A stretch of 64,000 nucleotides of DNA from Alphaproteobacteria bacterium (GTDB lineage Bacteria; Pseudomonadota; Alphaproteobacteria; Bin95): assembly GCA_964291285.2 (NCBI GenBank), contig OZ219789.1, forward strand, positions 64,001 through 128,000. Direction: 5' to 3'. This document shows positions 1-64,000 of the stretch, piece after piece (position 1 is the stretch's first letter; every line of letters starts with the position of its first letter). The notes under the pieces are model-generated. The model saw only the letters and a list, made by a program, of their open reading frames with translations, ran no database searches and was not told the origin of the DNA. A program made the translations under genes and the position numbers.

Positions 1-224
1 ACCGCGATGTAGACCGTGTCCCTGGACTCCATCCACGCCGCGAGCGCGCCGATCGTCAGCGTCTGGCCGACCACCGCGGCGACCGCCACCCGGCGCCAGG
101 CGCGGTGCTGGGCAATGTGGTAAGCCTGCGACCCCGACACGGCCGCCATGACCTCGCTCAGCCGCGAGCTGCCCGACGCACGCTCGCGCACCGATCCCGG
201 GTCCCGGCGCCAGGGCAGCCTCAT
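1..224 (-). CDS. DotI/IcmL/TraM-like protein, N-terminal part (truncated by window edge)
   Basis: Hand translation from ATG 224 (ATGA overlap with upstream stop): MRLPWRRDPG...HRAWRRVAVAAVVGQTLTIGALAAWMESRDTVYIA. Single TM followed by a Y-x-A motif, in the expected position after icmT/dsb. Confidence 0.55.
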   Translation of the reverse strand, partial: MRLPWRRDPGSVRERASGSSRLSEVMAAVSGSQAYHIAQHRAWRRVAVAAVVGQTLTIGALAAWMESRDTVYIA

Positions 225-1090
225 CGCGTGGCGCCTCCGGACCGGAAGCCCGGTTCCGGACGCCCCGCATGAACCCGGATTGCGCCCGCGTCGTCCCGCC
301 ACGCAAGGAAGGGCACGACCTCCGCGCCGAATGCCCGCCAGAGCGCATGGTTCGCCTCCAGCCGGTCCGTCCCTTCCGCCGCCGCGGCAGCCGGGCCGGA
401 CCCGAACCATGCCAGCGCCGGGTTCCCGGCCGCCGCGATCCCCGCCGCCTGCGCGAGCGAGTCCTCTCCCAGCAGCCCCACCGGCACCGCATGCAGGCGG
501 AACTCCCCGTCGAGCGCCCGGCTCCCCTGTTCAGCCGCCGCCTGCCTCGACCAGGGGCAGGCGGGATCGATGAACGCCACCACGTCCGGACCCCTCTCGC
601 CCAGCGTGAACGCGGCCGCATCGAGCGCCCGCTCGAACAGCGCCTGCCGTCCCCCCTCCGGAGCCGCAGACCGCGACGCCAGCGCATACCCGGCCGCCGC
701 CGCCCGGACCGCGTCTTCCACCGGCGAAGGCCCGGGCGCCGCCGCACCCGGGCGCGAGGCGCCGCCGACCGCCTCTGCGGCCGCTCCCGCCTTCGCCGCC
801 GCCCGCAGCTGCCCGCCGGTCAGCTCCAGCCCGTCCGGGCCGTAAAGCAGGCCCGCCACGGCATGACCGTCCGGCGCCGCATAGACCGGGAACACGCTTC
901 CGTCCGGCCGGCGCACCAGCCAGCCTTCCAGCAGGCCGGACCGCCCGAGCGGCACGAGCGCCGCCCCGGACCGCTCCAGCGCCGCCAGCACGGCCGGAAG
1001 CCGCTCTTCGGAATGCCCGAGCCTCAGCCCGCCCACGATCAGCAGCACCAGGAGCGCCGAAAACACCGCCACGCGCACGACCGCCCTCAT
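221..1090 (-). CDS. DsbG/TrbB-like thioredoxin-fold periplasmic protein (CxxS variant)
   Basis: Signal/TM MRAVVRVAVFSALLVLL, DsbG-like N-domain (VYAAPDGHAVAGLLYGPDG), FIDPACPWS active-site loop and VVP cis-Pro motif. Confidence 0.7.
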   Translation of the reverse strand: MRAVVRVAVFSALLVLLIVGGLRLGHSEERLPAVLAALERSGAALVPLGRSGLLEGWLVRRPDGSVFPVYAAPDGHAVAGLLYGPDGLELTGGQLRAAAKAGAAAEAVGGASRPGAAAPGPSPVEDAVRAAAAGYALASRSAAPEGGRQALFERALDAAAFTLGERGPDVVAFIDPACPWSRQAAAEQGSRALDGEFRLHAVPVGLLGEDSLAQAAGIAAAGNPALAWFGSGPAAAAAEGTDRLEANHALWRAFGAEVVPFLAWRDDAGAIRVHAGRPEPGFRSGGATR

Positions 1091-1091
1091 C

Positions 1092-1370
1092 TCAGCCCCG
1101 CCCGTAGTCCAGGAACCGCCGCATGCGCCGGCGGTGCAGCGCCCGGCGCTTCCCCGCGAGAGCCGCGCGCATCGCGCGGACCGCCGCCGGCGGCCGGTAG
1201 CCCCGCGCCTCCGCAGCCCTGAACGCCAGCCAGGCGAGCAGCACCGCGCCGCCCGTCCACCAGCCCGGCACGAACACCGCCGCGACCGCCAACGGCAGCA
1301 GGCGCGCGTCGAACGGCCCCAGCCGAACCGGGCGCATCGAATCCCGCCACGCCCAGCCCTCTCCCTCCAT
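1092..1370 (-). CDS. icmT: IcmT/TraK family protein
   Basis: WRDSMRPVRLGPFDAR motif, two TM helices, RGY...A.RAMR tail, directly after dotB. Confidence 0.8.
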   Translation of the reverse strand: MEGEGWAWRDSMRPVRLGPFDARLLPLAVAAVFVPGWWTGGAVLLAWLAFRAAEARGYRPPAAVRAMRAALAGKRRALHRRRMRRFLDYGRG

Positions 1371-1382
1371 GAGCCCGCGCCC

Positions 1383-2531
1383 TCACGCGCCCGCCCGTTC
1401 GCCGGCGTCGCGCAGGTCTCCCGACGCCGCCAGCGCCCGGGCCAGGTCCCCGCGCCCGATCCGCCCGGCTTCATGGGCCCGCACCCCGGCCTCGCCGAGG
1501 CCCCCGCAGCGCTTCCGCACCTCCGCCTGGATCGCCATCGGCCAGTCGCCCCGGGGCAGCTGGAACAGGCGCTGCTTCAGCGCGCCGTCGAACCGCAGCC
1601 ACTCCCGGATCGCGGTCCGCCCGCCCTGCGGGTTCGGGACCAGCATCTGCGTCGCGACAAGCGTGAGGCGCTGCATCAGCGCCACGGCCCGCTCGTCCCG
1701 CTCCGCCGGCGCAAACGCCGACAGCAACCGGCGCATGGTCGCCGACACGCCCACCGTGTGCGTCGTCGAATACACCGCCATCCCCTGGTCCGAGGCGTTC
1801 AGCACCGCCTCGATCGTCTCCAGGTCGCGCGCCTCGCCCACCATCACCGCCGCCGGACGGCGCCTCACCGCAGAGCGCAGCGCCTCCGCGAACGTCTCCA
1901 CATGCGTCGGAACCTCCGTCTGCTCGATCATCGCCAGGTCCGCCTCGATCCGGGACAGGTCGAACTCCACCGGGTTCTCGAACGTCAGCACCTTGCCCCG
2001 GCCGGTCTCCACCAGCCGGCGCATCGCCGCGGCCAGCAATGTCGACTTGCCGGACCCCGGAACCCCCGTGACCAGGCAAATCCCCTCGCCGAGCTGCAAC
2101 GCCGCCGCGATCTCCTCCTCGACCCCGAGCGCGTCCAGCTCCGGCGCCTCCTCCGGAAGCACCCTCAGCGCCACGCCCATCCCCCAGCGCCCGTCGAACT
2201 GCTTCGGCAGCATGTTCACCCTGAAACGCCGCCGGCGCCGGTCCGGCCCGACCGCCGTGTGGCTGCAGTCGATCGCCCCGCCGCCGCGAAGCTCCGTCTC
2301 GGCCCGCTCCCGGCTCACATGCAGACCGCCGGCAACACGCCCCATCGCCGGGCCGTCCAGCCGCGCCCGGGTCGCCCGGCGCAACTGCCCGTCCACCTCG
2401 ATGAACGCCGGAAGGCCCGTCGAGAAGGCGATATCCGCCGCCCCCAGGTCCGCCGCCCACAACAGGAACTCGTCAAGCCGGTCGGTCGGAAACGACCGCT
2501 CCCCCGGCTCCCACATGCCGGGCCCGCTCAC
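1383..2531 (-). CDS. dotB: DotB/TraJ PilT-like secretion ATPase
   Basis: Walker A GVPGSGKST, ENPVE box, VGEARD Walker B, TTHT His box. GTG start overlaps the ssb stop. Confidence 0.85.
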   Translation of the reverse strand: MSGPGMWEPGERSFPTDRLDEFLLWAADLGAADIAFSTGLPAFIEVDGQLRRATRARLDGPAMGRVAGGLHVSRERAETELRGGGAIDCSHTAVGPDRRRRRFRVNMLPKQFDGRWGMGVALRVLPEEAPELDALGVEEEIAAALQLGEGICLVTGVPGSGKSTLLAAAMRRLVETGRGKVLTFENPVEFDLSRIEADLAMIEQTEVPTHVETFAEALRSAVRRRPAAVMVGEARDLETIEAVLNASDQGMAVYSTTHTVGVSATMRRLLSAFAPAERDERAVALMQRLTLVATQMLVPNPQGGRTAIREWLRFDGALKQRLFQLPRGDWPMAIQAEVRKRCGGLGEAGVRAHEAGRIGRGDLARALAASGDLRDAGERAGA

Positions 2532-2968
2532 GGCCCCTCTCCCTTCGCCGGAACGCGCCGCCAGTGCGCCCGCACCAGGACCCGGCGCTCGGCCCCCATC
2601 CACTCCGGCTCGTCGCCGGGCCCGGCGTTCCGCAGCGAGTCCAGGCGGTTCAGCCAGGCCCGCGCGCCGGCCAGCACCACCAGGGCGACACGCCCGGAAC
2701 GGTCACCGCCGCCAGGCTCCCGGTATTCGAGACGCCCCATCACCTGCAGCGCCGCGCCCTTCACCACCAGCCGGCGCGCAAGGTCGGCCTGCGCGCCGAC
2801 CGCGCGCACATGGTGCCACTCGACACGCTCCTCATACTCCCCGCCGCGCCGGTAGCGCCGGAGGTTCGTCGCCAGCGAGAAGTCCGCGACCTCCGTCCCG
2901 CCGGCCTGCCGGACCTCCGCGTCCTTGCCCGCATGGCCCACAAGGTGCACGTCCGAAAGGTTCAGCAC
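2528..2968 (-). CDS. ssb: Single-stranded DNA-binding protein with atypical basic C-terminus
   Basis: LNLSDVHLVGHAGKDAEVR, FSLATN, EWHHV, KGAALQVMGRL OB-fold motifs. GAAGGAGG SD before GTG. Confidence 0.85.
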   Translation of the reverse strand: MLNLSDVHLVGHAGKDAEVRQAGGTEVADFSLATNLRRYRRGGEYEERVEWHHVRAVGAQADLARRLVVKGAALQVMGRLEYREPGGGDRSGRVALVVLAGARAWLNRLDSLRNAGPGDEPEWMGAERRVLVRAHWRRVPAKGEGP

Positions 2969-3002
2969 CGCGCTGCCTCCTTCGCCTTCCGCAACATCCG
3001 GA

Positions 3003-3878
3003 TCACCGTCCGCTCCCCCATCCGCCGCCCGGCGCCACACGCTCCGGCAGCGGGCGCCACTCCCGCGGCGCCAGGTTGAACCGCGCCCGCCCGTCGAGGC
3101 GCACCACCCGCTCCCCGATCCGCATCAGGCTCTCGTGTCCCGAGACCGCCGTCTCCTCGAACCGCGTCTCGAGCGGGGTCACCATCCGCGCCGCGCGAAG
3201 CCGGTGCCAGCGCACGACACCCCGGAACACCGCCACCAGACGCTCCAGGTCCGAGGCATGGATGTCGTCCGCCAGCCTGACCCCGCGCGCCCATCCCTCC
3301 TCCAGCCAGCCGTCCCAGCGCGCGCGCTCCGCCGCCCCGCGCGGGAACAGCACCGGCGAGGGCCTCCGCGCCGGCTCCCAGTCCCGCTCCAGCCACGCGC
3401 GCCAGGTCGGCGCCGCCCCCACGATCCGCTCCCCGGCCGCGATCCGCAGCACCTGCCGGGCGCCCGCCGCCATGTCGTCCTCGATCCGCACCGCATCCCG
3501 CGTCTCCGCAAGAACCGGCGGCATCACCAGGAACCCGCCCCGGGCCACCAGCAGCGCGCCGAAATCGAATACCGCCGAGAGACGCTCCGCCTGTTCCTCG
3601 AGAAGCGCCGCGATCTCCCGGCCCCGATGCGCAAGCCCCGCCTGCGAGGCCCAGGCAAGCGCCGCAAGCCGCTGCGCCCCGCCCCGGCGCTCCGCCGCGC
3701 GCGCCGCCGCGCCGCCCGCCTCACCGGCCGGCGCCGTCTCCTTCAGCGCCTGAAGGTCCGGCAGCGGCGCCGCGCCCGGCCCCGCGGAAGACGACGCATG
3801 AACCGGCGCCGCCGCCAGCAGCAGCAGCGCAAGCGCGGATACCCCGTGCCGCCGGCGAACCCCGGAGCCGGCGGTCAT
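3003..3878 (-). CDS. dotC: DotC/TraI family protein
   Basis: LSAVFDFGALL, MPPVLAE, APTWRAWL, W..GW.RG.RLADDI, RL...FRG...W..L....MVT.P motifs. Lies between dotD and dotB. Confidence 0.85.
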   Translation of the reverse strand: MTAGSGVRRRHGVSALALLLLAAAPVHASSSAGPGAAPLPDLQALKETAPAGEAGGAAARAAERRGGAQRLAALAWASQAGLAHRGREIAALLEEQAERLSAVFDFGALLVARGGFLVMPPVLAETRDAVRIEDDMAAGARQVLRIAAGERIVGAAPTWRAWLERDWEPARRPSPVLFPRGAAERARWDGWLEEGWARGVRLADDIHASDLERLVAVFRGVVRWHRLRAARMVTPLETRFEETAVSGHESLMRIGERVVRLDGRARFNLAPREWRPLPERVAPGGGWGSGR

Positions 3879-4492
3879 TGCGCTGGCCCTGTTGCGGGTC
3901 CGCGATGGCGCACCGCCAGCGTCCGGCCGTCCGGGCCGAGCGCCGCGACAGGCGCGGGGTCCAGCCCGGAAAGGGACCGCGACACGGCCGCCACGGCTTC
4001 CGCAAAGGTCCCCCGGAAGCGGCGCGCCTCGCCCAGCCGGTAGCTCCGGTCCGTCAGCCAGACGAGCTCGACGCCCGCCATCGCGCTCCAGCGCGCCAGC
4101 GCCTGGCGCAGCGTCTCGCCCCGCGCCACGCTCCAGTCCGCAACGCCCCGGCCCGCGGTCGCCAGCTCGACCTCGCCGGGCGGCAGCCCCGCGGGGCGCA
4201 CATGAACCTCGCCGCCATGGCGCTCCCAGGCGAGCCCGAAATCCCACAGCAGCACCCGCCAGTCCGTGTAGACCGCCCGCGCCCGGCGCCCGGTGTCCAC
4301 GCGCCGGTCCCAGCGCAGCCTCGCGCCCGCCGGAACCAGCCGCGCCGCAACCTCCGCGATCCCCAGACGGTCCGGCGGTCCATGGATGAACATCGAACGG
4401 TCCGACTCCACGGGCGTCCAGGAGAAGCCCGCCGCCGCCGGCGCCGGCGACAGCGCCGCCAGCACCGCCAGCACCCTCGGCAATGCCGTCAC
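3875..4492 (-). CDS. TcpQ/PilL-domain periplasmic protein
   Basis: Signal peptide, then WSVARGETLRQALARWSAMAGVELVW...FRGTFAEAV (TcpQ-like). Confidence 0.7.
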   Translation of the reverse strand: MTALPRVLAVLAALSPAPAAAGFSWTPVESDRSMFIHGPPDRLGIAEVAARLVPAGARLRWDRRVDTGRRARAVYTDWRVLLWDFGLAWERHGGEVHVRPAGLPPGEVELATAGRGVADWSVARGETLRQALARWSAMAGVELVWLTDRSYRLGEARRFRGTFAEAVAAVSRSLSGLDPAPVAALGPDGRTLAVRHRGPATGPAQ

Positions 4493-5019
4493 GACCCCTC
4501 CCCGCCGGGAGGCGGCGGATCCGCCGCCTCCGGCCCGATCCAGTCCAGCCGCACGGCCATCCGCCCGGCATCCGTCGTCAGCAGCGCCCGCCCCCCGGCC
4601 TGGAGACCGATATCGCGAAGCACGAAGATCACCGGCTCGTCCTCGACATCGACCGAGACCATCACCGGCGCCGGCGGGCGCGGACCGGCGACCACGAAGT
4701 CGTAGCCGATCTCCGCCGCAAGGCGCTCCGCCACCCGCTCCAGCGGGCCCAGCCAGTCCAGCGTCACCCGCGTCTGCAGCTCCGGCGTCACCAGGCGCGG
4801 CACATCGACCGCAGGCGGCGCGCCGGCCGCGCGGACCTCCGCCAGCCGCGTCAGCGCCTCCTGCGCCAGAACCATCGCCTCGGCTATCCGCATCTCCGCC
4901 GGGTCGCCCGCGACCGCCGCCGCGGACCGGTCCTGCGCCCGGCCGGGATCGAGCGACTGGCAGCCGGCAAGCGCCAGCGCCCCGGCCACCATCCCGCCAA
5001 GCGCCGCGCCCACGCTCAT
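4489..5019 (-). CDS. dotD: DotD/TraH lipoprotein
   Basis: Lipobox LAGC, VTLDWLGPLE...LAAEIGY and VLRDIGLQAG motifs. Confidence 0.85.
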   Translation of the reverse strand: MSVGAALGGMVAGALALAGCQSLDPGRAQDRSAAAVAGDPAEMRIAEAMVLAQEALTRLAEVRAAGAPPAVDVPRLVTPELQTRVTLDWLGPLERVAERLAAEIGYDFVVAGPRPPAPVMVSVDVEDEPVIFVLRDIGLQAGGRALLTTDAGRMAVRLDWIGPEAADPPPPGGEGS

Positions 5020-5933
5020 GGCGCCGCGCTCCCGATATCGCGCACCACAAGCCAACGGTTCGGATAGGCCGTCGCCGTCAGCGTCCGGCGCATCGGCCGG
5101 GTCGCCAGCAGCGCGTCTGCTGCCGCCAGGAACCCCTCCTCCTCCGTACCGCCCGCCGGAAACGACGCCGCCGCGCCCACCGCATAACGCCGCGCGCTCC
5201 GCCAGGCCACCTGCCAGCCGGCGCGCGCCGCCCAGGCCCGCAGCACCTCCTCCACCGTACCGTGCTCGTCCGGCGCCACTTCCCAGGCCGGCGGCGGCGC
5301 CGGCGCCGCCTCTTCCGGCGCCGCCCCGTCCTGTCCCTCCAGCGCCGCAGCAGCAGCGGGAGCCGCCGGCGCCGCGTCCGCCCCGGCGGACCGGGCGGCC
5401 TCCGCCTCGTTCTCCGCAACCGCGGCCAGGACGCCGACCGCAACGCCCGCAGGCAGATGCTGCGCCCCGCGCTGCTCCCGATCCGCATAGCGCCAGAAAA
5501 CCACCCGCCCGTCCTCCCAGCCCCAGTCGTAGCCCGACAGCCGGGCGATCTCGTCCAGAACCTCCGGAACCGTCCCCCGCATCGAAAGGCCGAACGGAAC
5601 CGCCGGCTCGAGAACGAGATCGCCGTCCAGGACACGGCCCGGGCGGTCCTGAAGCACCGCCTTCACCCCGGCCAGGTCCGCAACCAGACCCGCCAGTTCC
5701 CGGAAGGGCAGAGGGGTCAGCTGCCTGACCTCGATTTCAAGGTCGGAGACTTCGACGGGGAGATCCCTCGACGGCGCCGCGACCGTCACCGTCGCCGCCA
5801 GGGGCGCCGCACCCGGCGCGCCCGCCTGCGACGCCGGCGACAGCAGGGCAAGCGACACGGCAAGCAGGAACCCCATCAGCAGCAGCAGCTCCGCGCCCGT
5901 TCGTTCAACCCGCCTCCGGTTACCGTTCCGCAC
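5016..5933 (-). CDS. TcpQ/PilL-like protein with secretin-N-like N-terminal domain
   Basis: Signal peptide, GTVPEVLDEIARLSGYDWGW segment, C-terminal GTVEEVLRAWAARAGWQVAW (TcpQ-like). Confidence 0.65.
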   Translation of the reverse strand: MRNGNRRRVERTGAELLLLMGFLLAVSLALLSPASQAGAPGAAPLAATVTVAAPSRDLPVEVSDLEIEVRQLTPLPFRELAGLVADLAGVKAVLQDRPGRVLDGDLVLEPAVPFGLSMRGTVPEVLDEIARLSGYDWGWEDGRVVFWRYADREQRGAQHLPAGVAVGVLAAVAENEAEAARSAGADAAPAAPAAAAALEGQDGAAPEEAAPAPPPAWEVAPDEHGTVEEVLRAWAARAGWQVAWRSARRYAVGAAASFPAGGTEEEGFLAAADALLATRPMRRTLTATAYPNRWLVVRDIGSAAP

Positions 5934-6957
5934 CGAACGCCCCCACGATTCCGTTCCGCTCGAACACGCCGCCCACCTCTCCGTGATTGCGCCCGTAGAA
6001 CCGGCCCTCGATCGAGCCGGTCGCGCCGCTGGCCTCGAATGCGCCCCGCGCCACCGGGATATCCTCCCAGCGCATGTCCGCCCTGGCCGCACCGTCGGCG
6101 CCCCTCATGCCCGTGAACGAGACGTCCACCTCCGGCCTCGCGAAATCCCCGATGCGGATCTCCACGACGCCCTCGACGCGACGCCCGGCCGCGCCCTCCA
6201 GACCCCCGACCGAACCGGTCCAGACACCGCCGCCGGGCGCCGCCGGGTCCGTTCGGAACCAGGCGCCGAAGGAAACCGCCCCCGCGCCATCCACCAGACC
6301 GAACACGCTGTCTGCCAGCCGCCGGCCCCGGAAGCCGGACCCGTTCCCGCGCAGCAGCCGGTCCGCCAGAGCGCCCGCATCCACGTTCCCGGACGTGCTG
6401 GAGGCGAACGTGTCCCCGACGCCGAGCCGCTCGCCCCGGCGCCAGTCCCACGGCGCCACGAATGCGCCGCGATGGACGCCGCGCCGCTGCGAGCGCGCCT
6501 CTTCCTCCTCGTCGGCATAGGCCTCGCCGCCATATTGCCGGTAGGCCAGCGCCCAGCCGTTCGCGACAAGCCAGGCGTTGAGATCCACCCCGCCCGCGGA
6601 ACAGGCCCCGATGGAACGCCCGTAGCGGTCCGTGTCGCTTCCCGTGCAGCCCATGCCCTGAGCGCGCGACATGAGCGCCTCCGTCGCCGCCGCCCCGCAG
6701 TTCCATGTCCGGCCCCAGGCCCGGCAGGTCTGCCGGCTCTCCGGCGCGTCGATCCCGTGCAGCCGCCAGCGCACGCCGTCGATATCCACCGTGTCGGCAT
6801 CGATCACCCGGACTTGCGTGCCCGGCTCGGGCGCGGCGGGCGCGGGCACAGTGGGTGCGGTTGCCGAAAGGGGGCCGGAAGGGGAGGGCGAGCCGCCGCC
6901 GCCGCAGGCCGACACGGCAAGCAGGAACGCCATCAGCAGCAGAAGCTCCGCGCCCGT
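5853..6957. repeat. 48-bp direct repeat pair (5853-5900 and 6910-6957) encoding the same signal-peptide segment
   Basis: 46/48 identical by manual alignment. Both copies encode TGAELLLLM(G/A)FLLAVS. Confidence 0.9.
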
Positions 6958-7032
6958 GCGCCCGGCCCGCCTGTGGCGCGCTGTCGGACCCGACGGCGGC
7001 ATCCGGAGCCGCATGGTCTCCATACCCCGCAT
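5920..7032 (-). CDS. Lipoprotein: thermonuclease (SNase) domain fused to a TbpB-like C-terminal beta-barrel
   Basis: Lipobox VSAC. SNase motifs VIDADT, RLHGIDAPE, DRYGR, LVANGWA. C-terminus IEGRFYGRNHGEVGGVF...GAFGAER. Start uncertain (7032, 7023 or 7014). Confidence 0.8.
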   Translation of the reverse strand: MRGMETMRLRMPPSGPTARHRRAGRTGAELLLLMAFLLAVSACGGGGSPSPSGPLSATAPTVPAPAAPEPGTQVRVIDADTVDIDGVRWRLHGIDAPESRQTCRAWGRTWNCGAAATEALMSRAQGMGCTGSDTDRYGRSIGACSAGGVDLNAWLVANGWALAYRQYGGEAYADEEEEARSQRRGVHRGAFVAPWDWRRGERLGVGDTFASSTSGNVDAGALADRLLRGNGSGFRGRRLADSVFGLVDGAGAVSFGAWFRTDPAAPGGGVWTGSVGGLEGAAGRRVEGVVEIRIGDFARPEVDVSFTGMRGADGAARADMRWEDIPVARGAFEASGATGSIEGRFYGRNHGEVGGVFERNGIVGAFGAER

Positions 7033-8207
7033 CACTCGCCGGCTCCCGCACAGCGGCGCAGTGCCGCCCGGGCCGCCCGGTTGTCTGCCTCCGGAACCCG
7101 GTTCCAGACCGAGTTGTGACCGTTGCTCACCAGCGCGCCGGTCGCGAAGGCCGCATCCATGAACCGCAACACATCCTCCCTGTCCGTGAACAACGGATCG
7201 TGGAAGCCGGCCGCCGCGCCGCCGCCGCGCGTCACCGGGCCGAACCGCTCCACGGGCCCGCCCGGAACCCCGGCCGCCGCCTGCACCCGCTTGCCGCGCG
7301 GCACCGTCCCGAAGGACAGCAGCGCCTCCAGCCGCCCGTCCGCCCGCTCGCACGTCACCGCGAACCCGATCCGCAGCCCCTCGCCGGCGCCCGGCAGCCG
7401 CTCCGCCACCCCGAACGCCAGAACCGGCCCGTCAGCCACGCGAAGCGCGAACGACCGCGCCTCGGGCGTCTCCACCGGCGCCTCGGCCGCAGCGCCGGAC
7501 AAACTCGCGAGCCCCAGCGCCGCTGCCGCCGTCAGCGCGACCATCGCCGTCGCCAGCCAGAGCCCCGGACCCGCCCGGTCGGCCGGCACAGCCGGCCGCC
7601 CCCTCAGCAGCCCCTGCCGGCGCGCCAGGTCCCGTCCGGCCAGCTCCCGCCGGTCCTGCAGCGCACCCCGCCCGCACAACACCCGCCACGGGCCCACCCC
7701 GTGCCGGGCGCCCAACGCGCCCAGGACCAGCCAGTCCGACACGCCCGACAGCAGGCAGAACACAACCCCGGAAACCACGACCAGCGCGATCCAGAACGCC
7801 GCCTTCGCCCCGATCTGCCGGAACCCCTCCTCCGCCGCTCCGGCGATCTCCGCCTTCGTCGCCGCCGGATCCCCCAGCGCCGACAGGGGCTCCAGCAGCA
7901 CGGACATGAACTCCGCAAACACGTTCAGGAGCGCGAGGGCCATCAATGGAAACAGGACGAACCTGAGGTCCCGCTCGCAGGTCCAGGCAAGAACACGGCG
8001 CAGGCGGCGGCCGGGGCCGGGCGCCCCATCCATCCTGAGCGCGGCCCAGGCCAGCGCCGCCCCGGCGGCGTAAGCCGCAACGAACCAGTACGGGCCGGCC
8101 GCGGCCGCCGCCGGCGGCATGAGCAACAGCATCCCGGCAAGGGACGCCCTGACCGTGCGCCTTGCCTCCCGGATCTCCCAGGCTTCCAGGCCGAGGCCCC
8201 CGCTCAT
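7032..8207 (-). CDS. Hypothetical multi-pass membrane protein with C-terminal periplasmic domain
   Basis: Several hydrophobic helices, then a soluble domain with two Cys. Coupled to its neighbours. Confidence 0.55.
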   Translation of the reverse strand: MSGGLGLEAWEIREARRTVRASLAGMLLLMPPAAAAAGPYWFVAAYAAGAALAWAALRMDGAPGPGRRLRRVLAWTCERDLRFVLFPLMALALLNVFAEFMSVLLEPLSALGDPAATKAEIAGAAEEGFRQIGAKAAFWIALVVVSGVVFCLLSGVSDWLVLGALGARHGVGPWRVLCGRGALQDRRELAGRDLARRQGLLRGRPAVPADRAGPGLWLATAMVALTAAAALGLASLSGAAAEAPVETPEARSFALRVADGPVLAFGVAERLPGAGEGLRIGFAVTCERADGRLEALLSFGTVPRGKRVQAAAGVPGGPVERFGPVTRGGGAAAGFHDPLFTDREDVLRFMDAAFATGALVSNGHNSVWNRVPEADNRAARAALRRCAGAGE

Positions 8208-8527
8208 CGCGCCGCCCTCCCGGAATGGCGGCCCTCCGGGCCGAAGGCCGCGGCGAGCGACTGCCGGAGCGTCTTGCCCGTGCGCGCCGCCAGCACCGCC
8301 AGCCCCGCGCCCGCGGCAGCCCCGCAGAGGCAGAGCGCCCCGGCGGCGGTCAACAGGGCGGCAGAGGCGCTCCCCGACAGCAGGACGGCTGCTGCCGAGC
8401 CGAGCACCGGCAGCGACAGGCCCGCCAGCAGGAAAGCGCGGAACACAGGCACGGTCTCCGCGCGCCCGGCGCCTGTGCCGGCGTCTGCGCCGCCGCCGCG
8501 CCCGACTGCATCTTCCGGCCGGTTCAT
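8204..8527 (-). CDS. Small hypothetical membrane protein
   Basis: ATG 8527 after GAGGAGG, two hydrophobic helices, ATGA overlap downstream. Confidence 0.55.
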   Translation of the reverse strand: MNRPEDAVGRGGGADAGTGAGRAETVPVFRAFLLAGLSLPVLGSAAAVLLSGSASAALLTAAGALCLCGAAAGAGLAVLAARTGKTLRQSLAAAFGPEGRHSGRAAR

Positions 8528-8537
8528 CGCGCCCTCC

Positions 8538-9125
8538 TCATCCGAACCCGATATCGGCCAGGCCGAGGGGCGGGGCCGCGAGCGCCGCACCCGCACCCGC
8601 CGCCATGCCCGGCCCGAGCGGCGCATGGCCGCGCAGGCAGGACCGTCCGCGCCGGCGCTGCACGCAGGCATGGCGGGCCAGCGCGCAGGCCGCGCCGACC
8701 GGCAGCGCCCAGACCAGGCCCCGGGGGCCGAGCAGGCAGCCGAGCGCGGCGAACAGCAGCGCGTCGCCGGGCTGCAACGGCCAGCGCCGCCCGAGGGCCT
8801 CCGCCGCGGCGATCGGGACAGCGCCGGCGAGGAACCCGGCGCCCGCGCCCGCCAGCGCCCGCCACAGGCCCTGCGCCGCATCGGGACCGAACGGCGCCGC
8901 CTGCCACAGCACGCCCGCGCCGGCGAGCAGGCACAGCCACAACGGGTCGATCCGCAGGCGCCGCGCATCGATGCGCCCGAGCTGAACCAGCGCGCCGCAG
9001 GCCCAGGCCAGCGCCACGGCGTCAAGGACCGCAGCGCCACGCGCGCCGACCGTCAGCGCCGCCGCCGCGGGCGCCAGGCAGGCCGCCATGAACAGCAGCA
9101 CGGTGCGGGCGCGCGCCGGGGTCAT
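8538..9125 (-). CDS. A24 prepilin peptidase (PilU-like)
   Basis: Two catalytic Asp motifs (RIDARRLRI and PGDALLFAALG) and the C-terminal PLGPGM motif. Confidence 0.8.
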   Translation of the reverse strand: MTPARARTVLLFMAACLAPAAAALTVGARGAAVLDAVALAWACGALVQLGRIDARRLRIDPLWLCLLAGAGVLWQAAPFGPDAAQGLWRALAGAGAGFLAGAVPIAAAEALGRRWPLQPGDALLFAALGCLLGPRGLVWALPVGAACALARHACVQRRRGRSCLRGHAPLGPGMAAGAGAALAAPPLGLADIGFG

Positions 9126-9358
9126 CGCGGCCCGCCCTCCGCCGCGCCGACCGCGGCCTGCCAGGAATGCCGTTTCGCCTCCCGGCCCAGGCGGGGCAGC
9201 GCACGAAGCGCCTCCGGGAACCCCGTGCGCCGGGCCGCCGCAATCACGGCCAGCCCGCTCACCCTCACGGAGAAAACCGCATGGAATATCTCACGGAGAT
9301 GTCCGCCTGCCTCCGGGCCGCCGGCAGGCCTCTCGCGGCAGGAACAGGGCGCCGTCAC
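9122..9358 (-). CDS. Small hypothetical protein (78 aa)
   Basis: Fills the gap exactly, with GTGA and ATGA overlaps at its two ends. Confidence 0.45.
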   Translation of the reverse strand: MTAPCSCRERPAGGPEAGGHLREIFHAVFSVRVSGLAVIAAARRTGFPEALRALPRLGREAKRHSWQAAVGAAEGGPR

Positions 9359-9948
9359 CGCCCGTCCTTTCCGAACAGGAACAGCCGGTACCGTTGCTGC
9401 GCGGCCCGTTCCCCGGACGCCAGCTCCCGCAGGGCGGTCCGCAGGCCGATCCCGCGGCGCCCGGCGACGAGAGCGACCCACGCCCCGTCCGCCGCGCATC
9501 CCAGCGCCAGCGCCGACAGGGCGATCCAGCCCGCCAGGCCCGCCGTCGCCGCCTCTCCCGCCAGGCAGAAGACGAGAGCCATGACCGCAAGCGCGAACCG
9601 CCCTCCGCCGGTGCGGTCCAGGATCGGCATCGCCCTGCCGTTCCGGTGGACCCGGCGCTCCAGGGCGAAGAACAGCGGAACCCCGGCGGCATAACACACG
9701 AGACCGCCAGCCACCTGCCAGGGCCGCACCTGTCCGGGATCGACAAGGCAGGCGCCCGACAGCACGATCGCCGCAAACGCCGACGCCAGAAGGGAGTGGC
9801 TGCAGTGGAGGGTCTCCCGCCCGAAGCCGTCGAAGCCTTCGCCGCACAGCGCATCCTCCCGGCTCCTGCCCGGGTCTTCGCGGGATTCCTCTGCGGCCTT
9901 GCCCGGTTCGACCGGCCGGCCCCGCGCGAGACGGGCGGGCCAGCGCAT
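9355..9948 (-). CDS. Hypothetical 4-TM membrane protein
   Basis: Four hydrophobic segments, overlapping both neighbours. Confidence 0.6.
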   Translation of the reverse strand: MRWPARLARGRPVEPGKAAEESREDPGRSREDALCGEGFDGFGRETLHCSHSLLASAFAAIVLSGACLVDPGQVRPWQVAGGLVCYAAGVPLFFALERRVHRNGRAMPILDRTGGGRFALAVMALVFCLAGEAATAGLAGWIALSALALGCAADGAWVALVAGRRGIGLRTALRELASGERAAQQRYRLFLFGKDGR

Positions 9949-10349
9949 CACGGCCCGTCCTCCATGACGCCGAAGGTGGCCGGGAAGAGGCGGCACCAGC
10001 GCTGGAGGTCCGCCTCGCGGCAGAGTCCGGGGCGCAGCGTGCGGGCCGGCGAGCCGAGCGCGGCGCGCTCCAGGTTCCAGGCCATGAGCTGCTGCTGGGC
10101 GCGGCGCAGGCGCCGCATGGCGGCCAGGTCGCGGACCAGCGCCTCGCGGACCGCCAGGACCTCGCCGCGCGCCGCGGCCCAGCTGTCCGCAGCCGCACTC
10201 CGCGCCGGGACCGCGCTCCGCGCCGGAGACGCCTCCTGCGCCGCCGCGCCCGGCGCCAGCACGAGCCAGGCAGCGAGGACTGCGAGGCCCGCGAGGCCTG
10301 CGAGGGCCGTGAGGCCTGCGCGGCCTGCGGGGGAAGCCGGCCTCAGCAT
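9948..10349 (-). CDS. Hypothetical secreted protein
   Basis: Signal peptide ending AAA-QE, helical body, C-terminal Cys pair (LC...WC). Confidence 0.55.
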   Translation of the reverse strand: MLRPASPAGRAGLTALAGLAGLAVLAAWLVLAPGAAAQEASPARSAVPARSAAADSWAAARGEVLAVREALVRDLAAMRRLRRAQQQLMAWNLERAALGSPARTLRPGLCREADLQRWCRLFPATFGVMEDGP

Positions 10350-11404
10350 CCCGAACAGCTCCCGACATTCAGGAACCCGAACGTTCCCGTTCCCCGGACC
10401 GAGACGGAGCCGGAGACGGTGACGCCCGGCGCGGTGAGATTGCCGTCCGCATCGATGCTGTCGGCGGTGACCGCGCCGGCGATATCGGCGCTGCCGGCCT
10501 CCAGCGCGCCCGTGGCCGCGACGCTGGCGGCGCGCACATCGCCGGTGAACGCCGCATCGCCGCGGAAGTCGGCCGCGCCCAGCGCGGTGAAGCTCCCCGT
10601 CACCTCCACCGCGCCCGGCGCGGCGGCCGATCCCACCGACAGCGTCCGGCCGACCCGGAACGCGCCGGCGCGCAGTTCGCGCTCCACCTCCAGTTCGCCC
10701 GCCGTCAGCACCTTCACCCCGACCAGGTCGTTGCCGCCCATGTCGAGGCCGGTCTCCATGCGGGTTGCGTCCGGACAGCCGGGGCGGGCGCGCCGGAAGA
10801 GCGCGCCGCCGCACACGGCCCCGGCATCGAGCTGGCGGTAGACCGCGAGCGCCATGGCGCGCGGATGGCCGCCGGCAGCGGCCCGGAACGCCGCCAGGTC
10901 CTCCTGCACGGTGGGACCCCGGAGCAGGCCGGCCTCGTCCACCACGCCGAGCGCCTGGCGCCCGCGGGCCTCGAACGCCGCCTCCGCCGGCCAGCGCGCG
11001 TCGCCGTCCGGGACCAGCTGCATCGACAGCAGCCGCAGCCGCCCGCCGCCCATCGAGACCGCCCAGGCCGCCGCCGGGCGCTTCATCGCGTCGCCCGCCC
11101 GGTCGAACCCCTCCGGCAGCAGCCTGTCCGCCCTGAGGCGGTCGATATCGATCTCGCGCGCCGCGCCGGCCGGCAGCGCCGCCCAGGTCCCCCAGTCCGC
11201 GCGGGCATGGGCTTCCGCCGCCTGCGCCAGCACGACCAGCTTGCGCGCCGCGCTCACGCCGTGCGCCGCCGCCATGCGGCCCTGCATCCAGAGCGCGAAG
11301 GCGAGCGCGATCATCAGCATCACCACCACCGCCGCCAGCGCGCCGACCGGCGTCAGCCCGCGCCAGCGCCGCACCCGCAGCCGGCGTGCGAACCCCCGCC
11401 TCAC
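10343..11404 (-). CDS. PilV-like (shufflon-N type) minor pilin/adhesin
   Basis: Basic leader RRWRG|LTPVGALAAVVV, PilV signature LFRRARPGCPDATRMETGLDMGGNDL, beta-repeat tail ending CSGC. Confidence 0.75.
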   Translation of the reverse strand: MRRGFARRLRVRRWRGLTPVGALAAVVVMLMIALAFALWMQGRMAAAHGVSAARKLVVLAQAAEAHARADWGTWAALPAGAAREIDIDRLRADRLLPEGFDRAGDAMKRPAAAWAVSMGGGRLRLLSMQLVPDGDARWPAEAAFEARGRQALGVVDEAGLLRGPTVQEDLAAFRAAAGGHPRAMALAVYRQLDAGAVCGGALFRRARPGCPDATRMETGLDMGGNDLVGVKVLTAGELEVERELRAGAFRVGRTLSVGSAAAPGAVEVTGSFTALGAADFRGDAAFTGDVRAASVAATGALEAGSADIAGAVTADSIDADGNLTAPGVTVSGSVSVRGTGTFGFLNVGSCSGC

Positions 11405-12585
11405 CGCGGGCTCCATCCCGACGACCGGCAGCCGGTACAGCCGCCGGCGGTCACGCGCGTGAACGAGCCGCTGTCCGCGCCCATCGAGCCGGCCGTCATC
11501 CCGCCCGCCCGCGCGGAGGAGCGCGCCGCCAGCCGCCCGGCCGCGTCCATGCGTCCGGCGACCGCCATGCGCGCCGCCGCCGCGCGGCCCTCCACCCTGA
11601 GCCCGCCGCCCACCGACAGCATCCCGCCGACGTCGAACTGCCGGGACGCGCCGCCGCCGAAGCGGAACCCCCCGCTTGCCCCGATGCCGGCGCGCCCGGG
11701 GCCGCTCTCCAGTTCGAGCCGCGCCGCCTGCGCCTCGCCGGCGCTGACCGCCCGCGCCTGCCCGGACCGGTCGGCCGCCGCATCCAGGCCCGCCGCGCGC
11801 CCGGCATACCGCAGGTCGTGGCAGCGCCGCGCGGCCGGCGTCGCCGCCGCCCCGCAGTCCTCGCCCGGAACCACCGCCGCCGCGCCGTCGATCTCCGCCG
11901 CCGGCAGCAGCGCCTGCCCGGACGCCCCGGCATTGGGGCCGAACACCAGGTCCGCCTCCATGCGCGCCAGCTCCGGGCGCCCGCCCACCGCGCGCCGGTG
12001 CAGCCGGTCCGCATCGCGCGCCACGCCCCAGTCGCCGGTCGCGAACAGCGAGCCCGCCGGCAGCGGACCCAGCACCGCCTCGACATCCGCAAGCCGGGCA
12101 TGCATCGCCGTCGCCTCGCCGCCGACCGCGCCCACCAGGTCGAGGCCGCCCATCGCCGCGCCCGCCCGCAGCGCCGGAGACCGGAACGAAAGCTCCGGAC
12201 CCGTCAGCGCGCAGGCCGCCATCGGAACCCCGTCCGCCAGCACAACCCCGTAGGAGGCCGACGCCACCCCGCCGCCGACGCGGCCCACCGCGGCCATCCC
12301 GGCCGGCAGCAGCGACCAGGCCTGCAGGTCCGCCGGCGCCACCGCCCGCGCCGCCGCCGCCCGGCGCGACTGCACCGCCCGGTCGAGCGCCGCGCAGGTC
12401 ATCGCCCACACGCGCCCCCGCTCGCGGTCCAGTTCCGCCAGACGCAGGCTGTCGCGCTCGCGGCTCCACGCCGCCGCCAGCACCGCCAGCGAGAGCACCG
12501 CCAGCAGCGCGCCCAGCGGCAGCGCCGCCCCGCGACCGGCGCCCCGGCGCAACCGGAAGGACAGCGAAGGGCGCACCCGCCTCAC
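11401..12585 (-). CDS. Second PilV-like minor pilin
   Basis: Leader RRGAGRG|AALPLGALL, LHRRAVGGRPELARMEADL signature, tail with CTGC. Confidence 0.65.
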   Translation of the reverse strand: MRRVRPSLSFRLRRGAGRGAALPLGALLAVLSLAVLAAAWSRERDSLRLAELDRERGRVWAMTCAALDRAVQSRRAAAARAVAPADLQAWSLLPAGMAAVGRVGGGVASASYGVVLADGVPMAACALTGPELSFRSPALRAGAAMGGLDLVGAVGGEATAMHARLADVEAVLGPLPAGSLFATGDWGVARDADRLHRRAVGGRPELARMEADLVFGPNAGASGQALLPAAEIDGAAAVVPGEDCGAAATPAARRCHDLRYAGRAAGLDAAADRSGQARAVSAGEAQAARLELESGPGRAGIGASGGFRFGGGASRQFDVGGMLSVGGGLRVEGRAAAARMAVAGRMDAAGRLAARSSARAGGMTAGSMGADSGSFTRVTAGGCTGCRSSGWSPR

Positions 12586-12589
12586 CCGC

Positions 12590-13126
12590 TCACCCGAACA
12601 CGAAGGACAGGTGGTTCGACGCCGCGCCCTCGTCGCAGTTGTCGTTCAGCCACGCCAGGTCGCGCGACACCGGCGCGACCGCGCTGACCGTCGCCGGCGC
12701 GGCAGCCGCGACCAGCATCGCCACGATCCCCGAGCCCGAACGCGTGCGCCCCACATAGGCCTCGCCCAGCGCCTTGCAGGTCTCGTCGTCCAGTTCCTCG
12801 AAGGTGATCTGGAACCGCCCGCCATTGCCCCGGATCGACACCGCCGCCCCGAACGGGTGCTCGATCGTCGCAGTGCCACCCGTCCCCTTCCGGGCCCCGT
12901 CCGGAATCCGCCCGAACCCCGCCATCACCGGCACGATGTCGTCGTTGTTCGCCCCGTAGCTCGACTGGCTCGCATAGGTGCTCTCCACGTTCGCGCGCAG
13001 CATGTTCAGCAGGCGGATCGACTCGCCCTCCTTCAGCTTCGAGGTGATGCCGTTGTAGATGGCCACCACCACGACCAGGGCCACCAGGCCCGCGATCACG
13101 CTCAGCAACACTCCGACCGGATTCAT
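12590..13126 (-). CDS. pilS: Type IVb major pilin PilS-like, copy 2
   Basis: Hydrophobic N-helix, HPFGAAV motif, FQITFEEL...C, Cys pair, C-terminal LSFVFG. AGGAGG SD. Confidence 0.8.
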   Translation of the reverse strand: MNPVGVLLSVIAGLVALVVVVAIYNGITSKLKEGESIRLLNMLRANVESTYASQSSYGANNDDIVPVMAGFGRIPDGARKGTGGTATIEHPFGAAVSIRGNGGRFQITFEELDDETCKALGEAYVGRTRSGSGIVAMLVAAAAPATVSAVAPVSRDLAWLNDNCDEGAASNHLSFVFG

Positions 13127-13211
13127 GCCGTCCTCCTCCTTCTCGCCGGGGCCGCGCCGCCGTCCCCGGCAGCCGGCGCCCTGTCCTGAAACCCGTTCAC
13201 CGAAAGCCTTC

Positions 13212-13745
13212 TCACCCGAACACGAAGATCAGGTGGTTCGACGCCCCGCCCTCGTCGCAGTTGGCGTTCAGCCACGCCAGATCGCGCACGATCGGGTCTC
13301 CCCGGTGGACCCTGGTCGGCGCGGCCGCGCGCACCCGCATCCGCACGATCCCCGAGCCCGAACGCGTGCGCCCGACATAGGCCTCGCCCAGCGCCTTGCA
13401 GGTCTCGTCGTCCAGCTCCTCGAAGGTGATCTGGAACCGCCCGCCATTGCCCAGGATCGATACCGCCGCCCCGAACGGGTGCTCGATCGTCGCACTGCCG
13501 CCCGTCCCCTTCCGGGCCCCGTCCGGGATCCGACCGAACCCCGCCATCACCGGCACGAGGTCCGTGTCCGTCCCGTAACTGCTCTGGCTCGCATAGGTGG
13601 CCTCCACATTCGCGCGCAGCATGTTCAGCAGGCGGATCGACTCGCCCTCCTTCAGCTTCGAGGTGATGCCGTTGTAGATGGCCACCACCACGACCAGGGC
13701 CACCAGGCCCGCGATCACGCTCAGCAACACTCCGACCGGGTTCAT
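13212..13745 (-). CDS. pilS: Type IVb major pilin PilS-like, copy 1
   Basis: Near-identical paralog of 12590-13126, directly after pilR. Confidence 0.8.
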   Translation of the reverse strand: MNPVGVLLSVIAGLVALVVVVAIYNGITSKLKEGESIRLLNMLRANVEATYASQSSYGTDTDLVPVMAGFGRIPDGARKGTGGSATIEHPFGAAVSILGNGGRFQITFEELDDETCKALGEAYVGRTRSGSGIVRMRVRAAAPTRVHRGDPIVRDLAWLNANCDEGGASNHLIFVFG

Positions 13746-13757
13746 GCCCCTGCCTCC

Positions 13758-14822
13758 TCAGTAGTTCTGCACCGCGGTCGCGATGTCGAAGCTGACCCAG
13801 AAGATCCACAGCATCTGCGCCGTGCCGAGCGTCATCAGCACCGTGTTCAGCACCATGGTCTTCGCCCGCATCACCGCCTCCGAGCGCTCGATCCAGCGCT
13901 CCACGAAGCCCGCCAGCGTCTCCTCCCAGTCCGCCCGGCCCTCCATCGCCGCCGCCACCGCCACCAGCGACTTGTCCGGGAACTCGTGCCCGCTCGCGGC
14001 CAGCGCCGAACCGAACCCCAGACCCTCGTTCAGCATCAGCCCGCTCACACGCCGCATCCGCGAGCGCACATAGGACGACGCCCCGCGCTCGAACTGCGCG
14101 AACGTCGCCGCGTTCAGGTCCACCCCCACCCGCAGGAACTCCACGCACACGAACAGGAACCCCGAACCCGACAGCATCCGGTAGAGCGAGAACGGCGCGA
14201 ACCGGTCCGCGAACGCCCGCCCCCGGCCCGTCCAGCGCAGCACCACCAGCCGCCCCGCCAGCACCGCCAGCACCAACAGCAGCCCCGCCTCCAGGTCGTG
14301 CGCGTAAAGACCCTCCGAGGCCCAGGCCAGAACCGCCGAGAACGCGTCCCAGCGCGACGGGTCGCTCACCGCGCGCATCGCCGGGAACACCTCGTAGCCC
14401 ATGAACCACGTCATGCCCGCGCAGCCCAGGAAGATCACCAGCGGCCAGAACAGCGCCATCGCAACCGCCCGCACCTGCTTCGCGCGCATCTCCGCCACCC
14501 GCGCCGCCGCCAGGAACAGCGTCTCCGCCCGCGCCCGGCCCAGGCCGTAGAACACCATCGCCTCCGAAGCCGGAACCCAGCGCGACAGCTCCACCGCGAA
14601 CGCGTCGCCGCCCGCGGCCAGCGCCCTGTTCCAGTCCCGCAGCATCTCCACCCGGAACGTCTCGCGCGCCTTCGCACGCATCACCGCCTCGAGCGCCTGC
14701 GGCATCTCCAGCCCGCCGCGCAGCAGGTCGTGCATCAGGTACCAGATGTCCACCCGCGCGCCCGTCCCGGCCGCCAGGAACCGGCGCGCCCGCAACCGCA
14801 ACGCCGCCGCAAGGCGCCTCAT
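13758..14822 (-). CDS. pilR: PilR/GspF-family inner-membrane platform protein
   Basis: LSRWVPASE, PFSLYRMLSGSGFL and ALAASGHEFPD motifs, multiple TMs. Confidence 0.8.
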   Translation of the reverse strand: MRRLAAALRLRARRFLAAGTGARVDIWYLMHDLLRGGLEMPQALEAVMRAKARETFRVEMLRDWNRALAAGGDAFAVELSRWVPASEAMVFYGLGRARAETLFLAAARVAEMRAKQVRAVAMALFWPLVIFLGCAGMTWFMGYEVFPAMRAVSDPSRWDAFSAVLAWASEGLYAHDLEAGLLLVLAVLAGRLVVLRWTGRGRAFADRFAPFSLYRMLSGSGFLFVCVEFLRVGVDLNAATFAQFERGASSYVRSRMRRVSGLMLNEGLGFGSALAASGHEFPDKSLVAVAAAMEGRADWEETLAGFVERWIERSEAVMRAKTMVLNTVLMTLGTAQMLWIFWVSFDIATAVQNY

Positions 14823-16444
14823 GCCGCCGCCTCCGCCGCCACCGCCGCCAGACCCCGCAGCGCCTCGGCCGCCTCCGGGATCTCCGCCCCCTTCAGCAGC
14901 GCGTCCGCCGGGTCCACACGCCCCGCCGCCACCGCCCGCCAGATCCGCCGCCCCAGCGGAACCCCGCCCATGACGTCGACCCAGTGGTTCCACGCCCCGA
15001 TCGCGTCACGCTTCCCCACTAACCGCAGGTAGCCGTCGTCAGGAACGATCCACTCCGCCACCGCCTGCTGGCCCTCGTAGCCCGCCCACGCCGCCAGAGA
15101 GAGCGCCGACTGGCCCGGACGGCGGCATGCGCCGCAGCCCTGCGGGTCGCGGTAGCGCACCCGCCCCCCCAGCACCGCCTCGAGCCCCTCCGGAAGCGTC
15201 CGGCCCTCCGGCAGGCCCGGACGCGAGCAATGGCGGCACAGCAGCGGCACCAGCGTCTGCTTCATCAGCAGGCGGATGTTGCCCCGCTTCGTCACCTCCG
15301 CCTCCGTCACCCCGAGGTCCATCAGCCGGAACAGGATGCCGTTCGCGCTGTGCACGTGGATCGTCGTCCACACCTGGTGGCCCGAGTCGATGAACTGCAG
15401 CACCTGGCGCGCCCCCGAACGGTCGCGGATCTCGCCCACCATCCCCGAAGCCGGGTGAAGCCGCACGAAATGCATCAGGCCCGCCTGGAAGTGCAGGTCG
15501 CGCTCCTCGCCCGCGCCCCCCGTCGGAACCGCGATCTGGACCGCGCCCTCTATGTCGTATTCGACCGGGTCCTCCAGCGTCACGAGGTTCAGACGGCCCC
15601 CGTGCTCGCGCATCTGCAGCGCCAGGTTCGCCGCCAGCGTCGTCGACTTCCCGTCCCCCGTCGTCCCCCCGATGACGATCCCGCCGTATTTCGACATCCG
15701 GATCTCGCGGAACAGGCTCTCCACCTCCTCCGTGAACCCAAGGTCCGCCAGCGTCCGCGCACTCCCGCCATGGTCGCGGTAGAACAGCCGCGCGAACAGG
15801 TGGTGGCCGTCCGGCTCGTCCGGACCCGCCTCGCAGCGCAGCGCCGCGATCTCCTCCGGCAGCGGAAACGCCTCCGAACGACGGATGCTGAACCCCTGGA
15901 AGCTGCCCCGCTGCAGCGAGGTCTGCCGCGACCCCTCGTCCTTCACGTAGAACAGGAACCCGTAGACCCGGTCCGCGTCGCTCGTCGTCAGAGCCTCGCC
16001 CAGCGCCAGCTTGCGGTCGTTCACGATCGCGAACACCCGGCACCCGTCCGCGCCCTTCTCGAACACCACATCGGAAGCCCGCGCCCGCGCCGCCTCCGTG
16101 AAGATCCCCGCAACGCTCTCCACGATCGCCGGGTCGACCTCCGGACCCTCCGGACCCGAACCGTGGCCGCGCCACACCGCCGCCACCTCCTGAAGCGACG
16201 CCGCCTCCTCGCGCAACGGACCCCGAACCGCCCCCGAACGCTGCAACTCGACCAGAAGCGCCCGCGCCTCCTCGTCGTTCGCATAGCCCCGCGCGAACAT
16301 CACCCGCCCGTCCGACCACACCGCGCAGCGCTCCCGGAACCGCGCGTCCATCCGCCCCCAGCGCACCAGACCCGACGGCAGGACCTCCGGCGCCGGCTCC
16401 CGGAACAGCGCACGATGCCACAGCGGACGGCGACCGGCCGTCAC
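14819..16444 (-). CDS. pilQ: PilQ/GspE-family pilus assembly ATPase
   Basis: Walker A GTTGDGKSTT, TLEDPVEY, VGEIRD, GHQVWTTIH, CxxC...CxxC zinc motif. Confidence 0.88.
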   Translation of the reverse strand: MTAGRRPLWHRALFREPAPEVLPSGLVRWGRMDARFRERCAVWSDGRVMFARGYANDEEARALLVELQRSGAVRGPLREEAASLQEVAAVWRGHGSGPEGPEVDPAIVESVAGIFTEAARARASDVVFEKGADGCRVFAIVNDRKLALGEALTTSDADRVYGFLFYVKDEGSRQTSLQRGSFQGFSIRRSEAFPLPEEIAALRCEAGPDEPDGHHLFARLFYRDHGGSARTLADLGFTEEVESLFREIRMSKYGGIVIGGTTGDGKSTTLAANLALQMREHGGRLNLVTLEDPVEYDIEGAVQIAVPTGGAGEERDLHFQAGLMHFVRLHPASGMVGEIRDRSGARQVLQFIDSGHQVWTTIHVHSANGILFRLMDLGVTEAEVTKRGNIRLLMKQTLVPLLCRHCSRPGLPEGRTLPEGLEAVLGGRVRYRDPQGCGACRRPGQSALSLAAWAGYEGQQAVAEWIVPDDGYLRLVGKRDAIGAWNHWVDVMGGVPLGRRIWRAVAAGRVDPADALLKGAEIPEAAEALRGLAAVAAEAAA

Positions 16445-17799
16445 CGCGGGGCCCTCGACCGCCAGGGGAGCCGGTCGGCCCGCCAGCCCGTCACGCGCAC
16501 CCCCGGAGGACGCGCCTCGACCGCAACCACCGCAACCCCGCCCGGAAGACTGTCGCCCGCCTCCACGCGCCACACCTTCTCGCCGTCCGTCACCGCCGCG
16601 CGCAGCGCTGCGCCCGATCCCGTCACCGCAAACCAGCCATAGTCCGGGGGCGGCTCCGGAGCCGGCGCCGTCCCGGCCTCCTCCGCACCGTCCGCCTCCT
16701 TGCGCGCCAGTTCCGCACGCGAGGCCTCCAGCATCGCCTCATGCGCCGCGCGCACCCGCGCGTCCGCCTCGCGGCGCATCGTCTCCCGACGCAGCGCCTC
16801 GTCAGCACGCGCCGACGCCGACGCCCGCAGCGCCGCCGCAAGCTCCCGGTCCGAAGCCACGATCTCCGCCAGAAGCGCCTGGCGGTCCCGGCACAGCGCC
16901 AGGATCTCGCGCTCCAGACCCAGCGCCTCGCTGAACTCCCCCTCCTCCACCGCGGCCGACAGCATCCGCGCGATCGCCGACCGCGGACACTCGAACACAC
17001 GCAGGATCGCCGGCTCATGCGACCCGGCGGCAGCGGAAGAGGCCGGGGCGGCGGCGGGAAAGACGGACCGCCGCCCCGGCGCGCCGGCGGACAACGGAAC
17101 GGCCGCGTTGTCCGAAGCCGCCGGCGTCCCGCGATCGACACCCGCGCCCGGGGAAGCGGCGGACGGCCCGGGGCCGGAAAGGGAGGGCGGGGTTGCCGGG
17201 GCCGGTGACGACGGCGAAGGCGGCAGCGGCGGAAGCGCGTCCCCCGTCCCCTCCGGCAACGCCGACGCCGGTGACAGCAGCAACGCCCCCGACAGCAGGC
17301 CCGCAAGCAGGGGCAGGGCCCGCGGACGCGCCCGGACACCCGCCGGAGACTTGACGAAAACCCGCCCCGCGGGACAGGATGAGCCCATGATGTCGTCCTT
17401 CGACACCCTCGCCGCCGCCGAAGCGCTCCAGGACGCCGGCGCCAAGCCCGAACTCGCCAAGGCCATGGCCGCCCAGCTCAAGGCCGCGGCGAAAGCCGGC
17501 GAACCCGTCACGAGACCCGAACTCGACGCCGCTCTCGGCGCCCTCAAGGCCGAACTGCTCGAACGAATCGCCGCGACCGACCAGCGGATCACATCCGTCG
17601 AGAAGAACCTGATCGAGCGCATAGCCGAGACGGAACGCCGGCTGATGGACCGGACGGCCGCCCTCGTCTGGCGGCTGTTCGGCGCCATGGTCGCGCTCGC
17701 CGGCATCACCATCGCGGTGCTCGAATACCTGCGCACACCGGCCGGATAGTCCCCGGCGGCCCCGGCAGCCGCAACCGGCCGGAAAATGCCGGCAGACAT
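16441..17799 (-). CDS. PilP-like protein whose 5' region carries a 399-bp in-frame insertion (alternative start 17388)
   Basis: C-terminal beta domain (VTGSGAALRA...VEAGDSLPGGVAVVAV), coiled coil, position before pilQ. GGAG-N5-ATG at 17799. Confidence 0.6.
   Translation of the reverse strand: MSAGIFRPVAAAGAAGDYPAGVRRYSSTAMVMPASATMAPNSRQTRAAVRSISRRSVSAMRSIRFFSTDVIRWSVAAIRSSSSALRAPRAASSSGLVTGSPAFAAALSWAAMALASSGLAPASWSASAAARVSKDDIMGSSCPAGRVFVKSPAGVRARPRALPLLAGLLSGALLLSPASALPEGTGDALPPLPPSPSSPAPATPPSLSGPGPSAASPGAGVDRGTPAASDNAAVPLSAGAPGRRSVFPAAAPASSAAAGSHEPAILRVFECPRSAIARMLSAAVEEGEFSEALGLEREILALCRDRQALLAEIVASDRELAAALRASASARADEALRRETMRREADARVRAAHEAMLEASRAELARKEADGAEEAGTAPAPEPPPDYGWFAVTGSGAALRAAVTDGEKVWRVEAGDSLPGGVAVVAVEARPPGVRVTGWRADRLPWRSRAPR
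17351..17380 (+). promoter_or_regulatory. Putative sigma70 promoter for a leaderless transcript
   Basis: TTGACG-N18-CAGGAT followed by 6 nt and then ATG 17387. Confidence 0.45.
17387..17749 (+). CDS. DUF1640/CCDC90-like coiled-coil protein with C-terminal TM
   Basis: FDTLAAAEALQDAG...A.A motif, VTRPEL, coiled coil, terminal hydrophobic helix. Confidence 0.75.
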   Translation: MMSSFDTLAAAEALQDAGAKPELAKAMAAQLKAAAKAGEPVTRPELDAALGALKAELLERIAATDQRITSVEKNLIERIAETERRLMDRTAALVWRLFGAMVALAGITIAVLEYLRTPAG

Positions 17800-17871
17800 G
17801 CGCGCTCCATGACCGGCGCTGACAGCCGCGAAGCGAAGACGGCGGAAGGCGCGCAGCATCGCCCGGCGCCC

Positions 17872-19131
17872 TCAGTACCGGTCCCGTGTGAACCGCGTCC
17901 ACACCGTCGGCTTTATCTCGCGCCGGATATCGAGATCGGCGGCCAGTTCGCGCCAGCCGATGCTGCGCGGCCCCGCCGGATCGTCCCGGACCGTCATCTC
18001 CAGGCGGCCCCGCGTCCAGCGCCAGGTTCCGTCGAAATGAGGGCCTGACACCAGGGTCCCCGCCTCGTCCACCACCGAGAACTTCCCCTCGGGATGGAAC
18101 ACGAAGCGCCTGTCCGCATACGCCTCGCCCATGAACGCCAGCGAACGCGGATAGGGACGCGCGATGAAGTGGTCCGTCAGCTGGAACGCCGGATGGCGGT
18201 GGCCCGTCGGCAGATACGGAAACGGATAGCCGACCGGATAGCGGAACCGGACCCTCGGCCCGTCATGGATCTCGATCCACTCGCCCGCCTCGTCCGCCGT
18301 GCGCACGATGTCCCAGTAGCCGTCCGTCATGTTCCAGTGCCCGATCCGCCAGAGCTCCTCCCGGTCCCCGGCGCGCACATAGGTGAGGCCGATGCGCTTG
18401 TAGGTCATCAGCACATTGCCTTCCTGCGCCTCGAGGAAGGCCTCGACCTCCGCCTTCGTCGTCGTCGGCCTGCCGCCCGAAGCGCCCAGGCCCGTGCGGC
18501 CGGGCGACGTCAACCGCCAACCCGGGAAGTGCCGGACCGGCGCGTCCGGGTCCTGGCGGCGCAGCTCGTCCATCTTCAGCGAGGTCTGCTTCTCGTTGAC
18601 CCGGATATGCGCCGGGACCAGGTCCGGACAGGCGTCTGCCAGGGCGCGCGGCCAGCTGTCCTGGATATGGCCCGGATTGGTGAGGACAGCGCCGCCCTGC
18701 CCGTTGACTTCGGTCGCGAGCGTGCCGGTCTCCGGATCGTAGAAATGGGATGCATACAGCCGCTTCTGCGGGTCGATCTGCCACGCGACTTCGCCGCCGT
18801 TTCCCGCCATATGTGTTGACCAGCGGGTCGTGTCGTTGCCCAGCCATTGGAACCTGCCGCCCGGGCGGCGGTGCGCGACGCACTCGTAGGCCGTCCCGTC
18901 GGCGCCGAAGACCACCCCCTGGACGACATTGCGGAACCGCCCGGTCCCCTCGACCACCTTCACCCTGTCCGCGAGCAGCCGGTTGTAGAAGTCGGCACTG
19001 TAGGGCGTATGGTTGATATAGACCTTGCTGTCGAGCTTGGCCGACTGCCCGTGCGCCGTGCAGGAGGCCAGCGCCGCGCCCGCAAGCGCCAGCGCCAGCA
19101 GTCTCCCTGCCGTGAGGTTCGACGGCTTCAT
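17872..19131 (-). CDS. Hypothetical lipoprotein (419 aa)
   Basis: MKPSNLTAGRLLALALAGAALAS-C lipobox, ATGA overlap with the desaturase stop, aromatic/beta-rich body. Confidence 0.75.
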   Translation of the reverse strand: MKPSNLTAGRLLALALAGAALASCTAHGQSAKLDSKVYINHTPYSADFYNRLLADRVKVVEGTGRFRNVVQGVVFGADGTAYECVAHRRPGGRFQWLGNDTTRWSTHMAGNGGEVAWQIDPQKRLYASHFYDPETGTLATEVNGQGGAVLTNPGHIQDSWPRALADACPDLVPAHIRVNEKQTSLKMDELRRQDPDAPVRHFPGWRLTSPGRTGLGASGGRPTTTKAEVEAFLEAQEGNVLMTYKRIGLTYVRAGDREELWRIGHWNMTDGYWDIVRTADEAGEWIEIHDGPRVRFRYPVGYPFPYLPTGHRHPAFQLTDHFIARPYPRSLAFMGEAYADRRFVFHPEGKFSVVDEAGTLVSGPHFDGTWRWTRGRLEMTVRDDPAGPRSIGWRELAADLDIRREIKPTVWTRFTRDRY

Positions 19132-19958
19132 GTCACTGTCTCCCTTCCGTCTCGCGATGGAGTGCGCCGGGCCCGGATGCGGGCCCCGCAAGAGGCCAGT
19201 CCGATCACGAGGCCCGCCATGTCGAGCGTCGGGTGGAACACCGCCCGGCCCGGCGCGGCGTGATGGTTGTTGTGCCAGCCCTCGCCCCAGGTGAGCAGTG
19301 CGACCGCCGGGTTGTTGCGGCTGTCGTCGCCCGTCCGGTGCGGCTGCGCCCCCCAGCGGTGGCAGGCCATCGTCACCAGCCCGCCCGCCCAGAGCGTCGC
19401 CGCCACCGGGACCGCCCAGCCGAAGACCGCCAGACGCCAGTCCAGCACCGCCAGCAGCACAGGCCAGCCGAGCGCCAGCGGCAGGTAGTGCCGGTGCAGC
19501 CACAGGCCGAACCGGTCGCCGCGCAGCTCGCGCCGGAACGCCGCCCTGTCCGCCGGCGCGCCGTAGCTCCCGACCAGCAGCGCCCGCCAGCCGAGCCGGC
19601 CGGCCGGATGCGGGTCGCCCGCCCGGTCGGCATGGGCGTGATGGCGCCGGTGCGTCACCGCCCATGCGGGTCCGGTCCCGAAGCAGCCCATCACTCCCAG
19701 CAGGTGGAACATCACCACCGCCCGGCGCGGCGCCGCGAAACTCCGGTGCGCGAAGTAGCGGTGGAACCCGATCGACAGCCCGACGCAGCCGAAGAGGAAA
19801 TAGCCGGACAGCGCGAGCGCCCACCAGGCGAGACCCGCTTCGGCGAACGCCAGCGCCCACAGCGCGACCGCGCCGGTGACGATCTGGACCGCGCCGAAGA
19901 ACATCATCGGCGCACCCGCCCTCCGGAACAGGTCCGTTCCCGCCGCCGGCGCGCTCAC
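19128..19958 (-). CDS. Membrane fatty-acid (delta-9 acyl-CoA-type) desaturase
   Basis: Three His boxes: HRYFAH, HRRHH, GEGWHNNHH. Start at GTG 19958 (overlap) or ATG 19907. Confidence 0.9.
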   Translation of the reverse strand: MSAPAAGTDLFRRAGAPMMFFGAVQIVTGAVALWALAFAEAGLAWWALALSGYFLFGCVGLSIGFHRYFAHRSFAAPRRAVVMFHLLGVMGCFGTGPAWAVTHRRHHAHADRAGDPHPAGRLGWRALLVGSYGAPADRAAFRRELRGDRFGLWLHRHYLPLALGWPVLLAVLDWRLAVFGWAVPVAATLWAGGLVTMACHRWGAQPHRTGDDSRNNPAVALLTWGEGWHNNHHAAPGRAVFHPTLDMAGLVIGLASCGARIRARRTPSRDGRETVT

Positions 19959-20470
19959 AGCGCGAGCTCGTAGTTGCCGCCCGTCAGCCGGAAGCCGAGG
20001 CGCTTCAACAGCCTGTCGGTCCGCGCGATGTCCACGCCGGAGGCGACATTGACATGCAGGCGGACCGCGCCGCGTTCCCCGGCCCACCGCCGGCAGGCGT
20101 GCAGCAGCTTGATCGCCGCCAGCGACCCCCGATGCTCCGGCAGCACGTAGAAGGCGAGGATCGAGGCGCCGGGCGCGGACGAGTACCAGTGAGGCCCGAC
20201 AGCCGCTGACAGCATGCCGACCGTGCGCTCGCCGCGCTCGGCCTGCACCAGGCAATACCTGCCAGGCTTCGCGAGGCGCTCGACGACGCCCCGCCTGACA
20301 AGTTCCCCATCGAAGGGGAGCGCCTTGTCGCCCATCTCCTCATACGCGCGGCGGGCCAGGCTCACCCGCGCGGCGATATCCTCTTCGGACCGCGAGAACC
20401 GGACGGTCACGCTGCCGGGCCGGGCGTCTGCCGGGCGGGGCGCAGCGGCAACTGCCGGGGCCGCGCTCAT
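19955..20470 (-). CDS. GNAT-family acyltransferase
   Basis: FYVLPEHRGSLAAIKLL (motif A-like), RWAGERGA, LLKRLGF. Overlaps both neighbours. Confidence 0.85.
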   Translation of the reverse strand: MSAAPAVAAAPRPADARPGSVTVRFSRSEEDIAARVSLARRAYEEMGDKALPFDGELVRRGVVERLAKPGRYCLVQAERGERTVGMLSAAVGPHWYSSAPGASILAFYVLPEHRGSLAAIKLLHACRRWAGERGAVRLHVNVASGVDIARTDRLLKRLGFRLTGGNYELAL

Positions 20471-22314
20471 TCCCTGCGCTCCCCGACCCTGAGCGAGACG
20501 TCCCAAAACGCCCTCGGGCCATCCTTGCCGACATATTGGCCCTCGCCGAACACGGTGTTGCCGGCGACGCTTCGCACGACGCCGTCGCTCGTCAGCGCGA
20601 TGGACCGGATGCCGGCCTCGTCGAGGCTGCGCAACTCGCCCGGATCGCTCTCGCCGTCCCGGTCGAGGTCCTGCCAGACCCGGAACAGGGCCCACTCCGC
20701 ATCCTCGGGGTCCAACTGCCCGTCGCCGTCGGTGTCGAAATGGCGGAGGCCCTCGAGGTCCGTGCGCGCGCCCGGCACATAGGAGACGAAGCTCAACTCG
20801 TCATGCGCCGCGATCCGCCCGTCGCCGTCCTTGTCGTAGGCCAGGAAGCCGTCATCGGCGGCGGCCCAGGCCATGCGGGTGCGATAGCCATCGCCGTTGA
20901 TGTCGTAGAACGCGGTCGAGTCCTCGAGCGCCACCAGCTCCACCCCGTCCCCGTCCAGGTCCAGCACGATCGGCTTGGCGCCCCCGCCACCACCATTGTG
21001 GCCGCCATTGTTGGCGCTGTCGCCCTTGCCGCTGGAGCCGCAGCAGCCCACGCTCGGATCCGTGTCGTCGTCGTCGTCTCCGGCCTCGACCCCGTCATTG
21101 TCACCATCATGTCCTCCCGGGCTCTCATATTCGGGGCCGGGCAGGATGGGATCGGTCGGCGGCGGCTGGATGGGCGTCGGCGTCCTGGGCCCGACCGGAG
21201 GCGGATCGGTCGGCCGGGGAGGCGCGCCCGGATCGGGCGTTACCGGATCGGGACGCCGCGGTGGGTCCTGCGGCGGAGGCGGAGGAGGCTGGCAGTTGTC
21301 CACGTTCCGCACCCACCGCCGGGCCCCGACCAGGCGCCATGTCCGCACCACCTCCGCGCCCGGACGGACCTGGAAGTCCCGATACTGCGTGTCCTGCTCG
21401 TAATGCGAGGTGCAGCCGCCCGACCACCCCGAGGGGCAGGAGCAGGAGCCCGTGGTGCGCTGCACCGGCCCCGCATACAGCCGGATCACCGGGTCCGGGA
21501 GCGGGGCCGGGGCCGGCGCCTGCGCATACACATGCGGGCAGAGGCCGCCGGCATGGCGCCACGGGCCGCATTGCGCCTGCGCGCCGAGACCCGCCCGGCG
21601 GTCGCAGTCGCGCGGCCAGAGATGCGCCGCGTCCGGCGCCGTCGCCGCAAGGTCCCGGCCCCGCGCATCGCCCGCCCCGCGAATGTCCGTCGCCTGGATC
21701 GGAACACGACGCGACTCGCGGAAGGTCTCCGCCGCCGAACCCGGACAGGCCACCGTCCGGAACTCCGTCTCCCAGCGGAATCCCGTCACCGTGCGCGCCG
21801 GATCGGCCACCGCCCCCACAAGCCCGACACGATCCTCCCCCAGCGAGGGAACCGACATGCAGGCCGGCAGCGACGCGTCGGCGCGCCCGAGCGCCCCCGC
21901 CGCAATGCGCGTGTTCGCCAGGATCACATGCAGCCCCGCCCGGCCGCCCCGCACCGGCGCCACCTGAACCTCGCGATGGCCCCGGCCCACGCCCTTCAGC
22001 TCGTCGCTGGCCGCATAGACCGCCAGCACCCCGCCGCAATAGCGCGCCGTCAGGCCCCGCTCCGTCCAGGACCCGAGCCACCAGGCGCCGGAGGGCGGGT
22101 CCGAGGCGCCGTCCCATTCGCTCCGCCAGAGCCGGGCCGCGTCCGTCACGCGGATGCGCTCCCCGACACTCGCGAAGGCGGTCCGGATCGCCGCCGCATG
22201 CGCCAGCGCCTCCTGGCGCCGCGTCCGGTCCGGGTCGCCCGTCTGCGCCACGGCGCCAGGCGCGATCGCGGCGAGGGCCAACGCCAGCGCCGCTGCGGTT
22301 CCCGCCTGTCTCAT
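20467..22314 (-). CDS. Secreted Cys/Pro-rich adhesin-like protein with C-terminal FrpC self-processing-module-like Ca2+-binding domain
   Basis: Signal peptide AVA-Q, Cys-rich repeats, Pro-rich and acidic/Gly linker, then KPIVLDLDGDGVE...DDGFLAYDKDGDG...FDTDGDGQLD...RVWQDLDRDGESDPGELRSLDEAGIRSIAL. Confidence 0.8.
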   Translation of the reverse strand: MRQAGTAAALALALAAIAPGAVAQTGDPDRTRRQEALAHAAAIRTAFASVGERIRVTDAARLWRSEWDGASDPPSGAWWLGSWTERGLTARYCGGVLAVYAASDELKGVGRGHREVQVAPVRGGRAGLHVILANTRIAAGALGRADASLPACMSVPSLGEDRVGLVGAVADPARTVTGFRWETEFRTVACPGSAAETFRESRRVPIQATDIRGAGDARGRDLAATAPDAAHLWPRDCDRRAGLGAQAQCGPWRHAGGLCPHVYAQAPAPAPLPDPVIRLYAGPVQRTTGSCSCPSGWSGGCTSHYEQDTQYRDFQVRPGAEVVRTWRLVGARRWVRNVDNCQPPPPPPQDPPRRPDPVTPDPGAPPRPTDPPPVGPRTPTPIQPPPTDPILPGPEYESPGGHDGDNDGVEAGDDDDDTDPSVGCCGSSGKGDSANNGGHNGGGGGAKPIVLDLDGDGVELVALEDSTAFYDINGDGYRTRMAWAAADDGFLAYDKDGDGRIAAHDELSFVSYVPGARTDLEGLRHFDTDGDGQLDPEDAEWALFRVWQDLDRDGESDPGELRSLDEAGIRSIALTSDGVVRSVAGNTVFGEGQYVGKDGPRAFWDVSLRVGERRE

Positions 22315-23591
22315 CCCGCACTCCCCGCCGCGCCGTCCACCGGCAGGCCCGTCAGCGCCGTGAACTCGCTCTGAAGCATCCGGAACGGGCGAGCCCGCCG
22401 GCAGGCGAATACCCAGCCCCCCTCCCGGCTCCACGCCGCGGACACCACCTCCAGGCCCTCGACCGCCGTCAGCATCGCGACCGCCTCGCGCAGCGGGCGC
22501 ACGGTCCGCAACTCCACCTCGACCTCCGCTCCCCACTGCCCGTAGCCGATAGCGAACCCCCGCAGCCCCAGCGCCCTGTCCAGGCGACGGCGGAACGCGG
22601 CTGGCTCCGGCCAGGGCGCGGCCTCCGGGTCGTGGCGCGCCAGCACCGCCGGCAGCGGGCTGAACGCCGCCGCCGTTCCCGTGTTATCCAGAAGGGCGTT
22701 GCGCCAGTCTCCCAGCATGTCCTGCGCCAGAGGCACATGCACGCGCGGGTCGAGGCCCTCGCGCAGGCCCCAGTGCACCTCCAGCACCGCCTGCCCGGAC
22801 AGGCCGCCCGGCGACAGGCCGGACCGCGCCTGCACGAAGCGCGGATGGCACGCCGCCCCCTGCCGCTCCCACCCCGACATCGTGACCCGGTGCGCCTCCA
22901 GCGCCGCCCGGCAGTGCCGCAGGAACGCCCCGCTCCGCACCACCGCGTCGACCATCGGCGGTTCCTCCGGCGGCGCCTTCTTCAGATGGACGAACACCAG
23001 TATGTCGTCCCGATGGTTCCAGGCCGGCCAGGCCCCGCCCCCGGCCAGCACCAGCAGCGCCGCCGCGATGCCCGCGCGCCAGGTCAGGCGCACCTTCGGC
23101 GCTTCGACCATGACCGGCAGGCCCGCCGCCGCACCCGCAAGCGCCCCGCTCTCCACAACCGCCCCGGCCCCGAACAGCTCCGCAAGGCCCGGCGTCGCGA
23201 TCACTGCCGCGTCCTGGCCGCCGGCGCTGCCCAGCGCCCGGTGCGCCTGGTCCGCCGAGCGGTAGACGCTCTCCCCGCCCGGCAGGATGCGCCCGCCCGC
23301 GCTCCGCACGACACCGACACGGTTGCCGCCGTCCTCCTCCACGAAGGCCGCCCAGGCGGCAGGCGCCCCCGCGCCGCCGGATGCCAGCACCGCCCGCAGC
23401 GCCCCGGCAAGCGGCGGCAGGCCGCCCGGCGCCTCCGCCGCCCCCAGAAACCCCGTCTGCCCGTCAAGCTCCACCATCCAGGCATGGCCGCGCTCGCGCG
23501 CCGCCCGCGCCGCACGGCCACGGGACAGCACATCCCGCTCCCAGTCGAGACCGGCCGCAAACCGCCGCCCGCCCACCGCCAGCACGCTCAT
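22311..23591 (-). CDS. pilO: PilO-like pilus accessory protein
   Basis: N-terminal GRRFAAGLDWE motif, central TM, directly after the secretin. Confidence 0.7.
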   Translation of the reverse strand: MSVLAVGGRRFAAGLDWERDVLSRGRAARAARERGHAWMVELDGQTGFLGAAEAPGGLPPLAGALRAVLASGGAGAPAAWAAFVEEDGGNRVGVVRSAGGRILPGGESVYRSADQAHRALGSAGGQDAAVIATPGLAELFGAGAVVESGALAGAAAGLPVMVEAPKVRLTWRAGIAAALLVLAGGGAWPAWNHRDDILVFVHLKKAPPEEPPMVDAVVRSGAFLRHCRAALEAHRVTMSGWERQGAACHPRFVQARSGLSPGGLSGQAVLEVHWGLREGLDPRVHVPLAQDMLGDWRNALLDNTGTAAAFSPLPAVLARHDPEAAPWPEPAAFRRRLDRALGLRGFAIGYGQWGAEVEVELRTVRPLREAVAMLTAVEGLEVVSAAWSREGGWVFACRRARPFRMLQSEFTALTGLPVDGAAGSAG

Positions 23592-25201
23592 CCGCCCGCC
23601 TCCCGGTCCGCGCCCGCCGGTCCTGCACCGCCGCCCGCAGCCGCGACCGGAGCCGGGCCGAACCCCGCCCGCTCCGATATCCCCAGCGGCGCCCCGATCT
23701 CCGCCGTCACCAGAAGCGCCGTCTCCACACGCGCCAGGTCCGCCTTCCGGCCGCCCTCCGGGAACGGCACGTCCTCATGGACCGTCCCCGACCGGGTGCC
23801 CGTCGACGAGCGGTCCCGGAAGCCCGTCAGCAGCAGCGTCTCGCCCCGCGCGATGCGCTGCGTCGCCACGATCGCGCGCCGCCCGCCCGCAGGAAGCTGG
23901 ATCGCGTTGCCCGCAGAGCCGAAGGACGTGAACGCCGGACGGTCCTGGATCGTCGCCGTGATCCGCGCCAGGACCTCGTCATGCCCCACGACCCGCGCCA
24001 CGAAACTCAGCCCGAACCCCGACGACACCGTCCCCGGCGTCAGCTTGTACGACCGCACCCCGTCCTTGACCTCCGTGGCGACCTCCTTGAGGTAGGCCTG
24101 GTCGAACAGGTCGTAGAACTGCGCCGGGCGCCCGTTCAGCGTCGGCACGTCCACCGACAGCAGGCGCGAGGTCGTGCCCACCTTGCGGAGCGCCTTTACC
24201 GTCGCATTCAGCGTCTTCGTTCCGGCGGTCACCGGCTTCACTACCGAAATCGCGCCGCCCTGGAACCCGACCTGCAGGTTCGACCCGAACGCCTCCGGCA
24301 GCAGCCCCGTCAGACCCACCTCGTAGTCCGAGCCCCTGTCGAACCGCACCGAGTAGAGATGCACGCTCAGCGTCACCGGGCGCAGCACATGCCGGTTCAC
24401 ATGCTCCAGCCAGGACCGCACACGGTCCACCGCCCGCGGCAGGCCGGTCACCGTCACCGTCGCGGCCGCCGCCGAGATCGACACCCGGCCTTCGGAACCC
24501 GCGGCAGCCCCGGCCTGCGCCCCGATCTCCGACCAGGGCTCGTAGCTCATCTCCGAGGAGATCGACTGCTCCGAACTCCCCGAGGTCGCCTCGCCGCCGC
24601 TGCCCGAGGTCGTCGTTGTCACCGACCAGGTCTGGCGCCCCACCAGCGCATGCACCCCGAACACCCGCGTCTCGGAGCGCACCACCTCGACCAGCTCCGC
24701 CTCGCCGTCATACTGCCACCGGTAGCCCGCGCACTCCGTCCACGCGTCCAGCAGCCGGTCCAGCGGACCTGCCCACACGCCGCCCTCGCCGGCCAGTTCG
24801 TCCTCCCAGGAGGCCAGCCAGGCCTCGCACGCGCCGCCCGTCGGCGCCGGCTCGTTGTCCCTGTGGGCGGCTTCCCCCCATACGGCCCCGGTCAGCCGCA
24901 CCCCGATGCCGGTCGCTTCGGATATGCGGCGCGCCAGGACCTCGTCCCCCGGACCGTCGCCGAGCGTCACCACGATCCCGGTCTCCGACCTCAGATCGGC
25001 CGGAAGAAGGGAACGCTCCGGCGCAACCGCCGTCAGCGCAAGATACGGGTCCTTCGATTGCGTGAGGGATCGGAAACCCGGCCGCTCCGGACCCGGAGAC
25101 CCGAGCGAATCCAGCCGATCCTCTACCTCCGATGCCGCCCGGGCGACCTCCTCATGGTCAAGCCAGCCGCAGCCCGGCAGCGCAATGGCCGCCGCCAGCA
25201 A
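23588..25201 (-). CDS. pilN: PilN/BfpB-type lipoprotein secretin
   Basis: Lipobox LPGC, VTVTGLPRAV, PVTLSVHLYSV, TLNGRPAQ, LTPGTVSSG, GETLLLTGF. The true start may lie slightly upstream. Confidence 0.85.
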   Translation of the reverse strand: MLAAAIALPGCGWLDHEEVARAASEVEDRLDSLGSPGPERPGFRSLTQSKDPYLALTAVAPERSLLPADLRSETGIVVTLGDGPGDEVLARRISEATGIGVRLTGAVWGEAAHRDNEPAPTGGACEAWLASWEDELAGEGGVWAGPLDRLLDAWTECAGYRWQYDGEAELVEVVRSETRVFGVHALVGRQTWSVTTTTSGSGGEATSGSSEQSISSEMSYEPWSEIGAQAGAAAGSEGRVSISAAAATVTVTGLPRAVDRVRSWLEHVNRHVLRPVTLSVHLYSVRFDRGSDYEVGLTGLLPEAFGSNLQVGFQGGAISVVKPVTAGTKTLNATVKALRKVGTTSRLLSVDVPTLNGRPAQFYDLFDQAYLKEVATEVKDGVRSYKLTPGTVSSGFGLSFVARVVGHDEVLARITATIQDRPAFTSFGSAGNAIQLPAGGRRAIVATQRIARGETLLLTGFRDRSSTGTRSGTVHEDVPFPEGGRKADLARVETALLVTAEIGAPLGISERAGFGPAPVAAAGGGAGPAGADREAGG

Positions 25202-25373
25202 AACGGCCCGGGCAGCCGCTCCGGAACCCGATGCGGGGACGCTCGAACCGCCCGAAAGTCCTTGCCGCGCCGTGGTTGACAGGACCCCGAATCCCTCTCA
25301 ATCTTTTTCCGAATGCGAAGGTCGGTCGGCTGCCACTCATGAACATGACCGCGTTGTATGTCTTCGATATCGA

Positions 25374-25460
25374 CCAATCAAGAAAACAAGGCCAAATCAG
25401 CAAAAATGTTTCACTACATTTTTCTCAACCCGCGCCAATCATCACCTCACTATCCAATCA
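25374..25460. promoter_or_regulatory. Putative operator array: AAAAATGT-N6-ACATTTTT palindrome flanked by CCAATCA direct repeats
   Basis: Perfect 8-bp inverted repeat at 25402-25423. CCAATCA at 25374, 25435 and 25454, and CCAAATCA at 25392. Confidence 0.5.
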
Positions 25461-25589
25461 TTTCAACAACTTGGCGAAACCGCGCCCGGCAAAAATCGAC
25501 ACCGACTGTTCAAGTTGGGTCAGAAAGTGGCGCCGCTCGGCCGCGCGGCACCCGGGGACGCGGCTCCGGATTCCGCTTCCCTGGGGACC

Positions 25590-25616
25590 ATCATACCACA
25601 ATCCGCCAGATGTCAA
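25590..25616 (-). promoter_or_regulatory. Putative sigma70 promoter of the pil/dot operon
   Basis: Minus strand TTGACA-N15-TATGAT with a TG extension and AT-rich upstream tract. The spacer is shorter than canonical. Confidence 0.45.
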
Positions 25617-25684
25617 GATCAAATCAAGAATAAAAATCAATTTAATTAGATTTTTTTCATATTTCACGACTTTGGAAGGAACGG

Positions 25685-26302
25685 CTATTGCGGATCCGCC
25701 TCCCGGCCGAGCAGCAGCCGGATGCCGAGGCCGCCGAGGATGAGGGCGGCGGTGCGGTCGATATACCGCTTCGCCCGCATGTAGCGCTTCGCGACGGCCT
25801 CCGTGCTCATGCAGAAGGCGAGCGTCGAATAGAAGGCGACCTCCACCAGGAAATGGTTGGCGACGATCAGCGCGCTCTCCGCCGCGCCGAGCCCGGCGGG
25901 AAACACGGTGACCAGCAGGGCGGCCGCGAACAGCACGGATTTGGGATTGAGCAGGTTCACCAGGAAGCCCTGTCGGAAGGCGCGCGCCGCCGGCGCCGCC
26001 TTCGCCCCGGCCGGCGCGGAGCAGTCCCGCCACATCCTCCAGGCGAGCCAGATGAGATAGGCCGCGCCCGCGACCTTCGCCGCCGTGTGGACCGCCGGGA
26101 ACAACCGGAAGACGGCGCCGAGGCCGAGCAGCGCCATCCCCGTCCATGCGGCCGCCATCGTGCCGAGGCCGAAGCCCACAGCGATCCCCGCCCTTCTGCC
26201 GGTGCTGAGCGAGGTCTGGACGGCCATCAGCAGCGCCGGCCCCGGACTCGCGATCGCGGCCGCCAGCACGAGGTTGAAGGCGAGAACCTGTTCCAGCGTC
26301 AT
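25685..26302 (-). CDS. LysE/RhtB family exporter
   Basis: SPGPA, GAAYLIWLA and GFLVNLLNPKS motifs. Confidence 0.9.
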   Translation of the reverse strand: MTLEQVLAFNLVLAAAIASPGPALLMAVQTSLSTGRRAGIAVGFGLGTMAAAWTGMALLGLGAVFRLFPAVHTAAKVAGAAYLIWLAWRMWRDCSAPAGAKAAPAARAFRQGFLVNLLNPKSVLFAAALLVTVFPAGLGAAESALIVANHFLVEVAFYSTLAFCMSTEAVAKRYMRAKRYIDRTAALILGGLGIRLLLGREADPQ

Positions 26303-26345
26303 GCGTTTTCCTCCCGCCGATCCGGCTGCGCCGCATCCGCCGCGG

Positions 26346-26804
26346 TCACGGGCTCCCATCCGCCCAGCGGCTCATGACCGTGCGCTTCTCGACGCCGTAG
26401 CCGAGCCCTTCGTAGAAGCGGCGCACCGCCTCGTTTTCCTCGCGGATCATCAGCATGACCTTGGGCGCGCCGGCCCTGGCGAGCCAGGCTTCGGCATGGC
26501 GCATCAACCGTTCACCCAGACCCTGCGAGCGGTGTTCCTGTGCAACGGCGAGGTAGTAGACCCAGCCCCGATGGCCTTCATATCCGGCCATGACGCTGCC
26601 CGCGATCGCGCCGTCGCCGCCGGAGACCGCAACGAAGATGTCGGACGAAGCGTTGGCGCACGCGCTTTCGATATCGCGACACGGGTCGTTCCAGGGCCGC
26701 ACCAGCCCGCAGACGCGCCAGAGTTTCGCAACGCCGTCCTCGTCCCCGTCGCGGATCGGGCGGATAGCGAACCCGTCCCGGCCTCCCTCTTCGCCGCCTC
26801 GCAT
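26346..26804 (-). CDS. GNAT acetyltransferase, YpeA-like
   Basis: LVRPWNDP, MAGYEGHRGWVYYLAV and FYEGLGY motifs. Confidence 0.88.
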   Translation of the reverse strand: MRGGEEGGRDGFAIRPIRDGDEDGVAKLWRVCGLVRPWNDPCRDIESACANASSDIFVAVSGGDGAIAGSVMAGYEGHRGWVYYLAVAQEHRSQGLGERLMRHAEAWLARAGAPKVMLMIREENEAVRRFYEGLGYGVEKRTVMSRWADGSP

Positions 26805-26924
26805 CCCGCACCTTCGCTCGCGCCCGTTCTGCCGCGATAGTAGGACAGATGCCGCCCTCTGGCGCGCGGGCTTCGTTCGCGGCATCATCCGGCCCTTCCC
26901 CATCCCTGCCCGGAGGTCGGTCCC

Positions 26925-28145
26925 ATGGCTCGGCGCGGCATGAGTTTCGGCGTCTTCCTCGCTCCCTTCCACGCGCTCGGCGAAAACCCGACCGTCGCCA
27001 TGAGCCGGGACATGGAGCTGATCGAATGGCTCGACCATCTGGGCTATGACGAGGCCTGGATCGGCGAGCACCATTCCGCCGGTTGGGAGATCATCGCAGC
27101 GCCCGAGATCTTCATCGGCGCCGCGCTGGAGCGCACGAAGCACATCAGGCTCGGCTCCGGCGTGACCTCCCTTCCCTACCACCACCCGATGCTGGTGGCG
27201 CAGCGCTTCGTGCAGCTCGACCATATGAGCCGCGGGCGGACCATGCTCGGCTGCGGGCCGGGCGCGCTGGTGACCGACGCCTACATGATGGGCATCAAGC
27301 CGACCGACCAGCGCCGGCGGATGATCGAGTCGCTGGACGCCATCGTGGCGCTGCTGGAATGCGGCGAGCCGGTGACGATGGAGACCGACTGGTTCACGCT
27401 CCGGGAAGCGCGGCTGCATCTGGCGCCCTGGACCGAGGGGCGCTTCCCGATCGCCGTCGCCTCCACCATCACCCCCTTCGGCATGATGGCCGCCGGGCGC
27501 CACGGCATCGGCGTGCTCTCCATCGGGGCCGGCATTCCGGGCGGGCCGGAAATGCTGGCGAAGCAGTGGCAGATCGCCGAGGAGGAGGCCGCGAAGCACG
27601 GCAAGACGATGGACCGCAGGGACTGGCGCGTGGTCGTCAACATGCACCTCGCGGAGGACGACGAGGAGGCGCTGCGCCAGGTGCATGCCGGCGAGCGGCT
27701 CGAAACCGTGACCTATTTCGAGGAAACGCTCGGCCGCCCGCCCGGCCGCGCCGACGACCCCGTCCGCGAGGGCGTGAAGATGGGCACGACGCTGATCGGT
27801 TCGCCGGAGACCGCCATCAAGGGCATCGAATACCTGCTGGAGCTCTCCAAGGGCGGCTTTGGCGGCATCCTCTTCCGCGCGAACGAATGGGCGAACCGCG
27901 AGGACACGATGAAGAGCTACGAGCTCTTCGCGCGCTACGTGGCGCCCCGCTTCCAGGGCTCTCTGGACATGCTCCACGGCTCCAACGCCTTCGTGCGCGA
28001 GAACCGGTTGCGGGTGCTGGAGGGCAATGTCGAGGCGGTCAGGCGCGCCTTCACCGACACCGGCCGCGAAGTCCCCGCCGGCTTCGAGGACCGCACGCTC
28101 GGCGCCGGCGACCTGCCGAAGGAGGACGACGCGGCGGCGGAGTAG
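26925..28145 (+). CDS. LLM-class flavin-dependent monooxygenase
   Basis: FGVFLAPFH, GYDEAWIGEHHSAGWE, IRLGSGVTSLPYHHP. Start at 26925 or 26940. Confidence 0.9.
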   Translation: MARRGMSFGVFLAPFHALGENPTVAMSRDMELIEWLDHLGYDEAWIGEHHSAGWEIIAAPEIFIGAALERTKHIRLGSGVTSLPYHHPMLVAQRFVQLDHMSRGRTMLGCGPGALVTDAYMMGIKPTDQRRRMIESLDAIVALLECGEPVTMETDWFTLREARLHLAPWTEGRFPIAVASTITPFGMMAAGRHGIGVLSIGAGIPGGPEMLAKQWQIAEEEAAKHGKTMDRRDWRVVVNMHLAEDDEEALRQVHAGERLETVTYFEETLGRPPGRADDPVREGVKMGTTLIGSPETAIKGIEYLLELSKGGFGGILFRANEWANREDTMKSYELFARYVAPRFQGSLDMLHGSNAFVRENRLRVLEGNVEAVRRAFTDTGREVPAGFEDRTLGAGDLPKEDDAAAE

Positions 28146-28154
28146 CGCAGCTCC

Positions 28155-29012
28155 ATGCCCTTCGCGCAGATCGAAGGCGGGGACATCCACTACGAGCAAC
28201 GCGGCACCGGGCCGGCGCTGGCGATGCTGCTGCCGCAGAGCGGCGGGCCGGTCGGCGTCGGCCCGTTCCTCGACCGGCTGGCGGCGCGCTTCCGGGTCAT
28301 CCGCTACGACCAGCGCAGTACCGGCCGGAGCGCACCCGTGACCGCGCCCGAGGGCATGACCATGGCGGGCCGCGCGGCGGAGCTTGCCGGGCTGCTCGAT
28401 GCGCTCGGGATCGAAAGGACGCACCTGTTCTGCCACTCCACCGGCTGCGGCATCGGCCTCGCATTCGCCGCTTCCCGCCCGGACCGGGTCGCAGGGCTGG
28501 TGCTGGCCAATCCGTGGAGCCACGGCGACGCCCATCTGGCGACCATGCAGCGCCTGCGCGTCGCCGCCGCGCGGGCGCTCGACCCCTACCGTTACGCCTG
28601 GTTCAACGCCAGCCTGCTGTTCCCGCCCGACCATCGCCGCGCACACGCCGAAGCCTTCGAGCGGCTCGCGAGGAATGCCGCGCCTCAGGACGCCGGCGGG
28701 ATCGAGGCCCGTCTGGAGGCGATCCTGGCCTTCGACGCCCGCCCGCTGGCGCCCGGCCTGGCCTGCCCGACCCTTGTAGCGACGGCGGCCGACGACCAGC
28801 TGATGCCGCCCTGGTTCGGCGAGAAGCTGGCGGCGCTGATTCCCGGCGCGGCCCATCTGGCGCTGGAAGGCGGCGGCCACATGCTGCCCGAGACGCGCGC
28901 CGATGCGCTGGCCGAAGCGGTCGCGGCGTTTCTCGGCGCGGCCGCAGCGCCCCGGCAGGATCAGATGCCGGAAAGCTCGAACCCGTCTTCCACCCGGACG
29001 ACGGTGAACTGA
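28155..29012 (+). CDS. Alpha/beta hydrolase (RutD-like)
   Basis: YDQRSTGRS, CHSTG nucleophile elbow, DDQL, GGHM. The 3' end overlaps the convergent lipoprotein gene. Confidence 0.8.
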   Translation: MPFAQIEGGDIHYEQRGTGPALAMLLPQSGGPVGVGPFLDRLAARFRVIRYDQRSTGRSAPVTAPEGMTMAGRAAELAGLLDALGIERTHLFCHSTGCGIGLAFAASRPDRVAGLVLANPWSHGDAHLATMQRLRVAAARALDPYRYAWFNASLLFPPDHRRAHAEAFERLARNAAPQDAGGIEARLEAILAFDARPLAPGLACPTLVATAADDQLMPPWFGEKLAALIPGAAHLALEGGGHMLPETRADALAEAVAAFLGAAAAPRQDQMPESSNPSSTRTTVN

Positions 29013-29482
29013 TTTCCCGTGGAGAAGTTCCGGTAAGTGAACTCGGTCCCGTCGAAGGACACGATCCAGTAAGCGTTCCGGTAGTACGGATCGGCGGGAT
29101 CGGTCTCTATCGGTTTTCCGCTCCACGAACTGGCTTTCGTTATAGTGAAGTAAATCGGCCCGGAGACGCCCCATTCCCCGCGGTGGAACCGCTCCGTATA
29201 TGTCCCGTTTTCCGAGTAAAGCCGAAAGGCCGCGTCGTAGGTGCCATCGACGGACCGGGATATGAGCCACTCCACGCGCCCGCCCGGTTTCGTCGGCTGG
29301 CTTCCGAACCACTTGCCCACCATCGCATTCCAGGTCGCGGTCTCGGAGGCGGTCAATTCGGGCTTGCCGTCCGTAACCGGTATCGAGGACGTGCCCGCCG
29401 GAGCGCAGCCGGACAGGCCCAACAGCGCGAATGCCATGAGGCAGAAGACGCAACCGGCCGTTCTCGCTCCGCGCAGGCGCAT
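28961..29482 (-). CDS. Hypothetical lipoprotein (lipocalin-like beta fold?), copy 2
   Basis: Lipobox LSGC, MVGKWFG motif, paralog of 29656-30177. Confidence 0.75.
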   Translation of the reverse strand: MRLRGARTAGCVFCLMAFALLGLSGCAPAGTSSIPVTDGKPELTASETATWNAMVGKWFGSQPTKPGGRVEWLISRSVDGTYDAAFRLYSENGTYTERFHRGEWGVSGPIYFTITKASSWSGKPIETDPADPYYRNAYWIVSFDGTEFTYRNFSTGNQFTVVRVEDGFELSGI

Positions 29483-29514
29483 GGAACGCCAACTGCCCCA
29501 TCCCGCTTCCCGTT

Positions 29515-29643
29515 TCAAGCCCCGCAAGCTCCTCTCCGAGGCGCGCGAGCGCGGAGTCGAGCCGGGCTGCCGCCTCGTCGATCTCGCCCCGGTCGATGCA
29601 GAGCGGCGGCGCCACCGGGATGACGTGGCCGCCGCGGCCCAGC
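29515..29643 (-). pseudogene. Duplicated 3' fragment of the class III aminotransferase
   Basis: Encodes [28 protein letters not shown]. No start, and a 1-nt deletion removes the in-frame stop. Confidence 0.8.
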
Positions 29644-29655
29644 GCCCCGGCAGGA

Positions 29656-30177
29656 TCAGACGCCGGAAAGCTCGAACCCGTCGTCCACCCGGCGGACGGT
29701 GAACCGGTTTCCGGTGGAGAAATTCCGGTAGGTGAACTCGGTCCCGTCGAAGGACACGATCCAGTAGGCGTTCCGGTAGTACGGGTCGGCGGGATCGGTC
29801 GCCACCGGTTTTCCCCTCCGCGAAGTTGCTTTCGTTATGGTGAAGTAAATCGGCCCGGAGACGCCCCATTCCCCGTATTCGAAATGCTCGCTGTAGTCCC
29901 CGTTTTTCCCGTGAAGCCCGAAGGTCACCTTGTAGGTGCCGTCGACGGACCGGGACAAGAGCCACTCCATGCGCCCGCCCGATTTCGTCGGCTGGCTTCC
30001 GAACCACTTGCCCACCATCGCATTCCAGGCCGCGGTCTCGGAGGCGGTCAATGCGGGCTTGCCGGCCGTAACCGGTATCGACGACGTGCCCTTCTGGGCA
30101 CAGCCGGACAGGCCGAACAACGCGAATGCCATGAGGCAGAAGACGCAACCGGCCGTTCTCGCTCCGCGCAGGCGCAT
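29656..30177 (-). CDS. Hypothetical lipoprotein, copy 1
   Basis: Lipobox LSGC. Alternative TTG start at 30213 overlaps the aminotransferase stop. Confidence 0.75.
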   Translation of the reverse strand: MRLRGARTAGCVFCLMAFALFGLSGCAQKGTSSIPVTAGKPALTASETAAWNAMVGKWFGSQPTKSGGRMEWLLSRSVDGTYKVTFGLHGKNGDYSEHFEYGEWGVSGPIYFTITKATSRRGKPVATDPADPYYRNAYWIVSFDGTEFTYRNFSTGNRFTVRRVDDGFELSGV

Positions 30178-30209
30178 GGGCCGCCTGCTGCCCCGTCCCG
30201 CTTCCCGTT

Positions 30210-31598
30210 TCAAGCCTCCGCAAGCTCCTCCCCGAGGCGCGTGAGCGCGGAGTCGAGCCGGTCCACCGCCTCGTCGATTTCGCCCCGGTCGACGCAGAGC
30301 GGCGGCGCCACCGGGATGACATGGCCGCCGCGGCCCAGCAGGCTGTGCTCGCGCATCTGCCGGACGACGCGACGGTCCAGCCCGGCCTCCTTCGGGAACG
30401 GCTCGCAGGTCTTACGGTCCTTGACCAGTTCGACCGCGCAGAGCAGCCCCATGCCGCCGCGCACATCACCCACGATCCCGTGCTTGCGGAGCGTCTGGAG
30501 GCGCTCGAACAGATAGCCGCCCATCTCGCGCGACCGCTCGGCCATGTCCTCGCCTTCCATGATGTCGAGATTGGCGAGCGCCGCCGCGCAGGAGGCCGGA
30601 TTGCCGCCGAAGGTGATGAGGTGCTGGAAGACCCGCTCCTCCCCGCCGGAGAAGGCGTCCGCGACCTTGCCCGTCGCGACGGCCGCGCCGATGGGCAGGT
30701 AGCCGCTGGTGAGCGCCTTGGCGACGGTGAAGATGTCGGGCTTCACGCCCCAATGCTCCATCGCGAACATCTTTCCCGTCCGGCAGAAGCCGGTGATGAC
30801 CTCGTCGGCGATCAGCAGCACGCCGTAGCGCTCGCAGATCTCGCGCACGGCGGGCCAGTAGTCCGGGTGCGGCACATGGATGCCCGCCGCCGCCGAAATC
30901 GGCTCGCCGATGAAGGCGGCCACCGTCGCCGGGCCCTCGTGCTGGATCGCCCGCTCCACGTCGCGCGCGCATTCCATGCTGCAGGCGCCCGCGTCGGCGC
31001 ACAGGTGGCAGCGGAAGGGCGCGGGCTGGGCCACATGGATATTGCCGGGCACGAGCGGGCCGAAATGCATCGGCACGCTGCCGCCGCCCGGACCGCCGCG
31101 CCCGAGGCTGGTGCAGGCCAGCGTGGCGCCGTGGTATGAGCCGCGCCGGGAGAGCACCTTCCAGCGCGTCGGCTCGCCGTTCAGGTGGTGGTAGTTCTTG
31201 GCGAGCTTGAGCGCCGTCTCGTTCGCCTCCGAGCCGCCGGACACGAAATAGACCCGCGCCGCCTCGTCCTGGCTGAGTCGGGCCAGCCGGCCGGAAAGCT
31301 CCGCCGTCGCCGGGCTCACCGTGTCGCCCGGCGAGAAGGCGAGCTCCAGCATCTGGCGATAGACCGCATCGGCGATCTCCTGCCGGCCGTGGCCGATATT
31401 CACCAGCCAGAGGCCCGACATGGTGTCGAACCAGCGCTCGCCCTCGCCGTCGATCACCCACACGCCCTTGCCATGGGTGACGACCTGAAGGCCGGTCTTG
31501 CCCTCGACATTCCCCGCCGGGCGCGAATGCGGCCAGAAATGGTCCCTGGCGTCGGCCCGCGCCTTGTCGAGGTCCGGGGCGTTGGCGAAATCGGGCAT
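30210..31598 (-). CDS. Class III PLP aminotransferase (omega-amino acid type)
   Basis: [41 protein letters not shown]. Confidence 0.92.
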
Positions 31599-31796
31599 GG
31601 CGGGCGGTCTCCCTGCTGCGGCGGGGTTGAAGGCGTCCGGGCAAACTGTAACACCCGCCCCCGGGGCCGAACAGTTCGCGTTCCCGTTCCGGCCGTGCAG
31701 GAACGGGCCCAAGGGAGTTCCTTCAGCCGTTCGCCGCGGCCCGCGCAAATTGCCGACCGGTACTGTCCTGAGATGCCTGCGATGACCATGCACAAG

Positions 31797-32612
31797 TCAT
31801 CCGTCTCTCCCCTCCCCCGCCTCATGCAGCGCCCTCAGCCCCTCCCGGTAGCTCGGATACTGGAGGCGGACGCCGAGTTCGGCCTTGATGCGGGCGTTGG
31901 AGACGCGCTTGCTGTCGCGGTAGAAGCTGGCGGCCATCGGCGAGAGGTCCGCGGTCTCGAACGGCTCGGCAGGGGGCGGGGGCAGGTCCAGCAGGCAGCA
32001 GGCGAACTCCGTCACCTCGGCGGGCGGGGCCGGCCTGTCGTCGGCGAGGTTGTAGGCGCGGCCGGGATTGGGCCGCGCGATGGAGGCCGCCAGCACCGCC
32101 GCAATGTCATCGACATGGATGCGGGAAAACACCTGGCCCGGCTTGACGATGCGCCGCGCGCGCCCGGCCCTCGCCGCCGCAAGCGCGTTGCGGCCGGGCC
32201 CGTAAATGCCTGCGATTCGGAAGACATGCAGCGGCAGGCCCAGCGCAGCCCAGGCGGCCTCCGCCTGCACCCGCCGGCGGCCCCGCCCGCCCGTCGGCTG
32301 CAACGCGCTTTCCTCATCGACCCAGCCGCCGCCCCGGTCCCCGTAAACGCCGGTGGTCGAGAGGTAACCCGCCCAGACGAGCTCGGGAGGCGCCTCGAAG
32401 CCCGGCACGAAGGGGTCGCCCTCCTCGCCCGGCGGCGCGGAGACGAGGAGATGCGTCGCCTCCGGGCGCGCAAAGCGGTTCCAGCCCCGCGCGGCGAACC
32501 GCTCCATCTTCTCCGCGTCGCGCGTCGTGCCCGCGACCTCCCAGCCTTCCGACGCCAGCCGGAGCGCCAGCCGCTCCGCCGAATAGCCGAGCCCGTGGAC
32601 GAAGAGCCTCAC
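31797..32612 (-). CDS. Atypical SDR/NAD-dependent epimerase (YeeZ-like)
   Basis: GLGYSA, YLSTTGVYGD, GIYGPGR, FSRIHVDDIA. Confidence 0.88.
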   Translation of the reverse strand: MRLFVHGLGYSAERLALRLASEGWEVAGTTRDAEKMERFAARGWNRFARPEATHLLVSAPPGEEGDPFVPGFEAPPELVWAGYLSTTGVYGDRGGGWVDEESALQPTGGRGRRRVQAEAAWAALGLPLHVFRIAGIYGPGRNALAAARAGRARRIVKPGQVFSRIHVDDIAAVLAASIARPNPGRAYNLADDRPAPPAEVTEFACCLLDLPPPPAEPFETADLSPMAASFYRDSKRVSNARIKAELGVRLQYPSYREGLRALHEAGEGRDG

Positions 32613-32616
32613 CGGC

Positions 32617-33285
32617 TCAGAAGTCGAGGTCGGCGTAATGGGGGGCCGGCCGCCAGCCCGGCACCCGGTCCGACAGCAGGGGCCGGACCGACGGGCGCGA
32701 CTTGAACCGCGCATACCACTCCTGCGCCGTCGGATGCTCGGCCCAGGAAACCGCGCCCATATAGTCGAGTGACGAAAGATGCGCGCCGGCCGCGACATCG
32801 GCCAGCGAGAAATGGTCGCCCGCCAGCCAGTGGCGCTCCGACAGCAGCATGTCGATATAGCGCAGATGCTGCTCGAGATTGAGCACGCCGGCGCGCACGA
32901 ATTCGGAGTTCGGCGGCCCGTGCCCCGCCAGGCGCTTCATGATGCGCTCGCGGTAGAGGTAGTCCGTCACCTCGGACGCGAATTTGGCGTCGAACCAGAG
33001 GGTGAGGCGGCGGATTTCCGCCCTCGCCAGGGGTCCCGCATCCAGCAGCGCCGGGGCTTCCGCCGTCTCCTCCAGATATTCGACGATGGCCTGGCTCTCC
33101 GCCAGCGCGCGGCCGTCTTCCAGCAGCAGCACCGGCACCGTCCCCGCCGGATTGAGCGCGACAAACGCCTCGCGCCGCTCCCAGACCGGTTCTTCCTCGA
33201 GCGCAAACGGGACCTTGAGTTCACCCAGTACGACACGAACCTTGCGGCAATAGGGCGAAAGCGGCAGATGAAGCAGGGTCGTCAT
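32617..33285 (-). CDS. fzlA: GST-family FtsZ-binding protein FzlA
   Basis: SPYCRKVR, LNPAGTVPVL, KSRPSVRPLL, C-terminal HYADLDF. Divergent from uppP. Confidence 0.8.
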   Translation of the reverse strand: MTTLLHLPLSPYCRKVRVVLGELKVPFALEEEPVWERREAFVALNPAGTVPVLLLEDGRALAESQAIVEYLEETAEAPALLDAGPLARAEIRRLTLWFDAKFASEVTDYLYRERIMKRLAGHGPPNSEFVRAGVLNLEQHLRYIDMLLSERHWLAGDHFSLADVAAGAHLSSLDYMGAVSWAEHPTAQEWYARFKSRPSVRPLLSDRVPGWRPAPHYADLDF

Positions 33286-33373
33286 ATACGCCACCGGAAT
33301 CGGTCCCGCAGTTTAACCCGGAACCTCCGGGCGGTGCTATATCCTCACGGCCTCCTGGGGACCCGGATCGCCC

Positions 33374-34183
33374 TTGCCGCTATATCTCATCGTCCTTCTC
33401 GCACTCGTCCAGGGCATAACCGAATTCCTGCCGGTCAGCTCCTCGGCGCATCTGGTGCTCGTCCACGCCGCCTTCGGAGAACACCGTCCGGAGGAGGCCG
33501 CCGCGCTCGTTCTCGATGTCGCCGTGCATCTCGGCACGCTCGGCGCGGTGCTGGTCTATTTCCGCCGCGACATCGCCCGGCTGGCCGCCGCGGGCCTCGC
33601 CGGCCTCGCCGGACCGCGGCCCGAGGGCTGGGCGCTCGGCTGGCAGGTGGCGGCGGCAGCGGTTCCGGTTGCAGTCGCGGGCGCGCTCCTCAAGGACACG
33701 GTCGCAGCGGACCTCCGCAGCGTCGAGGTCATCGCCTGGGCCACGCTTCTGTTCGGCCTTGTCCTCTGGGCCGCCGACCGCCGGGGCCGGCGCACGAAAC
33801 GGCTCGATTCGCTGCGCCTGCCCCAAGCGCTCGCCATCGGCATGGCGCAGGTCCTGGCGCTGGCGCCCGGTGTCAGCCGCTCGGGCATCACCATGACGGC
33901 CGCGCTGGCGCTGGGCTTCGAGCGGGCGGAGGCGGCGCGCTTCTCCCTCCTGCTCTCGATCCCGGTCATTCTGGGCGCCGGGTTGTGGACCGCGCGGGAC
34001 CTCGCCCGCATGGGCGATCCGTCCATCGCGGCGGCCGCCGGGCTTGCCGCCCTCCTGGCCTTCCTGGCCGCGCTTGCGGCGATTGCCGCCATGATGCGCT
34101 GGCTCGCCCGCGCGAGCTTCACGCCCTTCGTCGTCTATCGCCTCCTGCTCGGCGGGCTGCTGCTCGCCTGGGCCTATTCCTGA
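33374..34183 (+). CDS. uppP: Undecaprenyl-diphosphate phosphatase
   Basis: QGITEFLPVSSSAH, PGVSRSGIT, ARFSLLLSIP. Confidence 0.95.
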   Translation: MPLYLIVLLALVQGITEFLPVSSSAHLVLVHAAFGEHRPEEAAALVLDVAVHLGTLGAVLVYFRRDIARLAAAGLAGLAGPRPEGWALGWQVAAAAVPVAVAGALLKDTVAADLRSVEVIAWATLLFGLVLWAADRRGRRTKRLDSLRLPQALAIGMAQVLALAPGVSRSGITMTAALALGFERAEAARFSLLLSIPVILGAGLWTARDLARMGDPSIAAAAGLAALLAFLAALAAIAAMMRWLARASFTPFVVYRLLLGGLLLAWAYS

Positions 34184-34223
34184 CTTCCCGGCCCGTATCC
34201 GCAGGCAGAAAGGACCGGCCCTC

Positions 34224-35417
34224 TTGACCGCTCTCGAAGGCATTCGCGTCGTCGATCTCACCCGCGTGCTCTCCGGTCCCTGGTGCGCGATGCAGCTCGC
34301 CGACCTCGGCGCGGAGGTGCTCAAGGTCGAGAACCCGGCCGGCGGCGACGACACGCGCAGCTTCCTCTCTCCCGCCCGGGACGGCCATTCGACCTATTTC
34401 CTGACCGTCAACCGCAACAAGAAGAGCATCGCCGTCGACATCACCCGTCCGGAGGGCGCCGAGATCGTGCGCGGGCTCGCGCGTATTTCCGACGTGCTGC
34501 TGGAGAACGCCCGCACAGGCGCGCTCGACCGGCGGGGCCTTGGCTACGAAGAGCTGGCGGCGGAAAATCCGGGCCTCGTCTATTGCTCCATCTCGGGCTA
34601 CGGACGCAGCGGCGCGCTCGCGGACAGGCCCGGCTACGACCCCGTGGCGCAGGGCGAGAGCGGCTTCATGTCGCTGACGGGCGAGCCCGACGGACCGCCC
34701 ATGCGCACCGGCGTCTCGCTGGTGGACATCATGGCCGGCATGTATGCGGCCCAGGCGGTGCTGGCGGCCCTGGTCGCGCGCGGGCGCACCGGCCGGGGCC
34801 AGTGCATCGACGTGCCGCTGTTCGACACCGCCGTCGCCATGACCTCCCATGCCGCGACCGCCTGGCTCGAAGGCGGGGTGGATATCGGCCGGCCCGGCAA
34901 TTCCAACCTGGTCGCCATGCCGGCCGGCCTGTTCGAGGCCGCGGACGGGCCGGTGATGATTACGGTGACGACCGACCGGCTGTTCCGCCGCCTGGCCGGA
35001 GAGGTCTTCCGCCGCCCCGAACTCGCGGACGATCCCGCCTTCGCCACCAACGCCGCGCGCATGGAGAACCGCGAGGCGCTGACCGCGGCGATGAACGCCA
35101 TCCTGAAAGCCGATACGCGGGACGGCTGGATCGCGCGCATGCGGGCCGCAGGCATTCCCGGCGGACCGGTGCGCAGCGTCCCGGAGGCCTTCGCATCCGA
35201 AGAGATGGCGCTGCGCAGCATGGTTGCGACACAGACCCACAGCGCCCTTGGAAAGGTGCAAGCCGTGCGGTCGCCGGTCGCCCTTTCCGGGACGCCGGTC
35301 CGCACACCGGCCGGCGCGCCGCTGCTCGGAGAGCACACCGAGGGCTGCCTTGCCGAACTGTTGGGCTACCCGCCCGAAAGAATCGCCCGCCTCCGCCGGG
35401 AGGGGACGATTCTGTAG
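34224..35417 (+). CDS. CaiB/BaiF family III CoA-transferase
   Basis: RVLSGPWC, LADLGAEVLKVE, NRNKKSI, RPGYD, APLLGEHT. Confidence 0.92.
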   Translation: MTALEGIRVVDLTRVLSGPWCAMQLADLGAEVLKVENPAGGDDTRSFLSPARDGHSTYFLTVNRNKKSIAVDITRPEGAEIVRGLARISDVLLENARTGALDRRGLGYEELAAENPGLVYCSISGYGRSGALADRPGYDPVAQGESGFMSLTGEPDGPPMRTGVSLVDIMAGMYAAQAVLAALVARGRTGRGQCIDVPLFDTAVAMTSHAATAWLEGGVDIGRPGNSNLVAMPAGLFEAADGPVMITVTTDRLFRRLAGEVFRRPELADDPAFATNAARMENREALTAAMNAILKADTRDGWIARMRAAGIPGGPVRSVPEAFASEEMALRSMVATQTHSALGKVQAVRSPVALSGTPVRTPAGAPLLGEHTEGCLAELLGYPPERIARLRREGTIL

Positions 35418-35429
35418 TCCTGAATTGCA

Positions 35430-35459
35430 GAACGCCCCGCCGTTTTCGGCGGGGCGTTC
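35430..35459. terminator. Hairpin between convergent genes
   Basis: Perfect 13-bp stem GAACGCCCCGCCG/CGGCGGGGCGTTC with a TTTT loop. Confidence 0.75.
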
Positions 35460-35487
35460 GCTTGGGTTGTCGGGCTCTCGCCCCAGA

Positions 35488-36351
35488 CTACTTGGAGAGG
35501 GTGACCACAACCCGGCGGTTCAGCACCTCGCGGGTGTTGTCCGGGGTCTTGATCGCAAGGTCCTCCTCGCCGGTTGCCGACATGCTGATGCGATCCTCAG
35601 GCACCAGCAGATCCAGCGTGAAGACCTCATAGACGACCTTGGCCCTCATCTCGGAGACCTTCATGTTATTGCCCTTCGTGCCGCTGGTATCGGCATGGCC
35701 GGAGACGCCAAGCGTCGAGCCCTTGACCTTGCGGAACGACGTGTAGGCCTTGTTGATCTCCTGCTGGGCAGCGCCGGTAATCGCCGTGCTGTTCCAGTCG
35801 AAATAGATCTCCCACGGTCCCATGTCGACGGGCTTGGGCTTGGGCTTGGGCTTGGGCTTCGGTTTCGGCTTCAGCGCCGCTTCCGCGGCACTCGCGCCTT
35901 CCTCGAACATCGCCTTGCAGTTCGCAATATCGCCGGGCTGGAAGTTCTCCTCCAGCTCCTGCAGCCAGCAGTCGAATCCGACCTGAGCCATGGCCGCAGC
36001 CTTTCCGGCCTTCTCGCGCCCGCCGTCGTCCAGGATGGTCTCGAGCCGCGCCTGGGCGATCTCCACTTCCAGCTTGGCGTCGGCCGGCAGCGCGCGCGCA
36101 GACGGCTGCTCAGGCATGACGTCGGCGCCGCCCGCAACCGCCAGCACGCGATCAGCAAAGACGCGGGCGTCCTGCCAGTCCGCTTCGGCGGCTTCCATGT
36201 CTGCAAGCTTCTTGTAGCCCTCGATCAGACCCATCTGGAAGTCGGACCCGGTCGCCTCGGCCATCTGCGCATCTTTCAGGCTTGATGCGCATCCCCCGAG
36301 CGCAAGCGCAGCGGCCCCGACCACAACATAGGCAGTGATCCGTGACAGCAT
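35488..36351 (-). CDS. OmpA-family lipoprotein with (KP)6 linker
   Basis: Lipobox LGGC, AQVGFDCW, IYFDWNS, GHADTSG, NRRVVV. Confidence 0.9.
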   Translation of the reverse strand: MLSRITAYVVVGAAALALGGCASSLKDAQMAEATGSDFQMGLIEGYKKLADMEAAEADWQDARVFADRVLAVAGGADVMPEQPSARALPADAKLEVEIAQARLETILDDGGREKAGKAAAMAQVGFDCWLQELEENFQPGDIANCKAMFEEGASAAEAALKPKPKPKPKPKPKPVDMGPWEIYFDWNSTAITGAAQQEINKAYTSFRKVKGSTLGVSGHADTSGTKGNNMKVSEMRAKVVYEVFTLDLLVPEDRISMSATGEEDLAIKTPDNTREVLNRRVVVTLSK

Positions 36352-36449
36352 GTTATTTCCTCGCGATTGGCGTTTCTCGAATTAGCGGGCGGCCCATCGA
36401 CTCGGCCACTCGCTATAGTAGAGACTTATGACCGATTCGCAAACTTTAA

Positions 36450-38540
36450 TCACCTGTTCGTCACAGCTTCTCTCAGCGGTACACCGCTCTCCGCGAGACG
36501 CCGCAGTAGGGGCGCCGGCGCCCAACGTTCTCCGTAGCGCTGGTGCCATGCAGCGATCCTGCCATAGACCTCGCGCACGCCCACGGTGTCGGCCCAGTAC
36601 ATGAGCCCGCCACGATAGCGCGGGAAGCCGAATCCGCAGAGCCACATCGTATCCACCTCCACGGCGCGCCGGGCTATGCCCTCCTCGATGATCCGGCAGG
36701 CTTCGTTGACCGAGGAAAAAAGCAGGCGCTGCACGATTTCCTCGTCGTCGAATGTCCGTTGCTCAACGCCCGATTCGCCCGAGACCTGCCGGATCAGCGC
36801 CGCCACTTCCGGGTCCGGATGCGGCGTGCGGCTGCCCGGCTCGTAGCGATACCAGCCGGCGCCGGTCTTCATGCCGAGGCGGCCGGACTCGACCAGGGCA
36901 TCGGCGATGGGCAGCGGACGGGCGGACGGGTCCGCGGCCTCCCTGCGCTTGCGCCCCGCATAGCCGATGTCGAGCCCGGCGAGGTCGCCGACCGTGAACG
37001 GCCCCATCGGATAGCCGAATTCCACCATCGCCCGGTCCACCTGCTCCGGCAGCGCCCCTTCCTCCAGCAGCAGGACCATCTCGGTATTGAAGGGCGCGCG
37101 CGAGCGGTTCGCGACGAATCCATCGCAATTGCCGCAGACGACGCCCACCTTGCCGAGCCTTCCGGCCAGCGCCTGGACAGAGGCCAGAACCTCCTCGGAG
37201 GTCCGCTCGCCGCGCACGATCTCCAGCAGCTTCATCACATTGGCCGGGCTGAAGAAATGCGCGCCGGCCACATCTTCCGGCCGCCCCGTCGCGGCCGCGA
37301 TTTCGTCGATATCGAGCGCGGAGGTGTTGGTGAGCAGCAGCGCGCCGGGCTTCATCACCCGGTCCAATGTCTCGAAGACCTCCCGCTTGATGCCGATTTC
37401 CTCGAACACCGCCTCGATCACGACATCGGCGCCCGCAATGGCGTCGTAGGAATCGACCGGCTCGATGAGCGCAAGTCGCGCCTCCATGCCGGCTGCATCG
37501 AGCGAGCCCCGCTCGACGCTCGCCGCATAGGTCTTCCCGATGCGCTCCATGCCCCGCGCGAGCGTCTCCGGGTCCTTGTCCATGATCTTCACCGGCAGGC
37601 CGGCATCGGCGCAGGTCATGGCGATCCCGCCGCCCATGGTTCCGGCGCCGACCACTGCGGCCGCCTCCACCGGGCGGGCCGGCGTCCCGCGCGGCACATC
37701 CGGCGCGCGCCGGGCTTCGCGCTCGCTGAAGAAGGCATAGCGCAGCGCCTTGGCCTCCTCGGAGTTCTCCAGCTCCTCGAACAGCGCACGCTCCTGCCTG
37801 ATGCCTTCCTCGAAGGGCGTGGAACAGGCTATCTCCACGCAGCGGATGCAGTGCCAGGGGGCCTTCTGGTTGCGCGCGCGCCGGGCGATCTTCCGGCGCA
37901 TCGCCTCGAAGATGCCGGGATCGTGGTCCGGTATCTCGCGTTCCGAAATCCGGGGCAGGACCGGCTCGTTCATCACCCGCATGGCAAAGGCGACAGCCGC
38001 GTCGCGCAGTTCCCCGCCTTCCACCAGCTCGTCGAGAATGCCGAGTTCCAGGGCCTCCGACGCGGGCACATGGCGGCCGGAGACGATCATCTCCAGCGCC
38101 GCTTCCGGACCGATCAGGCGCGGCAGGCGCTGCGTGCCGCCGCCGCCCGGCAGAATGCCGATCAGGACTTCGGGCAGGCCCACCTTCGCGCCCGGCACCG
38201 CAATGCGGTAGTGGCAGCCGAGCGCATTCTCCAGGCCGCCGCCGAGCGCATAGCCGTGAATGGCGGCCACGACCGGCTTCGGGCTCGCTTCCAGCACGTC
38301 GTGGGTGCGCCGGGCGACCGTCGGGCGCCCCTTGCCGAAACCGCGAATGTCGGCCCCGGCGATGAAGGACCGCCCGGCGCCGATCAGCACCATGGCGTGC
38401 ACCTCCGGGTCGGCGACGCCGCGGTCCACCGCTTCCAGTATGCCCTCGCGCACGCCCGGCCCCAGCGCGTTCACCGGCGGATAGTCCACCGTGATGACGC
38501 CAACCGGGCCCTGCCTGGTGAAATGGACGACCTCGGACAT
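36450..38540 (-). CDS. Bifunctional enoyl-CoA hydratase / 3-hydroxyacyl-CoA dehydrogenase
   Basis: PPVNAL, ALGGGLE, GLPEV, GAGTMGGG, HFFSPANVMKLLE. Confidence 0.93.
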   Translation of the reverse strand: MSEVVHFTRQGPVGVITVDYPPVNALGPGVREGILEAVDRGVADPEVHAMVLIGAGRSFIAGADIRGFGKGRPTVARRTHDVLEASPKPVVAAIHGYALGGGLENALGCHYRIAVPGAKVGLPEVLIGILPGGGGTQRLPRLIGPEAALEMIVSGRHVPASEALELGILDELVEGGELRDAAVAFAMRVMNEPVLPRISEREIPDHDPGIFEAMRRKIARRARNQKAPWHCIRCVEIACSTPFEEGIRQERALFEELENSEEAKALRYAFFSEREARRAPDVPRGTPARPVEAAAVVGAGTMGGGIAMTCADAGLPVKIMDKDPETLARGMERIGKTYAASVERGSLDAAGMEARLALIEPVDSYDAIAGADVVIEAVFEEIGIKREVFETLDRVMKPGALLLTNTSALDIDEIAAATGRPEDVAGAHFFSPANVMKLLEIVRGERTSEEVLASVQALAGRLGKVGVVCGNCDGFVANRSRAPFNTEMVLLLEEGALPEQVDRAMVEFGYPMGPFTVGDLAGLDIGYAGRKRREAADPSARPLPIADALVESGRLGMKTGAGWYRYEPGSRTPHPDPEVAALIRQVSGESGVEQRTFDDEEIVQRLLFSSVNEACRIIEEGIARRAVEVDTMWLCGFGFPRYRGGLMYWADTVGVREVYGRIAAWHQRYGERWAPAPLLRRLAESGVPLREAVTNR

Positions 38541-38570
38541 GATTCCCCCTTCCGCCGGTGGTGCGGCGGT

Positions 38571-39550
38571 TTATAGCGGATAGGTGCCCGCCATGCGCGC
38601 GCGCAGGCGGATGAGCGCCAGCACGGTGTCGATGGCCGGCGTCGCGACGCCGGCGCGCCGCCCCAGCTCGCTGACCGCGCCCACCAGCGCATCGATTTCC
38701 ATCGGCCGGCCGCGCTCCAGGTCCTGCAGCATCGAGGTCTTGTGCGCGCCGACCGCGACCGCGCCCTCAAGCCGCCGCTCCAGCGGGATGCGGAAGCGCA
38801 CGCCCAGCGCCTCGCCGACCGCCTGCCCCTCTCGCATCATCGCTTCGACGAGCCGGCGCACCTCACCGTCCGAGCCGATTTCGGCGAGCGTCGCATGGGT
38901 GAGCGCCGAGATCGGGTTGAAGCAGAGATTGCCCCAGAGCTTCACCCAGATCTCGTCGCGGATGCGGGGCCGGACGGGCGCGCGGAAGCCTGCCGCGATG
39001 AGCAGCCGGGACAAAGCCGAGGCCCGCTCGCTGCGCGTTCCGTCGGGCTCTCCGAGCGTGTAGCTGTTGCCGTCGATATGCCGGCAGACGCCGGGCTCGA
39101 CGATCTCCGTAGCCGGATAGACGACGCAGCCGATGGCGCGCTCCGGCCCGAGCCCCCGCCATTGCGCGCCGCCCGGATCGACCGCTTCCACCGGCCCCGA
39201 AGCAAAGCCCGTCCCGATACCGTGGAAATACCACCAGGGGACGCCGTTCATCGCGGTGACGACCGCCGTGCCGGGCCCGAGCAGCGGGCGCATCGCCTCC
39301 ACTGCCCCGGGCGACTGGTGCGCCTTGAGCGTCACGATCACGAAATCCTGGACGCCGAACGCCGCCGGGTCGTCGCTGGCCGCGACCGGCAGCGTGAAGT
39401 CCTCCTCGTCGGAGACGAAGCGCAGCCCGTTCGCCTGCAAGGCAGCAAGATGGGGCCCACGCGCGACCAGGCTGACCTCGGCCTCACCCTGCCGGGCAAG
39501 CAGGGCGGCCAGGTGGCACCCGATCGCACCCGCCCCGAAGATCGCGATCT

Positions 39551-39554
<4 letters not shown>
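38571..39554 (-). CDS. 2-dehydropantoate 2-reductase-like (PanE family; possibly oxalyl-CoA reductase type)
   Basis: GAGAIG, MNGVPWWYF, IWVKLWGN, HKTSMLQD. Coupled to the CoA ligase. Confidence 0.85.
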
Positions 39555-41097
<1,543 letters not shown>

Positions 41098-41101
<4 letters not shown>

Positions 41102-42102
41102 GGCTCGACGACCACCGTGCCGAGCTTGTCGAGGCTTTCCACCAGTTCATGCGCGGCGACGATGTCATCGAGGGGAAACCGCGCCGCGACCGGGAACAAC
41201 CGCCCCTCGCCCGCCGCCCAGCGCGTCACGTCGCGTTGCGCCTGCCGGCGGGCCTCGGGCGGGATGCTGTTCAGCACCACGAAATGCAGGGTGGCGTTCA
41301 GGCCCATCAGGGCGCGCACATCGATCTCAGGTTTCCTGTCGCCGTCGCTGGCATAGATTGCGACGGCCCCGTTGCGTTTCAATGCCCCTATCGCGACGGC
41401 GAGATTGCCGCCGAAATCGACCTCGACGATGCGGTCCACCCCCTCGCCGCCCGTGAACTCCCGAACCCGCGCGACGACATCCTCATTCCGGTAATTGATC
41501 ACGGCGTCGGCCCCGCCGGCGAGTGCATGCGCCGCCTTGGCCTCGCCGCTCACCGTCGCCAGCACGCGCGCGCCGCCCCATTTGGCCAGCTGCACGGCAT
41601 AGTGGCCGACCGCGCCGGCTCCTCCCGTGACAAGCACGGTTTGGCCCGCGACCGACCCGTCCTGGAAGACGCAGCGATGCGCCGTCATGGCGGGAATGCC
41701 GAGCGTCGCCCCTTCCGCGAATCCGAGTTCGTCGGGAAGCGCATGGACGAGCCCGGCGTCGAGCGCGATATATTCCGCCGCCGTGCCGAACGCCCGGCCG
41801 AGCCGCTGGCCGTTATAGAGCCACACCCTCCGGCCGACCCAGGCCGGGTCTACCCCTGCGCCGACCTGGTCCACCGTGCCGGCGCCGTCGCTGTTGGGGA
41901 TCACGCGCGGGAACTGGAAGCCGTAGTCGCTCGCGCCCGCGCGCAACTTCACGTCCGCCGGGTTGACGCCCGACGCCGCCAGCCGCACGCGAACCTCGCC
42001 CGGCCCCGCCTCCGGCGTCGGCATCTCTCCGACTTCCAGCACCTCCCGCGCCGGTCCCTTGCGCTGGTACCACGCCGCCCGCATCGATCCCCTCCCGCTC
42101 AT
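41098..42102 (-). CDS. NADPH:quinone oxidoreductase (zeta-crystallin-like MDR)
   Basis: ASGVNPAD, PNSDGAG, GGAGAVG. Start at 42102 or 42084. Confidence 0.9.
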
Positions 42103-42172
42103 CCTGCATCGCATGATTTAATGCGCGCCCGCAAGAATTCGAGAGCCGTGCGACAATGGAGGCGACAGGACC

Positions 42173-43126
42173 ATGAAGCGGATCGTCTTTCTGGAGCGCA
42201 ACTCCTTTCCGCCGGGCGTGCCGATCCGCCGCCCCGGCTTCCCGCATGAGTGGGTGGAGTTCGACGAGACGCATCCCGACCGGGCGGCGGACCGGCTTCG
42301 GGGCGCCCATGTCGCGGTGACGAACAAATGCCGCATCGACGCCTCCGTGTTCGAAGCCGCGCCGACGCTGGAGCTCGTCGCGGTTTCGGCCACCGGCACC
42401 GACTGCGTGGACAAGGAAGCGGCGCGCGCCGCGGGCGTGCCGGTCACCAATGTCACCGGCTATGCCGCCGACAGCGTGGCCGAACATGCGCTCGCCCTGC
42501 TGCTTGCGCTCGCGCGCGCCGTGCCCGCCTATGACCGCGCCGTGGCCGAGGGGCGCTGGGCGAAGGCGCGCCAGTTCTGCCTGTTCGACTACCCGATCCT
42601 GGACCTTGCCGGGCGGCGGCTCGGCATTGTCGGCGCAGGCGTTATCGGCTCCGCGGTCGCGAGGAAGGCCGCGGCCCTCGGCATGGAGCCGGTCGTCGCC
42701 GCGCGCAAAGGCGCAGCGCCCTGCCCCGGCCGCATCGCTTTCGGAGAGATGCTGGAGACCGCCGACGCCATCTCCATCCACTGCCCGCTCAACGAGGAGA
42801 CCCGCGGGCTGATCGGCCGGGCGGAATTCGCCGCGATGCGCCGCCGGCCCTTCCTCGTCAACACGGCGCGGGGCGGCATCGTGGACGAGGCCGCGCTGGC
42901 CGAGGCGCTCGACCGGGGGACGATCCGGGGCGCGGCTTTCGACGTGGCGACCGCCGAGCCGCCGCCGGAAGGCCATCCGCTGCCCGCGCTTGCCGGGCGG
43001 CCCAATTTCATCGTGACCCCGCATGTGGCCTGGGCGAGCGAAGCCGCCATGGCAGCGCTTATCGAGGGCCTCGTCTCGGGGCTCGAAGCCTGGGCCCGCG
43101 GAGACATCACCAACCGCGTCGCTTGA
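42173..43126 (+). CDS. D-2-hydroxyacid dehydrogenase (glycerate/hydroxypyruvate reductase-like)
   Basis: GAGVIG, HCPLNEET, NTARGGIVDE, TPHVAW. Confidence 0.88.
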   Translation: MKRIVFLERNSFPPGVPIRRPGFPHEWVEFDETHPDRAADRLRGAHVAVTNKCRIDASVFEAAPTLELVAVSATGTDCVDKEAARAAGVPVTNVTGYAADSVAEHALALLLALARAVPAYDRAVAEGRWAKARQFCLFDYPILDLAGRRLGIVGAGVIGSAVARKAAALGMEPVVAARKGAAPCPGRIAFGEMLETADAISIHCPLNEETRGLIGRAEFAAMRRRPFLVNTARGGIVDEAALAEALDRGTIRGAAFDVATAEPPPEGHPLPALAGRPNFIVTPHVAWASEAAMAALIEGLVSGLEAWARGDITNRVA

Positions 43127-43191
43127 CCCGCCGGGCGGCGTCGGGCGAAAACGGCGACCGATCCCGCAGATACGGCAAGGCAGAGCAGGCA

Positions 43192-44373
43192 ATGCCCATC
43201 GTCAACCGCATAGCCGAGTTCCACGAGGAAATGACCGCGTGGCGGCGCGAGCTCCACATGTATCCGGAAACGGCGTTCGAGGAGGTGCGCACCTCCGCCT
43301 TCGTCGCGGACAAGCTGAAGGAGTTCGGCGTGGACGCCGTCCACACGGGCATCGCGAAGACCGGCGTCGTCGCCGTGCTGCGCGGACAAGGCGGCAGCCA
43401 GCGCTCCATCGCCATCCGCGCCGACATGGACGCGCTCGACATCGAGGAGGCGAACGACTTCGACTACAAGTCCCGTAATCCCGGCAAGATGCATGCCTGC
43501 GGCCATGACGGGCATACGACCATGCTGCTGGGCGCCGCGAAATACCTTGCCGAGACGCGCAATTTCGACGGCACGGTCTATTTCGTCTTCCAGCCGGCGG
43601 AGGAAAATGAGGGCGGCGGCCGCGCCATGGTGGAGGACGGCCTGTTCGAGCGCTTCCCGGCGGACGCGGTTTACGGCATGCACAACTCGCCCGGCGTGCC
43701 GGTCGGGCGCTTCACCACCCGGGCCGGGCCGGCCATGGCTGGCTTCGACATTTTCGAGATCGAGATCGACGGCTACGGCACCCATGCCGCCCGGCCGCAC
43801 CAGGGCGTCGATACCGTCGTCATACAGGCCCAGATCGTCACCGCGCTCCAGACCATCGCCAGCCGGTCGGTCAACGCCATCGACTCGGTCGTGCTCACCA
43901 TCACCCAGGTCCATGGCGGCGACACCTGGAACGTGATTCCCCAGAAAGTCGTGCTGCGCGGCACGGTGCGCGCCTTCAAGCCGGAGGTGCAGGACCTGAC
44001 CGAGGCGCGCATGCGGCGCATCTGCGACAGCATCGCGGAGGCCTTCGGGGCCGCGGTCTCGGTGCGCTACGAGCGCCGCTACCCGCCGACCGTCAACGAC
44101 GCCGAGCATGTTGATCTCGCCGCGGCCGTGGCGGCGGACGTGTTCGGCGCGGGCAATGTGAGCACGGACGCGCCGCCCGGCATGGGCTCGGAAGACTTCT
44201 CCTTCATGCTCAATGCGAAGCCGGGCGCCTATGTCCGCATCGGCAACGGCGCCGAAGGCGAGCATGGCGGCGTGGTCGTCCACAATCCGCATTACGACTT
44301 CAACGACGACGCCCTGCCCTGGGGCGCCACATACTGGTCGCGCCTGGTCGAAACCGTGCTGGTGCGCGCATGA
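43192..44373 (+). CDS. M20 amidohydrolase (hippurate hydrolase-like)
   Basis: RADMDAL, MHACGHDGH, FQPAEE, GSEDF, HNPHYDFND. Confidence 0.92.
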   Translation: MPIVNRIAEFHEEMTAWRRELHMYPETAFEEVRTSAFVADKLKEFGVDAVHTGIAKTGVVAVLRGQGGSQRSIAIRADMDALDIEEANDFDYKSRNPGKMHACGHDGHTTMLLGAAKYLAETRNFDGTVYFVFQPAEENEGGGRAMVEDGLFERFPADAVYGMHNSPGVPVGRFTTRAGPAMAGFDIFEIEIDGYGTHAARPHQGVDTVVIQAQIVTALQTIASRSVNAIDSVVLTITQVHGGDTWNVIPQKVVLRGTVRAFKPEVQDLTEARMRRICDSIAEAFGAAVSVRYERRYPPTVNDAEHVDLAAAVAADVFGAGNVSTDAPPGMGSEDFSFMLNAKPGAYVRIGNGAEGEHGGVVVHNPHYDFNDDALPWGATYWSRLVETVLVRA

Positions 44374-45086
44374 AGCTCCGGGATTTCGACGCGCTCAGCT
44401 TCGACTGCTACGGCACGCTGATCGACTGGGAAGCGGGCATTCTCGCCGCATGGCGCCCCTGGGCCGAACGGGAAGGCGTCGAGGCCGAAGACGGGGCCGT
44501 GCTGGAATACTTCGCTGCCAACGAGTCCCGGCAGCAGGCCGAGACGCCGGGCCTGCCCTATCCGGAGGTGCTCGCGCGGGCGTTCATGGGAATGGGCGCG
44601 GACTTCGGACGCGCGCCCGTCGAGGCTGACGCGGTCGCATTCGGTCGCTCCGTCCCGGACTGGCCCGCATTCCCCGACAGCTCCGAGGCGCTGGACTATC
44701 TGGGCCGACATTACGAGCTCATCGTCCTTTCCAATGTGGACCGGGAGAGCTTCGCCGCCTCCGCCGAACGCCTCCGAACACGCTTCGACGCCGTCTTCAC
44801 GGCCCAGGACATCGGCTCCTACAAGCCGGCCCCGGCTAACTTCGACGCGCTGACCGCCGGCCTCGAGGCGCGCGGCATTGCGAAGGCGCGCGTCCTTCAC
44901 ACGGCCCAGTCGCTCTTCCACGACCATGCGCCCGCCGCCGCCGCCGGGTTCGCGACCTGCTGGATCGACCGGCGCAAGGGCAGGCCCGGCTGGGGCGCCA
45001 CCATGCCGCCGCCCTCGGAGGTGCAGGTCGATTTCCATTTCGGCTCGATGGCGGAGCTCGTCGAGGCGCACCGCCGGGAAGGTTAA
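44370..45086 (+). CDS. HAD hydrolase, haloacid dehalogenase type II-like
   Basis: FDCYGTLIDWE, LSNVD, SYKP, AQSLFHDH. Confidence 0.9.
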   Translation: MKLRDFDALSFDCYGTLIDWEAGILAAWRPWAEREGVEAEDGAVLEYFAANESRQQAETPGLPYPEVLARAFMGMGADFGRAPVEADAVAFGRSVPDWPAFPDSSEALDYLGRHYELIVLSNVDRESFAASAERLRTRFDAVFTAQDIGSYKPAPANFDALTAGLEARGIAKARVLHTAQSLFHDHAPAAAAGFATCWIDRRKGRPGWGATMPPPSEVQVDFHFGSMAELVEAHRREG

Positions 45087-45141
45087 CCCCGGCCCCGGCC
45101 GGGGCTACAATCGAGGCAGCAGCCAAGGGGGTGGGTGCATC

Positions 45142-45978
45142 ATGCTCAAGAGCATAGTGGTGGCGGTGGATGCGTCCCCGTCCAGCGTGGAAGCGGAGAA
45201 GCTGGCGCTGGCCATTGCCGGCAATTACGGCTCGCGGCTTGTCGGGATCGGCGTGCTCGACACGCCGTTCTTCACGGCGCCCATGGCGCGGCCGATGGGC
45301 GCCGGCGCCTACAAGGAGCATCGCGACGAAACGCTGGTGAAGGCTGCGCGCGAACGGCTTGAGGCACGGTTGAAGGAGTTCGAAGCGGCCTGCGCGGCCG
45401 CCGGCGCCGCATACGGGGCCATCGAGGCCGAGGGCGTCCCGCACAAGCTGATCGAGGCGGAGGCGGACCGGCACGACCTCATCGTGATCGGGCGCGAGAC
45501 CAACTTCCACGGCGTCGAGAACCACGACATCGCCACGGTCGTCCAGCGCCTGCTGCACGACAATCCGCGGCCGGTCGTGATGGTGCCGCCCGCGCCGCTG
45601 TCGGGCAACCGGGTCGTGGTGGCCTTCGACGGCAGCCGGGAATCCTCCCGCGCCATGCACATGTACATTCTGCTCGGGCTGGCGAAGGGGCAGGAAGCCC
45701 ATGTCGTCAGCATTGCCGCGAACCGCGCCGCCGCCCAGGAAACCGCCGCCAAGGGCGCCGGCCTGTTCCGCTCGCACGGCTTCGAGGCTGAGGCGCACGG
45801 GATCGCGGCGCGCGGCAATCCGGCCGACGCCATCCTCTCGCATGTGGAGTCCATGAACGCCGGCATGCTCGTCATGGGCGCCTTCGGCCACCACAACCTC
45901 GTCCACAATATCCTGGTCGGCTCCGCCACCCGCCGCCTGCTGCACGACTGCCCGGCGCCTGTCTTCGTGCATCATTGA
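45142..45978 (+). CDS. Universal stress protein (tandem Usp)
   Basis: IVVAVDAS, VAFDGSRES, VMGAFGH...GSAT. Confidence 0.9.
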   Translation: MLKSIVVAVDASPSSVEAEKLALAIAGNYGSRLVGIGVLDTPFFTAPMARPMGAGAYKEHRDETLVKAARERLEARLKEFEAACAAAGAAYGAIEAEGVPHKLIEAEADRHDLIVIGRETNFHGVENHDIATVVQRLLHDNPRPVVMVPPAPLSGNRVVVAFDGSRESSRAMHMYILLGLAKGQEAHVVSIAANRAAAQETAAKGAGLFRSHGFEAEAHGIAARGNPADAILSHVESMNAGMLVMGAFGHHNLVHNILVGSATRRLLHDCPAPVFVHH

Positions 45979-46007
45979 CGGCCCGGCCCGTGCCGGGGCC
46001 GGCGGGC

Positions 46008-46970
46008 CTACACGCCCCAGTGTTCCCGCAGGTGGCCGGCGGCATCCCGGACGGCGCGCGCCGCGACCTCCACTTCCGGAGCCATTTTCAGGAAACCGTG
46101 CGGCGCGCCAGGATAGAGGATATAGCGGTGCGGCACATGGGCGGCGGCCAGCTTCAGGCCCAGCGCTTCGGCATCGTCGCGCAGCGGGTCCAGCGCCGCC
46201 GCCGTCAGCAGCACCGGCGGCAGGTCGCGGAAATCGATGTTCAGGGAGCAGAACAGCGGGTCGCGCCCGTCCTCCTCCCTGCCGAGATAGTCGGCATAGA
46301 AGCGGCGCATGATGGCGAGGCCGAGGCCGTAGCGCCCGTCCCCGTAAGCCGCGGCGGCCGGGCCGGGCTCGTAGCCGTATTCCGGCATATGGCCGTAGCA
46401 GCCGTAGAGCAGCAGCGCGGTGCCGAGCGCCCTGCGCCGCCGGTCCAGCACGGCGAGCGCCAGATTGGCGCCGGCCGAGTCGCCCCCGACCGCGAGCCGC
46501 GCGGCGTCCACCCCGATCTCCGCGCCATGCTCCGCCAACCAGTCGCAGGCGAAGATGCATTCCTCGACCGGCACCGGGAAGCGGTGCTCCGGGGCGAGGC
46601 GGTAATCGACGGAAACCACCGCCGCACCGGCTTCCTTCGCCAGCAGGCGGCAGAGCGTATCGTGAGACTCGACGCTGCCCAGCATGAAGCCGCCGCCATG
46701 CAGGTAAAGCAGCCCCGGCAGCGCGGCATCGTCGCGGGGCCGATAGACCCGGACCCGGAGTTCGCCGTGCGGCCCGGCGAGCGCCAGATTGACGACGGAG
46801 GCGAGCGGCGGCGGATTGGCGTTCCAGTAAACCGAGGAGGCGTCATAGGCGGCGCGAATATCTTCCGCGGGCGCATCGACCAGAGCCTTCAGATCGAGCG
46901 GGGGCGAGGCCTCGGCCGCGCGCTTGCCCGCTTCCACGATTGCAGGATCGATGGTCTCGACGCCGGTCAT
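46008..46970 (-). CDS. HSL-family esterase
   Basis: HGGG, DYRLAPEH, GDSAG, DPLRD, HGF. Confidence 0.92.
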   Translation of the reverse strand: MTGVETIDPAIVEAGKRAAEASPPLDLKALVDAPAEDIRAAYDASSVYWNANPPPLASVVNLALAGPHGELRVRVYRPRDDAALPGLLYLHGGGFMLGSVESHDTLCRLLAKEAGAAVVSVDYRLAPEHRFPVPVEECIFACDWLAEHGAEIGVDAARLAVGGDSAGANLALAVLDRRRRALGTALLLYGCYGHMPEYGYEPGPAAAAYGDGRYGLGLAIMRRFYADYLGREEDGRDPLFCSLNIDFRDLPPVLLTAAALDPLRDDAEALGLKLAAAHVPHRYILYPGAPHGFLKMAPEVEVAARAVRDAAGHLREHWGV

Positions 46971-47159
46971 GGCCTCTCCCCCGAAAAGGCGGCATTCGTG
47001 GCTGCGCATTACAGGGCGACAGCGCCCCCTGCAACCCTGCCGCGAGCGCCGCCGTCCATCCAACGCAGACAGAAAGAACCCGGCCGAGCGTTGCAAAGGC
47101 CGCATGATTCGGAATAGACAGGCGCACCACATTCCCGGTCCCGAGATGCCGCGCTCCCC

Positions 47160-48893
47160 ATGACAGTCACCGCTGTCCCGACCGGCGAAAGCCGCCCGGA
47201 ACGCTTCGACGCCGCAATCGTCGGAGCGGGCTTTGCCGGCATGTACATGCTGCACTGCCTGCGCAAGCTCGGCTTTTCGGCGCGGGTCTTCGAGGCGGGC
47301 GGCGATGTCGGCGGCACCTGGTACTGGAACCGCTATCCCGGCGCGCGCTGCGACATCGAGAGCCTGCAATACTCCTATTCCTTCTCCGAAGAACTCGACC
47401 AGGAATGGGAGTGGACCGAGAAATACGCCCCGCAGCCGGAAATCCTGTCCTATGCCAGGCATGTGGCGGACCGGTTCGACCTCCGCCGGGACATGTGCTT
47501 CGACACGAGGGTGACGGCGCTCGCTTTCGACGAGGCCGCGAAGCGCTGGCATGTCGAGACGGACCGGGGCGGGAGCTGCTCGGCGCAGTTCTGCATCATG
47601 GCGGTGGGGTGCCTCTCGGCTGCAAACCGGCCCCATTTCGACGGTCTGGACGGCTTCGAGGGCGAGGTGCTGCATACCGGCGAGTGGCCGCATGAGCCGG
47701 TGGACTTCACCGGCAAGCGCGTCGCGGTCATCGGCACGGGCTCCTCGGCGATCCAGTCGATCCCGGTCATGGCCCCGAAGGCGGCGGCGCTCACCGTCTT
47801 CCAGCGCACGCCCAACTATGCCGTGCCCGCCTGGAACGCCCCGCTGGACCCGGAACGCGTGCGTGCGTTCAAGGCCGGCTATCCCGCTTTCCGCGCCAGG
47901 GCCCGCTCCCGCCCGACCGGCACCTACTTCCCCTACAACACCCGCCCGGCTCTCGATTCGACGCCGGAGGAGCGCCGCCGGCAATATGACGAGTTCTGGG
48001 CGCGCGGCGGGCTGCCCTTCCTCGGCGCCTTCGGCGACCTGCTGTTCGACAAGGCGGCGAACGACACGGCCGCCGATTTCGCGCGCGGGAAGATCCGCGA
48101 GCGGGTGGACGACCCCGAGACGGCCGAGCTGCTCTGCCCGGACAATGTCTTCGGCTGCAAGCGGCTCTGCGTCGATACCGGCTATTACGAAACCTACAAT
48201 CTGGACCATGTGAAGCTGGTCGACATCTCGACGCGGCCCATCGAGCGCTTCACCGCCGGCGGCATCGTGGCGCACGGCGTCGAACATCCTGCCGACATGG
48301 CCATCTTCGCGACCGGGTTCGCGGCGATGACCGACTCGTTCGACCGCATCCGCATTACCGGCCGGGGCGGGTTGACGCTCGCGGAGAAGTGGCGGGCAGG
48401 CCCGCTCAACTATCTGGGCCTCGCCGTGGCCGGCTTTCCCAATTTCTTCACCATCACCGGCCCGGGCAGCCCGTCGGTGCTGGCGAACATGCTCCCTTCC
48501 ATCGAGCAACATGCGGACTGGATCGCGGACTGCATCGCGCATATGCGCGACACCGGCGCCCGGAGCATCGAGGCGCTGGAGGGCAATGAAGCCGACTGGG
48601 TCGCGCATGTCGCCGATGTCGCGTCGATCTCGCTGCGCTCCACCTGTTCGAGTTGGTATGTCGGCGCGAACATTCCGGGCCGCCCGCGCGTCTTCATGCC
48701 CTATATCGGCGGCTTCCCCGTCTATGTGCAGAAATGCAACGAGGTGCTGGCGGCCGGCTTCGAGGGATTCGTCCTGGACGCGCCCGCCTCCGCCCCGCCG
48801 AAGGTGCGCCTGACGGAGCGCTGGCAGGTCACGCTCGACCCGGATGTCCTCTCGCCCGCCGACATCGCCGCCGGCCGCATTCCCGTCATCTAG
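47160..48893 (+). CDS. Baeyer-Villiger monooxygenase
   Basis: GAGFAG, GGTWYWNRYPG, FEGEVLHTGEWP fingerprint, GTGSS. Confidence 0.93.
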   Translation: MTVTAVPTGESRPERFDAAIVGAGFAGMYMLHCLRKLGFSARVFEAGGDVGGTWYWNRYPGARCDIESLQYSYSFSEELDQEWEWTEKYAPQPEILSYARHVADRFDLRRDMCFDTRVTALAFDEAAKRWHVETDRGGSCSAQFCIMAVGCLSAANRPHFDGLDGFEGEVLHTGEWPHEPVDFTGKRVAVIGTGSSAIQSIPVMAPKAAALTVFQRTPNYAVPAWNAPLDPERVRAFKAGYPAFRARARSRPTGTYFPYNTRPALDSTPEERRRQYDEFWARGGLPFLGAFGDLLFDKAANDTAADFARGKIRERVDDPETAELLCPDNVFGCKRLCVDTGYYETYNLDHVKLVDISTRPIERFTAGGIVAHGVEHPADMAIFATGFAAMTDSFDRIRITGRGGLTLAEKWRAGPLNYLGLAVAGFPNFFTITGPGSPSVLANMLPSIEQHADWIADCIAHMRDTGARSIEALEGNEADWVAHVADVASISLRSTCSSWYVGANIPGRPRVFMPYIGGFPVYVQKCNEVLAAGFEGFVLDAPASAPPKVRLTERWQVTLDPDVLSPADIAAGRIPVI

Positions 48894-48900
48894 CGCGCCT

Positions 48901-49530
48901 GTGATCGCCGACATCGTCACCTTCTGGCTGGCCGACAGCCTCGACAGCCCGGAGCGCGCCTCGGCGCGGCGCGACTGGTGGTACAGGGGCGGACCCGAGG
49001 TCGACAACGAAATCCGCGCGCGCTTCGGCCACCTGGTGCCGCGCGCCTGCGCCTGCGACCCGGAGCTGACGGGCTGGCGCGAGACGCCGGAGGGCGCGCT
49101 CGCCCTCATCCTGCTGCTCGACCAGTTCACGCGGAACATCCATCGTGGCACGGTGGATGCCTATGCGGGCGACGCCCCGGCCTTCGAGATCGTGCGCCAT
49201 GCCATCGAGCATGGGCTGGACCGGGCGCTGCATCCGGTGGCCTGCATCTGGCTCTACCACCCCTTCCACCACTCCGAGGAGCTTGCCGAACAGGACCGGG
49301 GCCTCGACCTGCTGCGGGCCCTCAGGCGGGCGGCCGACCCGGCATGGCGGGCCTATGTGGACCGCAGCATCCAGGGCTGGACGCGCCACCGCGACATCGT
49401 CGCCCGCTTCGGCCGCTTCCCGCACCGCAACGCCGTGCTCGGCCGCCCGGGCACGGCCGAGGAAGAGGCGCATATGGCGGAGGGCGGCGAAAGCTTCGGC
49501 CAGGGGCTGCAGGGGCATTTCCCGGCTTGA
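48901..49530 (+). CDS. DUF924 family protein
   Basis: LLLDQFTRN, PFHHSE, RFGRFPHRN. Confidence 0.9.
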   Translation: MIADIVTFWLADSLDSPERASARRDWWYRGGPEVDNEIRARFGHLVPRACACDPELTGWRETPEGALALILLLDQFTRNIHRGTVDAYAGDAPAFEIVRHAIEHGLDRALHPVACIWLYHPFHHSEELAEQDRGLDLLRALRRAADPAWRAYVDRSIQGWTRHRDIVARFGRFPHRNAVLGRPGTAEEEAHMAEGGESFGQGLQGHFPA

Positions 49531-49559
49531 CTTTATCCCCGTTTGTTCTATATAAGTTC
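49527..49559 (+). promoter_or_regulatory. Sigma70-like promoter overlapped by an alphaproteobacterial LexA box
   Basis: TTGACT at 49527. GTTC-TATATAA-GTTC at 49545-49559 covers the -10 region. Confidence 0.7.
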
Positions 49560-49770
49560 CATTCCGATGCGCTAAAGAGAGCGGGGGAATGACCTGACGG
49601 GCTATCGGATCGGGCGCATTGCGGCGTCCGTTCCGGCGCGATTTTCAAGGAAAACTGCCGGCGGCCGGGGGCCGGGCGGCAAACGGGAGAGCTGCGCGCG
49701 CCGCGACGGCGGCAATCCGCCGTTTGCTCGGTCGAGTTCGCCCGCGGCGGGCGAAGACGGGAAGGAGCAG

Positions 49771-50217
49771 ATGATGGCGGACGGGCCGGACGGCGCTCTG
49801 ACGGAGTCCCGGCGGGGCCGGGCGGTCGGTGCGGAACTGCGGGGCCGGGCGGTGGCGGCGGTGCTGCAGGAGGGCATGAGCCCCCGGGCGGCGGCGGCGC
49901 GGTTCGGGCTGGCCGCGACGAGCGTCAGATGCTGGGTGAAGCGGTTTCGCGAACGCGGGCATGTGCGGGAGGACGCGCGGGGCGGAAGTTCCTCGCGGAC
50001 GGAGCCGGAGCGCGAGCGGATCGTCCGTATCCTGGAGGCGCGGCCCGAACTGTCCAGCCGGGCGCTGAGCGAGGCGCTGGCCGCCGAGGGCGTGCGGCTT
50101 GCCGGCTCGACCCTGCGCAAATTCCTCAAACGCCACCGCATGGAGCGCAGCCGCCGCCTCGCCGTCCGCCGCAGGCAGAGGCGGTGGAAGGCTCCCGCGT
50201 CCCCCCGTTCCGGATAG
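49771..50217 (+). CDS. Stand-alone IS630-type N-terminal HTH protein (no DDE domain)
   Basis: LRGRAVAAV..GMSPRAAAARFGL..TSV.CWVKRFRE.G and STLRKFLKR. GAAGGAG SD. Confidence 0.75.
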   Translation: MMADGPDGALTESRRGRAVGAELRGRAVAAVLQEGMSPRAAAARFGLAATSVRCWVKRFRERGHVREDARGGSSSRTEPERERIVRILEARPELSSRALSEALAAEGVRLAGSTLRKFLKRHRMERSRRLAVRRRQRRWKAPASPRSG

Positions 50218-50276
50218 CCGGCTCCCGGAACGAGTCCGAGGGCCGGGCATGACGGAGGGGACGCCGCCGGCCGTAT

Positions 50277-51572
50277 TCAAACCGGCCGGATGCCGCTCCG
50301 GTCCCGTCCGTCGCCCGTTTCCTCCGCCGGCTCCGCCAGTTCCGGGGCCTGAAGGGTCCGGGGCTCCGTCTCCAGCTGCTCCAGAGGCGCAATGGCCTCG
50401 CTGGCCGGAACGACGCCCAGCCCCTCCAGCTTCCGCGCCGAAGGCAACACCTGCCGCTCCAGCGTCCCGACGCCCCTGTTGTAGCGGTCCACCGCCTGCC
50501 GCAGGGATTTCCCGACATCCTCCATGCGGCCGCCGAACCGCTTGACGCGCTCATACAGCTCCCGCCCGGTTTCCGCGACCGCCCGGGCGTTATCGGCCAG
50601 CCTCTCCTGCTGCCATCCATAGGCTACGGCCTTTACCAGCGCGATCAGCGTGACCGGCGTCGCGATCAGCACCTTGTTCTTCACGGCCTCGTCGAAAAGC
50701 TCCGGGTCGCGCTCGAACGCAGCAGCGACAAACGCATCGCCGGGTATGAACATGACGACAAGGTCGGGCGATCCCGGCAAGGCATTCCAGTATTCCTTCG
50801 ATGACAGCGAACGGATGTGGCCGCGGACATGCTTCGCCAGCGAATCGAGGTCGGTGGCCCGCTTCTTCTCGTCTTCCGTTGCAAAGGCGTCGAGATAGGC
50901 TTGCAACGGCGCCTTGGCGTCCACCGCGATGGATTTGCCGCCGGGCAGGCGTATCACGGCGTCGGGCCTGAGCGTCCCGCCCTCGCCTTGCAGGCTGGCC
51001 TGCTCGTCGAAATCGACATGTTCCATCATGTCCGCCATTTCGAGCACATTTCGCAGTTGGCGCTCGCCCCACCTGCCCGCCCCCGCCGGCCTGCGCAGCG
51101 CCTGCACGAGGCGGCCGGTCTCGTCCCGCAACGCCGATTGGCCTGCAATAAGGGCCTTCACCTGCTCGGTAATCCCGCCATAGGCTTCCTTGCGCGACGT
51201 CTCCAATTCCTGCGCCCGCTTCTCGACCTTCTTCAACTCCTCGCGGATCGGCTTGACCAGCGCCGCGACGGCTTCCTCGCGCGCCTTCAGGTCCTTGTCC
51301 GCCTCGACCTTGTGCGACTGGAAACGCTCGCTCACAAGACGCAGGAAGGAGTCGCTGTTCCTGCCGAGCGCTTCGGCGGCGAGCGCTGCAAACCGCGCCT
51401 CCGCCTCGCCGTGCGCCTTCCCGATCTCTTCCAGGCGCACGGCATGGGTTCTGCGTTCGCTCTCAAGGTCGGCCTCCGCCCTGCCGGCCCGGCTGCGGGC
51501 CGGGGCGGCGAAGGCAAACCAGACGAGCGCCGCGCCTGCCAGCGCGCACAGGACAGGCAGCCAGATTTCCAT
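50277..51572 (-). CDS. rmuC: DNA recombination protein RmuC
   Basis: GRWGERQL, RPDAVIRLPG, VDAKAPL, ATPVTLIAL, YGWQQE. Confidence 0.93.
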   Translation of the reverse strand: MEIWLPVLCALAGAALVWFAFAAPARSRAGRAEADLESERRTHAVRLEEIGKAHGEAEARFAALAAEALGRNSDSFLRLVSERFQSHKVEADKDLKAREEAVAALVKPIREELKKVEKRAQELETSRKEAYGGITEQVKALIAGQSALRDETGRLVQALRRPAGAGRWGERQLRNVLEMADMMEHVDFDEQASLQGEGGTLRPDAVIRLPGGKSIAVDAKAPLQAYLDAFATEDEKKRATDLDSLAKHVRGHIRSLSSKEYWNALPGSPDLVVMFIPGDAFVAAAFERDPELFDEAVKNKVLIATPVTLIALVKAVAYGWQQERLADNARAVAETGRELYERVKRFGGRMEDVGKSLRQAVDRYNRGVGTLERQVLPSARKLEGLGVVPASEAIAPLEQLETEPRTLQAPELAEPAEETGDGRDRSGIRPV

Positions 51573-51670
51573 GCGTTCTCCTGTCTCTCCCCGATGCCGG
51601 GATAGACGAAAGCCTTCCCGCCGGCAATGCGCAGCGCCTACACTTGCGCGTCAGCAATCGGGAGGCGGGC

Positions 51671-52534
51671 ATGGCCGAACTGGACGCCGCTGAGCGGGAC
51701 TTCTTCTGGGAACACGGCTATGTCGTGGTGGAGGACGCCGTGGACGCCTCCCTGCTGGCCGGGCTCCGGCGCGACTTCGCCGGCTGGGTGGAGGAAAGCC
51801 GCCGGCACGGCGAGCCATACGGCGACACTGCCGACGGCCGGCCCCGCTTCGACCTGGAGCCCGGCCATTCGGCGGACCGGCCGGGGCTCCGGCGCGTCAA
51901 CGCCCCGATCGAGGTGTCGGACGCCTATTTCCGCGCGACGGCCGACAGCCGGATGACCGACTGCGTGGCGGACCTGATCGGCCCCGCCGTGAAGCTGCAC
52001 CACACCAAGATCAACTCCAAGCTGCCCGGCGGGCACACGGAGGTGAAGTGGCACCAGGACTTCCCCTTCACCCCGCACAGCAATGCCGACATCGTGACCG
52101 CGCTGCTGATGGTGGACGAGGTGACGGAGGAGAACGGCCCGCTCAAGGTGCTGCCCGGCTCGCACCGGGGCCCGATCCACGGGCTCTGGCACGGCGGCGC
52201 GTTCACCGGCGCGGTCGCCGACGAAGTGGCCGCCGAATCGGAGAAGGCCGCGGTGATCTGCACCGGGCCCGCGGGCGCCGTCTGCCTGATGCACACGCGG
52301 CTGCTGCACGGGTCCTCGCCCAACCGCTCAGACCGGCCCCGCACGCTGCATATCTCGGTCTATAGCGCGGAGGACGCCGTGCCGAGCTCGCCCAACCCGG
52401 TGCCCAACCGCTATGAGGGCCTGATGGTCCGGGGCGAGCGCAGCGGCCGCATCCGCTCCACCGCCTTCGAGCTGCAGCTGCCCCAGCTCCCCACGACCGC
52501 TTCCTTCTTCGACCAGCAGGCGAAGCACAGGTAG
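51671..52534 (+). CDS. PhyH-family 2OG/Fe(II) dioxygenase
   Basis: KINSKLP, WHQDF, NGPL, LHGS..NRS..PR. Confidence 0.9.
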   Translation: MAELDAAERDFFWEHGYVVVEDAVDASLLAGLRRDFAGWVEESRRHGEPYGDTADGRPRFDLEPGHSADRPGLRRVNAPIEVSDAYFRATADSRMTDCVADLIGPAVKLHHTKINSKLPGGHTEVKWHQDFPFTPHSNADIVTALLMVDEVTEENGPLKVLPGSHRGPIHGLWHGGAFTGAVADEVAAESEKAAVICTGPAGAVCLMHTRLLHGSSPNRSDRPRTLHISVYSAEDAVPSSPNPVPNRYEGLMVRGERSGRIRSTAFELQLPQLPTTASFFDQQAKHR

Positions 52535-52544
52535 AAGGACGGGA

Positions 52545-52832
52545 CTATTCCGCGGGGGCTGTCTGAGGGTCGTCCGGCCTCATGTTACGGCCGGCGATAT
52601 AGTCCCGGACGATGGTAAGCTGGCCTCTGACCTCCGCCAGCCCCGCTTCGACCGCCCGCAGACGTTCGTCCAGACTGTCCATGCGCGTTTCCAGGCGGTC
52701 CATACGGCCTTCAAGTCGATCCATGCGGCCGTCCAGACGATCCATGCGCCTGCCGAGGCCGCTTTGGCCTTGCAGGATAAGCCCGGCCAGCGCGACGCCG
52801 ACTGCGAGAATGGCGATCAACTCAGGACTCAT
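52545..52832 (-). CDS. Small TM plus heptad-repeat coiled-coil protein
   Basis: N-terminal hydrophobic helix, then MDRLDGR-MDRLEGR-MDRLETR-MDSLDER. Preceded by GTGACA-N17-TAGACC. Confidence 0.75.
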   Translation of the reverse strand: MSPELIAILAVGVALAGLILQGQSGLGRRMDRLDGRMDRLEGRMDRLETRMDSLDERLRAVEAGLAEVRGQLTIVRDYIAGRNMRPDDPQTAPAE

Positions 52833-52868
52833 GAGGCAAGGGTCTAGCAGAGAGGGAAGAAACTGTCA

Positions 52869-52895
52869 CCCGCTCCGACGCACGGGCGGAGCGGG
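52869..52895. terminator. Hairpin downstream of the fdh cluster
   Basis: CCCGCTCCG-N9-CGGAGCGGG. Confidence 0.5.
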
Positions 52896-52921
52896 GAAAA
52901 CCCGTATATGCCCGGCCCCCG

Positions 52922-53044
52922 CTAATTCCGCACAGCCGGACCGGCGGTGATCTCGGCGGTGGAGAAACCGGAATAGTCGAGCGCCAGGTCGGCGGCCACG
53001 GCGATGACGGCCATGGCCAGGAAGGCGATCAGCATGGCTCTCAT
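52922..53044 (-). CDS. Small membrane protein (40 aa)
   Basis: MRAMLIAFLAMAVIAVAADLAL..., ATGA overlap with the cytochrome c gene. Confidence 0.6.
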   Translation of the reverse strand: MRAMLIAFLAMAVIAVAADLALDYSGFSTAEITAGPAVRN

Positions 53045-54351
53045 CTCTGGCGTCCTCCTTCCTTCGTCGCGTGCTTCAGGAACGCGATCAGGTCGTCGCG
53101 GTCGGCGGGTTTGGCAATGCGCTGCATCGGCATCTTGGAGCCGGGCACGAACCGGGCCGGCCCCTCGTCGAACAGCGCATCGATGGTGTCCTCGTTCCAC
53201 ACGAACCCCGCCTCGCGCAACGTCCGCGAATACTTATAGCCCGAAATGCCGCCCGCCGGGCGCCCGAAAATGCCGAAAAGGGTCGGGCCCGCCCGCCGGA
53301 GCCCTTCGGGACCGAGCGTGTGGCAGATCGAGCATTTGCGCTGGAACTGGCGTTCGCCATTGCCCATGCTCGCCGGGTCGCGCAGGAAGCTGCGCTCCTT
53401 GCCGCCCATCAGCCCGCCCGAGCCCAGCGCCGCGACCGGCCAGCTGTAAAGCGCATCATCGATGCCGCCGGCGAGAATGTCCTGCCCGTCGGCCGAGAAC
53501 GCAAGCGCCCAGACCGGCCCCCTGAGCGCGGCGCGAAAATCCCTGAGCACCGTCCAGCCCCGGCTGTCGATGACCTTGATGAAGCCCTCGCCGTCGCCGA
53601 CCGCGAGCCTGTCGCTCTCCGCATCGAAGGCCATGGCCAGGATCGGCCGGCGCTGGAGGGTGAAGTCGGCGATCTCGCGGGCGCTCTCCAGGTCGAGAAC
53701 GCGGGTCGCGCCGTCCACTCCGCCATAAGCGAGCCAGCCGGCCTCCTCGTCCAGCGCCAGCGTGTTGATGCCGAAGCGCCCTTTCAGCATGTGCCGCGTC
53801 TGGATGCCGCGCGCCACGTCCCAGACGCGGACCGTTCCGTCGGTCGATCCCGAGTAGAGCCGCGCGCCGTCGGCGGAGAACACGACATCGTTGACGCCGG
53901 CGCTATGGCCTTTCAGGAACCGGGCCTGGCCGCCCGATACGGGCCAGAGGCCGATGCGCCCGTCCCAGCTTGCGGAGGCCACGAGACTCCGGTCCGGCGA
54001 GAGCGCGAGCGACACCACCTTCGCCTTGTGGCTGCCGAGGCGCTCGGAGACGCCGCGCTCGAGGTCCCAGAGCCGGACATGGTTGTCGTCGCCGGCCGAC
54101 ACCGCTTTCGAGGCGTTGATGAAGCGCACGGCGTTCACCGCCGCATCGTGCGCCTCCAGCCAGACCGGCGCGCCCGCCTGCCAGAGACCCACGGAATAGT
54201 CGAAGCTCGCGGTGAGCAGGCGGCTTCCGTCCGGCGAGACGTCGATGCCCCGCACCGGGCCGCCATGGCCGGTCAGCTTGAAGAAATCCCCGGCCGGGGC
54301 GCCGGCCGAGGGCAGCAGCAGCAGGACCGTCAGAAAGGCCCGGAGACGCAT
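53041..54351 (-). CDS. WD40-repeat / cytochrome c fusion protein
   Basis: Signal peptide, GH...WD repeats, CSICH heme motif, PGSKM axial Met. Confidence 0.9.
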   Translation of the reverse strand: MRLRAFLTVLLLLPSAGAPAGDFFKLTGHGGPVRGIDVSPDGSRLLTASFDYSVGLWQAGAPVWLEAHDAAVNAVRFINASKAVSAGDDNHVRLWDLERGVSERLGSHKAKVVSLALSPDRSLVASASWDGRIGLWPVSGGQARFLKGHSAGVNDVVFSADGARLYSGSTDGTVRVWDVARGIQTRHMLKGRFGINTLALDEEAGWLAYGGVDGATRVLDLESAREIADFTLQRRPILAMAFDAESDRLAVGDGEGFIKVIDSRGWTVLRDFRAALRGPVWALAFSADGQDILAGGIDDALYSWPVAALGSGGLMGGKERSFLRDPASMGNGERQFQRKCSICHTLGPEGLRRAGPTLFGIFGRPAGGISGYKYSRTLREAGFVWNEDTIDALFDEGPARFVPGSKMPMQRIAKPADRDDLIAFLKHATKEGGRQR

Positions 54352-54366
54352 GTCAGGCGCCCGGCG

Positions 54367-55593
54367 TCATTCCGCCGCCGGCGGCGCCTCATGGGCGGGA
54401 TGGGCCGGCTCGCCCGTCTCCTCCTCGAACCAGAGCGAATGGTGTTCCTTCGCCCATTGCCGGTCCACCTCGCCCGACTCCATGGCGTCGAACGCGCCCT
54501 CCATCCCGATCGAGCCGAGATAGATATGCGCGATGATGATCGCGATGAAGGCGAAGGCGACGATGGAGTGCCAGAGCTGCGCGTATTGCATCTCCTCATG
54601 CGGGGAGAGCTGCACCGGCAGTTCGCCGAAGCCCAGCGCCTGCGAAATGCCGAGCGCATTCAGGATGTCGAAGGTCTTGGCGAACATCGGCAGCTCGAAC
54701 GGGAACAGCAGCGACAGGCCGGACGCCGAGATCGAGAGGCCGAGGATGACGACGACCCAGAAGATGATCTTCTGGCCGGCGTTGAATTTCCGCGCCGGCG
54801 GGTGGCTGCCGCGCACGAACAGCCCGCCGCCCTTCGCCATCCAGACGAGGTCGGCGCGGTTCGGGATGTTGTGGACGATCCAGAACACGAACACCCAGAC
54901 CAGCGCCAGCATGAAGGCCCAGGCGACATTGTTGTGGACCCATTTGGACGCGAGCGCGATGGGCGCGAAGGCGTCCTTGCCGAGCAGCGGGATCAGCAGC
55001 GGGCGCCCGAACAGCGTGATGAGCCCGCTGATCGCCAGCAGGATGAAGGAGCCCGCGAGCAGCCAGTGCCCGAACCGCTCGAGCGCGTTGAAGCGAAGAA
55101 TGGTCTCGCCCGTCCGGCCGCCGTCTATGCGGATCGGCCCGCGGAGCAGCAGGAACAGCGCCAGCAGCCCGACCATGCCGGCGAGCAGCCAGCCGCCCCA
55201 CTCGCGCAGCGGCCCCTTCCGCCATTCGAGCCAGCGCATGCCGCCGTCCTGGATGATGATCTCGGAAGCGTGTCCCTTCGCCGAGACCGTCACATCGGCC
55301 CCGCCATAGCGGAGCGCGCGGAAGACCTCCGCATCGGAGGCGCCGCCAAGCGTGCCGAGCTGCATGCGGATGCCCGCGGCGCGCGCCGGGTCGCCGACCG
55401 CTTCGCGCCGGAAGCGGTCGTCAACGCGCTCGCCCCGCTGGCGCGCCAGGATGTCCTCCAGCGTCTGCGCGCCGCCGGTTGCGGCCCTCGGACTGTCCGG
55501 CTCGTTGCCGGCGCCCTGCTGCGCCGCAGCGGGCGCCGCCAGGAACAGCAGGGCGGCAAGGATGGTAAGCATCGGCAGGCGCAGCTTCGTCAT
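54367..55593 (-). CDS. Formate dehydrogenase gamma (cytochrome b) subunit
   Basis: RFNALERFGHW, KFNAGQK, IIAHIYLG, WAKEHH. Confidence 0.92.
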   Translation of the reverse strand: MTKLRLPMLTILAALLFLAAPAAAQQGAGNEPDSPRAATGGAQTLEDILARQRGERVDDRFRREAVGDPARAAGIRMQLGTLGGASDAEVFRALRYGGADVTVSAKGHASEIIIQDGGMRWLEWRKGPLREWGGWLLAGMVGLLALFLLLRGPIRIDGGRTGETILRFNALERFGHWLLAGSFILLAISGLITLFGRPLLIPLLGKDAFAPIALASKWVHNNVAWAFMLALVWVFVFWIVHNIPNRADLVWMAKGGGLFVRGSHPPARKFNAGQKIIFWVVVILGLSISASGLSLLFPFELPMFAKTFDILNALGISQALGFGELPVQLSPHEEMQYAQLWHSIVAFAFIAIIIAHIYLGSIGMEGAFDAMESGEVDRQWAKEHHSLWFEEETGEPAHPAHEAPPAAE

Positions 55594-55674
55594 CTTCCAG
55601 GACTCCCGATGAAACCGGCCGGAACAGGGCGCGGCGAAGGGCCGGAGCCCTTCCCGCGTGAAAAGGGAAAGGCG

Positions 55675-55703
55675 GGCCGGTCCCGCAATTGGCAGGACCG
55701 GCC
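55675..55703 (-). terminator. Intergenic hairpin between fdh beta and gamma
   Basis: GGCCGGTCC/GGACCGGCC stem, followed on the minus strand by a pyrimidine/U-rich run. Confidence 0.45.
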
Positions 55704-55716
55704 GCGCTTCAGGGCG

Positions 55717-56310
55717 TCAGGAGCCCTTCTGGCCGTAGGCGGTGCCCCAGCCCCAGGCGCCGGACCCGAAGCCCCGGGCCACCACGCGCTCGCGGTAGAT
55801 GCCCGACAGGACATCGCCGTCGCCCGCCAGCAGCGCCTTGGTCGAGCACATCTCGGCGCAGAGCGGCAGCTTGCCTTCCGCGATCCGGTTGCGCCCGTAT
55901 TTGGCGAACTCGGCGGTCGAGTGGGTCTCTTCCGGCCCGCCGGCGCAGAAGGTGCACTTGTCCATCTTGCCCCGGGACCCGAAATTGCCCGCCTGCGGGA
56001 ACTGCGGCGCGCCGAACGGGCACGCGTAGAAGCAGTAGCCGCAGCCGATGCAGAGGTCCTTGGAGTGAAGGACCACCCCTTCCTCGTTCTGGTAGAAGCA
56101 GTCCACCGGGCACACGGCCATGCAGGGCGCATCCGAACAGTGCATGCATGCAACTGAGATCGACCGCTCGCCCGGCTTGCCATCGTTGATGGTCACCACC
56201 CGGCGCCGGTTGATCCCCCACGGCACCTCGTGCTCGTTCTTGCACGCGGTGACGCAGGCGTTGCATTCGATGCAACGTTCGGCGTCGCAGAGAAATTTAG
56301 CTCTTGCCAT
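55717..56310 (-). CDS. Formate dehydrogenase beta (Fe-S) subunit
   Basis: CIECNAC, CMHCSDAPC, CIGCGYC, KCTFC. Confidence 0.95.
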   Translation of the reverse strand: MARAKFLCDAERCIECNACVTACKNEHEVPWGINRRRVVTINDGKPGERSISVACMHCSDAPCMAVCPVDCFYQNEEGVVLHSKDLCIGCGYCFYACPFGAPQFPQAGNFGSRGKMDKCTFCAGGPEETHSTAEFAKYGRNRIAEGKLPLCAEMCSTKALLAGDGDVLSGIYRERVVARGFGSGAWGWGTAYGQKGS

Positions 56311-56324
56311 CTCCTTCTCCTCCC

Positions 56325-59219
56325 TCAGGCCGCGTAGATCTTGCAGAGAGTGGTCTTGGTCTCCTGCATCTGCGTGACCGAGTCATAGCCGTAGGTCTGC
56401 GCCGTGTTGGAGCTCTCGCCCAGCACGAAGGGGTCGGCGCCTTCGGGATATTTGTGCCTCAGGTCCGCGCCTTCGAAATGCCCGCCGAAGTGGAAGGGCA
56501 TGAAGGCGACCCCGATTCCGACACGCTCGGTGACCATCGCCATGACCTTGACCTTGGCGCCCTCGGCGCCCTCGACCCAGACCTGCGCGCCGTTGCGCAC
56601 GCCGAGATCGTTGGCGTCCTTCGGATGGATCTCCACGAACATGTCCTGCTGGAGTTCGGCGAGCCACTTGTTCGACCGCGATTCCTCGCCGCCGCCCTCA
56701 TATTCCACGAGGCGGCCCGAAGTCAGGATCATCGGGTAGTCCTTCGAGAAATCCTGCTTCTGGATCGAGGCATACATGGTCGGCAGGCGGTAGAACTTCC
56801 GGTCCTCATAGGTCGGATAGTCCGCCACCAGGTCCCGACGCGGGGTGTAGAGCGGCTCGCGGTGCAGCGGGATCGGGTCCGGGAAGTTCCACACCACGGT
56901 CCGCGCCTTGGCGTTGCCGAACGGCGCGCAGCCATGCTTGATCGCGACCCGCTGGATGCCGCCCGAAAGGTCGGTCTTCCAGTTGGTCTTCGGCCCGGCC
57001 ACGGCGTCGATGGCCGCCCTTTCGGCGTCCGTCAGATCCCCGTCCCATCCCAGGTCCATCAGCATCTGCATGGTGAACTCGGGATAGCCGTCCTGGATCT
57101 CCGAACCGACCGAATAGACGCCCTCGGCCAGCAGGTTCTCGCCGTTGCGCTCTACGCCGAACCGGGCGCGGAAGGTCAGGCCGCCCTCTGCCACCGGCTT
57201 CGACATGTCGTAGAGGTTGGGCGTGCCGGGGTGGCCCATTTCCGGCGGGCCCCAGGAAGGCCAGGGCATGCCGTAATAGTCACCGTCCGCAGGACCGCCG
57301 ATCGCCTGCAGCGTCGTGCGGTCGAAGGTGTGCTGGTTGGCCATGTGCAGCTTGATCCGCTCCGGCGACTGGCCGGTGTAGCCGATCGTCCACATGCCGC
57401 GGTTGATCTCGCCCGTGATGTCCTCGACGAGCGGCGCATCGCCTTCCTCAACCTTGATGTTGCGGAAGAAGCGGTCCGCCCAGCCGAACTTCTTGGCGAA
57501 CTTCGCCATGATGACCTGGTCCGGCAGGCTCTCGAACACGGGATCCACCACCTGCTCGCGCCACTGGATCGAGCGGTTCGACGCGGTGACGGAGCCGTAG
57601 GTCTCGAACTGCGTCGAGGCCGGCAGCAGATAGACGCCGTCGGTGCGGTCGTGAAGCACGGCGGAGACGGTGGGATACGGGTCGATCACGACCAGCATGT
57701 CCAGCTTCTCCATCGCGGTCTTCATTTCCTTGCCGCGCGTCTGCGAGTTCGGCGCGTGGCCCCAAAGCACCATGGCCCGGACATTGTCCGGCTGGTCCAT
57801 GTTCGCCTTGTCCTCGAGCACGCCGTCGATCCAGCGGGACACCGGGATGCCCTTGAGGTTCATCAGCGGCTTCGACTTGCCGTCCGCGCCCTCGAGCATC
57901 GCGAACTGGCCCTTCAGCCAGTCGAGATCCTCTTCCCAGACACGCGCCCAGTGGGCCCAGGCGCCGCCCGAGAGGCCGTAATAGCCGGGCAGCGTATGCG
58001 ACAGGATGCCGAGGTCGGTGGCGCCCTGCACATTGTCATGGCCGCGGAAGATGTTCGTGCCGCCGCCGCTGGTGCCCATGTTGCCGAGCGCAAGCTGCAA
58101 CACGCAGTAGGCGCGCGTGTTGTTGTTGCCCTGGGTGTGCTGGGTGCCGCCCATGCACCAGATCACGGTGCCGGGACGGTTGTTCGCCATCGTGCGGGCG
58201 ACGCGGCGAAGCTGCGAGCCGGGCGTGCCGGTCACGCGCTCCACTTCCTCGGGCGTCCACTTCGCGACCTCTTCGCGAATCTGGTCCATGCCCCAGACGC
58301 GGGTGCGGATGAACTCCTTGTCTTCCCACCCGTTCTCGAAGATGTGCCAGAGGATGCCCCAGATGAGCGCCACGTCGGTGCCGGGCCGGAAGCGGACATA
58401 CTCGTCGGCGTGGGCGGCGGTGCGCGTGAAGCGCGGGTCGCACACGATCAACGGCGCGTTGTTCTGCTCCTTGGCCTTCAGCACATGCAGCAGCGATACC
58501 GGATGCGCTTCCGCCGGGTTGCCGCCGATGAGGAAGATCGCGCGGCTCTTGTGGATGTCGTTGTAGGAGTTGGTCATGGCGCCGTAGCCCCATGTGTTCG
58601 CAACGCCTGCAACCGTGGTCGAGTGGCAGATGCGGGCCTGGTGGTCCACATTGTTCGTGCCCCAGTAGGCCGCGAACTTGCGGAACAGGTAGGCCTGCTC
58701 ATTGCTGAACTTCGCCGATCCCAGCCAGTAAACGCTGTCCGGGCCGCTCTGCTCGCGAATGGACATCATGCCGTCGCCGATCTCGTTGATCGCCTGGTCC
58801 CAACTGATGCGCTTCCACTCGCCGCCCTCTTTCTTCATGGGGTATTTGAGGCGGCGTTCGCCATTCGCGTGCTCGCGCACGGCCGCGCCCTTGGCGCAGT
58901 GCGCGCCGAGGTTGAACGGGCTGTCCCAGCCGGGCTCCTGTCCGACCCACACGCCGTTATCGACTTCGGCGATCACGGTGCAACCGACCGAGCAGTGCGT
59001 GCAGACCGACTTGGCGGTCGCAATCGCGCCCTGCGCGGCCTGTTGGGCTTCGGCCTTCGTCACCATGCCGCCGGCGGCGCCGATAGCGGCCAGGCCTCCG
59101 ATCGCGAGGCCCGAGCCCCGCAGGAAGGTCCGCCGGTCGACCGATGCCTCCGAAATGTTGGGCAGGATCGAAGTCCGCTGGGGGCGTCTCGCAACCCCGT
59201 TGGTCTTTTTCCTGAGCAT
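56325..59219 (-). CDS. Formate dehydrogenase alpha subunit (Tat, Mo/W-bis-PGD, Cys ligand)
   Basis: DRRTFL Tat motif, CTHCSVGC, ARICHSTT, RGHDNVQGA. Confidence 0.95.
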   Translation of the reverse strand: MLRKKTNGVARRPQRTSILPNISEASVDRRTFLRGSGLAIGGLAAIGAAGGMVTKAEAQQAAQGAIATAKSVCTHCSVGCTVIAEVDNGVWVGQEPGWDSPFNLGAHCAKGAAVREHANGERRLKYPMKKEGGEWKRISWDQAINEIGDGMMSIREQSGPDSVYWLGSAKFSNEQAYLFRKFAAYWGTNNVDHQARICHSTTVAGVANTWGYGAMTNSYNDIHKSRAIFLIGGNPAEAHPVSLLHVLKAKEQNNAPLIVCDPRFTRTAAHADEYVRFRPGTDVALIWGILWHIFENGWEDKEFIRTRVWGMDQIREEVAKWTPEEVERVTGTPGSQLRRVARTMANNRPGTVIWCMGGTQHTQGNNNTRAYCVLQLALGNMGTSGGGTNIFRGHDNVQGATDLGILSHTLPGYYGLSGGAWAHWARVWEEDLDWLKGQFAMLEGADGKSKPLMNLKGIPVSRWIDGVLEDKANMDQPDNVRAMVLWGHAPNSQTRGKEMKTAMEKLDMLVVIDPYPTVSAVLHDRTDGVYLLPASTQFETYGSVTASNRSIQWREQVVDPVFESLPDQVIMAKFAKKFGWADRFFRNIKVEEGDAPLVEDITGEINRGMWTIGYTGQSPERIKLHMANQHTFDRTTLQAIGGPADGDYYGMPWPSWGPPEMGHPGTPNLYDMSKPVAEGGLTFRARFGVERNGENLLAEGVYSVGSEIQDGYPEFTMQMLMDLGWDGDLTDAERAAIDAVAGPKTNWKTDLSGGIQRVAIKHGCAPFGNAKARTVVWNFPDPIPLHREPLYTPRRDLVADYPTYEDRKFYRLPTMYASIQKQDFSKDYPMILTSGRLVEYEGGGEESRSNKWLAELQQDMFVEIHPKDANDLGVRNGAQVWVEGAEGAKVKVMAMVTERVGIGVAFMPFHFGGHFEGADLRHKYPEGADPFVLGESSNTAQTYGYDSVTQMQETKTTLCKIYAA

Positions 59220-59329
59220 CTTGTTCCTCCGTCAGGCGCCCCGGCCGCGGGCCGGTTCGCCGGGTTCGTCATGCCGGTGGCCGCCGGGCGTCTCGCAACC
59301 GTTGGCCATGCATCGGCGGGAGGCGTCCG

Positions 59330-59527
59330 TCAGAAACGGGCGCTTTCGTAATAGGCGCGCGTATGCGGGGTGTCCTGCATCCGCTCCCCATTGCCGTCCG
59401 GGACCGCTGCCTCGGCCGCCTTGCCCGCCACTGCCGCGACAGCGGCTGCGGGTACGGAAACCGATGCGAGCTTCAGAAAGTCCCGGCGATTGGTCTTCTC
59501 GCCGTCCGTCCTGCTGCTCATGCGCAT
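59330..59527 (-). CDS. Small Tat-signal protein of fdh clusters
   Basis: NRRDFLK, C-terminal TPHTRAYYESARF. Confidence 0.85.
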   Translation of the reverse strand: MRMSSRTDGEKTNRRDFLKLASVSVPAAAVAAVAGKAAEAAVPDGNGERMQDTPHTRAYYESARF

Positions 59528-59575
59528 GCTCCTCCTCTGCGTCTGGCCCGCCGGGGCGGACCGGTTCGATGCGGG

Positions 59576-60199
59576 CTAGCCCGCCGTCATTCGGAAAGCC
59601 TCTTTCTCGATCTCCATGAACGCCCGTCCCGCAGAACCGACAGGCGCGTAGAAGACCGAATTCCGCGCGCTTTCCAAATCCGTGAAGAAATGCCCCGCCC
59701 AGGGGGCGATGTGCCTGTTGAAGAACCGCCTGGTCTCCTCCAGCGAGGCCGGCTCCCCGAAGCGCCCCAGGATCATACCCGCCATCATTTCCATCAGGCT
59801 GGCGATATGGTCCTCGGGCTCGTAAACGGCGAACGCGCGCTGCATGCCGAGTCCGGCCATGTCGTTGCGCAGCGCCGCCAGCGGCTTCTCGTTGAGGAAA
59901 CCCGTGAGGTAGTAGCTGGCATAGGGCAGCAGTTCGCCCCGCCCCACGCCGATGAACAGGGTGGTGTATTCGCTTTCCGCCGCTTTTTCGGTCGTCGCGC
60001 CCGCGACCCGCGAGAGCGCGTGGATGGCGCGGCCGAGCTCGCTGTCGCCGCCGGTGAGCGCCGCCGACCTGTCCAGCAGCGCGCGGTCCGGCGGCCGGGC
60101 CAGCAGCGCGGCCAGAAAATCGTAGAGGTCGGCCCGGAGCCGCTCCTCTTCGGCGATTTCCGCGCCCTGCACCGCTTCCGCCGTCATCGCCTCTCCCAT
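59576..60199 (-). CDS. TorD/DmsD-family molybdoenzyme chaperone
   Basis: LFIGVGRGELLPYASYY and EPEDHI. Confidence 0.92.
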   Translation of the reverse strand: MGEAMTAEAVQGAEIAEEERLRADLYDFLAALLARPPDRALLDRSAALTGGDSELGRAIHALSRVAGATTEKAAESEYTTLFIGVGRGELLPYASYYLTGFLNEKPLAALRNDMAGLGMQRAFAVYEPEDHIASLMEMMAGMILGRFGEPASLEETRRFFNRHIAPWAGHFFTDLESARNSVFYAPVGSAGRAFMEIEKEAFRMTAG

Positions 60200-60203
60200 C
60201 GCT

Positions 60204-60836
60204 TCAGGCCGCCTGCCCCGGTTCGGCGTCGGCGAAGGCGAAGCGCATCCGCGGCTTCGCCCGCGCAACCGGCATCTCTTCCGTCGCCGGTGTTTCGGGC
60301 AGCGCAGAAGGCGCCCCGGCTCCGGCTTCGACCGCCGGCTCTCCGGTTTCCCCGGCTTGCGCTTCCACTTCTGCTCCGGCGGCGGCGTCCTCGTCTTCTG
60401 CCGTCTCCCCGACGGCCTTTTCCGCCTTTTCCGCCGCCTCGGCCATCGCCTCCAGATGCTTCAGCATCCCCTTGCCGACCTGGTAGGCGCTCTGGAGGTT
60501 CTCGATGACCAGCGCGGCGTCGGTGTAGTCCTCGCCGTAGTCCACGAGGTTGTCGAGATTGGCGAGCACCGGGTTGGACCGCCAGAGCTGGCGCAGCGCC
60601 CGCTTCCGCAGCCTTTGCGGCACCGCATCCGACATGAAGGCGGAGAAGTCGTCGCCCTGCTTCATGCTGTCGGGGTCCGGCAGATCCAGCTCGGCCAGCA
60701 CTTCCTCGTCCGGCCGCTCTTCCAGCGCCTTGCGTTCCTCGGCGGCCGCGGCCTCGCGCTCGGCCTCTTCCACGGCGCGCTCCTCCGCCGCGACGGCCGC
60801 CTTGCGGCGGGCCCAGAAATCCGCCTGCGCGCTCAA
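60204..60836 (-). CDS. DUF3306 family protein
   Basis: FWARRK, LPDPD, DFSAFM, ALRQLWRSNP, DYGEDY. TTGA overlap. Confidence 0.88.
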   Translation of the reverse strand: MSAQADFWARRKAAVAAEERAVEEAEREAAAAEERKALEERPDEEVLAELDLPDPDSMKQGDDFSAFMSDAVPQRLRKRALRQLWRSNPVLANLDNLVDYGEDYTDAALVIENLQSAYQVGKGMLKHLEAMAEAAEKAEKAVGETAEDEDAAAGAEVEAQAGETGEPAVEAGAGAPSALPETPATEEMPVARAKPRMRFAFADAEPGQAA

Positions 60837-61393
60837 TGGACCGCCTCCGTGCGCCTCGGCGCGCGATAGACATCCGACATCTGGCGAATGCGCGGATCGC
60901 CCTTGCCGTCCTCGGCGAGATCGACCCGCCGCCTGTCGCGCTGGCGCTTGACGAAGGGCTCCTCCTCGTGATGGCGCTCGATGAAGTCGCGCACCACGGC
61001 GACCAGGCCTTCCGGCATCGGCGCCTGATCGACGATCTCCTCGCCGCTGTCCATATAGTCCTGAGCCTCGTAGGGAGACGCCGTGGCCAGCACGACTTCG
61101 AGCTCGTGCGGCGCATCCGCTTCGGTCGTCCGGCGCATGACCACATAGACCGCCGGCACGCGCGCCGCGAGGCCGGTCATATAGGCCTCGACATCGGCGG
61201 CCCAGAACTCCAGCGGCACCGTGGCGGCGTGGTATTCGACGGTGTCGTCCTCGCGCCTGAGCTCGCGCCAGTCCGCCGGCGCGGCGCCGGGCACAACATC
61301 CGCAACTGTCCAGGACCACCGCGCCCAACGGCTCGCCGCCGGGCTGCGGCGGAGAATGATTCCGAGCGGCAATGACAACGCGCTCGCCGGCAT
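60833..61393 (-). CDS. DUF3305 family protein
   Basis: RWARWSW, TASPYEAQDY, FVKRQRD. Confidence 0.88.
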   Translation of the reverse strand: MPASALSLPLGIILRRSPAASRWARWSWTVADVVPGAAPADWRELRREDDTVEYHAATVPLEFWAADVEAYMTGLAARVPAVYVVMRRTTEADAPHELEVVLATASPYEAQDYMDSGEEIVDQAPMPEGLVAVVRDFIERHHEEEPFVKRQRDRRRVDLAEDGKGDPRIRQMSDVYRAPRRTEAVH

Positions 61394-61705
61394 AATGCCG
61401 ATCTCCTCCGGGCAGACACCCCGCCATTTCCGCGCAAGACGGTACGCTGCCCTGCGACAATAATGCACCCCTTTACACCCGCTGCCAACAGAAAAAACCG
61501 CTTTTTCCGGCGCCGCTGCCGCCCGTGTTTCCGGCGGTCTGGACAGGCGGTCGGAAGGGACCATACTTACCCGGTGCGCGGCGGGGGCGACGCCCCCGGA
61601 AACCGCCGCCCGGCCCTGGAGAAAATTCGCTCTTCCCGGCCCGGCGCGGCGGCAAGACGACAAGCCTGCAAGCGGCCCGCAGCGGCTTGTCCGGAGGACA
61701 GGGAC

Positions 61706-63667
61706 ATGGCCGGTATCCTGCTCGTGTGCGACTGCGCCCACAGCCAGACCGTCGATTCGGACAGCATCGAGGCAGGCGCAGGCATCGCCTGCTCACGCCT
61801 CCACAGCGCGCTCTGCACGACGGAAGCCGGCGCCGCCGCGAAAGCCATACAGGACGGCAATGCCGTCATCGCCTGCCAGCAGGAATGGGCGCGATTCGAG
61901 GAGATAGCGGAGGAATTGGAAGCACCTGTCCCGATGCTGGTCGATATCCGCGACCGCGCCGGGTGGTCGGACGAGGGGGCCCAGGCCGGCCCCAAACAGG
62001 CGGCGCTGGTGGCCCAGGCGCTGCTCGCCGCGCCGCAGACCCGGACCGTGGATGTGGTCTCCGAGGGACGCTGCCTCGTGATCGGCGGGGAGGCCGCGGC
62101 GCTGGCGGCCGCGGAGCGCCTGGCCGAGCCGCTGTCCGTCACCGTGCTGCTTGCCGAGCCGCCGGAGGACCTGCCGGTGGACCGCCGCTTCGAAGTCGTG
62201 GTCGGCAGGCTGAGAACGGCCGCGGGCGCGCTCGGCGGCTTCCGGCTGCGGATCGACGGCCTCCGGCAGATGGAGCCCGGCGGGCGCGGCGCCTTCGCCT
62301 TTTCCGAGCCCCGCGACGGCGCGGAGAGCGAGTGCGACTCGATCCTCGACATTTCGGGCGCGACGCCGCTGTTCCCCGCCCATGAGAAGCGCGAGGGCTA
62401 TTTCCGCGCCGACCCCGGCAACCCCAACGCCGTCGCCGCCGCCGTGTTCGAGGCCGGGCAGACGGTCGGCACCTTCGAGAAACCCCTCTATGTGCGGCTG
62501 GAGGAAAGCCTCTGCGCCCACTCGCGCGCCAGCCAGCGCGGCTGCAACAAGTGCCTCGACATCTGCCCGACCGGCGCCATCGCATCCGCCGGCGACCATG
62601 TGGCGGTCGATCCGATGGTCTGCGCCGGCTGCGGGTCCTGCTCGGCCGTCTGCCCGTCCGGCGCCATATCCTTCGATGCGCCGCCGGTGGCCTCCCTCTT
62701 CCGCCGCATGGAGGCGCTTTCAGGGGCCTATCGCAAGGCCGGGGGCAAGGCGCCGCGCCTGCTGGTCACGGATCGCAGCTTCGGCGCCGAGATGGTCGCC
62801 CTCTCGGCGCGCTTCGGGCGGGGCCTCCCGGCCGATGTCATTCCCTTCGAGGTCGAGGCGATTGCGGGCTTCGGCCATGCCGAAATGCTGGCGGCGCTCG
62901 CGGGCGGCTTCGCGTCGGTTGATCTGCTGCTGCCGCCGCGCGCCGAGGACGAGGCGCCGCGCCGCGAACTCGCGCTCGCCGAGGCGATGGGCGGCGAGGG
63001 CCGGCTTCGCCTGCTGGAAGTCGGCGACCCCGATGCGCTGTCGGACGCGCTCTACGGACGCGAGGCCGCGGAGCCCGCTGCCGAGCCCGTGCTGGCGCTC
63101 GGCTCCCGCCGACAGGTCGCGCGGCTGGCGGCGCAGGCGCTGAACCCGGCCGGCGCCATGCTGCCACTGCCCGAGGACGCGCCTTACGGCTCGGTCAAGG
63201 TCGATACCGACGCCTGCACGCTCTGCCTCGCCTGCGCCTCGCTCTGCCCCTCCGGCGCGCTCGGCGACAATCCCGACCTGCCGCAACTCCGCTTCCAGGA
63301 GGACGCCTGCCTGCAATGCGGGCTCTGCGTGCAGGTCTGCCCGGAGGATGCCGTATCGCTGGAACCGCGGCTCGACCTTTCCGACGCCGCGCTGGAGCAA
63401 CGGGTTCTCAACGAGGAAGAGCCCTATGCGTGCATCGAGTGCGGCAAGCTCTTCGGGGTGAAGTCCACGGTGGAGCGGATCGCGGCGCAGCTGGCGGGCA
63501 AGCACTCCATGTTCGCGGGCGCGGACGCCTCCCGGCTGATCCGCATGTGCGACGACTGCCGCGTCAACGCGCAATACCATTCCACGGACAACCCCTTCGC
63601 CATGGGCGAGCGGCCCCGCGTGCGCACGACCGAGGACTATCTCCGAGACCGCAGCAAGGATCATTGA
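61706..63667 (+). CDS. Poly-ferredoxin 4Fe-4S protein of fdh clusters
   Basis: Several CxxCxxCxxxCP motifs, VDIRDRAGWS, GTFEKP. Confidence 0.9.
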   Translation: MAGILLVCDCAHSQTVDSDSIEAGAGIACSRLHSALCTTEAGAAAKAIQDGNAVIACQQEWARFEEIAEELEAPVPMLVDIRDRAGWSDEGAQAGPKQAALVAQALLAAPQTRTVDVVSEGRCLVIGGEAAALAAAERLAEPLSVTVLLAEPPEDLPVDRRFEVVVGRLRTAAGALGGFRLRIDGLRQMEPGGRGAFAFSEPRDGAESECDSILDISGATPLFPAHEKREGYFRADPGNPNAVAAAVFEAGQTVGTFEKPLYVRLEESLCAHSRASQRGCNKCLDICPTGAIASAGDHVAVDPMVCAGCGSCSAVCPSGAISFDAPPVASLFRRMEALSGAYRKAGGKAPRLLVTDRSFGAEMVALSARFGRGLPADVIPFEVEAIAGFGHAEMLAALAGGFASVDLLLPPRAEDEAPRRELALAEAMGGEGRLRLLEVGDPDALSDALYGREAAEPAAEPVLALGSRRQVARLAAQALNPAGAMLPLPEDAPYGSVKVDTDACTLCLACASLCPSGALGDNPDLPQLRFQEDACLQCGLCVQVCPEDAVSLEPRLDLSDAALEQRVLNEEEPYACIECGKLFGVKSTVERIAAQLAGKHSMFAGADASRLIRMCDDCRVNAQYHSTDNPFAMGERPRVRTTEDYLRDRSKDH

Positions 63668-63686
63668 ACGCCGGAGGGAGGACGCA

Positions 63687-64000
63687 ATGAGCATCGCCGC
63701 GCAGACCCCGTTCACGGCCCCAGTGGTGGAGCGCCTGTCGGTCCGGGTGGTCGTCGATTCGCATTATGAGCGCTTCCTGCCGCGCGCCGAGCACGGTCAT
63801 GTGACGATCGAGCATGTGGGCCAGATCCCCGGCCGGCCGATGACGACGCTCGCCGGCGAGTGGGGGCTCGCGCTCCACCTGGAGTCGCGCGCCGGGGGCG
63901 CGAACGCGCAATACATGCTGGATTTCGGCTTCACGCCGGAGATCATCAACCGCAACACCTCACTGCTGGACATCGACCCGGCGAAGCTGGACGGGCTGAT
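63687..64000 (+). CDS. MBL-fold metallo-hydrolase, N-terminal part (truncated)
   Basis: GGAGGA SD. Hand translation MSIAAQTP...LAGEWGLALHLES...MLDFG...NRNTSLLDIDPAKLDGL. Confidence 0.7.
   Translation, partial: MSIAAQTPFTAPVVERLSVRVVVDSHYERFLPRAEHGHVTIEHVGQIPGRPMTTLAGEWGLALHLESRAGGANAQYMLDFGFTPEIINRNTSLLDIDPAKLDGL

Follow-up and report, generated by a model that had tools for sequence, protein, structure and literature searches.

A conserved Lys-Pro junction and an exchangeable enzyme cassette in the type IVb pilus operon of an alphaproteobacterial conjugative island: a possible lipid-tagging route

Four genes within a type IVb pilus operon of an alphaproteobacterial conjugative island encode a secreted protein (A), a GNAT acyltransferase, a membrane desaturase and a lipoprotein (D). 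A and D are constant throughout this pilus lineage, and the cassette between them is exchangeable; it is best explained as the C-terminal module of A together with enzymes matched to that module. [quoted passage not shown] We propose, tentatively and as somewhat short of probable, that the GNAT acylates this junction lysine and that the desaturase tailors the acyl donor. The features of the window, i.e. the whole 64,000-nt stretch of DNA that was analysed, are listed in Table 1.

Table 1. Positions of the pilus genes, the four inserted genes and the parts of protein A in the window
Feature	Position	Strand	Remarks
Two tandem pilin genes	13212-13745 and 12590-13126	-	weak PilS and Bundlin matches
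PilR-like platform protein	13758-14822	-	weak T2SSF match
PilQ-type pilus assembly ATPase	14819..16444	-	Pfam T2SSE, 5.2e-41
PilP-position gene, 452 aa	16441..17799	-	named by position (length also cited); N-half low-complexity
Lipoprotein D, 419 aa	17872..19131	-	lipobox LASC
Membrane acyl-CoA-desaturase-like enzyme, 276 aa from GTG	19128..19958	-	PF00487; three His boxes
GNAT acyltransferase, 171 aa	19955..20470	-	PF00583; start overlaps A stop (ATGA)
Protein A, 615 aa	20467..22314	-	Sec-type signal peptide, N-domain, linker, SPM-like tail
SPM-like Ca2+-binding tail of A, residues 448-615	20470..20973	-	PDB 6sjw_A match
Lys447 codon	20974..20976	-	directly before Pro448; in place of FrpC scissile Asp414
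N-domain of A, residues 25-345	21280..22242	-	12 conserved Cys (family alignments)
PilO-position gene, 426 aa	22311..23591	-	named by position and length; stop overlaps A start (ATGA)
PilN-family type IVb pilus secretin	23588..25201	-	TIGR02520 (NCBIfam); opens pil block

The sequence-only reading had described four genes with overlapping start and stop codons, and this description held; all four are on the minus strand. Third-position GC (0.8-0.97) tracks all four reading frames exactly, and the overlaps are ATGA at PilO/A, A/GNAT and desaturase/D and GTGA at GNAT/desaturase; D does not overlap the next gene. The four genes are sited between the secretin and PilO-position genes and the PilP-position and ATPase genes. 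The operon is carried on an IncI-like conjugative island, present in four copies in this genome, with MPF-I transfer genes (DotD, TraI, a DotB/TraJ-like ATPase and a nuclease) adjoining and the island boundary just past the secretin gene. The secretin matched TIGR02520 at 2.3e-43 (148.5 bits, under the curated cut-off of 287.65; the Pfam Secretin match was weak), and tblastn matched it to annotated PilN genes on 255 plasmids. A location between pilO and pilP had been claimed; the pil operon stands, but the two names are based on position and length, since neither gene matched a family in Pfam or NCBIfam or a plasmid sequence by tblastn, and BLASTP of their products against pilO2 and pilP of IncK gave E values of 0.34 and 0.16, respectively. 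The PilP-position gene is kept after D in other loci, and the two tandem pilins are 88% identical to one another. The best explanation is that the four genes are coupled in translation and belong to the type IVb (IncI-like) conjugative pilus operon.

Protein A belongs to a family of 57 clusters and was found in the pil loci of other genomes. Its conserved Cys-rich N-domain is followed by a Pro-rich part, a Gly/Asp-rich linker and the tail. As had been noted from the sequence, A is rich in Cys and Pro (12 and 56 residues), has exactly five Lys (107, 430, 447, 495 and 597) and ends in an SPM-like tail, of which residues 448-602 matched the FrpC SPM (PDB 6sjw_A) at E 2.8e-24; no RTX nonapeptide repeats were found by Pfam search. 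In the HMMER alignment to 6sjx, K447-P448 falls on D414-P415(A), and the tail homology together with this placement supports acylation at the junction. The tail alignment retains the Ca2+ ligands D419, D421, D423 and G424, the D455/D456 pair, all three EF-hand-like loops and both W451 and W519, and D478, of the transient fifth Ca2+ site, falls in a deleted stretch (residue roles after PMC7078468). The junction reads GGGGAK447-P448, the Lys closing the glycine-rich linker. Two Lys sites had been singled out earlier: the GAKP Lys was conserved, with K-P or K-G-P in 14/14 junctions seen in loci and in 28/29 protein clusters, but the Lys of SSGKGD (K430) was not. In one A cluster the junction is Y-P, which argues against the acylation reading. 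The precomputed family PF26745 covers the same region as the tail in 29/29 clusters, and between loci it is 71-85% identical, compared with 50-69% for the N-domains.

The same junction could be read differently: the Lys-Pro module might still be a removable, Ca2+-triggered self-processing tail, in which case acetylation of the Lys by the GNAT would serve as a timer or safety catch and the third enzyme would be unrelated to A. The Lys amine could, for example, attack its own twisted amide to yield a C-terminal lactam. The tail-less variants of A, which have no enzymes alongside, end ...GNGGSPP or ...GNGGGPP, exactly where the module starts in the tailed forms (...GGGGK-P), suggesting that mature A normally ends there; the retained structural Ca2+ sites and Trp pair and the acetyltransferase-like GNAT also fit. 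We nevertheless hold such processing to be distinctly unlikely, because the scissile Asp is absent and the D478 stretch deleted, because the constant desaturase or radical SAM enzyme beside the GNAT in pil loci would be left unexplained, and because we know of no precedent for Lys-mediated SPM cleavage. In the accessible parts of PMC7078468 and PMC12538545, cleavage is described for Asp-Pro only.

The N-domain of A was modelled at pLDDT 81.4 and pTM 0.58, and the first ~143 residues of the mature part are predicted to adopt a pilin-like alpha/beta fold. Foldseek returned no match for the model. The best VIA match was 3eoi_B, 'putative PilM' (Z 7.0, a value in the range VIA calls common; rmsd 3.9; 112/123 residues aligned), with minor and major type IVb pilins ranking after it at Z <=4.8. 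This ranking, and the lack of a separate pilM or pilL ahead of pilN, unlike in the IncK reference plasmid, would suit a reading in which A is this lineage's PilM-type biogenesis or minor-pilin-like component and the enzymes modify a pilin or another pilus part rather than the A tail. However, hhalign of the A family against the IncK PilM profile gave a probability of 0.7%, which lends no support to PilM kinship, and the enzymes co-vary with the A tail rather than with the pilins, found in all loci; we regard this reading as very unlikely. The statement that none of the four proteins is a known pil component may fail for A, and the label 'adhesin' is unproven, the N-domain having no informative match beyond the pilin-like fold.

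Lipoprotein D matched no Pfam or NCBIfam family; it has a conserved lipobox Cys24 and 130 homologues, none assigned to a family. Its model (pLDDT 89.3, pTM 0.83) comprises a lipocalin-like barrel and a second beta domain. Residues 39-221 matched ToxS at Z 7.9 and lipocalins at Z 6-7 in VIA; a Z of 7.9 is inside the range VIA calls common, which weakens the barrel as an argument for acylation.

There were 18 informative loci beyond this genome. Of these, 2/18 have the desaturase; a radical SAM enzyme fills its slot in 10/18, a polyprenyl synthase and a methyltransferase substitute for both enzymes in 2/18, and the remaining 4/18 carry A and D with no enzyme, so the modification would be dispensable for A and D as such. 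D is unchanged where the enzymes are missing. Conserved synteny of the four genes, which the sequence-only reading had made a test of its proposal, was thus found in part: the four are no fixed set, but the GNAT is tied to the tail, being present in 15/15 loci or copies where the tail is visible and in 0/6 where it is absent. Among the outside loci, 12 have the GNAT, and the tail was seen in 11 of these (in the other, L024, A lies off the contig); the six lacking the GNAT show no tail (0/6). All four island copies in this genome carry tail, GNAT, desaturase and D. A 'CFI-box' tail on A (Cys-Phe-Leu-Thr) pairs with the polyprenyl synthase and SAM methyltransferase in 2/2 loci (L012, L015); by its scores, this synthase is an ordinary long-chain prenyl diphosphate synthase. 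One of the four island copies is diverged, with pilus proteins just 35-51% identical. Between the two diverged copies here, identity is highest for the desaturase (72%), the tail (71%) and the GNAT (59%), above PilO (39%), PilP (35%), PilQ (51%) and PilR (42%), which suggests selection. This conservation, the modular cassette and the co-variation of tail and GNAT all support acylation.

The tail and the enzymes are encoded by contiguous DNA, so that one deletion or insertion accounts for much of the co-variation. The cassette might then be cargo that hitch-hikes at a hot spot for recombination in the pilus operon, held together by physical linkage and with no role in the pilus. Single indels reaching from the 3' end of A into the enzyme genes would yield every pattern seen, unrelated enzyme sets occupy the slot in different loci, the GC content at 18-22 kb (0.71-0.73) is slightly under that of neighbouring island DNA (0.74-0.79), and the GNAT was absent from 400 other genomes of the class that were searched, same genus and family included. 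Cargo is rather improbable in our judgement all the same, given the overlapping start and stop codons of all four genes within the operon and the higher conservation of GNAT, desaturase and tail; moreover, linkage at pil loci cannot account for the pairing of related GNATs with other proteins and another secretion system on plasmids (below).

The GNAT matched Pfam PF00583 at 4e-9 (37.2 bits; cut-off 20.7), and its family alignment has an invariant E-x-R-G-S motif; a profile search recovered 93 clusters at E <= 1e-10, with names limited to GNAT or hypothetical. Its best family matches are acetyltransferases (Acetyltransf_1, weakly AAC(6'), and 2eui_A at 8.2e-6), and the HlyC family PF02794 was not matched in the Pfam search; by sequence the GNAT is not a HlyC-type acyltransferase, and these relatives speak against acylation. 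The three-His-box desaturase was borne out, with boxes HRYFAHR, HRRHHAH and HNNHHA, two hydrophobic blocks and a PF00487 (FA_desaturase) match at 2.1e-14 (54.4 bits; cut-off 29.7); an alternative start at ATG 19907, giving 259 aa, is also possible. Acyl-CoA desaturases are its only solved relatives, and its likeness to SCD1 (4ymk_A, E 3.7e-13, His boxes in register) would fit an acyl-CoA donor. Among solved structures, the radical SAM enzyme of sister loci matches the lipid-tail enzyme GDGT-MAS best (E 9.9e-19, against 1.3e-11 for MoaA). The lipid theme shared by these two enzymes and the D barrel supports acylation, but the likeness to GDGT-MAS is confined to the common core domain, which counts on the other side. 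The desaturase/radical SAM swap in the third-gene slot is repeated, having occurred at least three times: on the D tree the desaturase-type loci are not one clade and at least three changes are required, and the AU test rejected their monophyly (delta lnL 297.8, p 4e-101; group defined after the tree had been seen). Desaturase and radical SAM enzyme are therefore interchangeable partners of an unchanged GNAT and tail, an exchange that also supports acylation.

An independent link to K-P modules is seen for a related but distant GNAT clade, whose members are 27-41% identical among themselves and 24-33% to the window's GNAT. In 7/12 alphaproteobacterial plasmid loci inspected (Martelella, Cereibacter, Roseibium, Rhizobium, Leisingera, Ensifer and Agrobacterium), the GNAT is encoded 1.3-2.6 kb upstream of an SPM-like module with a preceding [G/S]-K-P. 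These modules belong to giant calcium-binding proteins, three of which adjoin type I secretion genes, and the loci lack desaturase, radical SAM enzyme and D. In Martelella the order is GNAT, a 3940-aa protein, T1SS ABC and HlyD, the GNAT occupying the hlyC position. The association supports acylation; against it, 5/12 of the loci have no K-P module nearby, and in two of these five a Hint protein and a type I PKS are encoded in its place.

Instead of modifying A, the enzymes might produce a free small molecule or lipid. This could be a signal, a modified lipid of the membrane at the assembly site, or an aminolipid or N-acyl amino acid, and the lipocalin-like barrel of D would bind or carry it. 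All slot enzymes come from families with lipid or small-molecule substrates (SCD-like desaturase, GDGT-MAS-like radical SAM enzyme, polyprenyl diphosphate synthase plus SAM methyltransferase), the family matches of the GNAT are small-molecule acetyltransferases, and the enzymes are cytoplasmic or in the inner membrane while A is Sec-exported. Yet the enzymes follow the C-terminal module of A and not D or the pilus genes, D does not change where they are absent, and the plasmid GNATs stand beside K-P modules of unrelated giant proteins where neither the partner enzymes nor D occur. A free product is thus unlikely, in our view.

For acylation of the junction lysine, the following sequence of events appears most likely. 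In the Ca2+-poor cytoplasm, the small GNAT would N-acylate Lys447 on the still-unfolded tail, by the logic of HlyC-type enzymes, which acylate Gly-Lys sites of RTX proteins before export. The SCD-like membrane desaturase would supply or tailor an unsaturated acyl-CoA donor, a role that the radical SAM enzyme would take in sister loci. After Sec export, Ca2+ would fold the tail, and at or near the pilus the acyl chain would then anchor the C-terminus of A, either in a membrane or in the lipocalin-like barrel of D. On sequence grounds we infer that A may be lipidated, that Lys447 would be the acceptor, that the group would be a long unsaturated acyl chain and not acetyl, and that roles in pilus function or mating could follow. 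The Sec signal peptide of A argues against this order of events, since cytoplasmic lipidation must come before export, and lipidation ahead of Sec export is, to our knowledge, not an established route.

Compared with the thin-pilus operon pilL-pilV of IncI/IncK plasmids (reference locus L044), the window has its genes in the same order (secretin, PilO-size, PilP-position, ATPase, platform, pilin and PilV-like), with MPF-I transfer genes next door. It differs in the four extra genes between the PilO and PilP positions, in PilO- and PilP-position proteins unrecognisable by sequence, in its two tandem pilins and in lacking pilL or pilM upstream of pilN.

The FrpC/ApxIVA module performs 'clip-and-link' and has, in Neisseria meningitidis, the lipoprotein partner FrpD (PMC7078468; PMC5233953). 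A shares with FrpC a homologous domain in which the Trp pair and the four structural Ca2+ sites are preserved and which begins directly after a Pro, and A is encoded beside a lipoprotein, as in frpD-frpC; D has no apparent relation to FrpD. In A, however, Lys or Lys-Gly replaces the scissile Asp, the D478 stretch is gone, nonapeptide repeats are missing and a GNAT accompanies the protein. Its module lies at the very C-terminal end of a 615-aa protein that has a Sec signal and is encoded in a pilus operon, whereas that of FrpC is an internal domain of a >1000-aa T1SS RTX protein.

As in the HlyC/CyaC systems of toxin-activating acyltransferases, a small acyltransferase gene adjoins that of a Ca2+-binding secreted protein with a conserved Lys after Gly, and the Martelella plasmid arrangement mirrors hlyCABD. 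Unlike HlyC, the GNAT scores as Acetyltransf_1, the putative site is at an SPM-like module boundary, the window's substrate is Sec-exported and pilus-linked, and a desaturase or radical SAM enzyme is added.

Prenyl lipidation is known from ComQ/ComX and from CaaX proteins, in which prenylation is followed by carboxyl methylation. The sister cassette outside the window resembles these in pairing a CFI-box tail with a polyprenyl synthase-family enzyme and a methyltransferase, but its synthase is of the ordinary long-chain type by score and protein prenylation there is putative. In mycobactin synthesis, a lysine epsilon-amine receives a long unsaturated acyl chain from the GNAT MbtK, whose partner is the acyl dehydrogenase MbtN. 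The substrate there is a siderophore, and an acyl-ACP dehydrogenase acts in place of a His-box membrane desaturase, but the proposed chemistry is alike: a GNAT would acylate the side chain of a Lys with a fatty acyl group, and its partner would add the double bond.

Third-position GC picked out four consecutive minus-strand genes between the PilO-position and PilP-position genes of the pil operon, confirming them as real. They encode a secreted protein (A), a GNAT, a His-box desaturase and a lipoprotein (D). The overlaps at the PilO-position gene/A (ATGA), A/GNAT (ATGA), GNAT/desaturase (GTGA) and desaturase/D (ATGA) junctions were found as described in the sequence-only reading, as was the count of five lysines in A. 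The positions of the two flanking genes also held; their names, pilO and pilP, found no backing by sequence. The two proteins had no family match in Pfam or NCBIfam and no tblastn match in 72,556 plasmids, and their BLASTP E-values against pilO2 and pilP of the IncK plasmid were 0.34 and 0.16, respectively.

The genome comprises 6.1 Mb in 5 contigs at ~68% GC, the window being C5:64001-128000 (C5, the contig that holds it). GC is 72-79% over window bases 1 to ~25,300 and 65-72% over the remainder. Family scans indicated that the high-GC stretch encodes an MPF-I (IncI/Dot-Icm-like) conjugation system, the island, as one long chain of minus-strand genes, and that the window outside it carries ordinary chromosomal metabolism genes. 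The edge of the island is sharp (GC 0.72-0.79 to 0.65-0.72), with a LysE-family exporter after the secretin gene. The pil gene order agrees with that of the IncK reference plasmid. Additional genes in this operon region are not peculiar to the window, since the enterobacterial IncK reference plasmid pNVI1292 (L044) likewise carries two unannotated ones, placed after pilP and before the gene for the ATPase.

A tblastn search of the genome with 24 island proteins revealed four island copies: that of the window, two close copies on contig C2 and a diverged copy on contig C3. Protein identity was 83-100% among the three close copies and 35-72% for the diverged copy, which keeps all four cassette genes in the same place and order. 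Between the window and C3, identity was 72% for the desaturase, 71% for the C-terminal part of A (residues 448-615, hereafter the tail) and 59% for the GNAT, followed by PilQ (51%), the N-domain of A (50%), PilR (42%), D (40%), the PilO-position protein (39%) and the PilP-position protein (35%). Thus, conservation within the operon is highest for the tail, the GNAT and the desaturase. The tandem pilin genes of the window are 88% identical to each other; both occur in the two close copies and one occurs in the C3 copy. Two isolated short D-like fragments on C3 may be remnants of further island copies.

Features of the window, the other island copies and the related loci
Feature	Location	Strand	Length	Family evidence or remark
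Four-gene cassette	window 17872-22314	minus
A		minus	615 aa	signal peptide
GNAT		minus	171 aa	PF00583, 37.2 bits (cut-off 20.7)
His-box desaturase		minus	276 aa from GTG start	PF00487, 54.4 bits (cut-off 29.7)
D		minus	419 aa	lipobox LASC
PilN-family secretin	island chain	minus		148.5 bits (cut-off 287.65)
T2SSE pilus ATPase (PilQ)	island chain	minus		T2SSE 5.2e-41, clear match
T2SSF-like platform protein (PilR)	island chain	minus		T2SSF below its cut-off
Two pilin genes, tandem	island chain, window 12590-13745	minus		PilS below cut-off; Bundlin 22.8 (cut-off 22.3), just above
PilV-like gene	island chain	minus		Shufflon_N below cut-off
Nuclease and two TcpQ-family genes	island chain	minus
DotD, T4SS_TraI, SSB, DotB/TraJ-like ATPase	island chain	minus
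Island edge	window ~25300-25700
LysE-family exporter	window 25685-26359
Island copy of the window	window 1-25300
Close island copies	C2 ~272-296 kb and ~509-533 kb
Diverged island copy	C3 ~2093-2119 kb
D-like fragment	C3:1834100-1834201			74% identity over 34 aa
D-like fragment	C3:1412365-1412511			47% identity over 50 aa
A variant with CFI-box tail	L012:6446-7966			Cys-Phe-Leu-Thr-Thr-Ala ... R-x-F-R-D
A variant with CFI-box tail	L015:5841-7949			Cys-Phe-Leu-Thr-Thr-Ala ... R-x-F-R-D
Radical SAM/D frame	L021:8987-10780			matches cluster P0084 (483 aa, PF04055)
Two unannotated genes of pNVI1292	L044:11578-12824		184 and 198 aa	between pilP and ATPase gene

[quoted passage not shown] To our knowledge, an activity of SPM-like domains is known for the Asp-Pro form only; the clip-and-link modules of the FrpC type are defined by autocleavage in response to Ca2+ and by Asp-Lys cross-linking. 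The available text of PMC7078468 describes that the FrpC module folds on four Ca2+ ions and twists the Asp414-Pro415 amide, upon which the Asp side chain attacks and an anhydride is formed. In the HMMER alignment, Lys447-Pro448 of A falls on D414-P415 of FrpC; the scissile Asp-Pro is therefore absent at the N-terminal boundary of the module, and the proline of the junction is conserved. In the same alignment, the structural Ca2+-site residues are kept in A (D419/D421/D423/G424 with D456, in three EF-hand-like loops), as is the W451/W519 pair; the roles of the four structural Ca2+ sites and of this pair are taken from the available text of PMC7078468. The transient fifth Ca2+ site (D414, D478, D579) is not kept: D414 is replaced by lysine, the 'GDN' stretch with D478 is a gap, and D579 lies beyond the aligned range, a conserved FWD motif near the end of A being a candidate counterpart. 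No HemolysinCabind match was found in A with Pfam.

The junction lysine is a recurrent feature. Where visible in the loci and island copies, the junction was K-P in 12 of 14 cases and K-G-P in the other 2. Among the 29 A-family clusters that bear this tail, it was K-P in 25, K-G-P in 3, Y-P in 1 and D-P in none. The SPM-like tail family has 19,678 representatives at E <= 1e-3. Among the best 150 of them (P0121-P0270), a crude motif count of the pair before the first Ca2+ loop gave K-P 47, P-P 32, S-P 29, A-P 25, L-P 12 and D-P 7, rough figures in which some motifs are internal loops and by which the classical Asp-Pro start is rare. The closest relatives of the tail among these 150 (70-85% identity) all have a Gly-rich stretch followed by K-P. 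Many giant proteins in the same set carry 2-4 such modules each.

The distribution of the cassette was examined in 23 loci, 15 from a profile scan (one genome per species, all named 'MAG: Alphaproteobacteria bacterium') and 8 from a metagenome scan. The interval between A and D was visible in 18 of them; three others have D without pil genes or A (L016, L017, L020) and two are fragments (L028, L029). The interval holds a GNAT and a radical SAM enzyme in 10 loci (L007-L010, L014, L021-L025), a GNAT and a desaturase in 2 (L013, L018), a polyprenyl synthase and a SAM methyltransferase in 2 (L012, L015) and nothing in 4 (L011, L019, L026, L027). Because these contents differ across the 18 loci, A and D are the constant partners, between which the enzymes can be swapped. 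Synteny thus rules out a fixed four-gene system; the sequence-only reading had proposed such an adhesin system, whose desaturase is present in only 2 of the 18 informative loci outside this genome. Three different cassette types are spread over the four pil loci (L007, L012, L013, L014) of a single MAG chromosome.

A maximum-likelihood tree of D with 25 rows placed the six desaturase-type ones at three or more positions among the radical-SAM-type rows. Forcing the six into one clade, a grouping chosen once the tree had been seen, cost 297.8 log-likelihood units (p-AU 4e-101). Desaturase and radical SAM enzyme can stand in for each other, with the GNAT and the tail retained when the third gene is exchanged. 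The SPM-like tail was present in every GNAT locus whose contig reaches the end of A, namely 11 of the 12 loci and the four copies of this genome, and in none of the six loci without a GNAT. In the two polyprenyl synthase/methyltransferase loci, A ends instead in a CFI-box-CTERM domain (NF041770, 41.2 bits vs a cut-off of 40), and in three enzyme-less loci it ends in ...GNGGSPP, about where the tail would start. Of the 57 clusters that make up the wider A family, 29 carry the SPM-like tail, 11 the CFI-box tail and ~8 the GNGG[S/G]PP end. In L012 and L015, the order of CFI-box A, polyprenyl diphosphate synthase and SAM methyltransferase recalls, by analogy, Cys prenylation plus methylation. Since the DNA coding for the tail directly adjoins the enzyme genes, these tail/enzyme patterns could be produced by single indels.

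The association between the GNAT and the K-P module was also seen outside pil loci. Distant relatives of the GNAT occur in 20 records of alphaproteobacterial plasmids, of which 12 loci were inspected (Neorhizobium, Phaeobacter porticola, four further Cereibacter and two further Thioclava records were left out). Seven of the 12 (Martelella, Cereibacter, Roseibium, Rhizobium, Leisingera, Ensifer and Agrobacterium) combine a GNAT-clade gene with an SPM-like module that is again preceded by [G/S]-K-P, the gene being 1.3-2.6 kb upstream of the module. These modules are in the N-terminal part of giant Ca2+-binding, Hint or FG-GAP proteins, and type I secretion genes adjoin 3 of the 7 loci. In Martelella the order is GNAT, a 3940-aa protein, ABC exporter and HlyD, which is the hlyCABD layout. 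Because the proteins, the secretion route and the taxa are different, linkage inside pil loci cannot explain the plasmid association. Of the other 5 loci, three showed nothing relevant and two, on plasmids of Thioclava (L043) and Paracoccus (L048), have the GNAT-clade gene between a Hint-domain protein and a ~2300-aa type I PKS, with no SPM-like module; this PKS may be another acyl-supplying partner of the clade. The small genes that follow the plasmid GNATs were considered as a conserved third component and rejected, as they belong to no Pfam family and only those of Phaeobacter and Leisingera are mutually related.

The acyl-CoA-binding motif of the GNAT, E112-x-R114-G115-S116, was invariant in an alignment of 14 sequences. 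Its Pfam matches at E <= 0.01 were Acetyltransf_1, Acetyltransf_7 and Rv0428c_C only; weak AAC(6') matches were seen elsewhere. At the level of sequence, membership of the HlyC/CyaC family was rejected, the Pfam scan giving no match to a HlyC-family profile. A single-sequence search of the PDB gave no match, and the ESM Atlas returned only generic GNAT clusters, mostly viral. No close relative (E <= 1e-15) was found in 400 other genomes of the class, among them a congeneric genome and another from the same family. At present, the annotation of clade members goes no further than 'GNAT family N-acetyltransferase' or 'hypothetical'.

The only solved relatives of the desaturase are acyl-CoA desaturases (SCD1, E 3.7e-13). 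Its three His boxes (HRYFAHR, HRRHHAH and HNNHHA) all align with those of SCD1, it has two hydrophobic blocks, and it scores 57 of 400 bits against the NCBIfam DesA equivalog, far under the cut-off. By these similarities it is a member of the membrane-bound SCD-like fatty acyl desaturase family, with a predicted desaturase activity whose substrate may be an acyl-CoA, a lipid or an acyl-protein. For the radical SAM enzyme, the best solved relative is the lipid-tail enzyme GDGT-MAS (E 9.9e-19, core domain only), followed by MoaA (1.3e-11); all its NCBIfam matches are far below the cut-offs. In L021, the radical SAM frame runs stop-free into the C-terminal two thirds of D, reflecting a natural fusion or else a truncated D.

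D belongs to no Pfam or NCBIfam family and has no tblastn match in the 72,556 plasmids. Its homologues number 130 at E <= 1e-3, most from uncultured Alphaproteobacteria; none has a family and all the named ones are 'hypothetical'. Its signal peptide ends in the lipobox L-A-S-C24; of 58 homologues aligned, at least 90% have this cysteine. Foldseek found no PDB match at E <= 0.001 for the models of D (confident, with pLDDT 89.3 and pTM 0.83) and of the A N-domain (moderate, with pLDDT 81.4 and pTM 0.58). With VIA-align, residues 39-221 of the D model resembled a lipocalin-like barrel (ToxS, Z 7.9, rmsd 2.9 over 101 residues; lipocalins, Z 6-7), at scores in a range that the tool calls common. 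The best match for the first 143 residues of the A N-domain was 3eoi_B, a 'putative PilM' (Z 7.0, rmsd 3.9 over 112 residues, 2.2 above the next row), and type IVb pilins came next. The A family against IncK PilM gave an hhalign probability of 0.7%. The designation of A as an adhesin is unproven, its N-domain model being nearest to PilM and pilins, and a pilin-like or PilM-like role is possible on the basis of this model.

As the best-supported, though tentative, explanation, we propose that the junction lysine of the SPM-like tail is the acceptor on which the GNAT acts and that, in the window, the acyl donor would come from, or be tailored by, the SCD-like desaturase. The earlier idea of lipidation thereby survives in a sharper form, now tied to a single lysine, to a cassette that is modular and to a wider GNAT/K-P link, and without the fixed four-gene adhesin system. 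A GNAT-dependent lysine modification, if true, would give a function to the Lys-Pro form of the SPM and to the GNAT clade. It would also be an unrecognised maturation step of conjugative pili, in which a pilus-associated protein takes swappable, enzyme-matched C-terminal modules. The GNAT/K-P pair is present on plasmids of Cereibacter sphaeroides 2.4.1 and Martelella mediterranea DSM 17316, which makes the question directly testable in cultivable hosts.

A broader joint reading, which we consider rather unlikely, is that K-P SPM-like modules are a distinct and widespread class of calcium switches, dedicated substrates whose junction lysine would be acylated by the small GNAT clade. The pair would have been built into the conjugative type IVb pili of uncultured Alphaproteobacteria as a plug-in lipidating a pilus-associated protein. 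Acyl tailoring would be swappable between an O2-dependent desaturase and an O2-independent radical SAM enzyme, the CFI-box Cys tail with polyprenyl synthase and methyltransferase would be an alternative, prenyl-type cassette, and the lipocalin-like D would be the constant handler of the lipid-tagged tail. A literature search, with subscription journals and supplements outside its scope, found nothing linking SPMs to acetyltransferases or type IVb conjugative pili to radical SAM enzymes.

If the broader reading is true, the cassette would represent a post-translational modification system of a new kind, one in which RTX-type chemistry is joined to pili. The SPM of FrpC is an internal domain of a large RTX protein secreted by a T1SS, whereas the tail of A closes a protein of 615 aa that starts with a signal peptide. 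For protein engineering, an SPM variant that folds on Ca2+ without cleaving and offers a defined acceptor lysine may prove interesting beside NeissLock, which, according to the available text of PMC7846742, is a use of the Asp-Pro module.

Follow-up and report, generated by a model that had tools for sequence, protein, structure and literature searches.

The self-processing module (SPM), on which the NeissLock ligation tool is based, is familiar as a rare "clip-and-link" device in RTX proteins that acts at an Asp-Pro bond. Why, then, does a putatively Sec-exported protein encoded in a pilus operon end in such a module, with Lys-Pro at the place of the scissile Asp-Pro? The gene lies in a 64-kb window (the whole stretch of DNA analyzed), and its product is laid out as follows.

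20470..22314, minus strand: coding sequence of the 615-aa protein (P0001), with the ATG at 22312-22314 and the stop codon at 20467-20469
22246..22314, minus strand: Sec-type signal peptide, residues 1-23 (…APGAVA, then Q), read from the sequence
21280..22245, minus strand: Cys-rich N-terminal domain, residues 24-345, conserved and matching no family
20977..21279, minus strand: disordered linker, residues 346-446 (pLDDT < 50)
20971..20976, minus strand: K447-P448 (AAG CCG), aligned with FrpC D414-P415
20470..20973, minus strand: SPM-family (Pfam PF26745) predicted Ca2+-binding domain, residues 448-615

The start of the gene overlaps the stop of the gene upstream as ATGA (22311-22314), with a GGGAG-like run directly 5' of the ATG. 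The initial annotation placed an SPM at 20467-20976, limits that coincide exactly with the K447 codon (AAG, 20974-20976) and the stop codon, and it credited the protein with a Sec signal and with a lack of RTX repeats; both features hold. The predicted signal is MRQAGTAAALALALAAIAPGAVA, with Q as the next residue, and its pattern is kept across the orthologues in a 64-sequence alignment, while a search of the 615-aa protein gave no match to PF00353. The N-terminal domain has ten Cys in total, and in the same alignment C93, C152, C190, C237, C249, C259, C293, and C341 are invariant and C291 and C301 nearly so. Its predicted model (pLDDT mostly 75-90) had no fold match in the PDB (Foldseek) and no usable match in the protein atlas, and the whole protein, N-terminal domain included, gave no significant match to a family of NCBIfam or of a Pfam release older than PF26745. 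The linker is in turn Pro rich, acidic, and Gly rich (…NGGHNGGGGGA), and its length and composition differ between orthologues.

As had been proposed, the final 168 residues truly belong to the SPM fold family. The last 177 aa match the FrpC SPM in PDB entry 6sjw_A with an E-value of 2.5e-25 (query 10-164 on chain 1-161) and the P415A precursor, 6sjx_A, with 9.2e-25; in the latter alignment K9-P10 of the query stands opposite D-A, which puts Lys-Pro at the position of D414-P415. The next PDB sequence matches are calmodulins (E of at least 2.4e-7) that cover single EF-hand-like loops only, and PF26745.1 (Pfam name "SPM") is precomputed for the 615-aa protein. We also ran the structural alignment that the initial annotation had proposed as a check. 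The AlphaFold2 model of the domain (pLDDT 92.9, pTM 0.89) matched 6sjx (E 8.1e-15, TM 0.78 on the query and 0.76 on the target) and 6sjw (E 2.1e-14, TM 0.74 and 0.73) in a Foldseek search of the PDB; fold matches were limited to these two, the next having an E-value of 0.09. At 36% identity and a TM of 0.76 to 0.78, the module shares with the FrpC/ApxIVA SPM (6SJW, 6SJX) the N-terminal Pro with the (I/L)(V/A)LDLDGDG strand, the EF-hand-like DxDxDG loops (five here, starting at residues 452, 471, 494, 527, and 549, within 452-554), the Trp pair (W483 and W547, aligned with FrpC W451 and W519 and 99% conserved in K-P copies), and the equivalent of D579, kept as D605. The domain is also highly acidic, with 38 D+E versus 16 K+R in 168 residues.

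The likeness to FrpC ends at the reactive center. Excerpts of PMC7078468 name L475, G477, D478, G491, and D579-L582 as residues of the narrow port and the fifth Ca2+ site in FrpC. Here L475 is kept as L507, but V510, S511, and A516 stand in for G477, D478, and G491, which are likewise replaced in all non-Asp copies; Lys takes the place of the Asp nucleophile, and in the middle segment FrpC's "ELFGD" gives way to the "SF…GARTDLEGL" type. In FrpC, according to passages of PMC7846742, the D414A exchange abolishes cleavage and ligation, and a Gly, Asp, or Pro preceding the Asp-Pro leaves minimal cleavage. The combination of Lys for Asp, the three replaced port residues, and the behavior of FrpC D414A is therefore best read as a module that folds on Ca2+ and has no Asp-anhydride chemistry.

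The initial annotation implied that K-P is a singular Asp-to-Lys swap in an otherwise FrpC-like module. This view is not supported, since K occupies the position in 65 of the 77 motif-bearing homologues and the port residues are replaced as well. SPM-like domains are very common (20,015 clusters), often occur two to four in tandem within giant proteins, and vary in what precedes the Pro (A, P, S, T, L, R, Y, and others). Among 261 domain copies from the query's relatives, 93 have Lys-Pro and 10 Asp-Pro, so that Asp-Pro modules are a minority of the fold family in this biased sample. At least four Gly in the six preceding residues were found in 68 of the 93 K-P copies, a feature that A-P and P-P copies lack. 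The 65 motif-bearing homologues likewise have their Lys-Pro after a Gly-rich run, and none of the 77 has Asp; in 5 of the 12 without K, the Lys sits one residue earlier, which shows that its exact position is not absolute. FrpC-type "ELFG" copies, in turn, keep Asp-Pro in 7 of 8 cases. The linker-K-P form also turns up in proteins of unrelated architecture, among them RTX proteins and giant, adhesin-like ones. The module is thus best placed in a widespread sub-class of its own, "flexible linker + Lys-Pro", and not in the Asp-Pro clip-and-link class. Literature searches, whose scope ended short of the supplementary SPM homologue panel (Figure S1 of PMC12538545) and of the PMC7078468 supplement, returned no description of this sub-class or of the acetyltransferase that accompanies it.

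This acetyltransferase is encoded directly downstream of the SPM gene, within the following neighborhood.

12590..16573, minus strand: pilus core genes, whole block
12590..13126 and 13212..13745, minus strand: two tandem bundlin/PilS-like pilins (weak matches, E 1e-4 to 1e-2)
13758..14993, minus strand: T2SSF platform (PF00482, E 2.7e-4)
within 14819..16573, minus strand: T2SSE ATPase (PF00437, E 5e-41)
17872..19131, minus strand: lipoprotein of 419 aa with the lipobox LASC, conserved in related loci
19128..19907, minus strand: short membrane protein of the fatty acid desaturase family, 259 aa, with three His boxes (PF00487, E 5e-14); third gene of the putative cassette, start codon uncertain
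19955..20470, minus strand: GNAT N-acetyltransferase of 171 aa (P0257; PF00583, E 8.9e-9)
22311..23591, minus strand: 426-aa protein at the PilO position, with no family match
23588..25201, minus strand: PilN-family type IVB pilus secretin lipoprotein (TIGR02520)

The pilus genes are all on the strand of the SPM gene. By its secretin, ATPase, platform, and pilin genes, several of them recognized through weak matches, the locus is a type IVB (R64-like) pilus operon, in line with the setting given in the initial annotation; the secretin matches TIGR02520 with an E-value of 2.3e-43 and 148.5 bits, below the curated cut-off of 287.65. The 426-aa gene, which we take to be the PilO-position gene by the R64 pil gene order, is syntenic in 17 of 19 loci; in the same comparison of loci, the tblastn hits of two other queries (13123-14409 and 15039-16421), wrong-frame ORFs over the platform and ATPase genes, mark position only. 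Gene by gene, we presume that the operon resembles R64 and ICE-type type IVB (PilL-PilV) operons in its PilN-family secretin, T2SSE, T2SSF, PilS/bundlin-like pilins, and single strand, and differs from them in the gene for an additional, conserved Cys-rich secreted protein that it carries between the PilO-position and lipoprotein genes. The ATG of the lipoprotein gene overlaps the stop codon of the desaturase-family gene, whose product also matches the DesA family (E 1.7e-15, far under the family cut-off); in five related loci a radical SAM gene occupies its place.

The SPM form with a Gly/Ser-rich linker and Lys-Pro is tightly linked to one narrow GNAT family across very different host proteins, which is a new observation. 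In the window, the ATG of the GNAT gene overlaps the TGA of the SPM gene as ATGA (20467-20470). The family comprises 49 clusters. It lies directly downstream in 9/9 SPM-bearing related pilus loci and in 0/9 SPM-less loci. On a tree of the N-terminal domain, the SPM/GNAT presence label needs at least four independent changes, and 4/4 independent pairs agree (sign test on the four pairs, P = 0.125); the SPM domain and the GNAT gene are adjacent, so that one deletion or insertion moves both. The same GNAT family was found 0.4 to 2.5 kb upstream of linker-K-P SPM genes on plasmids of Martelella, Cereibacter, Roseibium, and Leisingera, these four loci having been found via the GNAT. In a sample of 17 plasmid SPM loci of cultured Alphaproteobacteria, picked blind to the GNAT, it was present in 2/2 linker-K-P loci (Ensifer and Neorhizobium) and in 0/15 other loci, in four of which (L028, L036, L041, and L042) the gene start lies outside the ±6 kb examined. 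The host proteins of the plasmid pairs are giant and unrelated to the pilus protein, and their genes follow the order enzyme, then substrate candidate, often beside type I secretion genes.

In favor of the link, no GNAT lies near the R-P module that is most like the K-P module of Cereibacter. Against it, a K-P copy without a Gly/Ser-rich linker (Rhizobium WYJ-E13) has no GNAT nearby, and two GNAT homologues (Phaeobacter LSS9 and Paracoccus) have no SPM nearby. We found no GNAT homologue fused into a longer protein, which is weak evidence; an apparent SPM-GNAT fusion (P0074) was rejected as a frameshifted read-through of adjacent genes. A small gene between the GNAT and SPM genes in plasmid loci has no Pfam match and is conserved only between Leisingera and Phaeobacter.

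The initial annotation had considered that K-P variants might prove to be common, inert Ca2+-binding domains in unrelated contexts. Tabulating the residue before the Pro showed that they are common in unrelated contexts; "inert," however, does not fit, because the Lys does not vary and has a dedicated GNAT coupled to it genetically. Across seven GNAT-linked modules, which share only 21 invariant columns, the K-P Lys is the only invariant Lys column. We think it somewhat probable that the protein ends in a Ca2+-folding SPM module of the linker-K-P sub-class that lacks the Asp-anhydride chemistry of FrpC and is linked to a GNAT. Among the three readings offered originally, the non-cleaving Ca2+ switch fits best. 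We hypothesize that the module folds on external Ca2+ once Sec export is done and stays joined to the Cys-rich N-terminal domain, with no self-cleavage via an aspartic anhydride. It would serve as the Ca2+-dependent folding or anchoring part of a protein that is accessory to an R64-like type IVB pilus on a conjugative element.

What would the GNAT do? It has no signal peptide and should hence be cytoplasmic, and since the pilus protein is predicted to be Sec exported, a modification would have to precede export. In this scheme, the GNAT would most likely acetylate or acylate the invariant Lys before export, and either the donor or the adduct may be tailored by the product of the cassette's third gene, an enzyme of the desaturase family or of the radical SAM type. 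In logic, the lysine step might be likened to the acylation of RTX protoxin lysines by RtxC. We put forward, only tentatively and as a possibility that falls short of probable, that the Lys at the position of the FrpC scissile Asp is the acceptor of the dedicated GNAT and that linker-Lys-Pro SPM and GNAT, joined in pilus loci by the third gene, form an undescribed protein-lysine modification cassette, one that has been grafted onto pilus proteins exported by Sec, giant proteins with Hint domains, and substrates of type I secretion. Such a modification could serve as a lipid-like anchor or as a switch for the module that Ca2+ triggers. The shift of the Lys by one residue in some homologues is more easily reconciled with a modification site or a linker cap than with strained-bond chemistry.

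According to excerpts of PMC8339906, conserved lysines in RTX protoxins are acylated by RtxC enzymes, one of which, ApxIC, has a GNAT-like fold. With RtxC (HlyC, CyaC, or ApxIC), our pair has in common an acyltransferase gene for about 170 aa that adjoins the gene of a predicted Ca2+-binding secreted protein with a conserved Lys; the plasmid pairs also share the enzyme-first gene order, often with type I secretion genes alongside. However, the parallel goes no further than gene logic: P0257 is a classical GNAT of the CoA type (PF00583) outside the RtxC/HlyC family, and the candidate Lys is located where the SPM begins, at its N-terminal edge, and not inside an RTX toxin acylation region. The Pfam matches of the GNAT are PF00583 and PF13508 only, and in a PDB profile search its nearest relatives were the CoA-type GNATs 2eui and AAC(6') enzymes, with no RtxC structure among the matches. 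If the GNAT modifies the Lys, the pair would represent a second route, besides RtxC, for modifying lysines of Ca2+-dependent secreted proteins; if it leaves the Lys alone, the module would be an ordinary non-catalytic Ca2+ domain.

The latter reading is quite conceivable, although we doubt it. The module would be a plain Ca2+-dependent folding or spacer domain in which the Lys only caps the flexible linker (it could pair, say, with the acidic surface to which a transient fifth Ca2+ binds in FrpC), and the GNAT would be hitch-hiking cargo with another substrate. The abundance of SPM-like domains with many residues before the Pro, often in tandem in giant proteins, agrees with this, as do the strong acidity of the domain and the retained D579 equivalent. 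The cargo between the SPM and lipoprotein genes varies between loci, and the nearest solved relatives of the GNAT acetylate small molecules. Yet hitch-hiking does not readily account for the recurrence of the same GNAT family, with GNAT identity at only about 33%, beside linker-K-P modules whose host proteins are unrelated; both gene orders occur, and at least six further genera are involved. Nor does it account for a Lys that stays invariant when so few columns do, or for the R-P relative that has no GNAT.

A different chemistry for the K-P module, the minority reading among those first proposed, appears improbable to us. Ca2+ folding would strain the Lys-Pro bond, the ε-amine of the Lys would attack its own carbonyl, and the N-terminal domain would be freed with a C-terminal lactam, the GNAT gating the reaction by acylating the amine; to our knowledge, lactam-type protein self-cleavage at Lys has no precedent. 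The fold, the first β-strand (PIVLDLDGDG), D605, and both Trp are kept, and most members keep the Lys, without variation, exactly at the scissile position. One member of the sub-type (P0233, residue 1347) even has GGG-D-P at the same place, so that Lys and Asp can interchange there. However, the port residues that constrain the scissile bond of FrpC (roles as given in portions of PMC7078468) have become bulkier, G477 being V and G491 being A, and five homologues have moved the Lys by one residue. Among the plasmid modules linked to a GNAT, several also have Ca2+ loops that are degenerate, and they lack the second Trp.

That a partner SPM protein with Asp-Pro forms an Asp anhydride for which the Lys is the dedicated acceptor, the remaining proposal of the initial annotation, is highly unlikely: the Lys is exposed on a flexible linker and the FrpC anhydride joins lysine ε-amines, but excerpts of PMC7078468 describe this linkage as non-specific for lysines, a GNAT would be unexplained and would block such an acceptor, and we found no second SPM copy at E ≤ 10 in the window, except three chance-level matches of 12 to 30 residues (E 0.6 to 3.2), or at E ≤ 1e-3 in 19 related loci.

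The Ca2+-folding, GNAT-linked module that we favor extends the known range of the family. PMC7078468 describes the SPM as confined to large RTX proteins. Here it is C-terminal behind a predicted Sec signal, in a protein that has neither RTX repeats nor a type I secretion signal, and not an internal module of a large type I-exported RTX protein as in FrpC; it is also paired with a GNAT, unlike the FrpC/ApxIVA SPM. The family extends to Sec-exported proteins of conjugative type IVB pili, and one large sub-class has a lysine fixed at the reactive position and a genetic tie to its own acetyltransferase family.

Genes for TraI, SSB, and a TcpQ-like protein lie near the pilus operon. The spot between the SPM gene and the lipoprotein gene holds varied cargo, which in one related locus (L001) consists of a polyprenyl synthetase and a methyltransferase. 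The C-terminal module of the Cys-rich protein is itself swappable across related loci, where it is an SPM, a CFI-box-CTERM, or none.

The C-terminal domain of the 615-amino-acid protein belongs to the fold family of the Neisseria FrpC self-processing module (SPM), as the initial annotation had proposed, and has all the structural features that we tested. The last 177 residues match PDB 6sjw (E = 2.5e-25) and 6sjx (E = 9.2e-25), and alignment to the FrpC SPM places K447 opposite D414 and P448 opposite P415. The structural comparison proposed earlier gave the same answer: an AlphaFold2 model of the domain (pLDDT 92.9, 73 sequences used) matched 6sjx (E = 8e-15) and 6sjw (E = 2e-14) with TM scores of 0.73 to 0.78, and the next PDB fold match had an E-value of 0.09. 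The domain carries five DxDxDG Ca2+-loop motifs and keeps both structural Trp residues. The protein database lists a precomputed domain, PF26745, for this protein, named 'SPM' in the protein atlas (Pfam 38.1); a Pfam/NCBIfam scan without that model returned EF-hand and dockerin matches only, all sub-threshold. RTX repeats, said to be lacking, were indeed not detected in the protein by the Pfam scan. The open reading frame extends on the minus strand from ATG (22312-22314), preceded by a GGGAG-like run, to TGA (20467-20469), and the module as first delimited spans exactly the K447 codon (AAG, 20974-20976) through the stop codon. The protein has four parts:

N-terminus: predicted Sec-type signal peptide (…APGAVA/Q)
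Residues 24-345: Cys-rich conserved domain with ten Cys
Roughly 100 residues: linker, Pro-rich, then acidic, then Gly-rich
From K447-P448: C-terminal SPM domain

The Lys-Pro junction is a family trait and not an odd substitution. The suggested tally of the residue before the Pro could be made for part of the homologues: among the 119 found by a word-indexed search, 77 had the Pro and the loop motif. K preceded the Pro in 65 of these and D in no case, and 5 of the 12 non-K homologues had a Lys one residue earlier. An exhaustive domain search at E ≤ 1e-3 returned 20,015 cluster representatives, of which 910 reached E ≤ 1e-30; many of the representatives are proteins of thousands of residues with 2 to 4 domain copies each. 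In 261 full-length copies, drawn from 213 fetched proteins with a domain match and biased towards relatives of the query, the residue was K in 93, A in 44, P in 39, S in 21, T in 14, L in 13 and D in 10. Two SPM sub-types separate cleanly by the sequence of a middle segment: of the 8 copies with the FrpC 'E-L-F-G(-D)' segment, 7 carry Asp-Pro; of the 161 copies of the query's type ('S-F-V…G-A-R-T-D-L-E-G-L'), 82 carry K and 1 carries D. In 68 of the 93 K-P copies the junction follows a Gly-rich stretch, defined as four or more Gly within six residues, which the A-P and P-P copies do not show. One 3608-residue RTX protein (P0233) has GGG-D-P at residue 1347 before an 'ARTDLEGL' module; both Asp and Lys thus occur before the Pro within the query's sub-type.

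The SPM gene does lie within a pilus operon, as first described; the operon is of type IVB, with a PilN-family secretin, T2SSE ATPase, T2SSF platform and pilins. The order is PilN-family secretin, PilO-position gene, SPM gene, GNAT acetyltransferase gene and desaturase-family gene, followed by a lipoprotein gene, a 472-amino-acid gene, the ATPase, the platform and two bundlin/PilS-like pilins. Probable conjugative-element genes occupy 1383-7353 on the minus strand; TraI, SSB, the nuclease and two TcpQ-like genes further on probably mark a conjugative element.

19128-19907: desaturase-family gene, short membrane protein
12590-13126 and 13212-13745, minus strand: two tandem pilin genes, ~177 aa, weak Bundlin/PilS matches
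5920-7353, minus strand: staphylococcal-nuclease-like protein
3875-5050 and 5016-6092, minus strand: two TcpQ-like proteins
3003-4571, minus strand: T4SS TraI domain
2528-3040, minus strand: SSB
1383-2603, minus strand: second T2SSE-type ATPase

A long ORF at 13123-14409 overlaps both pilin genes and is probably spurious. Start and stop codons overlap as ATGA at three junctions: between the PilO-position and SPM genes (22311-22314), between the SPM and GNAT genes (20467-20470) and, further on, between the desaturase and lipoprotein genes (19128-19131). This suggests translational coupling through the inserted cassette.

This gene order is mostly common to 19 related loci, all from MAGs of uncultured Alphaproteobacteria and several per genome, and the two genes upstream are kept in 17 of them. 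The constant part of the pilus protein is its N-terminal domain; past the Gly-rich linker comes an SPM, a CFI-box-CTERM (NF041770, E about 1e-13) or nothing, and the C-terminal module is therefore swappable. The CFI-box paralogues (L001 10001-11524, L006 9956-11473, P0045, P0056, P0064 and P0067; E = 1e-11 to 1e-13) begin the CFI-box directly after the linker (…GG-CFLTTAV…), in place of the SPM. With L005 and L016 excluded as interrupted by contig ends, the GNAT gene lies immediately downstream in 9/9 SPM-bearing loci (the window and 8 with a readable downstream region) and is present in 0/9 SPM-less loci. Mapped onto an N-terminal-domain tree, the SPM-plus-GNAT label requires 6 changes, of which at least 4 fall on well-supported branches; all 4 independent pairs agree (sign test, p = 0.125, the lowest value attainable with 4 pairs). 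Directly after the GNAT gene comes a gene for a radical SAM enzyme in five loci (L002 12585-13568; L003 about 11001-11915; L009 11078-11992; L012 5720-6655; truncated in L008) and one for a desaturase-family protein in the window, L014 and L015; neither was found in the SPM-less loci. The two could be oxygen-independent and oxygen-dependent alternatives for one step. The radical SAM protein (roughly 305 aa) is without a SPASM domain, and its best NCBIfam matches, TrsS, Tes and MoaA, are each far below cut-off. The CFI-box locus L001 carries a polyprenyl synthetase and a SAM methyltransferase with a cyclopropane-synthase-like match at the cassette site (11355-13494). The site is a variable, lipid-flavoured cargo site.

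Is the GNAT functionally tied to the Lys-Pro module? An inert domain with a merely hitch-hiking GNAT is a serious alternative, albeit an unlikely one. In the pilus loci, SPM, GNAT and the next gene are adjacent, so that one deletion could take all three, and a functional link is not established by these loci taken alone. The GNAT belongs to a narrow family of 49 clusters, which tblastn located in few plasmids. Six of these plasmids were examined. Two (Paracoccus, Phaeobacter LSS9) have no linker-K-P SPM gene near the GNAT gene. In the other four the GNAT gene precedes, by 0.4-2.5 kb and on the same strand, a gene that encodes a Gly/Ser-rich linker, K-P and an SPM-like domain in that order:

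Martelella mediterranea pMM593: giant FG-GAP protein with Hint domain, K-P at residue 556
Cereibacter sphaeroides 2.4.1 pDE: calcium-binding protein, K-P at residue 251
Roseibium aggregatum: Hint-domain protein, adjoining type I secretion genes
Leisingera sp. M527: linker-K-P SPM-like gene

In a second sample of 17 plasmid SPM loci, picked blind to GNAT status, both loci with the linker and K-P (Ensifer, Neorhizobium) had a GNAT-profile match just upstream (E = 1e-11 and 1e-12). The remaining 15 had D-P, S-P, G-P, T-P, Y-P, H-P, V-P, R-P, A-P, P-P or, in one case, K-P without the Gly/Ser-rich linker; none had a GNAT match within ±6 kb, the gene start lying beyond the stretch in 4 of these negatives. 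By our own arithmetic, 2/2 versus 0/15 has a one-sided exact probability of ~0.007. No GNAT lies near the R-P module that most resembles the Cereibacter K-P module. In an alignment of the seven GNAT-linked modules, just 21 columns are invariant. These include K-P, whose Lys, carried on a flexible linker, is the sole invariant one; the window protein contains five lysines in all among its 615 residues. A Hint (intein-like) domain precedes the linker-K-P SPM in Martelella (L020, 8253 onwards), Roseibium (L023, 10229-12007) and Ensifer (L030, 4462 onwards); in Paracoccus (L024, 7514-8884) a Hint-domain protein adjoins the GNAT gene with no SPM. The Roseibium gene is apparently broken, with the K-P junction twice, in two ORFs.

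Kuban et al. (PMC7078468) name D414 as the FrpC nucleophile, place D478 and D579 at a transient fifth Ca2+ site and state that the SPM occurs exclusively in large RTX proteins. Scheu et al. (PMC7846742) found cleavage abolished in D414A and almost stopped by Gly, Asp or Pro ahead of Asp-Pro. The query's type retains FrpC L475 and D579 and has V510, S511 and A516 for the port residues G477, D478 and G491. The module is therefore without what the chemistry of FrpC requires. With Lys in place of the nucleophilic Asp, altered port residues and no RTX context, it stands outside the clip-and-link class; the literature searched gave no description of the Lys-Pro sub-class or its GNAT. Self-cleavage driven by the Lys, which does occupy the nucleophile's place, is improbable. 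That the Lys is the acceptor for a partner SPM we scarcely credit.

We favor a module that, once exported, would fold on Ca2+ and stay attached, acting in folding or anchoring rather than as a self-cleaver, and whose Lys the GNAT may modify ahead of export. The GNAT is of the CoA type (PF00583), with 2eui and AAC(6') enzymes as nearest solved relatives. According to PMC8339906, RtxC enzymes acylate lysines of RTX protoxins, and one, ApxIC, has a GNAT-like fold; the proposed role of the GNAT is alike in logic, although the enzyme is of another family. One may speculate that the partner enzyme, of the desaturase family or a radical SAM enzyme, points to acyl-chain chemistry.

L017 (10001-10453) has an in-frame stop within the N-terminal domain and is likely a pseudogene, and in P0074 the SPM gene is frameshifted into the GNAT frame. 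Two further genes of the window, the first of them just past the pilus operon, are:

26346-29615, minus strand: 1089-aa ORF, recognised only in its C-terminal GNAT domain (PF00583, E = 5e-16)
30210-31793: class-III aminotransferase
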